Shown here piece by piece: positions 1 through 64,000 of a stretch of DNA of 64,000 bases. The DNA is taken from the NCBI GenBank assembly GCA_030704615.1, contig CM060732.1, forward strand, positions 81,096,001-81,160,000, read 5' to 3'. Position numbers and translations under genes: made by a program. The DNA is from Takakia lepidozioides. Taxonomy: Eukaryota; Plantae; Bryophyta. The notes under the pieces are model-generated. The model saw only the letters and a program-made list of their open reading frames with translations. It had not been told where the DNA came from and searched no databases. How positions within the stretch are numbered: the first letter of the stretch is position 1; every line of letters begins with the position of its first letter.

Positions 1-1190
1 AGAAACCTAACCAACCCAAAACGGGTCGGTTTGACACTTAAGGGTTAATGTGCGAGAGGATTGATTATAGTGTTTAGTTTTGAAGGGTACCTTAGACTTT
101 CATTTGCAAGTTTCCAAAACAATTGACCTTCATTTTGAAAGGCTGTAATTTTGACAACCCTTCATTTTGACAACCCTTCATTTTGTTTTTGGCAGCCTGG
201 CATTCGGCGAACATGCATGTATCATAAAAATAATTTTTCTGTACAATACACATGAAATGGAAGTCTTTTCACATTCCACAAGTCCACAAATGATTAAAAT
301 AATGAATAAAATTTAATCTAGATCTATTTGCAAAGGAAGAGCTCTAGGGTTCTTCATGCCACTCCAAATCTCAAAAATGGCAATCCAATCCATGGCCTCC
401 ATTTCGAGCCCACATAAAGAAACTCGCATCAATGCATCCAAAGTCATTGTTTTCATGAGTAACAATAGTCTATCTTTGTATCGTGGAGCAACCTATTCCT
501 ATTCCCCATTTACCACCCATGTTAGCCTCCTCGCATTCCCGAAACTTCATGATACCAAATGTAGGACCATCTTATGGACGCATATAATACAACCAATGAC
601 ATCCTACCTTCCATGCCCCTTAAATTATTCTTTTGACATGCGGCCTACTCTCTTGTGCAACATATACTTGAACCTCTTCCTCTTCTCCCTGAGTACTAGA
701 GCCAGAATCCTCTTCCCTAACACTAGAGGGTATCTCAAATTCATTGTGTACACTGATTCTTATGAATCTTCCATATGAACACCACCTGAAGATGCAGACC
801 ATGATTATAAAGTATCCATCCTCATTTGTCTAACGTCGCGACGTGGCCTACCAATTGGTGGCCAACGCATTGAGACTGGGACATATTTCATGTAGCAAAA
901 TTGAACAAACTTCAACCAACCCCAATCTTTTGTATATAAAATTGTCACAGTAGGTTCACCTAGTTTTGTTTGCCTTCGGGCTGGCACGGGCTTCTATGTC
1001 CACTGTCCACTCTTTGTCCGTGTTCATGTGAGCTACAACGACATTGCTCCTTGAATCCTTTGCCTGCGCCAATACTTAAGCTCAACACACTCCACGATAA
1101 GCTTCAACACGGCGGGGCAGACCTCACGGACCTAGAATACACCGTGCACAGTACGCTCAACACACATTTTGCTGTGAGGTGGGCTGCATA

Positions 1191-1500
1191 CACTACAAGA
1201 GATGAGCGTTTTTAGGACTACGGCTTTGGCGGAGTCATAAAAACTGCACTGGGTAGATGACTACAGAGCGCTGAAATGCATTGCAGTCATAGTTTTATGA
1301 CTTTGTAGTAATGGGTATCATTACATGACTCCGGAAAGTTAGGGAGCATTGGTCAAACATTGTTGACCTTGATGACAGGGATGGTTTATATGACTAGTGT
1401 GATATGTTTGACTACACGTGGACGACGTTTCATGGACTCTTATGACTCCATGACTGAAGATGGTTTCACAGCTCTATTTATACGACTACATCACTACACG
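1191..1500 (+). mobile_element. Probable CACTA (En/Spm) element terminus with subterminal repeats
   Basis: Begins CACTACAAGA at 1191, followed by about ten ATGACT/AGTCAT-like motifs in both orientations within 300 bp. No partner TIR was seen. Confidence 0.5.
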
Positions 1501-1773
1501 TGTCATTTTGAAGGCACATATAATGCAAATACGGTTGCCCATTAGGTTTAAAAAAATTAAAAAGTTGCTAATAAGGTTGCCCATTAGGGTAATCGTGAAC
1601 AGAAAGGAGGGCTGGGGCTTGGCGTTTTTTTTGTCTCCTGCGCCACACCACATAGCCGAGGGATGGAACACGATGATAGCAGGATATGCAGGGGCGTGGG
1701 ATGGAGGCGTTGAGCAAATGATGCACGAAGGAGAAGAGGAGGAGGAGACGAGACGAGGAGAAGCGAGCTCGCC

Positions 1774-2560
1774 GTTCTTGGGAGAGTCAGCTTGGTCTTA
1801 GCAGGCGTGTTTCAATCTCTGACTACTCAGCTACGCCGTAGTGGTTCGATCTCACAGACCAATCCGACATTACCTGACTACAGACACAAGCAGCACACAC
1901 AAGAGGTCCTTTTAGGTTGATGGTCGGTCAAATCCTCCATGGGTCAGGACAGGTCAAGGACAATGTGGTAGGGCACCTTCTTCTTCAACCTATTTCAGCC
2001 TGTGTTGCCCTCTCATCAGACTCGGCCGCAAGATGCATATTGAATTCTGTAAGTTAGGTCGTTGGGTAGATCTGTGGTGGTTTGGAGTGACTTTTGCAAG
2101 TTACTGCCAGTGTGGCAGCAGGGAAGTATCCAAAAACATATAATAGAGGTGAGGAGAAGCTTTGGGGTGAACACTTTCCGACCCCAGTCAATGGTGGGAC
2201 AATGGAGACAAAAAGGCGAATGTCTGTTGGACTACAGAGAGAAGCAGATGCATTTCAGATTGTGATAAGTAGGGTTGGGGTGTTTCGTATGGTTGGGGTG
2301 TTTGCTGGTAGAATTCTAGGCTGTCAGAGGCATGGATAGCTGAAGGAGCAGGGATAGAGTGTGGGTCCAGATTCATCCAAGAGGGCTGGATTTCAAGCTC
2401 CACATTACCTATGATTCCCTGTGGAAGGATAGCTACAAGAAACCTACATGGGTAGATGGTCAACTGGAAGCGGCAGCAGCAGCGGCACAATTGATAAGGT
2501 CAAGCACTTCTACTAAAGGCACCTCCTTCAGCACATTTCACCCTGTTTTTCCCTCTTATC
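1774..2560 (+). pseudogene. Dispersed duplicate of OSB-type PDF-motif exons (degenerate)
   Basis: Clear nucleotide similarity to 44811-45340 and 45960-46200. Encodes EEKLWGEHF..PSQWWDN (frameshifted) and IHPRGLDFKLHITYDSLWKDSYKKPTWVDGQL. Confidence 0.65.
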
Positions 2561-3117
2561 CATTTCTTGCGAGCTGTCTTCTCTTATCTGTTTGTCTGCC
2601 CAATCTTCAGTGAATGCGTCAAGGCTTTGTGTTTTGGCTTCTTCCTCATTTTTGTCACCCTCTCCCATGAATATCTTTGGTTGGCGCTCAAACCCTGCTG
2701 AGCTGTAGATGTTGTCCATGCCAATGCATTCTTCTTCACCAAATCCATGTTTTTGCCTTAAATCCTTGATGTTATCGTGCGCATACATATCGCTACACAA
2801 CTACATCGCTGTCCAAACCACACCACACATATATGCACAATGAAGTAGTCTGCCACAATCGCTCCCCTAGCTGGTGGATAGGTCCCTCTAACTCCAGATA
2901 GCTACAAGATGTAATAGCCACAACCGTACTAAGTCCTCTATCACTGTCCCTATTGTACTCAAACTCTAAAGACCAAGAGGCCGGGTACAAGAGTAGCCCC
3001 ATCGTTAATCGCTGTCTTGCAATCTGTGAACTTGAGCCAGGTTCTCGTGTGTTCAAGGTCTCCTAGTAGCTTGGCCTTGCATTTCTTGTTAGCCTCCCAT
3101 GGTTGTATCTACTCCTA

Positions 3118-3267
3118 TTATCCAATGCATTGTGGACATAACCAATCCCCATCCGGAACCATCTCAAGAGGTGGAGTCAAGCATCCCATATGCCAACCTC
3201 TAGAGCATCGATCACACACCAGCATGGTGGCTGCCCCTCTAGCAGACCCACACAACATGCACCTCAA
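3118..3267 (-). other. PHD zinc finger at integrase C-terminus
   Basis: C4HC3 pattern CMLC...MLVCDRC...WHMGCLTPPLEMVPDGDWLCPQC, in the same ORF as the integrase core (3118..4143). Confidence 0.92.
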
Positions 3268-6200
3268 ACTTGCAGATACCACTGCCAGGTTTGGGTCAAT
3301 CCTGCCATCGACATTCGGAAGGTGACATAGCGCACAATTACGCACATGGTCCTTCCAGGTTATGCCATCCCGACCCTCCAAGACCAATACGCCTGAGGGC
3401 AAGACCTCTCGAACCCTCAAAATAACACGTCTTGCAGTCACATCCAAGGTCGTAGGAGCAGTCTGCTGCATATAGACATAGTCACCAGGGTTGAATCTCC
3501 AAACCCCAGGACGATAGCCCCCACCACGTATGGTAGCATACCTCAACGTATCACGGTGTTGTGCAATGGCAAGGTTCTCGAAAGCCATGGGCATGACTTT
3601 CTTGAACAACTCTGCACGCTGCTCACATGCACGTGCCCACACGTCCGGATCGTCAAGGTTAAGAATTGTAGCAGCTTCTCTGCGAATGGATGTAGGCAAA
3701 TCCGGCTCTCGGCCAAAGAAAAGAAAGTATGGTGAGAAGGAGGCAAGTGATGTTCGCTTGCTGAACCTGTAGCCCATGGCTAACCAAGGTAACTGAAGGT
3801 CCCAATCTCCTAGGTGTCCCTTCTGCAAGCCATACTTGCGCAAACCCCTCTTTACTGTCTGAACAACTCTCTCTGGCAAGCCATCGGCCTCAGGATGATC
3901 CCGAGAAGTCGTGCGGTGGTCTATCAAGGCCTTGTCACACAAAGCCTGAAACTCCCCCAAGAACTTTCTCCCTTGGTCCGTGAGTACCTCAGCTGGAGCA
4001 CCGAATCGGCTAAGCACACAATCCAAGAATGCATACGCAGCTCCCTCACTAGCCTTATCAGGCAATGGAACCAACTCAATCCACTTGGAGAAGTGCTCCA
4101 CCATCACCAACACGTACTTGTTGTGGCGCATGGTCAGTGGCAACGGCCCTGCGAAGTCAAAACTTCACCTATAGCCCAATCCCATGATCGGAAGAGGGTG
4201 CAATTGTGGAGTAGGGGCGTTGAATGAAGCACGCACCCTGTCACACACCATGCACCTAGCCACAAATTGTTGCACCTCTGTGTGCATACCATGCCACCAA
4301 TACTGCCCCTGCAGTAGACTATGAGTGCGTCGCACCCCAAAATGCCCCAACTCCTCATGGGCATGCCGCACTAACCGTGCCCGCTATGTTGGGTGAGGCA
4401 CAATCCTCACTCGACCATCCTCCCACACTCGGAGCAGGTGTGTCCCCTCCCACTTGAACCTCTTGGCTCGTTGTAGGATCCGATCCTTCTCCTTGGCAGT
4501 CACAGTGGCTGTCGTGTCTCCAGTGCGGAGGTAGTCCAACACAACTGAATCCTCATGTATATCTTTGGTGCCACCTTGCTCATTGCTGGCCTCAGGGTCC
4601 TCAGATACTTGATCTACAGTCATCCCTGTTGTAGGTCCAACCTGGCCTTCGGCTGCCAAGATACACAAAAATGCAGATGAATGTCATCCGGGCACCATCT
4701 CCTCATCCGTCTCACCATGCCACCGAGCTCCAGTGTCATCCTGCTGGCTCGTGCATGGATTGCGACTTAACCCATCTGCATTGTGATTGACCAAACCTGG
4801 TCGATGCACCACCTGAAAGTCATACTCTTGAAGGATGAGTGCCCACCGTGCAAGCTTCCCCGTAAGCTTGTCTGACTCCGTCAACCACTTGAGTGGTTGG
4901 TGATCCGTGACAAGGGTGAAGAGATTGTCGTATAGATAGCACCTGAAGTGTGCCACGGCCCACACTGCAGCTAAGCATTCTCCCTCATATGAGCTATACT
5001 TAGACTCTGCAGCATTGTTCGAGCGGCTAGCATAAGCCACTACGAACTCTCTTCCCTCATCATCCACCTGTGTGAGCACCGCTCCAAGCCCCAACATGCT
5101 CCAATCTGTATGCATCTGAAAAAAACGCCCCCTGATAGGTCGTCTCAAGATGGGCGCCGAGGTCAACCTCGTCTTGAGCTCTTGAAAAGCTTGTTCTTGC
5201 TCATCTTCCCACTGCCACTCCTGGTCCACCTTGGTCAGATTGGTTAGAGCCTTTGCAATGGCACTAAATCCCTTAACAAATCGTCCATAATAGTTTGCTA
5301 ACCCCATGAAAGCTCGAACTCGGCTCACATCCGTGGGGCGTGGAACCTGTGCAATGGACTCTACCTTAGTCTGCTGTACCCCCAATCCTCCAGGATATAT
5401 CATGTGACCCAGATACTCAATCTGGTTGTGGAAAAACTTGTACTTTCTCGGATGTAACTTCAATCCGTGCGTCCTCAAGCGCTCAAATACCCCCTGAAGG
5501 TGTCTCTCATGCTCCTCCACCGTAGCACTAAAGATGATAATGTCATCTATGTAGCACCGAGCAAACTCCACCCCTGCTAGAATCCTGTCCATGACTCTTT
5601 GAAACTCAGCAGGAGCGTTTTTAAGCCCAAATGGTAAGAACCGCCACTGGTATAGGCAATCCTTCCCGTGCTCATTGATCCCCCAGAATGCCGTCTTTTG
5701 CTTATCCGCCTCCTTGATCGGCAACTGGTGATATCCGGATCATAAATCCAACGTGCTAAAGACCTTGGCATGCCCAATGGCATCAAAGATCTCCTCTGGT
5801 GTCGGCATGGCATACCTATCGGACTTGGTCTGATGATTTACAGGCCGGTAATCACCGCACATACGTCTCTCCGTCCAATTGCCATAGACATCCTTCTTGG
5901 CTGGCATCACTGTGGCTGAAGCATACTCTCCATCAAAGAGCTCCACCAAACCTGTCTCCCAGAGATCTTGAGTCCTCATCTGAATCAAAGACCTCTCCAT
6001 GTCACTGTATCTATAGGGTCTCCGAAAGATTGGCGTGTCAGTGGCCAACTCAATACGGATCTCTTGACCCTTCAGTGCTCCCAAGTCCTTCAAACTGAAG
6101 GCAAAGCAATTCCTGTAAGCCCTCAGGAACCGCCGTATACGTCGTCTCTCTCCTCCGGTGACAATGGGTCCAATGTCAGGCTCCCAATTGTCCTCCGTGA

Positions 6201-6549
6201 CTGCAACCTTGAGTCCAGCAGGCTTAGAGGTAGAAGACGCGTCCCATGGTTGCTATGCCGCAACCTCTTGAGCAGTATCCCCTGCCTGCTCAGTCAATGA
6301 CAAGGCCTCATCCTGCCCCATCATCTCATCCTTGAGGACCTCATCAACCCGAGAAGAATCCCCAATCTCATCAATCACAACTGCCTTGGCTGCCAACTCC
6401 TTATGAGCCTCGAGCACCTCCCACGTGTGCCATGGATGCGGCCTGCACCTCGTGGTCCTCACCTGCTCGCCCCCACTCGCTGCCTGTACCGTCTCAGTAG
6501 GCAGAGAGACCATGACGGGGAGTGTACTGCGCACTCTGCGCTGCTCAGC

Positions 6550-7460
6550 CATAGCCAAGCTGATAATCCAGGTCAAGCAATTGAGATCCATTGCTTGCCC
6601 CAACACCTGACGACGTGATGCCTCAGAAAGAGAAGGCACCGCCGTGGTCCCAGTGGAAAACCCCATAGCCCGCTCTCGCTCGTCGGCATTAGGCTCCACT
6701 AACTGCTGCAACTAAGCATCCCACAGGAGGTCGGGTCCACCAGCCCGAAAAGCATGGGATCTGGGGAAGCTGAGCAATGTAGGGAATGTTGCTCGTGGTT
6801 GATCATGGCCAAAGGCGAACGGTCATCGTGTCTCACACGTTGAGACTGCCTCCCTGTGTCCAAAATGCCATCCACGGTGAGGTGTCCTGGCCACTGCACC
6901 CCATCAACTGCACGCTTGAGCAGTGCGGGTGGCATCAAGTTAATCCACCAAAGCCGTGGACGATGAGCTTGTGACCCCACTGCAACTGCATCCAGCAACA
7001 CTGCTGACCCAAGCCACGACCGGACTTGATGCACACTGGCCATCACCCTGGCCCGAGAATCACCCATCAGTGGCACATTCTCCAAGATGTATGCTGGAGA
7101 TACAGCTTGATGAAGCTGCAAGTGGCGCAAAATGCGCACCATCTCCCAAAACAGACCCGTCCTCGAGTCTCGCAATCCATTGTCATGCCCGGCTGATGAA
7201 TGCCCTTGGCAGGGCCAACCTGCCACTACCAGATCAATGGAGCCAACCTGCTCCAAATCTTGCGCCCCCAACAACGAAATGTCTGCTGGCAAGGCCTGCT
7301 GATATCCACGAACTGCAGACACCAGCAACAACTCAGGGTACTGCTGCACCATCTGAGCAACATGGTGCAGTGAGACGCATCGTGCAGTCTCATCCCTCTC
7401 CACATACAGGTAACGTCGAACTCGTACACCTGCCTGCAGCACTGCAGCCAATCCAGTGCA
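6550..7460 (-). pseudogene. C5 DNA cytosine methyltransferase domain (DNMT3/DRM-like) within retrotransposon pol
   Basis: Motifs seen: tail of motif I (CTGLAAVLQAG), II (YVERD), III (DI), IV (DLVVAGWPCQG), VI (YILENV), VIII (AHRPRLWW), IX (ERERAMGF..GTT), X (RRQVLGQAMD). Frameshift near 6797, TAG at 6712-6714, and the start of motif I is cut off at about 7460. Confidence 0.9.
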
Positions 7461-7680
7461 ACGACGCAATGGCGTGAGCGTTGCACGTGAGCGCGCGAGC
7501 GTACGCTCACGCAGGAGTGACGTGGCGTGAGCGTACGCTCACGCCAGCTGACGTGGCGTGAGCCTGCACACACGCTGACGTGGCGTGAGCGTCATGTCAG
7601 CATGCTGATGTGGCGGTGAATGATGACGTGGCACTGTCCGTCAACTGCCACGTCAGCATTAACATGCGCCGCCTATAACC
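7461..7680. repeat. GC-rich short-repeat and palindrome block, probable terminal region of the adjacent MULE-like element
   Basis: Repeated TGACGTGGCGTGAGC units and a perfect 24-bp palindrome TGGCGTGAGCGTACGCTCACGCCA at 7523-7546. Abuts the cut in the DNMT. Confidence 0.6.
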
Positions 7681-8108
7681 GTGGATGGTCCTATTACCGT
7701 GGAATTAATGCAGGGAATCTTGCCTAAATAGAATCAAGACGAGCGTTGAGGCCTACAATTGCAGCATCCAACATTGTGCAATTACAAATGCTTGTTTCAC
7801 TTTTACAATTACGAAGACGACAAAATATCCTCACAAAGTGTGCGCCATAAAGGCTGCCACGAGAAGACTTCCTCCCTCCTCAAATAACAATGAGAGTTAT
7901 GATCATCTTCAAAAGATGATTGTAGTGCTTAGCGACAGCAAGACATGTAGACTTCGAACGGTGCAATGACAAATGTGCACTACCTAAAAGTTGTCACTCA
8001 GACCTCACTCCGTATAGTTGGAGGCCATATCATTGCACAGCCGACAAATTGATGTGAATTACACATTTCAAATCATGGTCATCCACATACCACATTACAT
8101 AGTTCATG

Positions 8109-10800
8109 CTACCCATGTGTTGTATCCCGCTGCAAAAGAGTATCGACCTCGTTGAAACTCATAGTGGCCTGGTGAATGAAGTTGTCACGTTTGGGATCGC
8201 AAACCATCCTCCTCAAAAATATGAAATACAAATGTTTGCAGGGTATGAATTTACCTCTCTTGCCCAAACTGGTTGATAGCATATTCACAAAATCAGGACA
8301 TGTGCAATTGGGGAAATTGGAAACCGTGATGTCGTAGGTCCTGTCATGAACAGCAGATGTGGAAGTGATGATTGTGAATACCCGACCATATCCTGGATCG
8401 GGTACTTCCGTGGTGCTTCCGACACGAGCTTGGAGCATTCTTGCGGACTCCACTTTGCCAAAGTGTTCAGCGGTTGGAGGGAAACGCCGAACGAGCTTTC
8501 CATCTCGTTTGGTTGGCCACAAGTCAGGATTTGCCGGGGGGACCCGGGAGGACGCAGGAGTAGTAGCACATGCATGGAGTTGGGGTTGTCTCGCAAGGGA
8601 AAAACCTGCCTCCTCCAGCATTTCAATCTCCTGAAAGCTGAGATGTGTTCCCACCTTCACGGGCCAAACGGTTGGAGGAGATGGCTTCATCACTACGAAA
8701 GGACGCACAGTTCCATGCACACATCTGGCACAATCATCTGCGCAGAACCAGAACTTGTGGTTCTTGGCTTCTGGTTGACCGTATGGACGCATCAAGCCCG
8801 TGAAAGTCGGAGCAGGAGTTCGGGCACCACCTCTGGATATAGATGAAGTGCACTTCTCGAAATTAGTTGCCCTGATCGCTGTACATTTCACACGAGACCC
8901 GACACTTGTGCGTTCTATGTGCCAAACGTGGTCGGGGCATGCGGACTCAAGCACATCAAGGGGGTTGTTTCTCTCCTGCACCATTTCAGTGGCACGGTTT
9001 GATGCTGGAGCTTGCCGTCGTGTTGGAGGTTCCTCCACAATGGAGGTTCCGAACATGGAGTTGTCATGCAGGGGAACACGAGGCTTCGAGAAGTTATCAC
9101 GATCTGCCCTGTGGGAATCTGAATCCGAACCAGGTGGAGTGTTCAATTTCCTCTTACAGGAGCCGAATCTCTCCTCCCCTTCAAGATGTGGAACTCTAGA
9201 AACAAGTGGCGTTCCCTGGGCATACATGCTCACCACCCGTGCTATCTTGATTGGATCCCCAAATCTGTTTGCAGCACGCAACATCAACTCCGATTTGTCT
9301 GGACCCTTGCCACCAACCCCACCTCGTAAGAAATCACGGTATCGGGTTTGTTGTTGCAAGGCACGTATCAAATCATCTGTTGTTGCCACATACAAATCGC
9401 GACCTCGTTTCCCAGACTGCTGCAACCATGCATTGTGCACAGTTTCTGCCAAATTGCAAGATGGCATGTCCGCCATTTCCTCAATGGACATGTTCTGCAA
9501 AGAGGATAACCACACTTCAGAAGAGTGCACAGGAAACAACATAAAGAAAGCAATGAGTCAAAAATATGGAAAGCAAATGTATGAATAAAGCATGAAATAG
9601 AAGCCTCGTACCATTGTCATGGCTGCTCCCCACTGTCTATACCGGAAGTGCCAAAACGCCAGCCAATCTTCCAATGCTCTCATACTCTCAAGTGATGCAG
9701 CTCCAGAAGAGAACCACCAGGCACGAATTGTCTGGAACAAAGTGTCCGCCTCCTTCATTGTTCTAGCATCTTTGTACTCTTTGCACAATTTACGGTGCTG
9801 AGTCTGCATCTCTGGTTTGATGTCCGACTGTGTATGTTTTTCCAGAGATTGTGTCCAATGGAATAGACATGTACACTCTCTTCCTGGCATAGGCACTTTT
9901 GGGTCGCCCGATCCGAAGACAATACGAATAGCATTGAAATTTGCTTGAGCACTATCCGCCATGAAACCTGCGAAATTTGGAGATGGCAGCCCATGACACG
10001 TATCAGGGAATTCCACATGAGCTTCTGGGATTCCGTATCCTCGGATTGCATGTCACAAACTGCAATTGTCATAACTCGTTGGTACACTGGATCGTAGACA
10101 TGACAAGCCATTGTCGTCCAATCCTTCACTCGTTTCACATGATCAAACATAAGAAAACAGTTCTGCAAGTCCCCAGTCTTCTGCATCCGCTTCACGAGGC
10201 TAACCCCACTGCCCTCCCCAACAGTCGACATTTTGAAAAGAAAAACTTTGATGGCACCTTGACCTGGGAATACATTGTCCTGGATGTAATCGTACTTGCT
10301 CAGTCGTTTCAATTCCAAAATATTGTCTATGTAGCCTCTGATCCCAGAGCCCATTCTCAATGCATTGATCTGATGCCGAATGTTAGGTGAACTTAAAGTG
10401 GAGAAATGATCCATGACCAGGTCCAATGCTGCACCGTCAAGTTTAGTCCCCACAGAATCTCCTTCACTCAAAATATGGCTTTCCAAGAAGGACTTGCTTG
10501 CGCCAAGAGCAATTGCAGATGTTGTTGCGGATGGGTTTCTCCCGAACTCCTGTTTGATCAACCTCGATACTGTCTCAACACTCTCCCTGTAATCCCCCTT
10601 CGAGACAGGATGGTTATGGAATCCAAAATGCAAACAAGCTCTCGTCATTGTATTCAAACGGTGGACAACATAGTACATTCTTGCTCCGCAGAGCGCCAAG
10701 CAGGATGGCACAAGTTTGCAGAATTTGCAGACGAAAGTGTTTGCCGGTGGAGGGGCAGTCCCAGGCTGAAATGGATTCTATGCCAGACCCTCCCATTCGC
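8109..10800 (-). mobile_element. MULE/Mutator-like DDE transposase with C-terminal SWIM finger (frameshifted)
   Basis: Candidate DDE triad MFDH / FMADSAQ / NLAETVH, CxxH motif (CLFHW) and SWIM CTCPDF...PCKHL. Frameshift near 9985 and a GT-AG intron at about 9495-9611. Confidence 0.8.
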
Positions 10801-11329
10801 TTTGATTATGAACTCCAGACTGAAGAAAGTGTCTGCAATTCAAATTATCACACCTAAGTATAAAATTCTTTCCCAGACCCTCAAGAGTTTCAAAAGCCAC
10901 TTCTATCAGGATATTTTCTAGTAGAAATATATCTGCCCAGCGTACCTGTGTTTCACTGCTTCTCTCACAATTTCACTGATTGCACTCCCCATCCCAGCTC
11001 CTGGGCAGTTTCCATTGAGAGACCTTTCTTATCACTAGAAGAAGACATGATACATCGACTATGAGTGCAAGGTGTTAGCATAATTAGCACTTGTGTGTTA
11101 AATAGAGCTTGGTAGAAAGCTTTTGTGTTACAAGGTGTTGCAGGTTTTGCAAAGAAAGTCTTTGTGATGTACATGCACGGTAATTTGGAGGTATTTAAGA
11201 AGAGCCCCAGTGCAAAGTTTGAGAGCTAGTGAAGATAGTTCTTTGTTCTACAAGTTGTTGCAGACCGGTTTTACGAGTTCAAGAAGAGCTCGGGTGTAAG
11301 CGGTGCATGTGTGGAGCATGCTTTCAACT

Positions 11330-11535
11330 TTAAGCTTAGCCGGCCTCTTGATCTATCGACTTCAGATGCTGGGACTTATGCGATTGAAGACTAAGCGATG
11401 ATCTTATTGGGGTGGATACTTGCAATCTATCCGGTGTTAGAGGAACCTAATCACCAGCTAGGGGGAGATTGCATAGCTTTCTAAGACTATATGCTAGGAA
11501 GTGTGGTTGGACAACGATGTATGTTGTGGCACGAT
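11330..11535 (+). repeat. Diverged relative of the 3' region of the DNMT-Gypsy element, opposite orientation
   Basis: Blocks CCGGCCTCTTG, GTTAGAGG.ACCTA..CACCAGCTAGGGG and GTGTGGTT(T)GGACA.CGATGTA match the reverse complement of 2795-2985. Confidence 0.6.
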
Positions 11536-13850
11536 GCTTAAGTACATGACAGACGTATTATATCTAGATACTGTTGAATATCATGATCACAATACTAGTT
11601 GGTATGAGATATCAATACTAGCATCTGCATGCACCATTTTTAATTAAAAATTTATCAATTATCAAGTATGTAGTGAAAGAAAAAACTTTGTAAAATCTAG
11701 TATATATATAATATATGTATAATATATATAGTTGTATAAAATACTTATACAATACAGATATAGCAAGCGAAATATTTATATATAGAGCAAATGAGGAAGA
11801 TGACGAGGGAGTAATATAATATATAATATATAATATGTGACGCCTCTCGAAGGAAGCGTAAATTATGGTGTCCCTTCATCCCTTTTGGATTGTATATGAG
11901 TATGGTACTGGTATCGTTTTTTTTTTTTTTTTTTTTTGATACTAGGGGTATATGAGCACTGGTATGGTATTTCATCCACATTAATACCTCGCGTGATATC
12001 AAAAACTGAGACTCGATCAGTAAGCTCGCTGATCTCTTGTGAGGGTAAACCATTAAAACATTGATACCTACAGTCATCAAGCTATCAAAAGAATCAGTAC
12101 ACAACAAGGCGTTTTGGAGTTATCTCTAGTTTCAGAGTAAGTGCAGGTGGGCTGTGACACAATCATAATATGTTGTAATTGCCTGGAAGGCAGTAGCCCT
12201 TGTGGTGAAGAGACACCATAATTTACGAGCCCTTCGGGAGACGTCTATATTTAATTTAATTTAATTTATTGTAATCGCTCTAAGAAGAATGATCCAGGTT
12301 AGAAGAAGCGGACGCCATAAGAAGAAAATCACCTGCCGAGATTGCATACACATAGCACGTACCCATTGAAGGAGCCGCACCCTACTCCAGTTAGGCGCAA
12401 GAACCTAACGCCATCGCCATATTCATACTTAGCTCTGTCCACCATAAATTTGCCGCAATACTAGTATCGTGACCACACTGCATTTGCGCTTACCCAGACT
12501 GGTATGGTATGTGTGGGAGGAATCCTAAAGACATATTGATCCCCCAAGTACGTGTATCACATGGGTACACTGGTTCTTTCATACCCGAATGGTATGTTCT
12601 TCAATATATATATTCATACTTGTAACCAGGTATACCAGTCCAACACTGGTGGACACCTTTGCGACACCAATCGGTGGATTGAACCCATGCCACAACCACT
12701 TCCGAGGTGGTATGTGCCCATTACCACTAGGCTACAACTTGGGTCAGGGAGTATATAAAAGTCTATAACCTGGTATGGTATCTCACCGAGTATAGGATAT
12801 TTAGGATAACCCTCTCTCATCGACATCGGCTACTCTTGCTTAATGCCTCCTAAGCATAACTAATCTCTTCAATAAATACTTGGTCTCTCTTATCTCTTAG
12901 TAATTTCCCGAGTAATCTCTCCCTTCGACAAACCGTGTCCACCTCGTCTCCCTCTTTATCTCAATGTTATGCTTGGTTAACTAGTTTGCTAGGGTAAGGG
13001 GGGAGTTTCCCCACACTAAGCCTTCACGCCCTCTACGGTGGTTATTTCCACCAATGTGACTATTTTTTCTCAATTAATTTGATTAAAAGGGCCACTCTCC
13101 CCTTTCTTTAGAAAAAAGAAGATATTTACGTAATTGGACATGGGGTCGTATTATAGCTTCCACCCAATGTTTCACAGGGTTTGGTCCTTCACTTGTCAAG
13201 AGAGTTTGCCATATTGCACCACGTGGCAAGTCTTCTTTGGCTATCGTAGCTCTGATAGTGACATATGGGGCTACAAACCCCAGGAATACTCCCCCATTCC
13301 AATTACGTTCCATAATGGCCACCAGTTGACCCTGATCGTGGCCCCGCCGCTCGCCAGGTCCGCCCGGTGGCCATTATCTTTATTACAGTGCAAATACCAG
13401 TACATATACCAATCCTTTGCCTGTCTACCAGACCAGCACTGGTCGGTATCCAATCCCTTTATTTAAAAATAAAACTTACCCGGAATCTGCGGGTACTTGT
13501 GCTGATCAAATACCTGGAACGGGCATTAGTTACCGGCCGATATCTGCACATACCAGGATCCGATGGGTGTATTAAGAAGATAGATACACGAAAAATCGAT
13601 GGGTAGGTAGTCTCGAAAGGTGATACCATACAACACATAACCTAGTCACGAACAGAGTGTTGTGCTCACACAAAAGTTTTCATGGAGTATGCGAGAACGA
13701 TGGCACTTAGAGTTTGATGGGCTTCAATGCATCTTGCACGAGTTTTCATAGAGTGCTGACTGAGACCTCATGACAAAATCTGGCTATGGAGGTTGTTTGC
13801 AGGTTAATTTTGGAACATGGGGATTGATGAGCTGAAGTATAAGGGACAAT

Positions 13851-16800
13851 ATGAAAGCTGAGCACGCCGCTGATCCAAACCAAGAGGCAGAAGACATGGA
13901 GGTACCCAGTCAGGAGAGGACGGTGGTAGAAGGGGGGAAGTGCCGGTGTTGTGAGGAATTGGAAGCAAATCATAAGAAGGAGAAAGTCCTTTGGAAAAGT
14001 ACCATGTCCGTCCTTAAGGACAAAGTAGAGGAGCTGTATGTGCTAGAGCACGACGCCCAACGGCGAGAGAGCGAGGCTGTTGAACGTGAAGTGAAAGCCT
14101 TAAAACAGTTACATGATATCGAGAAGGAGCTTCGATTAGTGCGAATGGAAACGGAGCTTGAAGTACCTGTTCCATCCCTTCCCCCGCAGAGCTCTGCCAC
14201 TCCTACCGGTGCAGGACTGGGTCCTTTATGTCCGGTAAGTTTTTCAATGCTTTAGCAATAAATCATGCTTCAGTGCTATTCTTCATCGTTGATGCTACAT
14301 TAAATAGGGACCTGGAAGGTCAGAACAACCTGCTGCCTTAGAGGTAACAGCAAGCAATTCATTAGTCTTCCCTCCCCTCTGCCCCCTTTTCTGGTTCTCT
14401 TAAAAATTGTGCAGCGTCAATGTCCACAAGAGCCCACAAGGCCACTCAAGCATACCTTGCGTCTTGTCAGTGTTTGGAGAAGTCAGAATGCAGCAGGCAG
14501 GCAACAGATGGGGTCTTGTGATCTTTGTAGCTATTCCACCTTGTGCTCGTTGTTTTGACTTCCTGCCATCATCCCATGCCATTTTATTTCCAGGACAACC
14601 ACAGCCACAGGTTTCACAGGTCAGGGCTGAGTAATGGGCCTACTGCAATGCCAATGGCTGGAATCAACATCACGCCTTCTAGTATGCGTGATTAAAGCAA
14701 CAAATATTCACTAGTAGCTGGGTTTTGACCATGGCTGATTTGGGCCAAGTCGTAATCCACATTACTTCAGGTAGCAAGGCATGCCGTAGCCAATCAAATC
14801 ATTAGACTTAAATTGCTGTCAGGGTTTTGGTCCAGCATCTTCAACCTGACCCTGAGTTGTAGCCAAATTCATCAAACCTGGAGGCATCCACCAAGACCTT
14901 CGTACTGAATCAGGCTACTTTGGTAGCTCATTCATAACTCAGATGTTAAAACCGGTCTGGGCCACCTTTGTGTTGAGCACTAGTCCAGCTGAATATGACA
15001 TTTTCTCCATGAAGGTTCTGCATCAAGACAACTCTCAGAAGGCAATTTCAGCACCCATTGGTGTGGTTAGGGTTAGTTGGTGTGCTCTTACCAATTATAT
15101 GATGGATCTTTCGAGGTAAGGGGTACTCAGACATCCTTTTGGCAACTCCCATGGATATACCTTTGTACGGGTTCAGGTGAAGGTCTGTCCCACAATATAT
15201 TCTTTAGGGGCAGAGTCGTCCTTGGAGGATCCCAGCTTTTGGTGTGGTTGTGGATAAGCTCGGGAGCTGTCTGCCAAAAATGACAATATTGAGATGCTCC
15301 CAATGTGTTTAGCCTGATTTAATAGAGTGTAGTGCAGCATCTGAGTGCAGCACTCATCAACCAGTTGTTTGTAATGTCCTAGGACTCTTCTACACGACAT
15401 GTCATGGAAGGACTACTAGGGCATGTACAGATACTTCATGGGTCAAGTTGTGCAACTGAATATAGATGTCTCGAATTCCCAACGATGAATGTTCTAAATT
15501 GATTCTTGAATGTTCTTGATTTACAGGTGAAGGACATGGATGGGGAAACAAAGACAATTTTCAGTCTGAAGGGGAAAAACGCAGCAGTAGAGCATTCAGG
15601 TATTCAGGCAACGGAAACAACACTCCCTGTGCCTCTGGCTCCTCAGACGCCAGGCAGGCTCAGATCCCAACTTTCTCTTTCTAAGGCAGGAGGTAGTTCT
15701 TCTAAGGGCACGAAGTCACTGGTCCCTCAGGATCTTGGGGAGACTGCGATGGAGACTTTAATTTCGTTAGTACCAGCCTCTGTACCAAATGATGGTCAAG
15801 CAGAGAGGGACTCTATCTCTTTCCAGACTGGCTCCAGAGATGCCCAGAGAGACTGTCTGGAAAGGAATGTTGGATCTGTGGACATTAAGGATATTAAACC
15901 CATCAATAAGTGCTGCCTTCAAGGATGGAATGGGACTCAGCGAGTGGAAAATATCCCACTCTTGTGCAGTAACAACTGCAAAACAGTTCTATCCTTGCAT
16001 AATGATTCCGGGGATGATAAGAGACAGTGTCCAGAAAGTCATGTCAAGCTCTTGGATGGTGAACCCATTGACCAGCGCTCTCCACAAGGAAGGACTGAGG
16101 TTCAGTGTGCAGGAAACATCTCTCTTCCTTGTCATGGTATCATTGAAGCAGGTCAACTGCTGCATAATCGGTCCAAAGACTTCAAGGGAGACTGCACAGT
16201 CAGAGACATTGTGTTCTTGGATGGTGAACCCATAAACCAGCGCTTCCCTCAAAGACTGGATGAGACATACTGTGTGGTAAGTACACCACATTCCTGTAGG
16301 GAAGTGGGGAAGCCTGGTCAATGTGGTCGGCCACAGGACAACAGGAAGGTAGAGGACACACCGATTGGATGGGAAAAGGCAGGGGGTCCTTCCTTTAACA
16401 GAACACTGACATGGGGCCAGGATGGAGTTACTTTTGACCTATGGAAAGGAGGCTCCCAACTTGGCCAGCAGGAGGCGGTCACAAACCATGCAGATGAAAT
16501 CATTCACGAGTTGTCAGACGATAGTGAGAGAAGTGTGGGAGGTTCAAGGCTGTATACAAGCAATAAAAGGCAATGGCTTACTCTGTCCAGTGACTCTGAG
16601 AGCGAGCCAGAGGTATGCACAAGCTCCCCTGGGAAATGGAAATCTTCACATTTCGCTAAGAGAAGAAGTGTGACTAGCCCAAACTCTCATGAGCTGAAAA
16701 AGTCTATGGTTGAGGAGATAGGGGGAAAGACCACTTCCTGCACGTTGAAGCCCTGCAATGGCCCTGAAACATCAGTGGCGATGCCTCCTGAGGCTTGTGG

Positions 16801-19202
16801 TGGCCCTGCAGCAGAGGTTGCAATCTCGAAAATACCAGCCTCGTCAGTTCCAATTGACACGGAGTTACTCTCTTTGCATACTGGCTCTCGAGACTCCCAG
16901 AGAGAGTCTCCGGAAAGAGATCTTCCGGTCTTAATTGTTTTACCCTCAGACCTGCACTCCCCACAAGGACAAGATGAGACTCAGTGTAGGGAAAATATCC
17001 TGCTTTCACGCAGTGAAACTGGCAATGGCAGTCACATTTTGCACAAGGGCTCTTCAGACATTCAAAGTGACTGTCTGAGGAGAGATGTTGGGTTCTTGGA
17101 TGTGGGACTGCAAGACCAGTGCTCCCCACGAGGACAGGCTGACACTCAGTTGGTGGAGAACAACCTGCTTTCTCATACTGACACTGGGCAAACAGGTAGC
17201 CTTAATGAGGTGCAGGGTATTATTGCAAAGTTGGAGGATCCACCAGTTAGGTTGGAGAAGGTAGACATTCCTTTGTCTGTGGATGCCGAATTGCTCGACC
17301 ACCGCTCCCAGCAAGTACGGTCTGACACTCCGTTGTTTGGGGACACCTCACCTTTTCATAGGGAAACTGGGACAGCAGGTCAATTCAGTGAGACACAGGA
17401 TGTAACTGGGAAGGTGGAGGATCCACCAATCAGGCTGGAAAAGGTAGATATCCTTTTGCCCTGTAGAGCAGTTACAGGGGATCATGATGATGATAGAGTA
17501 TCGACTGGCCTGCAACAAGAGGTTGCCAAACTTGGCCAGCAGGACTCACTAACTCCGCCTACAGGTGACATTGTCTGTCAATTATCAGATGATAGTGGCA
17601 CAACTCTTGGAAGAAGAAGGTACGCCAGGAGAAAAAAGCCACGGCTCACTCTGCCCAGTGACTCTGAGAGTGATCCGGGACTAGGCACGATCCCCCAGGG
17701 GGAAGGTTATGCCTCACATTGTGTTAAGAGGAGACTGTTCAATGGTGCCAGCAGTAGCAGTGCATGTCTGGGAGAACCTGGTAGCAACTCAGAATGGAAG
17801 ATAGCAAACCCAGGAAGCTACCAGAGAACAGCTCGTGCAGGTAACAAAGCCGAGGAAGATGTCATCGCTATAGAAGCTAGGCAAACCAACATGCCACAAC
17901 GCCTTAAAAGACTCAAGAGAGCGAGGAAAGTTTGTGACAGTCCATTGCAAAATGAAGGAAAGAAACAACTGGGAGCAGAGGGTAGAGAGTGCGGAAGTAG
18001 GAGGTTGCAGCATGGACTCTTGAGCAGAAGGGAAGAGTCGGGAGTCCAGGGTACAGTAGACTCAGATGATTATAAGAGTGAGGGAGAGAGTCTGGGTGGG
18101 TTTATTGTTAATACCAGTGGTGGATCCACCGACGGATCCGATACTGCAAGCGATGGTGGTACCGCTCCGGGTGCCCAGAGAGAAATTTTTTCTGAAGCCA
18201 ACAAAACAATGTCTGACAATGTTCCGATTTCTCATCTCCAAAAGCGTGGTAGCACACAAAAACCTTCAAACCCTGTGCACCTTGAGGAGGGAGGATTGAA
18301 GGCAATGCGAGGTCAAGGAGGAGAGCCTCAAAATGTCAATGGAGACGATGAAGACTCAGAGGAAAGTAGAAAATTTGTCAATCTCTTGAACCCTAGTGAT
18401 GGAGACACGGATGAGGATGACATGGGTGACTCCTTGTCAGACTTCATAGTTGAGGGCTCAGAGGAGAGTCAAGTAGACCGGGATGAAGGCCCCTCCGAAA
18501 GTGGTAGTGAGTCAGAAAGCAACAGTGGGCCTCCAAAAGAGTCAATCTTCCGAAGCCATGTGGCCACAAAGCGGAAGGAGCTAAAATGGGAATTTGAGGC
18601 TGATATGCTGGCAGCAATGGCACAAGATTCAGAGCTAGCTTTGCGAGGTCTGTGCGCTCTTTATCGCCAGCAAACGGAGGATGAGCGGCAGACGAAAAAC
18701 TCTGTTCACAACAATAGACGTGGGTTTGACAAGTATCACGCCTCCAAGTATGCTGACTCCCATACACCAATTACTCACCTTCTGCTGATTTTGTGCAACA
18801 TCACTTTAGTCCTCTGTATTCAAATACCTCTGGAGATAACCTGGAAAACCAATTCAACTTCAGTAGAAAGGAACTTCACACAACTGGAGCAAGCCTTGAT
18901 GCGCAGTAAGACAGTTTGCTGCGAATCCTTAATTAATTAGGTTAACCACATTCAGTGGTCGACATTATTATAAAACTGGGCAAGTGGTGATACTTTCTTT
19001 TCCCCTTGTGTGCAGGGCCTCTTGGATTGCAGAGTTTTTGACGGAAGGCAATTCATTAGGTCCCGTGAAGAAGTCGGTTCAGGAATTGCAGGCTCGATAT
19101 CCAAGAGGGGCAAAGTTCTGTGAGAAGATTACTGCACATCATTCGAAGCAGCTCTTTGAAATATACCAGAATGGAGAAGATCCCCACTTTCCTGCTCGTT
19201 AA
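13851..19202 (+). CDS. Uncharacterised plant protein, At5g53220-like (N-terminal coiled coil, disordered repeat region, conserved C-terminal domain); 3 exons
   Basis: Exons 13851-14234, 15527-18747 and 19016-19202 join in frame through GT-AG introns. The C-terminus WEFEADMLA...LCALYRQQTEDE...IAEFLTEG...SKQLFEIYQNGEDPHF was recognised from memory of the family. Confidence 0.8.
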
Positions 19203-21555
19203 GTTTCAAAAATTGGATGGGAAGGCTAAGCTCAATAGGTTTATGGGGCAGGGTACAGCATACCTCGAATCAAAACTAGTTTTGCCAAGAAATTTTCCTG
19301 ACAAGTTGCCCAAGGCTAGCAAATCTTGTTAGCCAAAAGCAATACACTTCTAACAGGTACTTTGCAATATTCTCTACTTCACCTTCAAGTGCCAGTGCCA
19401 ACAAGGCTCAATTTTGGAACAAGTGCAGGATTTTCAGTGGCCATGTGCACTGGCCACAGTGTAAATGTCAAGGTGTGCATTATATCATGAGATAGACCAA
19501 AATGTATGGAATCTGGTAGTGCATACCAATGGATGTCGAGGGGATGGCGAGGTAGAGGATCTCTTGTTCAAAGTATTGTTGCACAACACGAGGTTGTACA
19601 TGGAGCGGGGCAAATCTGTACTGCTAGCCTTTATATCTCATCTCCCACAATGATCCTGGCATCAACTGTTGGTTCATGAATGGAGCCATTCTTTCAAAGA
19701 CCAGTGACCATTAATCTGCACATATGGTCCAAGCTCTGCACAATTCGGAAAACTATGCATAATGTACACGAAAAGCAGCTAGGTAGACTGCCAGTGAAGC
19801 CAGCATCATCAGTTAATTATAAGAAAACAGGTAATAGTATGTTTGTTGGCACCTACAGGTAGATGTGAGGTATTGTTAAGCTAATTTCAAGCAGAGAAAC
19901 AAGACGAGAAGGGTTTATAGCGAGGAAAGAAGATCTCGTTCCTTGTGGTTGTTCTCGTATTCTGCAGGCTGTTATTCTTGGAGGCTGGCTCGTCGATGGT
20001 GGAGTGCGTATAGCATCTCCTAGATTTCAGACCCCTGTTGCCAAGGTTCTCAGCTACCTGTGCACGGACAGTGAACCGGCAGTGAACCCGTTGTCGTTTG
20101 TAGCTGCCCCTGTGGCTGGTCCTTGGGGGTTCGGCCAATTGTTATTTGCCTGAAGAGGCTATTTTTTCCTCGTCTTCTTTTTTAATATGATTTTCAGGGC
20201 CTCCCCTCCCTTTTCCAATAAAGAAGAAGAACATTAAGATTCATAGTTCTGAACAAGCGTCACTTCATTCTCCTTTCATTGCAAAAGGTTGAGTATTGAT
20301 GGCTTGCATAGATGCGACTTAAGACCTTTCCCCGCTCCATCAGCCCGGGCTGTCTTTTCGTACATAGCCATTATTCTCGTGGTTGCATCTTCCTGCACGG
20401 AACTCCAAATCAATCACTTCATGCAGTCATTGCTCAAGTCAAGTCCCATTCTAATGTACTGAGGATCAACTTTCCCAGAGATGGAATTATTAATGTGATT
20501 GAAGTACTTTGCACGTCAAAACATTTCAATCACCGGCCCCCTATACGAAATTGTGCAACTTGAAAGTGGAGACCTGTGAAAGTGGAGTGTCTACGTCGTT
20601 GAGTGTCTTCTATCAATCCTTGCTGTCGTTCATTTGCAATTTGGCGTTGTCGATTCCATGTTCTCTTGAGCTTCATATCGTCGTTTCTCTTGCTTGCTGG
20701 CAAGCGCTCTCTGACTGCTGCACGGCTTGACGACAAAGCTGTTGTGCTTGAACAGTTAAAATTCTTGACGTCTATCTAATATCATAATAAGGCAAAGTTC
20801 ACCAGCAGTCCGAAGTACCGAAGTACGATAGTCAATGAAATATTATATTGAGCACAAGTCAGAACTAGAATAGCAAGATCAAGGTTTACTTGCGGCTTCC
20901 ACTCTTGTGTTCATTGTTTACTCTAGTCGGTTCACCAGGGCAACTTCAAGAGATTTCTTTCCCTGAGATTTTTCATGGTTTTCACTGAGAAACTTGCTAC
21001 AGTATATCTTGAGGACTCCGTGCTTCCCCTTCTACGGGCTAAGATTAATGTAGATTCCGCAAGTGTAAGCATTATCTCTTCCGAATCCCAATTATAGACT
21101 GTCATGTGCACAATTTGATCGCAGTACTAGGGTTTGACCTTCGGCAGTAAGTGAAGCCTAGAAGTACGACGCGATTTTCCAAAAAACAAAATTCTTACAT
21201 CAACAGTCGCTGCCAGATTCAACACCTCCGTAAGCACAAACTGCACCGATCCTTTGATCATCCTAAAATCCATTCGAGAGAATTGCTTCAGACTTCTAGC
21301 TTTGCTTTACTTGATCACGATGAGCAGCGAAGGGAACGAGAGAGAGAAGAGAACGGCCCCATGCACAATTTTTTTGTTTTTGTTTGGCATGTCTACATTT
21401 AGAATCATACGATGGATATTTAGGTAAGTACAAAGTAGAGAGAATGAATCTGGCTCTCTTTAGCGTTCAGATTCTGAGAGAACTGTAGTAGTTGAGTACA
21501 GCAGTGTAGTGGATAGCGTAAATGAGCATCGTGGCAGAAAATACCGAGTCGTCAG

Positions 21556-21655
21556 CAGTTCCACGTAGGCAGCGCGGCGCGTCGGGGCAGTGCCAGGTGA
21601 GCGGGTGCATGCAGCAGGGAGGAGGGTGGGCAGGCTGCAGCCGATATATGAAACG
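21556..21655 (+). promoter_or_regulatory. Cupin copy A proximal promoter: ACGT box, CE3-like GCGCGTC, CAGGTG, RY (CATGCA), TATA-like
   Basis: Motifs are read directly. The block is identical at 33218-33317 while the sequence further upstream is unrelated. Confidence 0.65.
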
Positions 21656-21787
21656 GCCCACCGTCGCTGCTCTCCATCACCTTCCCTGCCGTCTCCTCTC
21701 TTCGCCTGCTCGTGTGCTTCTCTCTCTTTTCCTCAGCTGCAGTTTGATCAAGATCCACTTCAGGAGTGCTGTTGTAATCTTGGAGAT

Positions 21788-24375
21788 ATGGGGAGTCCTG
21801 GTGTCCAATGGACGGTGGTGTCCTTGCTGGCGTTGTTGCTGGTGACTGTGTCTGCTCGTAATGAGGAGCTGAAGCCCGAGGGTCCGCGGGAGGTGATTTT
21901 TTGGCCTGCTTCTGATTGTGATAGTTTGTTTGTGGGAAATGTGTGGTTCGCATTGCAGTCTGTCAGCTGGGACACTGAACATCGTGTCCGGAGACCAGCC
22001 TTTCGCGGGCTGTCTGAATTGGAAATTTCGCCTCAACTACATAGCTACGTTGAGCATAAAGGATCCAGGTTTGTAAGGGAGCAAGATCTCTGAGAGATTT
22101 AGTGTTTGTACATGTTCACTGACGATCGTGAGTTTTGGTATATGTCAGGAATTCAAGTCGGAGGGTGGAGTGCTGGAGGTGTGGAGCCATGACTTCGAAG
22201 TGTTCAAGGATGCCAACGTGGGAGCTGCTCGTATAACTCTAAAGCAGAATGGGCTGGCTCTCCCCAAGTACGCAGATGCTGCCGCCGTCGCATATGTCCT
22301 GCAAGGTGATCTACTTACTTTTATGTATATCTGAATTAATCACCTTTACAAGTTGATGTACATACTAGTTCTTGGAGTGGAACATTTTCCGAACCTAGCT
22401 CCCCTTTGTCAGCAGTACCGTGCATCGATTTTCTTGATTATTAGCATTCCACTCGAACATTGCTAGCTCACCAGTGCTTAATTATTCCCCTAAATTCCGC
22501 TTAGTCGATGCTCCTTTTGACAGTCTATTGCAGATGCTAATATTCAGGAGTGTTTGGTCCCTCTGAAAGTGTGTCACCAATGTTGACCAGCGTGGAATCT
22601 ATACATGTGCAGGGTCAGCAAGGCTGGGCCTCGTTCTGCCGTGGGGCGAGCCACAGACCGTGCGAAGAGTGAAAAGAGGGGATGTGATCGCTATCCCTCG
22701 CGGCGTGCCAGCGTGGTGGTACAATGATGGAAACGAAGATTTCCGCGTTTTTGCCGTGGCTGACACCTCGGAAGGAATTGAACCAGGACAGTTCAATGTA
22801 AGTATATATTGAACGTTGAGCACTGAATGTTCTAGACCAACTCATCACATGTTCCTATTGTATAGTTCACAAAATGTGATGAAGTTCTAAGTAGAGGAGT
22901 CCAAATGGTGGGCACCAGTTGAGAATCTCCCAGTCGGAGGTTTCTTGCGATTTCTGCACACCCAGAAATGAGTGCAGTAGAACTCAGACCCTTTTGAGAG
23001 TTGAGAGTTTGAGAGTTGTGCAATATTTCCTTACTGATCTGTGGTGTTGCATCTTCCTCTCAGAGCTTCTTTCTGGCCGGAGCCAAGGAAAAGCGCGTTG
23101 GTGGCATTCTTCACGCGTTCAGCAGGGAGTTGCTGGCAGAGGCATGGGATGTCAAGGAAGACGTCGTAAAACGATTGTTGGAGGGGCAGAGGGGAAGCGC
23201 CATTATTAAAGTGAAAGAGCATTCCAGCATACCCGAGGTTAACACCGAGACTGACGCTGAGAACGGCTACTTTGGAGATTTCAGATACAATGTGGACGAA
23301 ACTGATCCCGACGTCCAAGTCCCCAATGGTGGTGAAGTGAGCATTGTGAACCGCTTCAAAATGCCAATTTTGAAGCACGTTCGTCTTGGTGCTGCACGTG
23401 TGCGACTGTCTCGGGTTAGACTGTCCTTCCTCTCTCTCTGTCTCTGTCTCTGTTTCTCTCGCAGAGGATCGGAGGACCTTCAAGACTTAATTGAATTCTA
23501 GAGTAAAACTGGTCGTCCCGAGGCGGTCTTGTTACATCTTAAATTCTGATCATCATTAGCATAACTCAATTCCAATGATGATATGTTTTGTTAGTAGTCA
23601 GGCGTTCTGAGACTCTTGCATCGACTGAAATCTGCATTTGATCACTAGAATATCTTGCCTGACACTGAAATTCGATCTTGTTTGTATGCAGGATGCGATC
23701 TTTGCACCGTCATATTCCCTCAATGCTCACAAGGTTATGTACATCACCAAAGGAAGCGGTCGTGTTCAGGTTGGGAGGAATGATGGGGAGCAGGCCTTTG
23801 ATGGCGATGTGAAGGAGGGTGACTTGCTAGTTATCCCAAAATTCTTCCCCAGCATTAAGAAAGCCAGCGGTGATGGGTTTGAGTGGATCTTGATACTGAC
23901 CAACGACACGTATGTGTTCGTCTCCTCTAATATTCCTTTCCAGATTGAATTGTTTCCGCTAGCCGAGAGCTTTAGTGTCGGCACAACTCGTGGAATCATG
24001 AAACTTTTTCGAATTTAACTTCACTTTCAAAGCTTGTTCAGATCAGCTGGATATTGTGACAGTTATATGTGTGGCACATCGTGATAGTTTCCACCGGACT
24101 TAGTTTGATTCTGATATGGTTATCTGCTGTGTAACAGTCCCATCAGCGCGTTTCTGGCGGGCCGAAACTCGATCTTCAAGGGCATTCCTGCACCCGTCTT
24201 GGCGGCAGCTTTCAACATTGATGAAGACCTGGAGCGCCAAATTCGTGAACGCCGCCGTGAGCAAGCCGTCATCCTGCCCCCAAAAGGAAAGGGCGTTGGA
24301 TCATCCTCCCACAATTTTGAGCAAATGTTTTTTGGATATCTGGAAGAAACTGGAAAGTTGCTGCAGAAGCATTAG
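21788..24375 (+). CDS. Secreted legumin/11S-globulin-like bicupin, copy A (6 exons)
   Basis: Exons 21788-21892, 22149-22305, 22613-22797, 23064-23414, 23692-23909 and 24138-24375. Signal peptide plus two cupin domains (LALPKYADA..VAYVLQG, GDVIAIPRGVPAWWYNDG; PSYSLNAHKVMYITKGSGRVQV, GDLLVIPKFF). Confidence 0.9.
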
Positions 24376-25410
24376 GAGGCTTGTTTGGTTTTGGGTTCTA
24401 ACTGGGTAGGTGAACCTGAAGTCTGACGGAAGTTCTGATCTATCTTCCCAACTTGGATCTTTATGTAGATAGGTGCAATCGGCTAACCTTATGTATATAA
24501 GCCTTTCAAGAGAGCAGTCTTAGAAGTACTTTAGTAGTAAGTGTTTTGAGAGTTGTGTTAACAATGATAAGCCTTGCTTTGTAAGGCGCGGAAAAGGATG
24601 TGCTCGCAACTGCGGCTCCTTGTGCGAAGGAAATAAAACTGCATTTTCTCTTTAAGTGATTGACATACTTCCCATGAATCTGCTGTTCTCTTCCATGTTG
24701 ATACTCTTATATTGGATTCCCATTCAGATTAGATTCCGTGTTTATCCATTTTATTCACGAATGTGAAATATCACGTACGCCTGTGACTCGGCACTCTTCT
24801 CTTCTTGAGTGGCATACTCCTCGTCAAGATACATGGAAGTAAATTCACCAACAGTACTCTTCAGTATTACCAGTGTCCCATTGAATTCTACAGACACGAC
24901 TTGGCAGGCATAAGAGATTTGAGTGAAAAAGAAAATATTGAGGAAGGTGCGAGAGAGGCAGGAGTTCAAAAGAAAGATGAGAGAAAGCGGATGAACGAAC
25001 CTGCTATAGGGATACAGACCACGGTTAAGATACTCGCCCGTTGGAATGGTGGATTGAAGGGTGTGGACCTTCGGATGTTGCTACAGGACCTGTCAGCAGC
25101 TTTTATCATAACTATGACTGTTACAGATCACAGAAAGAAGCTTCTCTGAACAGTGGATAGAGAAGCACCTGGAGCAACAAGCACTATCTTGCAAGGCTTT
25201 CCAGCTTTTGGTGCTGAAAGGGTTCCTTCATACATGTTCAAAAGAGGCCAATTCTCGAAATATACAGACAATCTGATAAAGAGGCTGGTACTGGCAGCTT
25301 AGCCTCCGCCCCAATTGAATGAACATCAAAGGCAGCAAAAATCGAAAAAGACCCTCTACTAAGTACTTAAAACTACTTCCTTAAAAATGTTGTCAATGCA
25401 TGTGCCTAGC

Positions 25411-25900
25411 CTACACTTCTCTAGCCTTGGTCAGCTTCAGAGTTGAAGCATTGTAGTCACCCTCGAGGACTACGCTGGTTCTCTCCAACCAATCACTACC
25501 AATGAACTTGACATATGCAAAATGCGAATGAGACACAGACACAAAAATGTCTTGTTCATGCACAGAAAGCTTTATGCTGAGACCAAACTGCTGAATCCCT
25601 AGTGCTTCCAGAGTTTTCATTGACCCATACGTGTATGGGAAACTGGCTTCCACAATACAAAATACATTCACCCACCGCTTCTTGCCCCTACCGAAGTCAA
25701 AATTTACGATGGGCCAATGATATGGACCATACAACACTCCCTGTACTGGCCAAACGACATCGCGCTCCCTTGCTGTACCCAAAAATGGGATCTTAAAATG
25801 CAATCTTGGTAGCCAAAATCTCCTCCTTTAAATCTCCCAATAGGAAGTCCTGCATGTCCTGCATGTCCTTTAGGGTCGACATAATCTACCTGTCCATCCC
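25411..25900 (-). pseudogene. Degenerate retropepsin-like (clan AA fold) protein
   Basis: NVFCIVEASFPYTY resembles a decayed V-D-T-G-S-P-Y-T motif, followed by SHFAYVKFIGSDWL..VLEGDY. Upstream DYVDP/DFLLGDL lies in other frames. Confidence 0.45.
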
Positions 25901-26513
25901 TCAACCTACATCAGAAATCACAACATTATAATATTCCGCAGTTTCAGTTGAAGCCACGGAGTAACAAAACAAAACAAAAACAAAACACCGTTGAATACAA
26001 CCACATGAGAGAACGTTGAAGAAATTGAAATTTGCATGAGGACCCATTTAGAAACAACTTCATCCACCCCACCAGCAACACCTGCTTCAGTGGACATCCC
26101 CCATCTCTCCTTCCATAAAATGCAATCCACTCATGTTATTCTCTGGTTATTCTACACCAACAGTCATATACCTCTTGAACGGCTACAAATGCCTTCTCTT
26201 TCTCTACCTCCAATAACCCTAGCAACCCAAAAATCTACCACAACAAAGATGCTTGCTATATTATAGTGTATTTTGCTCCAATGTAGCATGCGTGAGATGT
26301 ACAATATAGATAAAACAATAACGAGAATTGTACATAGAAGCTCTCCACCCAACCATATAAACACGCAGCATGAACAATTGGTATGTGGCTTCACCGCGAG
26401 CTTCTTATATAGTTCTAGCTAGGCTAAACGCAATGTCTAAAGACTTGCCTTTTAGACCTACTTTTACTATATATTTAAGTAGTCCCATAATAGACTAGCT
26501 TTAATTTTAAGAC

Positions 26514-29500
26514 TGTTGGCCAGAAGTAATTAAATATATCTAGAAGACTAAGAGTCTTGAAGGCCAAAGGTTTAGAAGTCTAAGAGACTATCTTGTTTAA
26601 CTCACCTTTGGAAGGTGAATGGCTAGAAGGTGGATGGTCACCATAGTGGAACTGGAAGTGACCAAGTAGGACTTCCTATCTATCTTGTACAAGCTCGGGG
26701 GTGAAGCCACTAGTCTAAGTGTAAGAGTATGAGGAGAGCTTTAGTTTTAGCATTAGTCTAAGACTTTAATTCTTGTTCATGTTCATGTTCTTGCTCAATT
26801 CTAACATGTTTTCAGAGCCATTCTTCTCTAGGTGAGAGTTGGTAGTTGAGATTGAGAGAACTTGATTATGGCTGGAGCGTCGTCTTCTAGCAATCCTCCT
26901 TCTATGTCTATGACGAGTGCATTAGATGTGAGAGTGGAAGATCGATTCAATGGAGCTAACTATCAAACCTGGAAGTTTAGGATGGAGATGGTCCTTCCAG
27001 ACAAAGATCTATGGGGAGTGGTTGATGGATCAGTCCCAAGACCTAACACTATTGTTGGCTAAGCCATATGGGATAGGAAAGATCAGAAAACAGGTGTATG
27101 CGACACAAAAGTTCTATGGTCTGAAGATGACCGAGTCAGATTGAGTTGGACAACACTTGAATTTGTTTTGTGTGTTATGAGATCAACTAGTCTCTGTAGG
27201 AACTAATGTGACTGATGAACGCAGTGATGTTATTGGCAACCTTACCTGAATCCTATGATGGTTTTGTGGTGTCTCTAGTAGGACAAACCAACTGAACTAT
27301 TGATGTTGTCATAGGACTTCTCCTCAAGGAGAAAACAAGAAGAAAATGTCAAGGTACGTCTACAGAGGTAGACAGAGCTTTGTTCACATGTAAGACTGAA
27401 GTAGTCTTGAATAGAAGACTCCCTTCACATATGTCTCAGAAGTCCCAGAGGTTTCAGAAACCTCAATCTAGCTCAAAGATCAAAAAGGCCAAAGTGAGGT
27501 GCTTTTATTGCAAGAAACTTGGTCTCATGATCAAGGATTGTAGAAAACGAATTGCAGATGAGCGCAGCAGAGAGGGTCAGTGGAACATAGCTACTCATCA
27601 AATGAACGTTATTCTATTTGTTGTGTCTCTCTCAGCCACTACTAGACAGAAACATGTGTGGTATGTTGATTCAGGAGCATCTCAACATTTCAGTTCAGAG
27701 AGAGAGCATTTCTTATCCTATAGATCTCTATCACCTACACAATATGTTCTTTTGGGAGATGATAGCAAACATGCCATTAGTGGGGACGGCTCAGTCTCTC
27801 TTATGCTCAATGAAGGGGAAACCATAGAGGTAGAAAATGTCCTACATGTCCATACTTTAACAAAGAACCTGTTGTCTGTAAGACAAATTGTTGCAAATGG
27901 ATACAGAGTGGTATTCCAAGATGAGAGTTGTTCTATCACAGATAGCTCAGGAGCTGTGGTAGCAAGAGCTATTCTTGATAATTGCTTGTATAGATTACAA
28001 CATCATGTCTCTAGTGCTCTTACCACATTTTCACCACAGTTGGGATCTACATCTGTCATGTCAGAAATAGAATTGTGACATAGAAGGTTATGTCATGTGA
28101 GCATTAAGAAGTTGAGACAGATGCAACTCTCAAGCCATCTTGTGGAAGGACTACCATTGAAGGAGATGAGTGATATGCGTCTATGCAAAGGTTGTTTGGA
28201 AGGGAAGCAACATCGAGGTCAATTTCCCAAGGATGGTGGACGAAGAGCCACAAGTATATTGGAGATTGTACATTCTGATGTGTGCGGGCTAATGCAAACC
28301 ACATCACTTGGAAGAGCAAGGTACTTTGTGACATTCATTGATGATTTATCAATGAGGGTTGTGGTGAATTTCCTAAGGCAGAAAAGTCAAGTGCTAGAGA
28401 AATTCAAGGAGTTCAAAGTACTTGCAGAAAAACAAACTAGAAAGCCTCTTAAGATTTTGAGATCTGACAATGGTGGTGAGTACATCTCAAAGGCTTTCAA
28501 TCAGTTTTGTCAAGAGAATGGAATAGCTCGACAGCTTACTGTTCCATATACACCTTAGCAGAATGGTGTAGCTGAGCGGATGAATAGATCACTGCAAAAA
28601 TCTGCAAGGAGTATGTTGAAAGAAGTGAATATTTAAAATTATTTTTGGGCAGAAGCTGTTGGCACTACAACATATCTTCACAACAGAATACCTACCAAAT
28701 CAATATTGGGAAAAACACCAGAAGAGGTATGGAGTGGTCAGAAGCCTAGTGTGGCTTATTGTAGGATTTTTGGATGTCGTACATATGTCCATATTTCTAC
28801 TCAGAAGTGAAGGAAACTTGACTCCAAATCAGAAGGATGCATTTTCATTGGTTACACAGAAGGTGTGAAGGGAAATAAGTTGTTCAATAAGACAACTAAG
28901 GTTGTCAAACACAGCAGGGACGTAATGTTTGATGAAGGCTTCATACCCTCTTTGGTAGTGGGAGAAGATGACATGGGAATGAGCTTAGAGCCATTACACC
29001 ATTTCCAAGAGGAGTTTTATGAGGAGCCAATACAAGAGATGGCCGAAGCACATGATGGAGGTGTTCAACTTGATGGAGTTGATCAAGGAGTCAAAGTTGG
29101 TGAACCACTTGTTGATATGGACTCTAGAGATGAAGTTGAAGATGTGTCAATTCTAAGGAGATCTCAACGGGAAAGAAAAGCTCCTAGTAGGCTGATTACA
29201 TCTATGAGTGCCATTGAAGCTATGGAAGAAGCATCACAAGTGGTTGAACCTGCTACATATGAGGAAGCGATGCGCTCTCCAGACAAACTACAATGAGAAG
29301 AAGCAATCAACTCAGAGTTGGATTCATTGATGCAAAACAAAGCATGGACACTCACTAGGTTGTCTGCAGGACGAAGAGCCATTGGTTGTAAGTGGATCTT
29401 CAAGTTGAAGTACAAAGCTGATGGATCTATTTACCGGTACAAAGCTCGTCTTGTAGCTAAAGGCTATGCACAAGTTCAAGGAGTGGATTACTATGAAACC

Positions 29501-31125
29501 TTCTTACCAGTGGTGAAGATTTATTCTATCAAAGTGCTGTTAGCTTTTGCAGCTCAACATGATCACGAAGTTCATCAAATGGATGTTAAGACGACATTTC
29601 TGAATGGAGAACTACAAGAAGATATATACATGAGACAACCTGAAGGGTTTGTACAAGGAGGAAGTGATATTGTATGTAAGCTGCAAAAGAGTTTGTATGG
29701 ACTCAAACAAAGTCCTCGAGCTTGGTATGGATCAATGTTTACCTCGTAAAGGCAAGATTTGAGCGAAGCATTGCTGACACAAATATCTATGTAAAAAAGA
29801 TGGGAGAACAATTTGTGGTCATAGCTCTATATGTGGATGACACAATCATTGTCAAAGGTTGTTGCCAGAAACCAAAGCACTGTTGACTGCTGAGTTTGCC
29901 ATGACTGACATGGGTGAGATTTGGTTCTATCGTGGTATTCAAATCAGCAGAGATCGAGTGAACCATACACAACAACAATACATTGAGACCATTCTACAAA
30001 GGTTTAAGTTGAAGATGAGTAAGCCAACATCAACTCATCTTGAAGTTGGTTTGAAACTTACGAAGGATATGACACCTAAGATTCAAGAAGAGCAATAGGA
30101 TATGAGGAAAACTCATTAAAGTGTAGTCGGCAGTTTGATGTATTGCATGGTTTGTACTAGGCCAGACATTGCACATTCAGTTGGAGTGGTCTCACAATTT
30201 CTTTCAAATCCCGGACAAACCCATTGGAAAGCAGTGAAGAGGATATTTCGATATCTAAGAGGAACATCAACCTTTGGTCTACTCTACAAGAGAGTAGAAG
30301 ATCCAAGCTTGTTGGGGTTTGTTGATGCTGACTGGGCAGGAGACGTTGATAGTAGAAAATCAACTTCAGGCCATTGTTTTCTTCTAGCAGGTGGAGCTGT
30401 ATCTTGGTCTAGGAAACGACAAGTTGCAACAGCGTTGTTATCAACAGAAGCTGAGTACATGTCCATTACACAAGCAGCAAATGAGGCTATTTGGTTATGG
30501 AAGTTGCTTGGAGATTTGGGTCATCTCCAATTACTACCTACGACTCTCTATTGTGACAATCAAAATGCGATTGCACTAAGTCAGAATCCAAAGTATCATT
30601 CAAGGACGAAACACATTGAAGTGCAACATCACTACATATGAGAAGCTGTATGCAAGGGAGAGATCAAGGTGATCTATTGTGCTACAAGAGATATGGTTGC
30701 GGATGTTTTGACGAAGAATCTATCACAAACAAAACACATGAAGTGTTCAGCCTTACTTGATGTCTCTTCTCCAAAGACAAATGAAGTAGCTCAATGATAT
30801 GGTTTAATTGAGTGGGAGTGTTGGAAGTAATTAAACATATCTAGAAGACTAAGAGTCTTGAAGGCCAAAGGTTTAGAAGTCTAAGAGACTATCTTGTTTA
30901 ACTCACCTTTGGAAGGTGAATGGCTAGAAGGTGGATGGTTACTATAGTGGAAGTAGAAGTGATCAAATATGACTTCCTAGAGATCTTTTTGTACAAGCTC
31001 GGGGGAGAAGCCACTAGTCTAAGTGTAAGAATATGATGGTGGCTTCTATGGTTGGGAGGAGAGCTTTAGTTTTAGCTTTAGTCTAAGACTTTAGTTCTTG
31101 TTCATGTTCTTGCTCAATTCTAACA
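26514..31125 (+). mobile_element. Full-length degenerate Ty1/copia LTR retrotransposon
   Basis: LTRs 26514-26806 and 30819-31125 (TG...CA), 5-bp TSD AAGAC on both sides, degenerate iMet PBS (TGTTTTCAGAGCC), PPT at 30810-30818. Gag knuckle, protease (WYVDSGAS), integrase (RSDNGGEY), RT (YVDD) and RNase H (DADWAG) in copia order, with many stops. Confidence 0.97.
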
Positions 31126-31570
31126 AAGACGAGGCCTCTCTAAACAGAGACTTACTTTTCGAGTATCTACCGTTGAATATGGAGCTGTTTTTCAACACGA
31201 AGAACAGTGAGCAAATACGCCTCCCAGAAAAACCAACGAACTACTCGTACCAACCGATTTCCGGCGGAGATGTACAGAAATTCAAGTGTCGATTCGCAGA
31301 TGCAACTAACAAAGACTGAAGTGTGGATTCTACAGTCACTTCGTGCGGCAGCTCCAAATCTCGAGAGCTCAGTGGTACATCCTCATTGGTAAGTCCAAAC
31401 AGACGAGAATTCAAATTTGACAGTTTCACATATTGCACTGTATGCGTAACTGGGGTTAGCTTCACTGTACACACAGTACCACTTGCCCAAACATTTTGGA
31501 TATGGAATAAGGAGTACTGTTCATCTGGAGTAACCAAAAATGTATCAAAAATAGAAAACAAAGACCAAAA

Positions 31571-31768
31571 CTAGATTCTGTCAGCAATTTGGCTCAGCGC
31601 ATCAGCTAGTTTCTGAAGCATTCCAACCAGGCTGTCTGCCTGCTTCTTGCGTTGGGCACGGTCAAGTTGTGCCTTGTGATTGTAAGCATCAGTTTGCACC
31701 TGCATATTGTGAGCGAGTGCAGCCTGCATTACCTTGCCACTGCTCTCCACGGCCAGCACCACCTGCTC
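31571..31768 (-). pseudogene. Orphan terminal exon resembling the C-terminus of ASR3/SH4-clade trihelix factors
   Basis: QLDRAQRKKQADSLVGMLQKLADALSQIADRI* preceded by a pyrimidine tract and AG. No upstream exons were identified. Confidence 0.6.
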
Positions 31769-33217
31769 CTTGTACAGAAAAAACAGTGAGAAGAGAAGAA
31801 AACAACCTAGCCATGAGGCCCCATACACAAAATTTATGGGACACAAAGGGGCCTCGGGAGAAGCTAGCAGGAATGGAACCCAAATTCATCTGGACCATAC
31901 TTAGTGCACTATCCATCTGAGCTACTGCAACCTCTAGAAAAAAATTGTTTTACACTTTCGTACTTGGAAGAATACCAGATACTATTATCTGGCACATACA
32001 AGTTCTCTTAGGTTATTTGATGATTAGTAAATTAATCTTATAGATTATATTTAAAATAATAATAATTATAGTTATTAGATTACTTCAGACCAACTTGCCC
32101 AATGGTCCTAACTTTATATCATGGGATGTTCCTTGAAACTGGTTGGGAACATGTAGTTGTTTTTAGGGAAATTACTTGATTAATAATATATATTATTATA
32201 CAAATAATAATGATAAGAATATCATTTAATGAATATTACATCAATAATAGAATGTCAGTGGTCCGTATTGAGGCATACTAGCCGCTTGTTTTCTTTATCA
32301 TCTCTTTATTTTGCTTAACTACTCAATCCGGGCCGTTGATCTGAAAAAGAACAAATTTCTCTGCTCCTTACACAGGGAGGTTATTTTTTTCGGGACTTGT
32401 TCCAAGATACGACCTTCAACTCGAGCTCCGCCCCTGTTACAAGGCTCGAGCACCGCATTGCGTCTGAATTTTGTGTGGTATGGAATCAGTATATCATTAG
32501 CCTGGTTTTGGGATACTGGATGTATCCCTAGTCATCCCACAGAAACTGCTCTTCCGCTCCACTCCTCTTCCTTGAATAGAAAGCGCTGTCACATCTTTTT
32601 GCCGTGAGAAAAGATCTTAGAGGTAAAGATAAAGAAATATCGCAGGTGTGCATTTACACACTCGTGTAATGCATTGGTACTCGTGTGGCGGGCTCTTACG
32701 CTGGATAACGCGCAGAAATTTACAAAGAGAAATCAGCCCTAGTTCTTTACGGCTCTCTGGGTCATCCGTCACGAGTTTAGGCCTTATGGCAGCCTTCGGG
32801 CCTACAAGGGTATTAATTTTTTTCCCTTCAATAATTTTTAATAAAATTCTCAAGGGCTACCTCCCGTTTTAATTTTAAAAAACAAATGTCAGTCTCGTCT
32901 TGTTGGACCTCACATTTGTGATGAAAAGGGCCTGTCCCCATTCTCTTAAGAAAAAAAAAATTTGTAATTTTGTGTTACCTCACATTTGTAAGTTTGTGTT
33001 TTGGTAGGTAAGTTAGACTTGCTGCCTTTCCTTCAATGTTTCCTCTTTCCTTTGTTCTTTTTTCTCGGTGTGGAATTGTACGAAAGCGTTCAGCCGCAGT
33101 ACAAGGTTAAATTTTCGAATTAAGTTGGGCTGTCTGTGGGGATAAGCTTAGTTGTTGGCAAGGCGCTGCAGTAAGGTGCGTGATGTGGGTGAACGTCTAC
33201 TACTCTCTGCGTCACAC

Positions 33218-33317
33218 CAGTTCCACGTAGGCAGCGCGGCGCGTCGGGGCAGTGCCAGGTGAGCGGGTGCATGCAGCAGGGAGGAGGGTGGGCAGGCTGC
33301 AGCCGATATATGAAACG
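33218..33317 (+). promoter_or_regulatory. Cupin copy B proximal promoter (identical to copy A)
   Basis: Same ACGT/CE3-like/RY/TATA block as 21556-21655. Confidence 0.65.
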
Positions 33318-33438
33318 GCCCACCGTCGCTGCTCTCCATCACCTTCCCTTCCGACTCCTCTCTTCGCCTGCTCTGTGTGCTTCTCTCTCTTTTCCTGATC
33401 AAGATCCACTTCAGGAGTGCTGTTGTAATCTTGGAGAT

Positions 33439-36079
33439 ATGGGGAGTCCTGGTGTCCAATGGACGGTGGTGTCCTTGCTTGCGTTGTTGCTGGTGACTGT
33501 GTCTGCTAATGAGGAGTTGAAGCCCGAGGGTCCACGGGAGGTGATTTTTTGGCCTGCATTCTGATTGTAATAGTTTGTTTGTCGGAAATATGTGGTTCGT
33601 ATTGCAGTCTGTCAGCTGGGACACTGAACATCGACGTCAGTCCGGAGACCAACCTTTCGCGGGCTGTCTGAAATTGGAAATTTCGCCTCAACTATATAGC
33701 AACGTTGAGTATAAAGGATCCAGGATTGTAAGGGAGCAAGATCTTCGAGAAATTTAGTGTTTTTCCATGTTCACTGATGGTCGTGAGTTTTGGTATATGG
33801 CAGGAATTCAAGTCGGAGGGTGGAATGCTGGAGGTGTGGAGCCATGACTTCGAAGTGTTCAAGGATGCCAACGTGGGTGCTGCTCGTATAACTCTAAAGC
33901 AGAATGGGCTGGCTCTCCCCAAGTACGCAGATGCTGCCTCTCTCGCATATGTCCTGCAAGGTGATCTACTTACTTTTATGTACATATAATCAATTTGAAT
34001 TTAATCTTTGTTCATACTTGTAAGGGTTTGAACCTTTTCCGAACCCAGGCCCCTCTTTGTCAGCAGTACTGTGTGTCGATTGTCTTGTTCATTTAGCGGC
34101 ATCCCACTTGACTCGGGTGACATTGAGTTCGAGAACATTTGCAGCGTGCATCGCCAGCGCTTAATGCCCCTGAATTGCGCTGATCATTTTCACAGTCTAT
34201 TCAGCAGCGATTGCTGATCTAGTCAACGCTCTGATTGAATGTGCAGGAGTATCTGGTTACTCTGAATGTGTGCGATCAATATTGAATAACTTTGAATCTG
34301 TACATGTGCAGGGTCAGCAAGACTCGGCCTCGTGCTGCCATGGGGCGAGTCACAGCCCGTGCGAAGAGTGAAAAGAGGGGATGTGATCGCTATCCCTCGC
34401 GGCGTGCCAACGTGGTGGTACAATGATGGAAACGAAGATTTCCGCGCTTTTGCCGTGGCTGACACCTCGGAAGGAATTGAACCAGGACAGTACAATGTAA
34501 GTATATATATTGAAATAATCCGATTGATAGAACGTTGAGCACTGAATGTTCTAGACCAGCTGATCATGTTCTTATATTGTATAGTTCACAAAATGTGATG
34601 ACTAGTTCTAAGTAGAGGAGTCCAAATAATGTGCACCAGTTGAGAATCTCCCAGTCAGAGGTTTCTTGCGATTTCTGCACACCCAGAAACGAGTGCAGTA
34701 GAACTCTGAAGACCCTATTTGAGAGTTGAGAGTTTGAGAGTTGCACAATATTTCCTTACTGATCTGTGGTGTTGCATCTTCCTCTCAGAGCTTCTTTCTA
34801 GCCGGAGCCAAGGAAAAGCGCGTTGGTGGCATTCTTCACGCGTTCAGCAGGGATTTGCTGGCAGAGGCATGGGATGTCAAGGAAGACGTCGTAAAACGAT
34901 TGTTGGAGGGGCAGAGGGGAAGCGCCATTATTAAAGTGAAAGAGCATTCCAGCATACCCGAGGTTAACACCGAGACTGACGCTGAGAACGGCTACTTTGG
35001 AGATTTCAGATACAATGTGGACGAAACTGATCCCGACGTCCAAGTCCCCAATGGTGGTGAAGTGAGCATTGTGAACCGCTTCAAAATGCCAATTTTGAAG
35101 CACGTTCGTCTTGGTGCTGCACGTGTGCGACTGTCTCGGGTTAGACTGTCCTTCCTCTCCCTCTCTCTCTCTCTCTCTCTCTGTGTCTCTCTCTCAGAGA
35201 ATCGGAGGACCTTCAAGACTTAGTTGAATTCTAGAGTAAAACTGGTTCTCCCAGGCGGTCTTTGTTACATCTTTTCCGATCATCATTAGCATAACTCAAT
35301 TCCAATGGTGATATGTTTTGTTAGTAGTCAGGCGTTCTGAGACTCTTGCATCGACTGAAATCTGCATTTGATCACTAGAATATCTTGCCTGACACTGAAA
35401 TTCGATCTTGTTTGTATGCAGGATGCGATCTTTGCACCGTCATATTCCCTCAATGCTCACAAGGTTATGTACATCACCAAAGGAAGCGGTCGTGTTCAGG
35501 TTGGGAGGAATGATGGGGAGCAGGCCTTTGATGGCGATGTGAAGGAGGGTGACTTGCTAGTTATCCCAAAATTCTTCCCCAGCATTAAGAAAGCCAGCGG
35601 TGATGGGTTTGAGTGGATCTTGATTCTGACCAACGACTGGTATGTGCTCGTCTCCTCTAATATTCCTTTTCAGATTGAATCAATTGTTTCCGCAGAGCTT
35701 TAGTGTCGGCACAACTCGAATTGAACTCCCCTTTGAAAGCTTGTCCAGATCAGCTGGATATTGTGACAGTTATATGTGTGGCACATGATAGTTTCCACCG
35801 GACTTAGCATGATTCTGACATGGTTCTCTGCTGTGTAACAGTCCCATCAGCGCGTTTCTGGCGGGCCGAAACTCGATCTTTAAGGGCATGCCTGTCCCAG
35901 TCCTGGCGGCAGCTTTCAACATTGATGAAGACCTGGAGCGCCACATCCGTGAACGCCGCCGTGAGCAAGCTGTCATCATGCCTCCCCGAGGAAAGGGTGT
36001 TGGATCATCCTCCCACAATTTTGAGCAAATGTTTTTTGGATATCTGGAAGAAACTGGAAAGTTGCTGCAGAAGCAGTAG
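33439..36079 (+). CDS. Secreted legumin/11S-globulin-like bicupin, copy B (tandem duplicate)
   Basis: Same six-exon structure as copy A and a near-identical protein. Confidence 0.9.
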
Positions 36080-37136
36080 GAGGCTTGTGCGACTTTGGAT
36101 TGCAACTGGGTCGGTCAATCTCAATTCAGAGTTCATCATCTGATCTAAGTTACCGTCCCCAAGTAGATAGTTGCATGCGGTCAGCCTTATATACTTCCTT
36201 GAGTTTAGTCTTAGAAGTACGTAGTGCGTTTTAGAGTTGAGTTTTGCTAGCAATGACAAGCATTGTAAGGCAAGGAAAGGATAGCCTTGCAGCTGCGGCT
36301 CCTACCCTGTGTGAAGGAAATAAAACAGCATCCTTCTTTGAAAGGATTGGCAATGATACTTCTCTCATGGATCTTTTGTTTTCTTCCTTGGATGCAACCA
36401 CAAATGAGCTGGCCTACTTGGACTCTTTATTATCCCCCATGACGTGCCTACTAGATGAGATTCCTGGTCTGAGTCAGTGGGAAAGTCATCGTTGTTTTTA
36501 TCTGAAAGATCACGTACGCCAGTGAAGCATTGTTGTCTCTTTCTCGGGCCAACAAGCCTGGAAGGACAGGCAAGTATATCGGTTTTTCTATCGATCTCGG
36601 CTGTGTATCTGCAATTTAAAGCTCTTTGTGGTGTTGGAGCGTGTTCGCAGACTTGGGTGCCCTCGCCTTTTCCTGAGCGCACTGTTTTCCTGGTTTTTTT
36701 GCATGACTTCCGAAGAAGAGGAAGAGGAATGCCGATCGGACGGAATATCGATCGGTTCTGAAATGGGATTTGAATCCATTTAGCTTCAGCTAAGTGCAAC
36801 ACTTCTCTCTGACACAGACTTGGTCAGTTATTTGAGTACAAAGCTGGTTTCACCAGGGAAGTAGACTCTGCAAAGAAAGCTGTTCTGGGGGTGAGACAAA
36901 TCAGCTTGGTTTATGGAGCACTAAGCGGTCGTATGTTGAAGCTGTGCATTCCGGGATAGCATCTGTCAAGAAAGAGTACAAGTGAAATATTTGATCGTTC
37001 ATAAAAGCCGAGCACTGTGAATTAGGGTTTTAGTGTAATAATCCTGCCACGGCAATTGAAAAGCTCTTGGATTGGGATTGCTGGGTTGAGGCTACTTCTT
37101 GACTACATCGAAGAGTGGAGAGTGAAGAACGCAACT

Positions 37137-40100
37137 ATGATTTCAGCAGAGCGGGCGGCTAATGCTGCCCTCATAGGTTTCTTTCTTTACTCCCTGTGTC
37201 ATTGTTGCTGTCCTTCAAATGACAGCGAGCCTTTGAACAGATTAGTTTTTTGCAGCGTGATTAAATGGTTCCAAAACCTACTAAATGGGAGGCGCACGAT
37301 GGCATGCGATTCACGGAGCTTATGCCCTCACAAACATTATTACTCTTCAGTACTGCCAGCTTTATGAGGTCCTATTAAGTATTGGACATACATGGGTATA
37401 ATTTGCTCTGGAAGTCTAGGATTAGACTCTTATGTCTCAAGATGCAGTCAGGATCCAAGTTATGTTGGTGAACATCTGCCATGTAATACTCCACTCATTG
37501 ATCAATCTCGTTTACTTCTAGAATTGAAGGCTACACATTCCCACACTGGAACAGCCATAGTGTTGCATAGGAAGCTGCCTTGACTTTATCAGCCCCTGGT
37601 TAATGTTAGAAGGGCTTCAAAGATTATTTGAAGAAATTGATAGCATTCTTGTGCCTGCATGTGTATCACATGAGAAACTGACAGCAACAGGCAGGCAGAT
37701 TTTGCACAATTAGCTCTTATCTCTGCCATCTAATAGGGTTGTAGTGTGGCCAATTTGCTTAGTAATCTACCCCATGTCAGAATTGGGTTAGGATTCTGAC
37801 AATTTCAACCTCAATTGTCAATAGACCAAATGGATTTTCCCCTCTCCCTCCTTCAGAATACTCTCTCTCTCTCTCTCTCTTGATCTGCCCAAACTGGGCA
37901 TGGGGTCACTGGCACAAACAATGTTGTATGAGTACATTCTCTTTCTCTCTCTCTCTCCGGACGTTATAAAGTACCATTTCATTTCATTTCATTTCTCTCT
38001 CTCAACTTAAGGCTATGGCCAACAACTTATGAGGACATCCTCTCAATTAACATTCCTCTTGTTGTGCCCAGCGGGGTCTACAGCTGCAATGCTACGACAA
38101 ACAACGTCTTATGAGTACATTCTTCTCTACTGACATTTGGGCTTGTTGCAGGTTTAACACTTGCACCCCTTGTCATGAAAGTCAATCCAAATTTCAATGT
38201 CGTAGCAACAGCATGCCTTACAGTCTTCATCGGATGCCATCGTTCTGTCAAGCCTGCTCCTCCATCAGTGAGTGCCTAAGCCCTTTCCAGGTCTTAGTAT
38301 AAAGTGCCTGCACCCACAAACATATAGAGAGACAACTGACTAATCTGAACCAACCGAAGAAAGAGGCATTTCCATGAAGTCATTGCATATCTGTGCTATT
38401 TGCACTTTCTTATGGGCCATACTTACGGCGATTGTTTTGTTTTAATTGTTCTGCCTCATCAAATACCCATGTCTAGGAGCCTCTTCCCTGAATATTCAAT
38501 CCTGTAGAAGTCATTGAAGTCAAAAGTTTACTGGCCCACACACGTAGTCACCAGGAATTTGGTCTGGTTTGCACAGGAGACAATGTCAAAGGAGCATGCG
38601 ATGCGGTTCCCATTCATTGGTAGTGCAGTGCTGCTGTCGCTTTTTCTTCTCTTCAAGTTTCTGCCCAAGGATTTGATTAACACTGTGCTGACCCTCTACT
38701 TCTTTGGGCTTGGGGTCTTTGCCGTCTCGTATGTACCTGTTCCTCCCTTCAGCACTCTGACTGTGATTGCAAGAGCATGGTCTCATGAATAGTCCTCTTC
38801 AAATGGCATATTCGCTTGTTGAATTTGCCAGCAGCCATATCTCGCGTTTTGCACTGTGTACTCGGACTGACAAGTAAGGATACAGATTTCCTGCTTCATC
38901 AGTTCCCTGATATAGATTACACCTACTACAAATGCAAAGACTGAAACTTGTTCACATGAAGGGGCTCATCGGTCTGTTAGGTTGCAATCATTTACTTTTG
39001 AAGTCTCTTTTGGTCCGTAGACTGGCAATTGGGGCTTGTCTGTCCTTACCATAATGTGTCAAAGTTACCCTCCAGGTATTTGGTTTGGGTTATGCAGAGC
39101 TACAATTCTCCCAGCACTTAAGCATTTCCTCCCCACTCATTGGAATGAGACCAAAGTTTCATGGCGTCTGCCTTGCTTCAAGAGTATGTATACTGGGGAT
39201 ATCTTGTGAAAATTGATGAACTTTTAGCTGAAGAGATTCTTGCTCTGTCTCACCCTATATCTCTCTCTCAACCAACGCCAACCACCCCCCCCCCAAACTA
39301 CGTAGCAGAGGGTCACTGTTGGATCTAGGCGTTGAGAGTGGTCAGTCAATATGGGAGGTTGACGTGGAAAGTGTGCTTCCAAGGAAGAGAGGTGAGAACT
39401 TGGTAAGGTGCCATAAATTTCTTCCCTCCATTTGGCTCTCTTCTTTTTTGATGCGTTTGCATAGAGGTCTTGGTGTTTTTGTCGTTAATCCCACCGGAAA
39501 TGAGATCACTCAGTGGAGTTACAATCTGGGTGTGGGACTCACCCAGTCATCTCATAGCCACTGACATGTGTTGGTGATATTAGATTCTAAGCCAGCGTTA
39601 ACCATGAAGTTGGCAATGATTGCTGGGTGGAGGTTTCAAGGAACACGTGTTTGTGATTTGATACTAGAATTTTGGCTGCAGCCCCACTGGTATCTCGTGG
39701 GTCTATGGTCGCCAAGCTACTATGCATGGCTAAGCATTTAATGCCTAGCCATGCCACAGTCAATCTTCCATCTGATAGGCTGGAAAACGTCTGATGGCTA
39801 CTTCTCTGCACAGCTTGTTAAGTTGTGACATGATGTAATGTTGCATCTGGGCAATGCAGATATTGAGGTGGAGTTCACAAGGTCACAATTAATTGCAGGC
39901 ATTCCAGGAACACTCTTTTGTATCTGGTATGTCCTGAAGAAGCACTGGTTGGCCAATAACACACTTGGGTTAGCTTTCTCCATCCAGGTCTTGTTCATCC
40001 CTCTTGACCTCCCTTCCCTCCATTTGTTTGCTCTGTCCAGCATAGAACATGGCCAGAAAGCCAAAAGCAAGTATGTTCTTGTGAGCTAATCTCTCTCCTG

Positions 40101-43100
40101 TCCCATGGGCTTTTAGAGCTCCCCTTGGATGTTATAGAGTTTCTTTCTTTCTCTGTCCGGAAGGTGACAAATGATTGCAAATTTGGTCAACTCCGAAGTA
40201 CCAGAAACTTTTCAATTCAGGCCTCATCTATACCCATTTGTAACTCCATGCATACATAGATGCGGATGGCAATCCATATTCCAACTAGAATGCATCGCTA
40301 AATGTCCATTTTATGCTCCAACTTAGAAGGCCTACATCACACCTAACATAGTGATGAAACCAGACAGGTATATTGCCAAGTTTTCAGTCCTTCAAGTGAT
40401 AAGTCACTAGTGTCAAGCGTCTATTAGAGCCAAAACAATTTGGAGGAATGATGATCAGCTGCCAAATGACTGTCATTACAACCTGGAGGCTGTGCATGTA
40501 CTGACGTATAGGAGATTTGGAAGTTGTTCCAGGCCAAATGTGGTGTTTCTTGGTAGTCTGGTTGTTGGCATGGTAGAATCCGTTATTGCCTACTCATACA
40601 ATGATCAGATTTGTCAACATGGTGGGGGTCAGAAATAGGAACACAGTTGCCCCTCTTTTTGAGAAGAAAAGTGTCCCAAGGCAGTAGCCCTGAAGGGTCA
40701 AAGAGGCGTTGTAAGTTTTTGTTGACTGTGACCAGTGTCATTATTCTGAAGTGCCTGCCTTTCCTCTTTGACCCCTGGGTGTTGAGCAATATTTCTGAAA
40801 TTATGAAAGCTGTAGAAAGGGAATGACCTCAAGCTCCTCTAGGAGACCTCAAATACGAACCAGCATTTTTGAATGTGACCCTCGTCAGGGGATGTGACAG
40901 TCCTCATCCTTGATTCATACAGGGTATTGAAATGCTGTCGCTGGGCTCCTTCAAAATCGGGGCTATCCTCTTGGTAATACTCTCTTGCTTTCTTCTTTTA
41001 CAATACTCGACCCCACTATGATAAGATTGCTGTTGGCTTTGAGTCTGAGATGGGTTGGACTTGTCCCCTCAACTGACTATGGGAGGGTTAGCATTCCACA
41101 GGGACTATGGCCATAGGGATATTTTGATGCAATGCTCTTTGGTGGACGTCAGAAAGTTTTTTTTCTCTTTCATTTTCTAGACAGTGGTTGTCAAGCACGT
41201 CAAGCACAAGCACTTGCCTTTCAGAAAACTTCACTGCTTCATTCAAAGATGGGCGCATTGAAAAAATGGTCGTGTGCCTGTTCATTGAGCACAATGATGT
41301 GGAGCTCACTAAGCCAGCAGGACTGATCTTGCAGGCAGGGCTTTTTGTATATGACATCTTCTGGGTGTTTTTCACACCAGTCATGGTTAGCGTGGCAAAG
41401 TCATTCGATGCTCCCATTAAGGTTCTCTCATGCCCTTCCACTGTGATTATTCATGCTTTTTGGTCAAATCTTCAGTATATACGGTTGTTTTTTCTCCTTA
41501 TATATGTGGGTTATATAATCTTTAGCATCATGTTAATTAACTGGTGGTTGAGAGGAGGTTAGCCAACCCAGAGAGTTTTGCCAAGCACTTCTCATTGACA
41601 GATCCAGCTGCTGAAGGGCTCCTGTCATTGTCAGTACACTGATGCGCCGAAAGTCAACCTTTTGCCATCCCTGAACTCAACTTTCTTCCATTAAGCCTCC
41701 TCTTTGTCCATTAAGTTAGGTAATTACTGTGAGTTGTCATCAGCTGGCTCAACCCTTCTGGGTTTTACCAGCATGGCTCCTCACAGCCAGTACCTAATTC
41801 CTATTTGAGCTTTGTCGCAGTCAAGTAACATGTCTGGGTTACTATGTCACCTCTCCTGGTCAATGATTGGGAGCGAGTGTGTGTTATAATGTTTGAAATG
41901 TCCACCATGATCCAGTACTTTGTTTATTTCAGCTTATCTTCCCGACAGGAGACGCGACGCGACCTTTCTCAATGTTGGGTCTTGGTGATATTGTCATACC
42001 AGGTTTACGCTCTTTCGCTTGGGTTCACTTATCATAGGAAATGCTAGAGAGAATGACAGGGAATGCATTTGTTTCTCAAATGCTTGGCAGCCTACCTGCA
42101 CAAGGCCTTCACCCTTAGACAATCGCTAGAACATTAATTGTGGTTTCTGGATTTGTTCCCCTCTCATGTTTTCTTCCATTTTGTCCCATAAGCTCTATGA
42201 GCTTTCCGCGGACATTATAAAGCACCATTTCATTTCATTTCATTTCATTTCTTTCATTTGCTTAACCTCAAATTTCATCACAAGATAATCGCTTGAAGGC
42301 ATCTTATGATATGGGGTCTCTCACTAAAATACCAATTGCCTGGATCTAGAATGTTCATGATCATTTGAGTTTCAGGTTGCGGAATCATGGTTTGTGGCTT
42401 TGTAAATTTACAAAGAAACTGAAAAGCATTAAACTGTGTTGTTCACTGTTGTTGTATGTATGTGGGGTGGGGTTTATATGGCTTCAGGTATTTTTGTAGC
42501 GTTGGCCTTGCGTTTTGATATGTCAAGAGGTCAACGCAAGACTTACTTCAGCAGTGCGTTTGCTGGCTACACAGCAGGCATCTTGGTCACTATTCTTGTT
42601 ATGAACTGGTTCCAGGCTGCCCAGGTCTGTCTTTTCGTGCTGTCTTGGACTCCATAGTGTCCATCTGCCCTTAAAGGTCTTGTAGTCCCTATAGTTGAGT
42701 TCTATCTATCTGTCCCACTTCTGCCTTGGTGAATTAGCCAGTACTAACTATCTATGAGGAAGAGATGTATTTGTCCCTGAAGGTAGTTTACATGCTTGTG
42801 TCATGTTACCATAGCCCTCATCAAGGGAGGAGCATAGACAAGCATGAATAATAAAGAATGCCAATATGGTTTTAGAGTTATTGGTGATGAATGGCCTCTC
42901 ATGTACACGTCGGTCATTCAGTTAAAACCACTCAAATTCTCAGAAAATGTCATTGGTTGTTTCATGTGGGATTCCAGCCAGCTCTACTGTATATAGTACC
43001 AGGCGTTGTTGGATTTTTGGGAGAACATTGTGCTGCAAATGGCGAGATTAAACCCATAAGTGGACCTCTCTTACTCACGTGAAGATGTCGTTAGGTTATG

Positions 43101-43346
43101 ATTTGTATCTGCATTAATATTGTGTAACCCTTTCTCAGGGTGCATCTTTGGAACATTGAACCAATCTCTCCTCCCCAGTCTGTCTGAACATACTGAGGTT
43201 GTCCTTGCTTCCTGAATGAGAATTTTACTGAGAAAGTGTGTTTGTGAGTACAGTTACTCCAGTTTGATGAGTCCATCAGCAGCACAGAGGGTGAAAAGTC
43301 CTTGAAAAATGCAGGCGTGCAATCCATAGACGACAAGTCTGATTGA
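37137..43346 (+). CDS. SPP: Signal peptide peptidase (peptidase A22B), multi-exon
   Basis: Exons give MISAERAANAALIGLTLAPLV...ETMSKEHAMRFP...KKHWLANN...GLFVYDIFWVF (YD)...MLGLGDIVIPG (GxGD)...QPALLYIVP...LLQFDES. The last donor reads ATAAGT. Confidence 0.93.
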
Positions 43347-44420
43347 CCCGTGACAGTAGAACCATGCTCTCCTTCAAAACGGACAGGTAGATCTTCCTCT
43401 GTCTCTCTGGGCTTCCTCTCAAAAGAATAACTTCCATTTCCCTTGTCACTCCTAAAGCAAAGTGCTGGATCTCTGGCCACCTATGGTAGATAACATTTAG
43501 TGATGATGATTCTTGTAACTTCCATTCACCAAGATGTTTCAAGCTATCTCTAATGTTGTGTCACTTTCACACAGGAGGCTTGGATGCATATCATAGCCAT
43601 GGGTCCAGAACTTTCTTGGTGCAAAGGTCAACTGTGCATCTGTCGAAAGCATTCTGGAAACAAGATCCACCAGACTGGGGTCGAGCCTAAACTAGAGCAC
43701 TGTCTAAAGTCAACAATGATCAGAGTGAGGCTCATGACCACTGAGAAATTGAAAGCACCTGTGTCCATTTGTAAGCACAATAATCTCCAATGTTCCATCA
43801 ACTGCTGGCCATGAATTGAAACAAAGTTTAATCTTAACTTTTTCACATACATAGCCACCATGTAGCTTGGGTGAACATTGAGACTATGGGTGAATTTAGG
43901 GTCTGACGACTAAGAAAACTTACAGCCATACATATCTTACTCTGTAAAGTATGAAGAGCAGAAACCCTCAATTTTGTACATCGAGTCACCAATTCTAGAA
44001 AGACTAATAACACCTAGGGCTGTTACTCGTGCTATTCAATTCTCTCATTTCAGTCATGAGATCCCCTGCTGGAAATTGCCAAGGGTGGATCTAGGAAGTA
44101 GAATGACGTGCAAAATTAATCAAGAATCAACTTCATTCCCAATCTACAATTACAAGCACCAGCACATATATTCGCAGTAGGGACCAAAAATGTACATTTA
44201 AGGCCCTGTGTAAATGCTCAGAAGAGGAAAAGGGATTTTAAAACAGATGCCTTCACTCCCACCCACAGCTAGCAAACTCCTGACTGGGATTACAAAAAAT
44301 TGTGAGCTGTTCAATTGTGAGAAGTCGCTAGTAGTGCGGAGCAACGCGAAGCCCTAGTTAAAGCGGCGACTGAAGGTCGGAGACTAGTTTAGCGCAGAGT
44401 AGGAATAGGGTGCCATAGCA

Positions 44421-44505
44421 ACACGTCATCTTCGCCACGTCATCGTCACCACGTCATCCTCCCCACGTCATCGTCACCATGTCATCGTTGCCACGTTTCG
44501 TCGTC
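44421..44505. repeat. Minisatellite of about 14 bp (CCACGTCATCGTCA-like), about 6 copies
   Basis: Read directly from the sequence. Confidence 0.8.
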
Positions 44506-44649
44506 AATGTTTTTGGACACTGCCGGGGCTGCCCGAAAATAACAGAAAAATTAACCGGGAGAGATGTGCGCGGGGAAGGGAGGATGATGCGTGGAGGGGT
44601 TTCACACAGCGATCGCAGATGGAGACATTTGCAGATTATGAGTACACCG

Positions 44650-46400
44650 TAGGAGCTCTCACAGGAATTTGCACGATGGTGGGACAACCGCAATCGCAAG
44701 GTGTGGCTTTTTCTTAATGTACGATGTGAAGAAGTGTTGTCCATCCTGCAAATGTGGGCTCTTGGCTCATGTTAGTACCATGATTTGGTATTCTTCATGA
44801 TGTTTACAAGGTTCTTGAGAGAGTCAGCTTGGTCTTAGCAGACTGTGTTTCAATCTCTGCCTGCTCAGCTGCACCGAGGTGGTTCTCACATACCAATCCG
44901 ACATTACCTGACTACAGACACAAGCAGCACACACAAGATGTCCTTTTGGGTTGATGGTCGGTCAATTCCTCCATGGGTCATGACACAAGGTCAAGGACAA
45001 TGTGGTGAGGGCACCTTCTTCTTCGACCTATTTCAGCCTGTTTTTCCCTCTCATCCAACTCGGCCCTGAGATGCATATTGAATTTTGTAAATTAGCTCGT
45101 TGGGTGGATCTGTGGTGGTTTGGAATGACTTTGACAAGTTACTGCTGATGTGGCAGCAGGAAAGTATCCAAAAACAGATAACAGAGATGAAGAGAAGCTT
45201 TGGAATGAACACTTTTCCGACCCCAGTCAATGGTGGGACAATGGAGACAAAAAGGTGAATGCCTATTGGACTACAGAGAGAAGCAGATGCAATTCAGAAT
45301 TGGAACTACTGTAATAAGTAGGGTTGGGGTGTTTGCTGGAAGAACTTCACGCCGTCAGTGTCAGCTGCTAGCAGCACGTATTCATGATTTGTACACAGGC
45401 AGGGATAGCTGAAGGACCAGGGATAGAGGTCCAGATGCATCCAAGAGGGCCGGATTTCAAACACAAGATTACTTCTGATTCCCTGTGGATCGATAGCTAC
45501 AAGAAATCTGCGTGCGTAGATGGTCAACTGGAAACAGCAGCTTTGCAGCAGCACAATTGATAGAACAAGACACTGCTAATGAAGGCACCTTCTTCAACAC
45601 ATTTCAGCCTGTTTTTCCCTGTTATCAGAGTCGTCCCTAAATTTTCATGTTGAATTCTGCAAGTTAGCCTCGTCGGTGGATCTATGGTGGTTTTGGAGTG
45701 ATTTTGACATGTTACTGCCAATGTTGCAACAGGAAAGTATTGAAAAACAGATAACAGAGACGAGGAGAAGCTCTGGAATGAATACGTTTCCGACCCCAGT
45801 CAATGGTGGAACAATCGAGGCAAAAAGGTGAATGCCTGTTGGAAGCAGACGCAAGTCAGCATAGGAACTAGTGTGATAAGGAGGGTTGGGTTTACTGGAA
45901 CAATTCTAGGCTGTCATTGTCAGCTGCTAGCAGCACGGCAAGGATGTATGCATGATTTGTGCAGAGGCATGGATAGCTGAAGGAGCAGGGATAGAGTGTG
46001 GGTCCAGATTCATCCAAAAGGGCCGGATTTCAACCTCTAGATTACCTATGATTCCCTGTGGAAGGATAGCTACAAGAAACCTGCATGGGTAGATGGTCAA
46101 CTGGAAGCCACAGCAGCAGCGGCACAATTGATAAAATCAGTCGCTGCTAATGAAGGCACCTTCTTCAACACATTTCACCCTGTTTTTCCCTCTCATCAGA
46201 ATCGGCCCTAAATTTCCATGTTGAATTCTGCAAGTTAGCTGGTTGAGTGAATCTAGTTTGGAGTGACTTTGCATGATACTGCCAATGTGACAACAGGAAA
46301 GTATCCAAAAACAGGTAACAGAGATGAGGAGAAGCTGTGGAATGAATACTTTTCTGACCCCAGTCAATGGTGGGACAACCGAGGCAAAAACGTGAATGCC
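44650..46400 (+). pseudogene. Tandem exon-pair array encoding OSB-type PDF motifs (WWDNR exon + PDFKHK exon)
   Basis: WWDNRNRK|GT at 44677-44700, then units of about 570 bp starting near 45010, 45585 and 46155. They encode EEKLWNEYFSDPSQWWDNRGK and HPRGPDFKHKITSDSLWIDSYKK..VDGQL; the third unit is partial. Confidence 0.75.
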
Positions 46401-46407
46401 TGTCAAA

Positions 46408-46473
46408 TTACCAGATGTCATTCTGAACACTGCCTTGGTGGACATGTATGCCAAATGTGGGTGCATCGAGGAA
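46408..46473 (+). pseudogene. PPR motif fragment
   Basis: LPDVILNTALVDMYAKCGCIEE. Confidence 0.75.
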
Positions 46474-47429
46474 GGTGGGGTGAGGGAAGGGAGGTGGCAA
46501 CACTCGGTTTCAATTTCATTGCAGTTGGCATATGTCCGCAGCACTACAATGCTCACTCTTCACTGATTATGGTGAATTAATGTGCAGAGTTTGAGGACAC
46601 GGAACGGAGTGGATGGTTCATAGGGAAAGGGCAAGCATGGTAGCTCTCTTTCTGTTTTCTGGGTGCATTGGTCTGTTAAAGTTCTGGATGTTTTGCAAAC
46701 AACAATTCTGGTATGGCTGCGTGGTTGTGTCTATTACATTGGATGTATGTCATCTGTACATCTCCATTTAGGAGATGTCATTCTGTCAAACATTTAATAT
46801 GTGATATGATGACACTTATGGTGAGCATATTGGTAAGACTAAGCTTATATTTAGTGGTTCTTCAGTTTTGTGGAAAACTGAGAAAATTGGCTGGATTTGC
46901 ATATGCAAGCAGTGTTTTGGTCCATCAGTAGTGCCTGCATTATTCCCATTGTGAATGTATAGAAAGCAGTTGTGAAGTTGTTGACCTAACATAGTAATTG
47001 GGATGTTCCTGGCAGGCTCGCTGAAGGGGAACATTTTACTTGCCAAGCGTCGTGGCTGCCCATGTCCTTGGTGCGTTTAGTTTCAGGCCATGCAAACCTT
47101 CTCAGGGAACATTTGATAGCTATTTTGTAGCTTTTTGTTCTAGCAGCAGCAAAATTTGACCTACAGTGGGTAGGCTGCAAGGCCCAATATCAGTGCTGAA
47201 ATATGGAATATACTCATAAGACGTTGTTTGCCGTAGCCTTGTGGCCATTGACCCCGCGCACAGTTTGAGCGGAACACAAAGGGACAGAACCTACCTTTGT
47301 CAGTGACTGATGCCGGTAGTCAGACTTACCTTGGAATAAACAATTGATCCGGGTTTTCCAGATATCCTCTAGAAAACCCTTTACACAAGCGTCAACCTGC
47401 TGTGTGTGGTTTGCCCAATAACTAGGCCC

Positions 47430-47800
47430 TAAAAGGGCATGGGCTTTTGGCTCAGCCTCGAGACTTTCAAAATTGGTAAACAGTGGTACACAATTCCCTT
47501 GATAGATTTGAAGGGAGCGTCTCTCTGGTGAGAGAACCCCGGACAATGAATCAGAAAATGAATATCTTCAGGTTGCCCGCACAAAGGGCAATTGCACTCT
47601 CCCTTTCCTCTCTGCTTCTGGTTGCTGTTCAAAGGTAGGCTTCCCGCCCTGAGTTTAAATTTCAGTCTAGTGCCGAGAGTGGGTAGACCCTTGAGGTCAT
47701 CCATGATGGCCTCCCCCATGTCATATAGAAATAAGTTCAGGGAAGTTTTCTGCCTAACTTCATTTTCATGTCTGTTGCCAGGAAATTGTCTGATGAAGTG
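47430..47800 (-). mobile_element. Non-LTR retrotransposon 3' fragment (C-terminal CCHC)
   Basis: LRAGSLPL...CPLCGQPEDIHFLIHCP...R. Confidence 0.65.
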
Positions 47801-47976
47801 CTGAAATATAGAAGAGAGAGGAAAGCAGGGAGGGAATGATGGAGAGAGAAGGACCAGGCCACATGTTAGGTTATTCCTATGGGATCTCGGGTTGTGGGAA
47901 TGGGAACAGGAGAAGAGTTCATGTTTACCCAAGTAATTGGTCACTGCTTTCTTTGACTGTAAGTGTTCGTTGCCAG

Positions 47977-48976
47977 ATCCTAAACCAGGGGAACGAATCT
48001 TGGACATGTGTGCGGCACCTGGGGGTAAGACAACTGCAATTGCTATGCTCATGGAGGACAAGGGTGAAATCATAGCACTGGACCGCTCACATAGTAAGGT
48101 AACTTTTGGTTGCTGCTGTTTGGGGGGGACTTTCTGCCCTTGCTCAGCGGCACACATGTAGACTCTCTCTCTCTCCCTCTCTGCTCACACTTTTCTTATG
48201 TGTTGTGAGACCAGGTAAAGGAAATTTATTTTTGGCAAGGGTAGTTCTTACAAATGTTAGTCTGGTCGCATTTTGTGCTGGCTAGGGCGCAGCATATGTT
48301 TTCAATCAAACTAAGCAGTAGAGATATTTCAATTATCATCCAGTTGGATAGCTGCACTGGGAGACAGCCATTCAACTCAAGCAAGATCAGTGAAAGTTAA
48401 ATGGTCCTTTATATGGTCTCTGGGGCAATGACAGCTTTTGTTGGGTGGGTATGAGCAGGTCTTAGATATTGTCCGTTTAGCCAAGGAGATGAAGCTTACT
48501 TGCATCCAAGCGATCAAGCTGGATGCTCTAAAGTCTGCTCTTACCAACTTCACCACAAGTGAGGGCAATGTGAGCCCCTCCTCTGATGTGGAGTCAATCG
48601 CATCATCCACTGTGTGTCTAATCAACATCCATGCCAGGACTAACAATGGAGCTACATCAGTGGAGCTGTCAAATGTGTCAGCTGATGGAACCTCTGAGGG
48701 AGTTTCATCTGAAAGGTTGGTCTCGACAATGTACCAATGTAAGCTATGGAGGCTGGCTGCCTAGTTATCATCTCTCTTTTAAGTGAGCACAGTGTGACCA
48801 CCTGCAAACATTGTGTTCCTCAGATGCTGGTCAAGCATCGGAACTTGGCACCAGAGGTGGAGAGCATGAAGAGATTGACCATTCCAAATGAAGCTGTGGC
48901 TCTCTCTTCTGGTACCACTGGATCAAAAAGTGGTCCAGAAGACAAGGGAGAGTATGCAAGCAGGGCTCAGGCGCGG
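47977..48976 (+). pseudogene. Internal exons of an NSUN6-like (NOL1/NOP2/Sun) RNA m5C methyltransferase, partial
   Basis: DPKPGERILDMCAAPGGKTT...DRSHSK | VLDIVRLAKEMKLTCIQAIKLDALKS with GT-AG introns. The 5' and catalytic 3' exons are absent. Confidence 0.8.
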
Positions 48977-48994
48977 TAAGAGGCGTGGAGACTG

Positions 48995-49642
48995 AAAACA
49001 GGGTCTGGTAGAGTTTGACAATACCCTTGTGGACATGTATGCCAAATGTGGGAGCATTGAGGATGTAGAGGGAGTGTTCAACAATATGGCTGAACGAGAT
49101 TTGGTGTCATGGAACGCCATGCTTGCAGTCCTATATACACAGCAGGGGCGCGGGATGGAGGCCTGGGAGACCTATGAGCAAATGATGGGGTAAGGGGTGA
49201 AGCGCAACCACATCAAGTTTGTGTGCGTTTGCAATGCTTGTGCAAGCCTGCAGCCCTGGAAAAGGGCAAAGAGGTGCATGGTGACATCATCAAAGCTGGA
49301 ATTGTACCAAATGTCATTCTGGACACTGCCCTGGTGGACATGTATGTGAAATGTGGGTGCATTGAGGATGCAAAGGGAGTATTTGACAATATGGCTGATC
49401 GAAATGTGGTGTCGTGGAACGCGATGATTGCAGTATATGCCCAGCATGGTTGTCATAGGGAGGTCCTGCAACTATTTGAAGGAATGCAAAAGAACGGTTT
49501 CAAGCCGGACATTATCACCTTTATATGTGTTCTCTCTGCATGCAGCCACACTGGCCTACTCGATGAAGGAAGACACTACTTCGATTCCGTGAGTCAAGAT
49601 CATAGTGTCAGTCTAAGGCACTTTGGCTGCATGGTGGACCTA
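48995..49642 (+). pseudogene. PLS-class PPR protein remnant
   Basis: ALVDMYxKCGxIEDA..VFDNM..RNVVSWNAMI and ITFICVLSACSHTGLLDEG...HFGCMVDL, with a stop and a frameshift. Confidence 0.9.
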
Positions 49643-50608
49643 GCTTCTTGGACGTGCGGGACAACTGCCTACTTGTGCCAATATCTAGAAACAGTACATC
49701 AGAGAGTGCCAGATCTTCACATCACAATGAGGGCTTGAGAATTGTTTCAGGACTGATGCGATCAAAAGGTCTACAAATAGTCTAGTGTGCAGTTTTCCAG
49801 AAAATCCTTACCATACAAGATCGGTGTGCAGGTTTACTTTGGGACATATTTTGTGTGCGACACCACTCTTAAAAGTAAGAGTGTTATGTCTGAGTCGATT
49901 GCAAGTGTGGCGGTTGGAGACTCTCTGAGTGTTTTGGAGATGTAGAAAATGTTTCTAACTACATGTTGAGCCGTTTATCATATGGTTCACCCTGTTGAGT
50001 CAGAGTGGCCTGCTGGTATCAGGCTGGTATCATGCCGAGTTATAGGTCTCTTTGAATAAACATGAAGGACTTGTTTGTCCAGCCTTCATCTTCCATAAGT
50101 AGAAGTGAAGAAGCCTAGTGCAGATGGTTAGGAGTATTGGAACCTGCAAAAGTTGACCTCCAGATGACTAGAATAAGAGAGAATATTTGTACAAAAGGCT
50201 TGCCAGCTATCTTCAGTTGGAAATCCATTTTCTCAGATATTATGTGGTTTTTGACCCATTCACCTGGGAAAGACCCTGACTAGACATAAAAAAGCATAAA
50301 AAGGCAGAAGGGTTGAAAGCCAGTGGGCATGCCCGGCGAGGTTCAGAACTCAGTTTGACAGGGTAAGCTTGGTCCCCTGTATTCTGCAGGGAGTTCCAAG
50401 TAAGAACCAAGTTCTACATGGAGCAAGTAACATGGTGAATTCATAGTCCTTCATATATTGATAAAAATTAAAAAAGGTGAATTTCTAAATTTACCACTAT
50501 CGAATCTGTATTCCCAAAAAAAAAAAAAAAAAACACTGCATTGTTTTCTATTTTTATTGGCATTATTTTTATTGGCTCTGTCCCGCAAGGGATAGAGGCA
50601 TTGTGGAG

Positions 50609-50891
50609 CAGTGTTTTTCTTTCAGGCGGAAAATCGCCATATTTCGACCTCGAAACTCGGTCAGCTACTTGTATAAAGGAGGGGGGTAAAATCTGAGATT
50701 TTCACCAAAAGCACCAGGAGATAAATTTCAGGAGCCTAATCTTGCCGACATGGACCAATGAAAATGTGACACCTGGAGTATAGCCACTTTTCTAACTTTG
50801 TCACCTCGATATTCTCGCCACATGGGCACTGGGTGGAATCCACAGGTGGCCCAGGCAGCGATTTTGGAAATATGGAAAAAAAAAAATGCTG
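50609..50891. mobile_element. hAT-type MITE
   Basis: Termini CAGTGTTTTT / AAAAATGCTG with an 8-bp TSD TTGTGGAG / CTGTGGAG. Interrupts one unit of a tandem repeat of about 90 bp (50581-51060). Confidence 0.7.
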
Positions 50892-51237
50892 CTGTGGAGA
50901 CTTCTTGCCTAGGCGGAGAAAGGAGCACTAGGCTTATCCATCCAACCTAGTATATGGAGGGTTGATGGGACCCGCAAAGGACAGAGACATTGTGGAGGCA
51001 TCTTGCATAAGGGGAGAACTAGGCTTATCCATTAAGCCTAGTCTATGGAGGGTTGATGGGCATGATTCATGAAGCCGTGGAAAAAGTATAAAACAACAAC
51101 CCCAAAATTACCTAATGAAATAGCCTAGCTTTTTGTGGCGGAGCCGCTTGTTTTTATTTTATTTTTTTAAAATGGGAGCATCCTGCCATACAACTTTACA
51201 AAGAAAAGGTGAAAAGGTCCAAAAAGAATAAGTCAAG

Positions 51238-52268
51238 TTGAACTCTTCCTATCTTCAGAACCAGGACTTTGTTCGGAAATTGAAGGAGGTCTGGTCCTCA
51301 GCAGGTCAAGGTTTTACCTCCCCGACTATTACATGCATAAGCTCAATGCTACTCGAAAGGCAACTCGGACTCTTTTTCGCGAACAAGAGGCAGTGGCTTT
51401 ACCACCTGAAGGAGCACACTTCAGTTGGCTCATCTTGTCATTCCCTTCTGCTATTGAGAAGTCCAGCAGACATAAAGCGCTTCTCAAATGTCTTGCCCAT
51501 TGCCAGAAAATATTGGAAAGTGGAGAGTTCCTGGCCCGCTCACTATGTCTTCATATCAAAGTGCCAAACGAAATCTGAGTCACTTTTCTGCTGAAACTGA
51601 AAGGTTCATGAAAGCTAGAGCAAGGATTAATTGGTCGCTCAAGGGGGAGAAAATGAATGCTTATTTTTTCCAAAAATCCAGGCAACATTGGGAAGCAACT
51701 ATCTTCACCTCCATCAAGAACTCTGATGGATAGGTCTTCGGCAGTTCCAAGGGCATGATTGCAGCTGCAGCTGTTTACTTTTCAGCTCTCTTCTCCTCTA
51801 AAGCGACTCTTAACGATGCTGCCAATGCTGCCAGGGATGAGGTGGTCAACTCTTACCCTTCTCTGCTTTCTGCTGCAGAGCAAGATCGAGCTCTCCTCTC
51901 CCTTTTCGTCGATGGAGCTAGTTGATGCCATTGAATGTCTCAGTTCAATGGCTAGATGGCTTACCTGTCGAATTCTTCAAAGCTTTATGGGATTGCATTG
52001 AGATGGACTTTCTTAGGATGGCTGATAATATTCTGAAGAAGGGTATTATGCCCTCGCAGTTCTCGCAAGGAGTCATTACTCTTATTTACAAAAAAAGGGA
52101 CAGAGACAACCTATCTAACTACAGGCCAATTACTTTGTTAAACAACACCTACAAAATTCTGGCTAAAGCGCTTACTTTGCGCCTGCAGCCCTTGCTTCCA
52201 AAGCTGATAAGACCTGAGCAATCAGGATTCATTAAAAACAGGATGATCTTGGACAATATTTTGCTAGC
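51238..52268 (+). mobile_element. L1-like LINE ORF2 (RT) fragment
   Basis: ARINWSLKGEK..AYFF, DGLPVEFFKALW, NYRPITLLNNTYKILAK and EQSGFIKNRMILDNIL. Cut by the CACTA insertion. Confidence 0.9.
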
Positions 52269-55200
52269 CACTACAGCAAATAGGGGGGGTTTGCGACGCC
52301 AGCCGCGCCCCCACGCCCCGCGTGGCGCCAACCCCGCGGAGCGTGTTTGCGACGTCGGGCCGTCGCAGCCAAACCCCGCGGGTCGCCACCTGGCGCCGGG
52401 GCCAGGCGGCGACGTCTGGCCGTTGCACGGGCGGATGAAGGGCAGCAGGCAGCCCTTCCATGCGACGCCCAAACGTCACCCCCAGTGAAGAGGAGAAGGC
52501 AGCCCTTTCTGGCGACGGCCGGTCGTCGCACGTCGAAAGAAAAACAGCCCTTTCTTGCCCTTTCTTTCATCGCAACCCTTTTTTGCGACGCCTTTCAAAA
52601 CAAGAAAACATGTCACATATTGCGACGGCTTGCCGTCGCCGATTGCGACCCCCGGCCTCATAAATCCATTCTTTCAAAACAAAAAAACATGTCACAGTTG
52701 GCGACGGTTTGTCGTCACCATTTGCGACCCCCGGCCTCATAAATCCAAAAAAACGCGTCACAGGTTGTGACGCGTGGGGGTCGCAGGCAGCGACTGCAGG
52801 GCTTTCTAGGTTTAGGTTTAGGGCCTTTGGGGGTTTTTTTTTTTTTTCATATGGTACTGGGGTAGGGTGTTTGTTTTTCTTTATGGTTTAGCCTATCGTT
52901 GTGGACCTTCTTGTAGATTGTGACATTCATTTTGATAATTTTCTTGATACCACATCTGTATGTGTTGCTCCAACATATTCATTGTCTCTGTCTTCTTTCT
53001 TGAAAGACTACCAGCCACAGCCATATTTGATCAATCATAAAAATAAACTATGCATGTACATGTATAATCAATCGAATGGATGGGTCTAGTTCGGTGTGAG
53101 AATTGTTATGTAGCTTTGATTTTGTGTCTAATCAACTTAAACATCATCATCCGGAGCTTCTTCATCCTCATGAAGCTGCAAGTTTTCTTGGTCATCGGAG
53201 TCATCGTCATAAATGGTCTGGCCCTCAAAAGGCACCTCTGAATCATCCTCCACCTCGTTGTCAATGGCCGTGTCTTCGTCTCCTTCTCCAACATCCGTAT
53301 TTTCTGGAACTTCATCATATAGGGTCCAGGATGCATTGTCCGGGGCGTCATCATCCTCTTATACCCCCTCTACCCAACCTCCATCATCAGCATCATTATG
53401 ACCAGTCTCTCCATCCACCGCAATTGCCTCACCCCATGGAGATCCGAGACCATGATAGATACGTCTTCCTCTTGGCTGAGCATACACAACCACCTTCCAA
53501 TTCCCCCCTCTTGTTTTGTCATCGGAGAAGAAAACTTGCTTCATGTCTGAAGGCCGTGAAAAAAGCTTATCGGAGGAACGTTGAGTACCTGGTTGAGCCT
53601 ATCTGCATTGACGCGCATGAAACCACAATCATCTTGCACTAGTGTTGCGGAGGGCCCCACAAGATGTGGTTGGAACCACCTTCCCTTGAAGAGAAGAGGC
53701 CGGTACCTTGTATACTGAAGTTGGAGTATGTTCTCAAGCTCTCCAATGTACTCGAGTTTGCTCATAGTAGGTCATGTATCTTCCTTGCCCCACACGGAGT
53801 CTTGCCAATATGTGGCACACAAGCCAGAATCAAAGGTTGTTTTGCGCTTCATGTCAAGAGCACGAATGCGGAAATGACGATCGTGAACCCAAACCGTCGT
53901 GTATGAGGTCGCGAATTGAGAAGGGCCCCTTACAATGTCTTGCACCAATTTTGAAACCACCTCTCCTTGAGCAATGGCATCATAAACTGAAGTCCGAAGC
54001 CACTGTTGGAATGAACTTAGAGGCTGCAATTCCATGGGCAAATTTTGTGAATGAACAGTCCGACGGCCCGCTCCTCGTCGTGGACGTCTAGTAACCGGCC
54101 TTGGATGGTTCCGCCTCCATGCAAGCGTCTCCTCCTCTTGTTGCTGAACAAGATTATTGTATCTTGTCTCCCACTCATGTATGGATGGGGTGTTCTTCAG
54201 TATGAAGTCATGCGCTTGCTCAATCACCAAGGTCGGCAATTTTACCCTCTTCAATTTTTTGGGCAAAACGATGTCCTTGGTTCGTGCATCCTCCTCTTCC
54301 TTCCACATCCGAGGGGCTTCCTCATCCACCCTTGCCATGTACTTCGTGCAATAGAACATAGTTTCTTGCAATACCCCTCCGCCATGCTACCCTCCGGGTG
54401 CGTCATTTGTCTTACAAATCATTTCAAAGTTTTCATTATACGCTCAAGGAAGTATATCCACCGAGAATGAACGGGGCCGACAATCGAAGCCTCTTCCACT
54501 AAGTGCACTACCAAGTGCACTTGGATATCAAAGAAGAAGGGAGGAAGGTGCATCTCCAACATACACATTACCTCCACTGCCTCCTTCTTCATGCGTGGAA
54601 AATCCGCTTCTTCCAACTTTTTGGAGCAAATCCACCGGAACAAGCCTCCTAATCTATAGAATTGTCTCACGAACCTCGAGAGTCAATGTCCCACGTACTG
54701 CAATGGGCAAGATGTCTTGCAATAGATTGTGGTAGTCATGAGACTTCAAACCATGGACCCCGTCTTCTTCGCTGAACTTCGTACGGAGGGATGACCCATA
54801 ACCAGTTGGTGTTCGGATAGCACTTATGGTGGCTATCACTTTCTTGTATTCCTCCTTTGTCCATTGCCAAGGTGCACGCCTATACTTCCACCATACAACA
54901 CCCTTTGGGTCCACACCATTTTGTTCGGCTCATAGATGGCGCATGCGAACCTGCTCCTCAAGCTCCTTTCTAACACCGAGAGAATCTCCTTTTGCAGTCA
55001 CTCCCTTATTTGCCGACGTGCCATGAAGAACCCGAAAAAAAGACGAGCAGACACTCTTCTCAATATACATGGGATCTAGAAGATAACGAATCTTCAGGTC
55101 CTACATATATCCCCACCCACAAATACTTACACAAATTTTTTTACGTGAAAGTGACAATGCAACGCATACCAAATGTGCAATATCACATGCATGCATAGGG

Positions 55201-57300
55201 ATATTGACGGTGTTTTTGTGGAATATGTACCGCCCAATATGACAACTCGTAGAAGATTGAAAGTCATTTCATGCCGGGCACGTCCATTTCACCGTCCGTG
55301 CCCGCATGGGCCTCATTCCATCGGTCCGCCCAAAACTGCCCGGACGGTGTCATAGGGGGGGACGTACTTCCTCTTTGCCATCAAACAAGTGTTTCTCTCT
55401 TCTTCTCCATCGATGGCTCATATGAAGAAATTTGCGGTGGTTGGGATACGCCATCTTGTAAAGATGGCGGGAGCTATGTGCATCAAGATCATCGCCACAA
55501 TGCAAGCATGCATGGTACCCTTTGGTGCTTAGCCCCGAGCAAACAGTAGTCATGTCTACATCCCGCCACATTAGCAAAACAAAAAGTTGTCATGTGCATG
55601 GCCCATAATGCCATCTACCCCACTACGGTGCACAAGACTGTCGCCGCTACTTCAATCAATCCCAATCCTCATCGATATTATCCGACATTTACAAGTGAAT
55701 GTACTCAAGTTGTTCATGGGGAACATAATATACCTGGATAATCATGCATTGTCCAAAGCAAGATGCCTCTCATCTGAAAAGATTGTCCGGCCAGAGGGTC
55801 AAGTGAAGCATCCAATGTCGGGACCCCCCTCCATAGCTCCTTAAGTTCATCAACAAGAGGTCGCAAGTACGTGTCCATGTTTGTCACTTGTTTTTTCCCT
55901 ATGAGACATTCACATCATTGTTTCAATGTTCCACCAATATGCAAATTATATTACAAAATGAATTACACGTCTTACTCCATGATTATGTCACTCATCAATC
56001 TTGCATCCGAATTGCGTCAGAGATCAGAAGTTTAATGTAAAGTCTAAGGCAATAATAAACATAAAATGAGTACACTCACCTGGCACAATGGCAGCCAACA
56101 TGATATGGCCTTTTTTAATTGAAAGATACGGAGGGATGTTGTAATTCACCATGGTCACCGGCCAAGTGGAATGACTACATGACTGGACAGAGAATGGGTT
56201 GACCCCATCCGAGGAGAAGCCGAGGTGGACATGTCGTGGGTCCTCCAAAAGAAAAGGCCACATCTCTTCAATATGCCTCCATGCTTGTACACCTTTCCCG
56301 GGGGGCTCCGATGCGAGGCGTGTCATCTCATGAGTCTGACCAATTCGGGGCTTCGGTATTGTGCCCTCAATCGCGGGATGATCGGAAAGTAATGCATTTT
56401 CTAGGATGACATACCCCACGCCCCCCACATATAATCATCCCATTAGCACACATAATACAACACCCTTATGTCTTTCCCTTTATGCAGCCTCTCCCTCATT
56501 TGGGTGTAAATGGTCAAAACCGAACGTCACTCCTTCCACTCCTCACTCACTCCTTCCAAAACCACAATCAGATCTTGCATGGGTACTACTCTCTAAACCC
56601 TAAACTTTGTGGAATACACTTTACATACATTGAGAAGATTAAAAAAAGTAATCTCTATGCGAAGGGGAATGATGCTTATACCTTGCGTGGTACTTTTTTT
56701 CCTTGGACATCATCCCGACATCGGTCTTTCTTGCACTTTGGGCACTTGGGGAGACGCGAATCCTCTCCGTAGTATAGGATTTTATCACATGGACATGCAT
56801 GAAAAATCTTATAGCCCATCCTCACATTATAGCAGACATCCCAACATTACTTATGCCAAATCGAATTTGAAGATTGAGCAAAAGTAGGATTGTTGAAAGT
56901 CGACTCACTTTCGCCCCTTCGTACAAGGGAGTTCTCGCCTCCCTCTCCATGTTATTTGAGGGGGGCCATTTCAGGATCATCGATTGGTCGGGTTCCCTCT
57001 TCATGGGATGCATCAGCGCCCACATAATGCATTAAGAGACCCTCCATGGCTTGCACATCCTCCTGGTTAATTCCATATTCATTGTTGTTGTCACTGTCAC
57101 TGTCACTGTCATCGTCATCGTCATCGTCATCATCGTTCGGTACCGTGGGGGCGGCGTCTCGCCCACGGCTCCCGCCTGATGTACTTGGGTTGTTTTCGGA
57201 TGGGGTGCCAAGAGAAAGGACCGGGAAGGGATGGACAAAGTCCTGATACGAACAAATGAACATAGGGACATATATTATAATGTGTCCTTGCAACCATACA
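52269..57300 (-). mobile_element. CACTA (En/Spm) element with degenerate Tnp2-type transposase
   Basis: CACTACAGCAAA TIR at 52269 with TGCGAC/GTCGCA subterminal repeats. Transposase motifs SSDGVNPF..STWPV...YNIPP, GLKSHDYH, PPFFFDIQVHLVVHL, GPVHSRW.Y..ER and YIGELENI. The other end was not found. Confidence 0.92.
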
Positions 57301-58929
57301 CTTCATTATAAGCGAAATGCAAACAACAATCTTCAATGTATGCGTGCATCAAATATGTCATTCAATAATTACACGTATGTGCGTACACGCATGCAAAGTT
57401 TCAAACCCAAACAAAATCATTTGCCCCCCCAATGACGCATTCACCCTATTGTCAAGTTAAATAAGCACAGTGTGAAAACAACTAGCATAAAACTAGTTAT
57501 TTATATTTAACACTTGGATTTAGGTCAAGTGTTAAATCAGGTGTCAAGTTTAGTTTGACACCTGGTCCGTCTTATCTTCACGAGAGCGGCAGTCGCGCGG
57601 CTCATCTCTCTCGAGTTGAGCCTGCGCGATCGAGCTCCTGCATTCTTCAGATCTGAGTGTGCTTATGATGGGAGTGTAGGTTGTTGTGGGGTGGAGTCCC
57701 CATAGCTTGGGGTGCCCCTGGCTCGACTATTATTTTAAAGAGTGATGTTGAGGGATTGCATATTTCTTGTGTTGAGAATGTGTCCTTTTCTAGTTTGGTT
57801 ATCACTCGAGAGAGATGAGCACTATCTAGTTTTCCAGTGCTAAGCTAGATATGATGTTTTTGTTTTTTTTAAGCACTATTATAATATAGATGGTCATGGT
57901 CTTGTACGCAGCTCAAGCAAGGAGCATAGAACGGCTCTAGCTTGAGTTCGTCTCACATCTTCAGTCGCAATGGTGAGGTAGAAGAGAGAGTAATGGTGGT
58001 CTGCCCATATTTCTGTTGGCATTGGCGAGGTGTGCTTCCACTGTAAGGGCGTCGCCCGTCTGCGGAGGATATGTCGATGGCAGCTGGTGGTGTGATGGCA
58101 AGGCCCAGAGGGAGTGGGGCGCTATGTTGAGGACGGCTGGATGCAGGCTCTCACGGTTGGTTGCATCCAGGCGTGTACCATGTGTGCCTCCACCGACATT
58201 GCTGTGTAACCCGCAACCGCAAGCGGAGCAATCAGAACATCGGGGTCTCTCATATGCGCGGGTGGTGCATCGTAGTCGTGATTGGCAAGTGCAGCAGGCA
58301 GCTCGGGCGATTTTGGAATTGCAACAGGAGTTGAGCTGGAGGAGTTGGAAGCGGAGCGCTCGGGTGGGAAGCGCTTTGATCTGGATCCGCCTCGTGGTCC
58401 CTTTGGAACCAAGGATGCCCCTGCAATTGTGGAGTCACACTATGATGAGCGGATAGTGGATGCTCAGGAGGTGTTGGCGAGGATGAGCATGATGTGACAT
58501 GGTTCAAGCTGGAGAAGGACAAACAGTATGAATGCTCAGTCTGCAGCCAAGTCTTTCAGTTGAAGGTGATAGGAGAGGGTGGTCTTCCAGGGCATGAACA
58601 TCATCATCACTAGGAGTGAGTATTGACTGCTGGAACTGCATGAGCAGAAAGGTTGCACACTCAACTGAGTCAGTGGAGGGCGCTCAATGTCCGCTTGAGA
58701 GCACTCCTGTTGCCGGTGGGTTCACTCTCTAAATTTGAGGGACTTCACTCTCTAGACGCTGAATGTTGCGCTGAAGTGGGAGAGGGCAGCAGAGACACAG
58801 TCCCCCTTCGCACAATGCTTCGACCTCTTTGGCTTTGACCTTTTGACATGAGCAGTTCTCCGCCCTTATTTTTCCTCGCTCTTTCCCTGTGTTCTCTTCT
58901 CCTTTCGTCACCACTACTGCCTCAATCAG

Positions 58930-59700
58930 AGGTGGCGACCATACTGCCGTTTAAGTGCCCAGGAAACTGATGACATCAAGGAAGCTACCAGCTTGTTCCT
59001 GAAGACGAAGGGGTCGAATGTCACTGTTCTGGCTGGCACAGGAGCTTGTGACCTGCCCATAGGGACCTGGGTGCCTGAAACAAGTGAAGTGGCTGGAGGA
59101 TGGAGCATGGCGTCAGGAGATGGAAAGAGAGCAGTGAAGGGGTTTCTACACGATAAGGATCTGCAACTGGTTGCAGCCCAGCATGCGCTAGCTAGGACCA
59201 TGACCTGAAGCAGCTGCTAAGTCGCTGGGAGGTCCGTGAAGCTGAACTTGCCCAAATGCGGGAGGTTGTCATGGAGGGAGCTAAGACAGTCAGTGTACTG
59301 CAGCTGCCTTGGTGGGGAAAGTGAATGCGAGACTGGCAGCTCAACTGGGCATTGGGATAGATTTTGCTTGGTGATGGGATCGTAACTCAGTAGCAGGCTG
59401 ATTGGAGTTAAAGAGGTTTGGTCATGCCAGTGTCCGAGCAGCCAGTGAATTTTGGGCCAGGTTTTTGAAGGTCTGGCTGAGCATGTAACCCAAGTGTCGG
59501 GCAATGGAGGCAACGGCCCCTGCTGGAGGATTCATATCCAAGATGCAGGGATGGTCTGGATGAGGCTGGCATAACCTGCATTTCCTCTGGCTGTTCCTAC
59601 AATCTGGTTTATGTGCCCTGGCACTATAGTGCTGATGCCGACCAGATATTCCCGATCTGTGCAATTTCATGGTGATTCCAGGCAGACCACCTCTCCGCAT
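58930..59700 (-). mobile_element. Possible decayed LINE ORF1 remnant
   Basis: DLPAT followed by a frameshifted CxxC...GH....C-like knuckle near 59180-59235. Weak. Confidence 0.3.
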
Positions 59701-60448
59701 ATCCACGGTCGATCTTGTTGTGAAGAAGGAGGGGCAGGGGCAGGAAGCTAGTAGGTATAGGAGCTGACGATAGACTGAGCTGCTGTGTAGCAGCTATCCC
59801 CCGCTCAGTGTCCAGAGGGGATGCTGTGGCCTCCGAACTGCGCAAGTACTTGTCTCTGATCTCTGGGTGTCGTCAATGGTGTCTCCTTGCTGATTTTGAT
59901 CTCTATTAAGAGAGTGTATATCAAGTGCACAGGGGACTCGTCTCTCGAGGGTTCACTGGGAAGAATCGCTTCACGACCTCCATCGTCACCACGGTTTGTG
60001 GTAGAAGACGGTTGGGATTCCAAAGCATGGTGAGCTGTTGAACTCAAATGAAATGGAGGGGAACAGCAGGCACGTGGCCAGGGAACCTAGGATGCCATAT
60101 AGAACTTAGGGAACCGGGAACCAGTTACCAGATATTTTGGGTGTAACTTTGAATTTTTAAACTTGAAAACCTTTTTTTTTTAAAAAGACCATTTTTTTAA
60201 TCTAATTTGAATGATTTGGAGCCAAATTCATCATATCTTTGTCAAATGGACTCTGTTTGACCCAGTTTTTGGGGGGATAGCTGCAGAAAGGGGAAATCTA
60301 CCTATTTAATCCTGGTTTCTGTTTTGGGGACTCTGCTAAAAATCTATGGAATTTTTAGAGTGTGAGTGTGCCATGAAAGATCCACAATCCTGTCTCTAGA
60401 ACCTGTGCTGGTCTATATGAGAGACAAATTGGTGGATGTACTCCATGC

Positions 60449-61198
60449 ATGGCTGGGGGAAATGAGGACGTAATTGAAGGGCAAGTCTCTTCTCTTAGTC
60501 TGTGCACACAAGGGGACACGATTTATGTTTCCCAAGGAACTCAGACTGATTTGAGTGGAGAACAGTTGGACGAGTTGATTGCATACTGGGAGTCAGGCAT
60601 TAGCAGTAGACAACAGACTGCTGTAGTTGGCATTGAGGGCCTCAATATCGCCTTGGACAGCCAGAACTCTGTTGGAGCCAGCAGTTCTGCAGCTGTAGGT
60701 GAAATACCAAAGTGGGTGAAAGCTAGGCTTGGAACACAGCCAAAGACAGCCCCGGGGACCAAGGTGTTCAGCCACAAGGCCGTGGTGTACTGGAGCAGAG
60801 GAGCAGGAGCTGCACAAGTTTGTGCAATTAGACAGTGTTGCAGTCGGACACGCTCTGCACAAGGCAACCACGAGCGGGGGTTCATTAGCGAGGACAAGTT
60901 TGTTCTGTTTGAAGGCGATGCAGTCATTCGCAATGAAGACACCCGCAACCGTCTCAAAGCTTTCGAGTTGAGAGACTATCAGACCCTACCTTTGTTTTCT
61001 TTAGTGTTCAGTGAGCGGGAGATAGCAGAGTGTTGCTTTGTCTCTACCTGGCAGAAAGAGGAGGAGGGTTGGTTAGAGCGAGCTACTGTAGCTTGGGACA
61101 AGGTTAGTGGCAGGTTTCTGGACATAGATATACCTCCTACACCTTACCATCAAGCAGAGCGAGGCACTTTGAGAGAAGTCTGGAAGTTGATAGCATAG
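60449..61198 (+). CDS. Intronless 249-aa ORF of unknown function upstream of a gag-like ORF
   Basis: Open ATG-to-stop frame with globular-looking composition. No family recognised. Confidence 0.45.
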   Translation: MAGGNEDVIEGQVSSLSLCTQGDTIYVSQGTQTDLSGEQLDELIAYWESGISSRQQTAVVGIEGLNIALDSQNSVGASSSAAVGEIPKWVKARLGTQPKTAPGTKVFSHKAVVYWSRGAGAAQVCAIRQCCSRTRSAQGNHERGFISEDKFVLFEGDAVIRNEDTRNRLKAFELRDYQTLPLFSLVFSEREIAECCFVSTWQKEEEGWLERATVAWDKVSGRFLDIDIPPTPYHQAERGTLREVWKLIA

Positions 61199-61703
61199 AT
61201 CAGGATTAGATCTTGCTTGGGCGGGCTTCTATTCTTCCCCTCCATCTCTGTACTATTTTCATTACCTTGTGCTTGTAGTTGCCAAAGCCTCTCTTGGTGG
61301 AGGCCAGTCAGTCTGGGGTTTTGGGCTGGGATGCGTTGCTGCTGGATTTTGGTGTGGGGGTGTTGATGTTTTGATTTCTTGTGTTTGGATCCCCCCCAAC
61401 ACCTGCATGCTTGACTGTGCGCCATGTTGGTTTTGTGTGGGCGATTGCTTTCATAGGGATTAGGCCGGATTTGATCACCGGTCAATCCTAGAGTATGCTG
61501 TCGGTGGTGAGGCTGGAGTGATGACCAGCAAGACCACCAGTGTTTCTTCTATGGTGAGGCTGGGTTGATGACCAGCCAACCATAGGAGTTCTTGCGGTGG
61601 ATGCAGGTGCAGGTGCCCTGAGCCATTGGGATATGACCCTTAGACTGCAACAGGTGCCCACCCGTGTCACTATTAGATTAGTACTAGAGCCTTATAGTGT
61701 CAC

Positions 61704-62385
61704 GTGGAGGAGGTGCACATTGTGAGTGTCATTACGGAGTTACCCAAGGGTTTTGAGGGGAGTACGGCTACAAGCAGTGACAGTGAGAGTGGGTTCACAA
61801 GACGAGGTATTCGGTTCAGACCACCTTCACCGCCACCCTCAACTACTGTAGAGTCAGACACAGACTCGGAGGCTTCATCAACAGGTGTGCACTTTCATTC
61901 GCCATTGTTGTGGGACGACATGGAGGAGATGTATGGAGCTACCAAGGGGCCTCGTAGGTACTCTGGAGCTGTGGGCACCATCGAGTTGGATGACTTTATC
62001 CAGGAGTTCGACAGCTGGTGTGATTTGCAGCAGATGCGCAATCCACAGCTATTCACCCCATTCATGGCGTGGAAGGGACTGTTCCAGCATTTGGAAGGCC
62101 CGCCTATGGACGATTACCACGAGTTCAGGCAAGGACATGAAGCAGAGATTGAGGAGTGGAGGATGTATTGGTCACCTGACTACGTCTCCATCACTCGAGG
62201 CACGACGCGACCAGTAGCTGCATCAGTACCAATAGCTCCCACTGCCAGCGCTAGTAGTGGAGCAAGTAGTGCTGGTACTTCTGCAGGTGGTACCAGTTCA
62301 AAAGGTGCTACTACTCCTCCTGCCACAACTACAACACATGTGCCTAGATTCAACCCGGTGGTGGAGTTCTTCCAGGAGTTGCGGA
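61704..62385 (+). mobile_element. Retrotransposon gag-like N-terminal region, truncated
   Basis: RRYSG...LDDFIQEFDSWC...LFQHLEGP pattern is typical of capsid N-termini. Ends abruptly at the junction with the inverted pol. Confidence 0.6.
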
Positions 62386-64000
62386 GCAGATGCATGCCAT
62401 CCGGGCACCATCTCCTCGTCCGTCTCACCATGCCACCGAGCTCCAGTGTCATCCTGCTGGCTCGTGCATGGATTGCGACTCAACCCATCTGCATTTCGAT
62501 TGACCAAACCCGGTCGATGCACCACCTGAAAGTCATACTCTTGAAGGATGAGTGCCCACCGTGCAAGCTTCCCCGTAAGCTTGTCTGACTCCATCAACCA
62601 CTTGAGTGGTTGGTGATCCGTGACAAGGGTGAAGAGATTGCCGTATAAATAGCACCTGAAGTGTGCCACGGCCCACACTGCAGCTAAGCATTCTCCCTCA
62701 TATGAGCTATACTTAGACTCTGCAGCATTGTTCGAGCGGCTAGCATAAGCCACTACGAACTCTCTTCCCTCATCATCCACCTGTGTGAGCACCGCTCCAA
62801 GCCCCAGCATGCTCCAATCTGTATGCAGCTGAAAAGGACGCCCCCTGATAGGTCGTCTCAAGATGGGCGCCGAGGTCAACCTCGCCTTGAGCTCTTGAAA
62901 AGCTTGTTCTTGCTCATCTTCCCACTGCCACTCCTGGTCCACCTTGGTCAGCTTGGTTAGAGCCTTTGCAATGGCACTAAATCCCTTAACAAACCGTCTG
63001 TAATAGTTTGCTAACCCCATGAAAGCTCGAACTCGGCTCACATCCGTGGGGGCGTGGAACCTGTGCAATGGACTCTACCTTAGTCTGCTGTACCCCCAAT
63101 CCTCCAGGATATATCATGTGACCCAGATACTCAATCTGGTTGTGGAAAAACTTGCACTTGCCCGGATGTAACTTCAATCCGTGCGTCCTCAAGCACTCAA
63201 ATACCCCCTGAAGGTGTCTCTCATGCTCCTCCACCGTAGCACTAAAGATGATGATGTCATCTATGTAGCACCGAGCAAACTCCACCCCTGCTAGAATCCT
63301 GTCCATGACTCTTTGAAACTCAGCGGGAGCGTTTTTAAGCCCAAATGGTAAGAACCGCCACTGGTATAGGCAATCCTTCCCGTGCTCATTGATCCCCCAG
63401 AATGCCGTCTTTTGCTTATCCGCCTCCTTGATCGGCAACTGGTGATATCCGGATCGTAAATCCAACGTGCTAAGGACCTTGGAATGCCCAATGGCATCAA
63501 AGATCTCCTCTGGTGTTGGCATGGCATACCTATCGGACTTGGTCTGACGATTTACAGGCCGGTAATCACCGCACATACGTCTCTCCGTCCAATTGCCATA
63601 GACATCCTTCTTAGCTGGCATCACTGTGGCTGAAGCATACTCTCCACTCGAGAGCTCCACCAAACCTGCCTCCCAGAGATCTTGAGTCCTCATCTGAATC
63701 AAAGACCTCTCCATGTCACTGTATCTATAGGGTCTCCGAAAGATTGGCGTGTCAGTGGCCAACTCAATACGGATCTCTTGACCCTTCAGTGCTCCCAAGT
63801 CCTTCAAACTGAAGGCAAAGCAATTCCTATAAGCCCTCAGGAACCGCCGTATACGTCGTCTCTCTCCTCCGGTGACAATGGGTCCAATGTCAGGCTCCCA
63901 ATTGTCCTCCGTAACTGCAACCTTAAGTCCAGTAGGCTTAGAGGTAGAGGACGCGTCCCGTGGTTGCTATGCTGCAACCTCTTGAGCAGTACCCCTTCCT
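62386..64000 (-). mobile_element. Second copy of the Gypsy family at 2793-7460 (linker, RT, RNase H); runs off the window end
   Basis: Highly similar to about 4673-6290. Two of copy 1's stops are sense codons here; there is one extra G in a run near 63050. Confidence 0.95.

Follow-up and report, generated by a model that had tools for sequence, protein, structure and literature searches.

The window, a 64,000-nt stretch of Takakia lepidozioides DNA, carries a dead copy of a Ty3/Gypsy retrotransposon in which a DNMT3-like methyltransferase, reverse transcriptase (RT), RNase H, integrase and a PHD finger follow one another in that order (7460-3121, minus strand). As judged from aligned sequences, it belongs to a green-plant family with the layout gag-protease-DNMT-stop-RT-RNase H-integrase-PHD, in which an in-frame stop separates the methyltransferase from Pol. 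As a whole, the data are best explained, with fair rather than high confidence, by a 5'-truncated, inactive member of this DNMT-stop-PHD family, whose methyltransferase would be supplied at the level of Gag.

The Takakia copy and its relatives

The features recognised in the window are as follows.

6550..7460, minus strand: DNMT3-like C5 cytosine methyltransferase, motifs II-X (PF00145 and motifs; catalytic Cys codon at 7211-7209)
6256..6549, minus strand: variable linker closing the Gag-PR-DNMT frame, open in frame, poorly conserved between families; related proteins stop at the same point
6247..6255, minus strand: conserved in-frame stop, TAG CAA CCA, candidate readthrough site
5200..6189, minus strand: reverse transcriptase, YIDD at 5553, decay stop at 5742 (PF00078)
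4750..5199, minus strand: RNase H (PF17917, PF17919)
3271..4500, minus strand: integrase with HHCC zinc finger, DDE core and C-terminal region, decay stops at 4386 and 4167 (PF00665 and motifs)
3118..3270, minus strand: C4HC3 PHD finger at the integrase end, then a stop (PF00628, PDB matches, alignment counts)
2859..2902, minus strand: polypurine tract (PPT) and a conserved motif upstream of it (88% over 52 nt versus the same region of relative L033)
2773..2858, minus strand: terminal repeat part B, the 3' end of the copy (follows the PPT, as it does in L033; run X2 has loose ends at 2775)
62386..64000, minus strand: second copy, with 32 nt of linker, TAG CAA CCA, RT and RNase H, leaving the window at its edge (97.2% identity)
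61920..62385, plus strand: 5' part of a gag of the same family, in a head-on junction with the second copy (77% identity to residues 1-88 of Marchantia P0007)

All four Pfam families expected from the preliminary description match the copy: DNA_methylase (PF00145; 6702-7538, minus strand, E 5.6e-14), RVT_1 (PF00078; E 6.6e-25), rve (PF00665; E 3.4e-12) and PHD (PF00628; E 4.2e-11, residues 302-346 of the last 348 codons); RT_RNaseH matches as well (E 1.9e-34). The methyltransferase motifs GWPCQ, ILENV, HRPRLWW, ERERAMGF and RRQVLGQAMD are found in linear order, so that Pfam and motif reading agree on what had been described from the bare sequence, namely catalytic PCQ, ENV and RxR motifs upstream of RT and an integrase ending in a PHD finger. 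The assignment to Ty3/Gypsy also stands, with RT-RNase H-integrase in the window and gag and protease upstream in relatives. No chromodomain family matches the element, the PHD finger occupying the position after the integrase, and no match to DAM was found in the window-type element.

The copy is dead: motif I of the methyltransferase is severed at 7461 by an adjoining element, gag and protease are absent, and the methyltransferase is frameshifted at about 6795-6801. One frameshift had been noted in the pol frame; it is confirmed, but the frame also contains six stops, at 6714, 6255, 5742, 4686, 4386 and 4167. Five of them are decay stops, unlike that at 6255-6253, which divides DNMT from RT and is a trait of the family. 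The CpG observed/expected ratio carries no signal (0.54 in the DNMT versus 0.52 in the window).

The second copy is 97.2% identical to 4673-6287 and had been taken as a sign that the arrangement is a family trait. It does share the linker, but the common sequence upstream of the stop is 32 nt long and does not reach any methyltransferase, so this argument for the DNMT linkage fails; integrase and PHD are missing from it too. The DNMT is nevertheless a family trait, on other data. Run contigs and metagenome loci served as the sample of genomic copies, and dozens of loci from several families show the same order. In a set of 64 distinct metagenome loci, the DNMT is followed by RT in 47 of the 53 that could be tested and by a PHD finger in 21 of 26, while in loci with enough flank the DNMT is preceded by protease (42/47) and gag (25/29). 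The summed contig depth over the DNMT bins (0.64-1.07 million, run X1) is about that over RT, which speaks for presence only and not for copy number.

Named relatives occur in Marchantia, Calypogeia and Sphagnum (51-71%) and also in Scenedesmus; six weak matches in viral contigs (36-49% over short stretches) were set aside. A search with a cupin exon gave only Streptophyta, among few records. DNMT-bearing Gypsy elements, known from one charophyte, are thereby extended into liverworts, mosses and chlorophytes; in Marchantia, genetics can address what transposon DNMTs methylate. Many gene models of Marchantia that carry the label DNA methyltransferase or PHD-domain protein are fragments of this family's elements, a point of relevance to inventories of plant methylation genes.

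The stop between methyltransferase and reverse transcriptase

The in-frame TAG CAA CCA at 6255-6247, between DNMT and RT, was overlooked in the preliminary description. A stop of the form TAR CAA C.., 16 codons before RT, is present in 42 of 46 distinct loci, compared with 13/34 for the most stop-rich other column. It is kept in four families, and its position is identical in the window, L003 and L069 families despite their unlike linkers; among the best 40 of 63 rows from four runs, 6247-6255 shows no difference. The Gag-PR-DNMT proteins of Marchantia and Calypogeia end 75-79 residues past the domain. The window family and L003 have TAG CAA CCA, L069 has TAG TAG CCA, and CAA CCC follows the stop in 38/46 loci. 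A stem 3' of the stop is weakly supported (z from -0.55 to -2.74, covariation term -0.54); against 100 synonymous controls, one of six sequences was beaten by only 1 and the others by 4-30.

In plants, a leaky UAG followed by CAA is read through, at 6-10% in stable lines (PMC2754532, in part), and readthrough of the conserved stop is, on sequence context and frame, probable here too. With the stop in place, the DNMT belongs to the Gag-protease product, and the PHD-integrase likely to a readthrough product; the stop would also likely make the predicted enzyme as abundant as the particle coat protein, which yields a sharp prediction of the amount of enzyme per particle. Most ribosomes likely end at the stop; the DNMT would then enter the particle in amounts like those of Gag, and a minor readthrough product would supply RT and integrase. 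Such a supply is not needed across the clade, because sister and algal elements have the DNMT in one ORF with RT.

The stop may instead be a true end, with pol expressed from a separate RNA (by splicing or an internal promoter) or by re-initiation and the DNMT still made with Gag-protease; we consider this unlikely, although it accommodates several observations. An in-frame ATG follows the stop at codon 3 in the main (largest) family and at codon 5 in L069, the CAA CCC of the largest family departs from the tobamovirus context CAA UYA in lacking the final A, and in some gene models from Marchantia DNMT and RT are linked over the stop. On the other hand, no usable ATG exists in the window family or L003, where the first in-frame Met lies within RT, at codon 85 (both window copies) or 48 (L003). 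In most loci the linker length is a multiple of 3, which preserves the reading frame through the stop, and in three families the stop is followed by CAA C. Counting against readthrough, the DNMT continues into RT or RNase H in 5 of 56 close proteins; the two that were read, P0009 and P0018, are gene models from Marchantia, and each omits a different stretch of the junction.

If the stop is leaky, as preferred here, writer and reader would work in succession on one cDNA and would not form a tethered protein: the DNMT3-like enzyme would likely methylate the element's own cDNA in the particle, and insertion is predicted to be guided by the PHD finger through recognition of the histone H3 tail. 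For the element's own cDNA as the substrate the balance is about even. Among the PHD fingers, the cage-Trp site is occupied by Gly or Ala in all 59 that were matched. An acidic residue before the first Cys is typical of fingers reading H3K4me0; it is absent from the window copy, and Asp is found at position -3 in 23/59. An H3K4-unmethylated tail might be the ligand, the cage-Trp site speaking for it and the acidic residue against, with about equal odds.

A mobile writer-plus-reader module, as proposed in the preliminary description, is doubtful in the window family because the conserved stop lies between the two domains, which are thus probably not one module. Its strongest form, a tethered protein that would methylate host chromatin at or around insertions in the manner of DNMT3A with its ADD domain, appears improbable. 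Of 300 proteins with a DNMT, 33 do combine the two domains in a single ORF, the DNMT standing immediately ahead of the integrase, and a readthrough product would contain both as well; yet a retroviral-type protease is expected to cut a DNMT-integrase polyprotein. The presence of the PHD finger, moreover, needs no DNMT to explain it, since Chlamydomonas is known to have Gypsy elements with a PHD and retrotransposon PHDs are described as widespread (PMC9940879, PMC6673714, both in part). Nor is the pairing special to this land plant, because a large alga-like clade, to which Scenedesmus belongs, has polyproteins of the order RT-RH-DNMT-IN-PHD.

The methyltransferase: identity and selection

The fold and PDB ranking were obtained for the L003 domain, 65% identical to that of the window. 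Its best PDB match is DNMT3A (E 1.1e-11), ahead of DRM-type enzymes (3.7e-5) and HaeIII (1.3e-4). A model built from a 66-row alignment reached pLDDT 96.5 (31.5 for the single-sequence model), and DNMT3A/B/C account for all 30 Foldseek matches listed (best E 7e-20). In sequence and predicted fold, the methyltransferase is DNMT3-like. Codon comparison indicates purifying selection on the DNMT between families (dN/dS 0.08-0.19 in six pairs, a seventh being saturated, with dS near saturation limiting these values), and the catalytic domain is unrearranged with its key residues kept. The selection proposed for checking is thus seen between families, whereas among decayed copies of the main family the ratio is 0.59 for the DNMT versus 0.41 for RT.

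The DNMT of live elements is probably catalytically active. The domain might instead be retained for a function in the particle that is non-catalytic or directed at RNA, such as nucleic-acid binding or RNA methylation, or as a host-silencing decoy. A structural role would suit Gag-level abundance, and the one relative assayed gave no DNA methylation in yeast; this reading is nonetheless highly improbable given the conservation of the catalytic Cys (63/63), the Glu of ENV (60/62) and the motif I Phe (56/57), and a fold nearest to the DNA-acting DNMT3. A host DNMT3 retrocopy or chance neighbour in a single Gypsy copy, suggested by the one DNMT visible inside the window, is refuted by the locus counts and by the DNMT and RT trees, which place the window among elements from bryophytes (support 0.998 and 0.995; the RT tree comprises DNMT-bearing elements only). 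No named Klebsormidium or host DNMT3 sequence is among the DNMT matches listed.

Element ends and comparison with known systems

Relatives have the TG...CA ends and short target duplication of DDE-integrase insertions, the window copy being without a 5' end. The 4-bp duplication is perfect in 8 of 9 testable relative loci and matches at 3 of 4 positions in the ninth; a tenth ends inside a repeat. Paired full LTRs were not found, part B preceding part A in 0/17 left ends. The layouts are A-body-B or A-body-B-A-B (the latter in L025 and L033, with a B-A-B 3' end in L064), and the window copy keeps the PPT and B only. The end repeats are thus permuted, a DIRS-like split combined with Gypsy domains. 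A repeat at 1774-2560 was rejected as an LTR, being a different tandem element that matches 44811-46403. Pairing of the self-priming type was seen in the main related family only: at the homologous PBS position, 11-14 of 14 bases are paired in 10 of 13 loci (about 9 at best after shuffling). For the window's own family, neither the left repeat nor a self-priming site turned up in the sequence upstream of the gag piece, and a 13-nt inverted repeat at 59790/60284 was unconvincing.

Permuted ends would explain why a paired-LTR survey (PMC6317226) has no such lineage in its available part, which contains no mention of PHD or methyltransferase. A more far-reaching scenario, of which we are sceptical, is that a green-plant-wide lineage moved DNMT3 from Pol to the Gag-protease end in land plants and added a leaky stop; methyltransferase-loaded particles would deliver pre-methylated cDNA that primes itself, forms a circle and is cut open by integrase at a palindrome within the LTR, and the PHD finger would place it in H3K4-unmethylated chromatin. 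If true, such elements would be a hidden source of de novo methyltransferases in bryophyte genomes, missed by paired-LTR finders.

Compared by sequence, the window and L003 stops resemble Type I UAG-CAA-UYA readthrough sites (PMC2754532, in part) in having UAG, CAA, two pyrimidines and then A, but here the second codon starts with C and the hexamer of the largest family ends in C. Tf1/sushi-type elements (Tj1, plant Tcn1; PMC4600332, PMC6317226, in the passages available) share a PBS position complementary to a 5' repeat site; they have ordinary paired LTRs and, in Tcn1, a chromodomain, in contrast to the permuted ends and PHD of the relatives described here. In Tj1 an in-frame stop follows gag and is required for transposition (PMC4600332, in part), whereas in the window family the stop follows protease and methyltransferase.

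The Chlamydomonas PHD Gypsy elements (REM1, Gypsy-7a_cRei) likewise have a PHD in the Gypsy polyprotein and a proposed steering of insertion; the window family differs in its DNMT, none being mentioned in the available parts of PMC9940879 and PMC6673714. EpiLTRs of Cymbomonas and Euglena, in the available part of bioRxiv 10.64898/2026.05.21.726589, are also LTR retrotransposons with a DNA methyltransferase and a chromatin reader, but combine DAM, a DNMT4-sister enzyme and a chromodomain, where the window family has a DNMT3-like enzyme, a PHD and no DAM match; 'Gypsy-DNMT3' of streptophytes is named in the same text.

The closest system is KnitGypsy-Dnmt3 of Klebsormidium nitens (de Mendoza et al. 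2018, PMC5890265), for which self-methylation of cDNA by the DNMT is a published hypothesis; its DNMT produced no methylation in yeast, a result its authors call inconclusive. The main text does not mention PHD or moss, although Fig. 4c may show a PHD, and three supplement files do not mention PHD, Marchantia or stop codon. According to that text its DNMT lies in the Pol ORF, whereas that of the window family, also in the pol frame, closes the Gag-PR frame before the conserved stop and is joined to Pol only if the stop is read through. The two have in common an unrearranged DNMT3-related domain in the frame of a Gypsy polyprotein, a DNMT under purifying selection (Ka/Ks under 0.2) and DIRS-like end repeats with Gypsy domains. 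Klebsormidium integrase-PHD proteins are 50-54% identical, with no link to a DNMT seen in them, and the window family is likely the land-plant branch of KnitGypsy-Dnmt3.

The two copies in the window

Both copies of the Ty3/Gypsy element lie on the minus strand, the second within a composite structure:

7460-3121 (-): first copy, from C5 methyltransferase to PHD finger
62386-64000 (-): second copy, partial
61920-64000: gag 5' piece (+) fused directly to RNase H-RT (-)

The first copy encodes, in this order, a C5 methyltransferase (DNMT; Pfam E 5.6e-14), reverse transcriptase (RT), RNase H, an integrase core and, closing the frame, a PHD finger; the domains are those of the preliminary description, but several stops accompany the single frameshift reported there. 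DNMT motifs II, IV (GWPCQ), VI (ENV), VIII (HRPR), IX and X follow one another linearly. With motif I interrupted at 7461 by the adjoining element, gag and protease missing, a frameshift near 6795-6801 and stops at 6714, 6255, 5742, 4686, 4386 and 4167, the first copy is dead. The second copy, 97.2% identical, spans just 4673-6287 of the first; ahead of the 6255 stop it retains 32 nt and no methyltransferase, so the DNMT-RT linker said to be shared by both copies cannot serve as evidence for the linkage. It is met head-on by a gag 5' piece of the element's own family (77% to Marchantia protein P0007), and the whole is probably a single element that has been inverted and deleted internally, or else a fusion of two copies. 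An ORF of 273 codons 5' of the gag piece (60377-61198, +), with no Pfam match, could be an additional ORF of the element or unrelated.

The element cutting the DNMT (7461-10777, -) has GC-rich subterminal repeats (7461-7760), and its ORFs show a weak SWIM match (E 0.007) and motifs that we take to be those of a MULE-type transposase. A solitary polypurine tract (PPT) with a fragment resembling terminal-repeat part B, from a related family, lies at 11337-11528 (+). Elsewhere are an unrelated high-copy repeat built of ~570-nt units (1774-2560 and 44811-46403, tandem at 45006-46403), a tandem pair of cupin-like genes, 86.6% identical (21553-24697 and 33215-36390), with a decayed Ty1/copia element between them (~26500-31100), a PPR gene fragment (49178-49738, +), and a low-complexity ORF of 1145 codons with internal repeats and no Pfam match (15503-18940, +). 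The PPR gene, together with a cupin exon closest to Streptophyta clusters, marks the host as a plant, and the element's closest named relatives suggest a land plant.

The methyltransferase as a family trait

The DNMT-bearing Gypsy arrangement is a real, family-wide feature, as had been proposed from the window. In distinct metagenome loci whose flanks are long enough, the DNMT is followed by RT in 47/53 and preceded by protease in 42/47; gag lies upstream in 25/29 and a PHD finger is present downstream in 21/26. The metagenome scan confirmed 105 relatives, of which 80 were retained (64 distinct at 98%), and the loci fall into one main family (76 loci, with proteins matching Sphagnum entry P0022) and four singletons. 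Contigs from four runs cover the element, those of three runs including the DNMT. Among proteins, the first-copy DNMT piece retrieved 39 longer sequences from 3333 candidates, with named relatives from Marchantia polymorpha, Calypogeia fissa and Sphagnum troendelagicum, several carrying protease upstream or RT downstream. A near-length search with the domain of L003, a metagenome relative, added Marchantia paleacea and Riccia (among the 120 listed of 209 matches), and among the 120 listed of 443 proteins matching the integrase-PHD query were the same bryophytes, Klebsormidium and Tetrabaena.

A profile-free search of representative proteins gave 236 at E 1e-30 or better; the 24 long representatives scanned mostly have RT-RNase H-DNMT-integrase-PHD in one ORF. 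This order recurs in 33/300 DNMT-bearing proteins, in metagenome locus L077 and in one Scenedesmus protein, and a sister group has gag-protease-DNMT-RT with no intervening stop. With at least three layouts, the DNMT-PHD pairing is therefore old and widespread in green plants, and it is less exceptional than the preliminary description held. In L077 (7796-12916) the alga-like single ORF has 1707 aa and the order RT-RNase H-DNMT-integrase-PHD; the locus contains a near-exact 3.5-kb duplication, possibly an assembly artefact.

Structural comparisons used the naturally open DNMT domain of L003, 65% identical to that of the window. By sequence it matches DNMT3A best (E 1.1e-11), then DRM-type (3.7e-5) and bacterial enzymes (1.3e-4); its model (pLDDT 96.5, pTM 0.93) matches DNMT3A/B/C folds in 30/30 listed rows (best E 7e-20). 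The catalytic Cys is retained in 63/63 copies, as is the ENV Glu in 60/62. Purifying selection on the DNMT, where the preliminary description proposed to measure dN/dS, is evident between families (dN/dS 0.08-0.19 in six pairs, a seventh being saturated; RT 0.06-0.09, protease 0.19-0.25), these values being rough because dS is near saturation; for decayed copies within the main family the ratio is 0.59 (DNMT) and 0.41 (RT). Midpoint-rooted FastTree phylogenies were computed without host DNMT3 or Klebsormidium DNMT. The DNMT tree (76 rows, 71 drawn from 142 well-covered proteins) unites the window with L003 and with Calypogeia, Sphagnum and Marchantia sequences (support 0.998); in the RT tree (60 rows) the window joins L003, L069, Marchantia and the main family (0.995). 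One family DNMT, P0174, is filed in a bacterial genome bin (Obscuribacterales), probably by contamination, since it clusters with plant-type elements.

A conserved stop between DNMT and RT

At 6255-6247 the first copy reads TAG CAA CCA in frame, identically in the second copy, and no difference at these positions occurred among 40 listed of 63 rows from four runs. Sixteen codons before RT, 42/46 distinct loci having an RT start carry TAG or TAA with CAA C directly behind it; the remaining four comprise an insertion, a frame slip, a sense codon and the TAG TAG CCA of the L069 family. Elsewhere, the decay column richest in stops has them in 13/34. Linkers are unlike among the window, L003, L069 and main families, and all end at the stop position. 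No RT follows the DNMT in 51/56 proteins (at least 55% identity, domain end covered; many are fragments). The first in-frame Met after the stop is codon 85 in both window copies, 48 in L003, 3 in locus L002 and 5 in L069. All six folded sequences could form a stem between a pyrimidine-rich arm ~13-17 nt 3' of the stop and a purine arm, a weakly supported structure. In plants, a leaky UAG with CAA directly behind it allows readthrough (PMC2754532), and Tj1 depends on its gag stop for transposition (PMC4600332). These patterns make readthrough of the conserved stop quite likely; if so, the DNMT would be made together with Gag and protease, well above the level of RT and integrase.

PHD finger, element ends and known systems

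The solved structures closest to the element PHD are fingers of CHD4, PHF12, KDM5B, ATXR5, KDM5A and PHF21A. Several of these read unmethylated H3K4. The site that we take to correspond to the cage Trp of H3K4me3 readers is Gly in 56/59 and Ala in 3/59 fingers matched among 121 sequences, and the acidic residue preceding the first Cys is not conserved; H3K4me3 binding is thus unlikely, which leaves H3K4me0 binding as a conjecture with roughly even odds.

Relatives have the overall layout A-body-PPT-B or A-body-PPT-B-A-B, where A and B are parts of the terminal repeat, with B before A in 0/17 left ends; the first copy has PPT and B only. Perfect 4-bp target duplications flank 8/9 testable loci. 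The B/A junction is GACA-GC-TGTC in L007 and L033 and CA-AT-TG in L025 and L064, and 23 loose ends at window 2775 in sequencing run X2 bear the same palindrome. Such layouts suggest that reverse transcription would yield a B+A LTR and that integrase may open a circle at the internal palindrome. The A-to-B joint in 3' repeats is imprecise in L015, L025, L033 and L064, and two of these loci carry extra bases there that resemble sequence beside the PBS or PPT position, a pattern expected from circle junctions made by end joining. In 10/13 loci, 11-14 of the 14 bases after left A pair with a site within A (shuffled controls, ~9), resembling self-priming elements.

In the literature searched, mostly open-access text, we found no report of a bryophyte DNMT3-PHD Gypsy or a post-DNMT stop. 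What these enzymes do becomes directly testable through the conserved stop, the permuted ends and the occurrence in Marchantia. In their accessible parts, PMC6317226 gives no PHD or methyltransferase lineage, PMC9516144 does not tie DNMT3 to transposons, and PMC6673714 and PMC9940879 already describe PHDs in retrotransposons. A 2026 preprint (bioRxiv 10.64898/2026.05.21.726589), as far as accessible, names 'Gypsy-DNMT3' for streptophytes and describes EpiLTRs with DAM, DNMT and chromodomain; PMC12344493 likewise speaks of streptophytes. For KnitGypsy-Dnmt3, de Mendoza et al. 2018 describe a DNMT3 within Pol, with Ka/Ks <0.2, DIRS-like repeats and no DNMT activity in yeast (PMC5890265).
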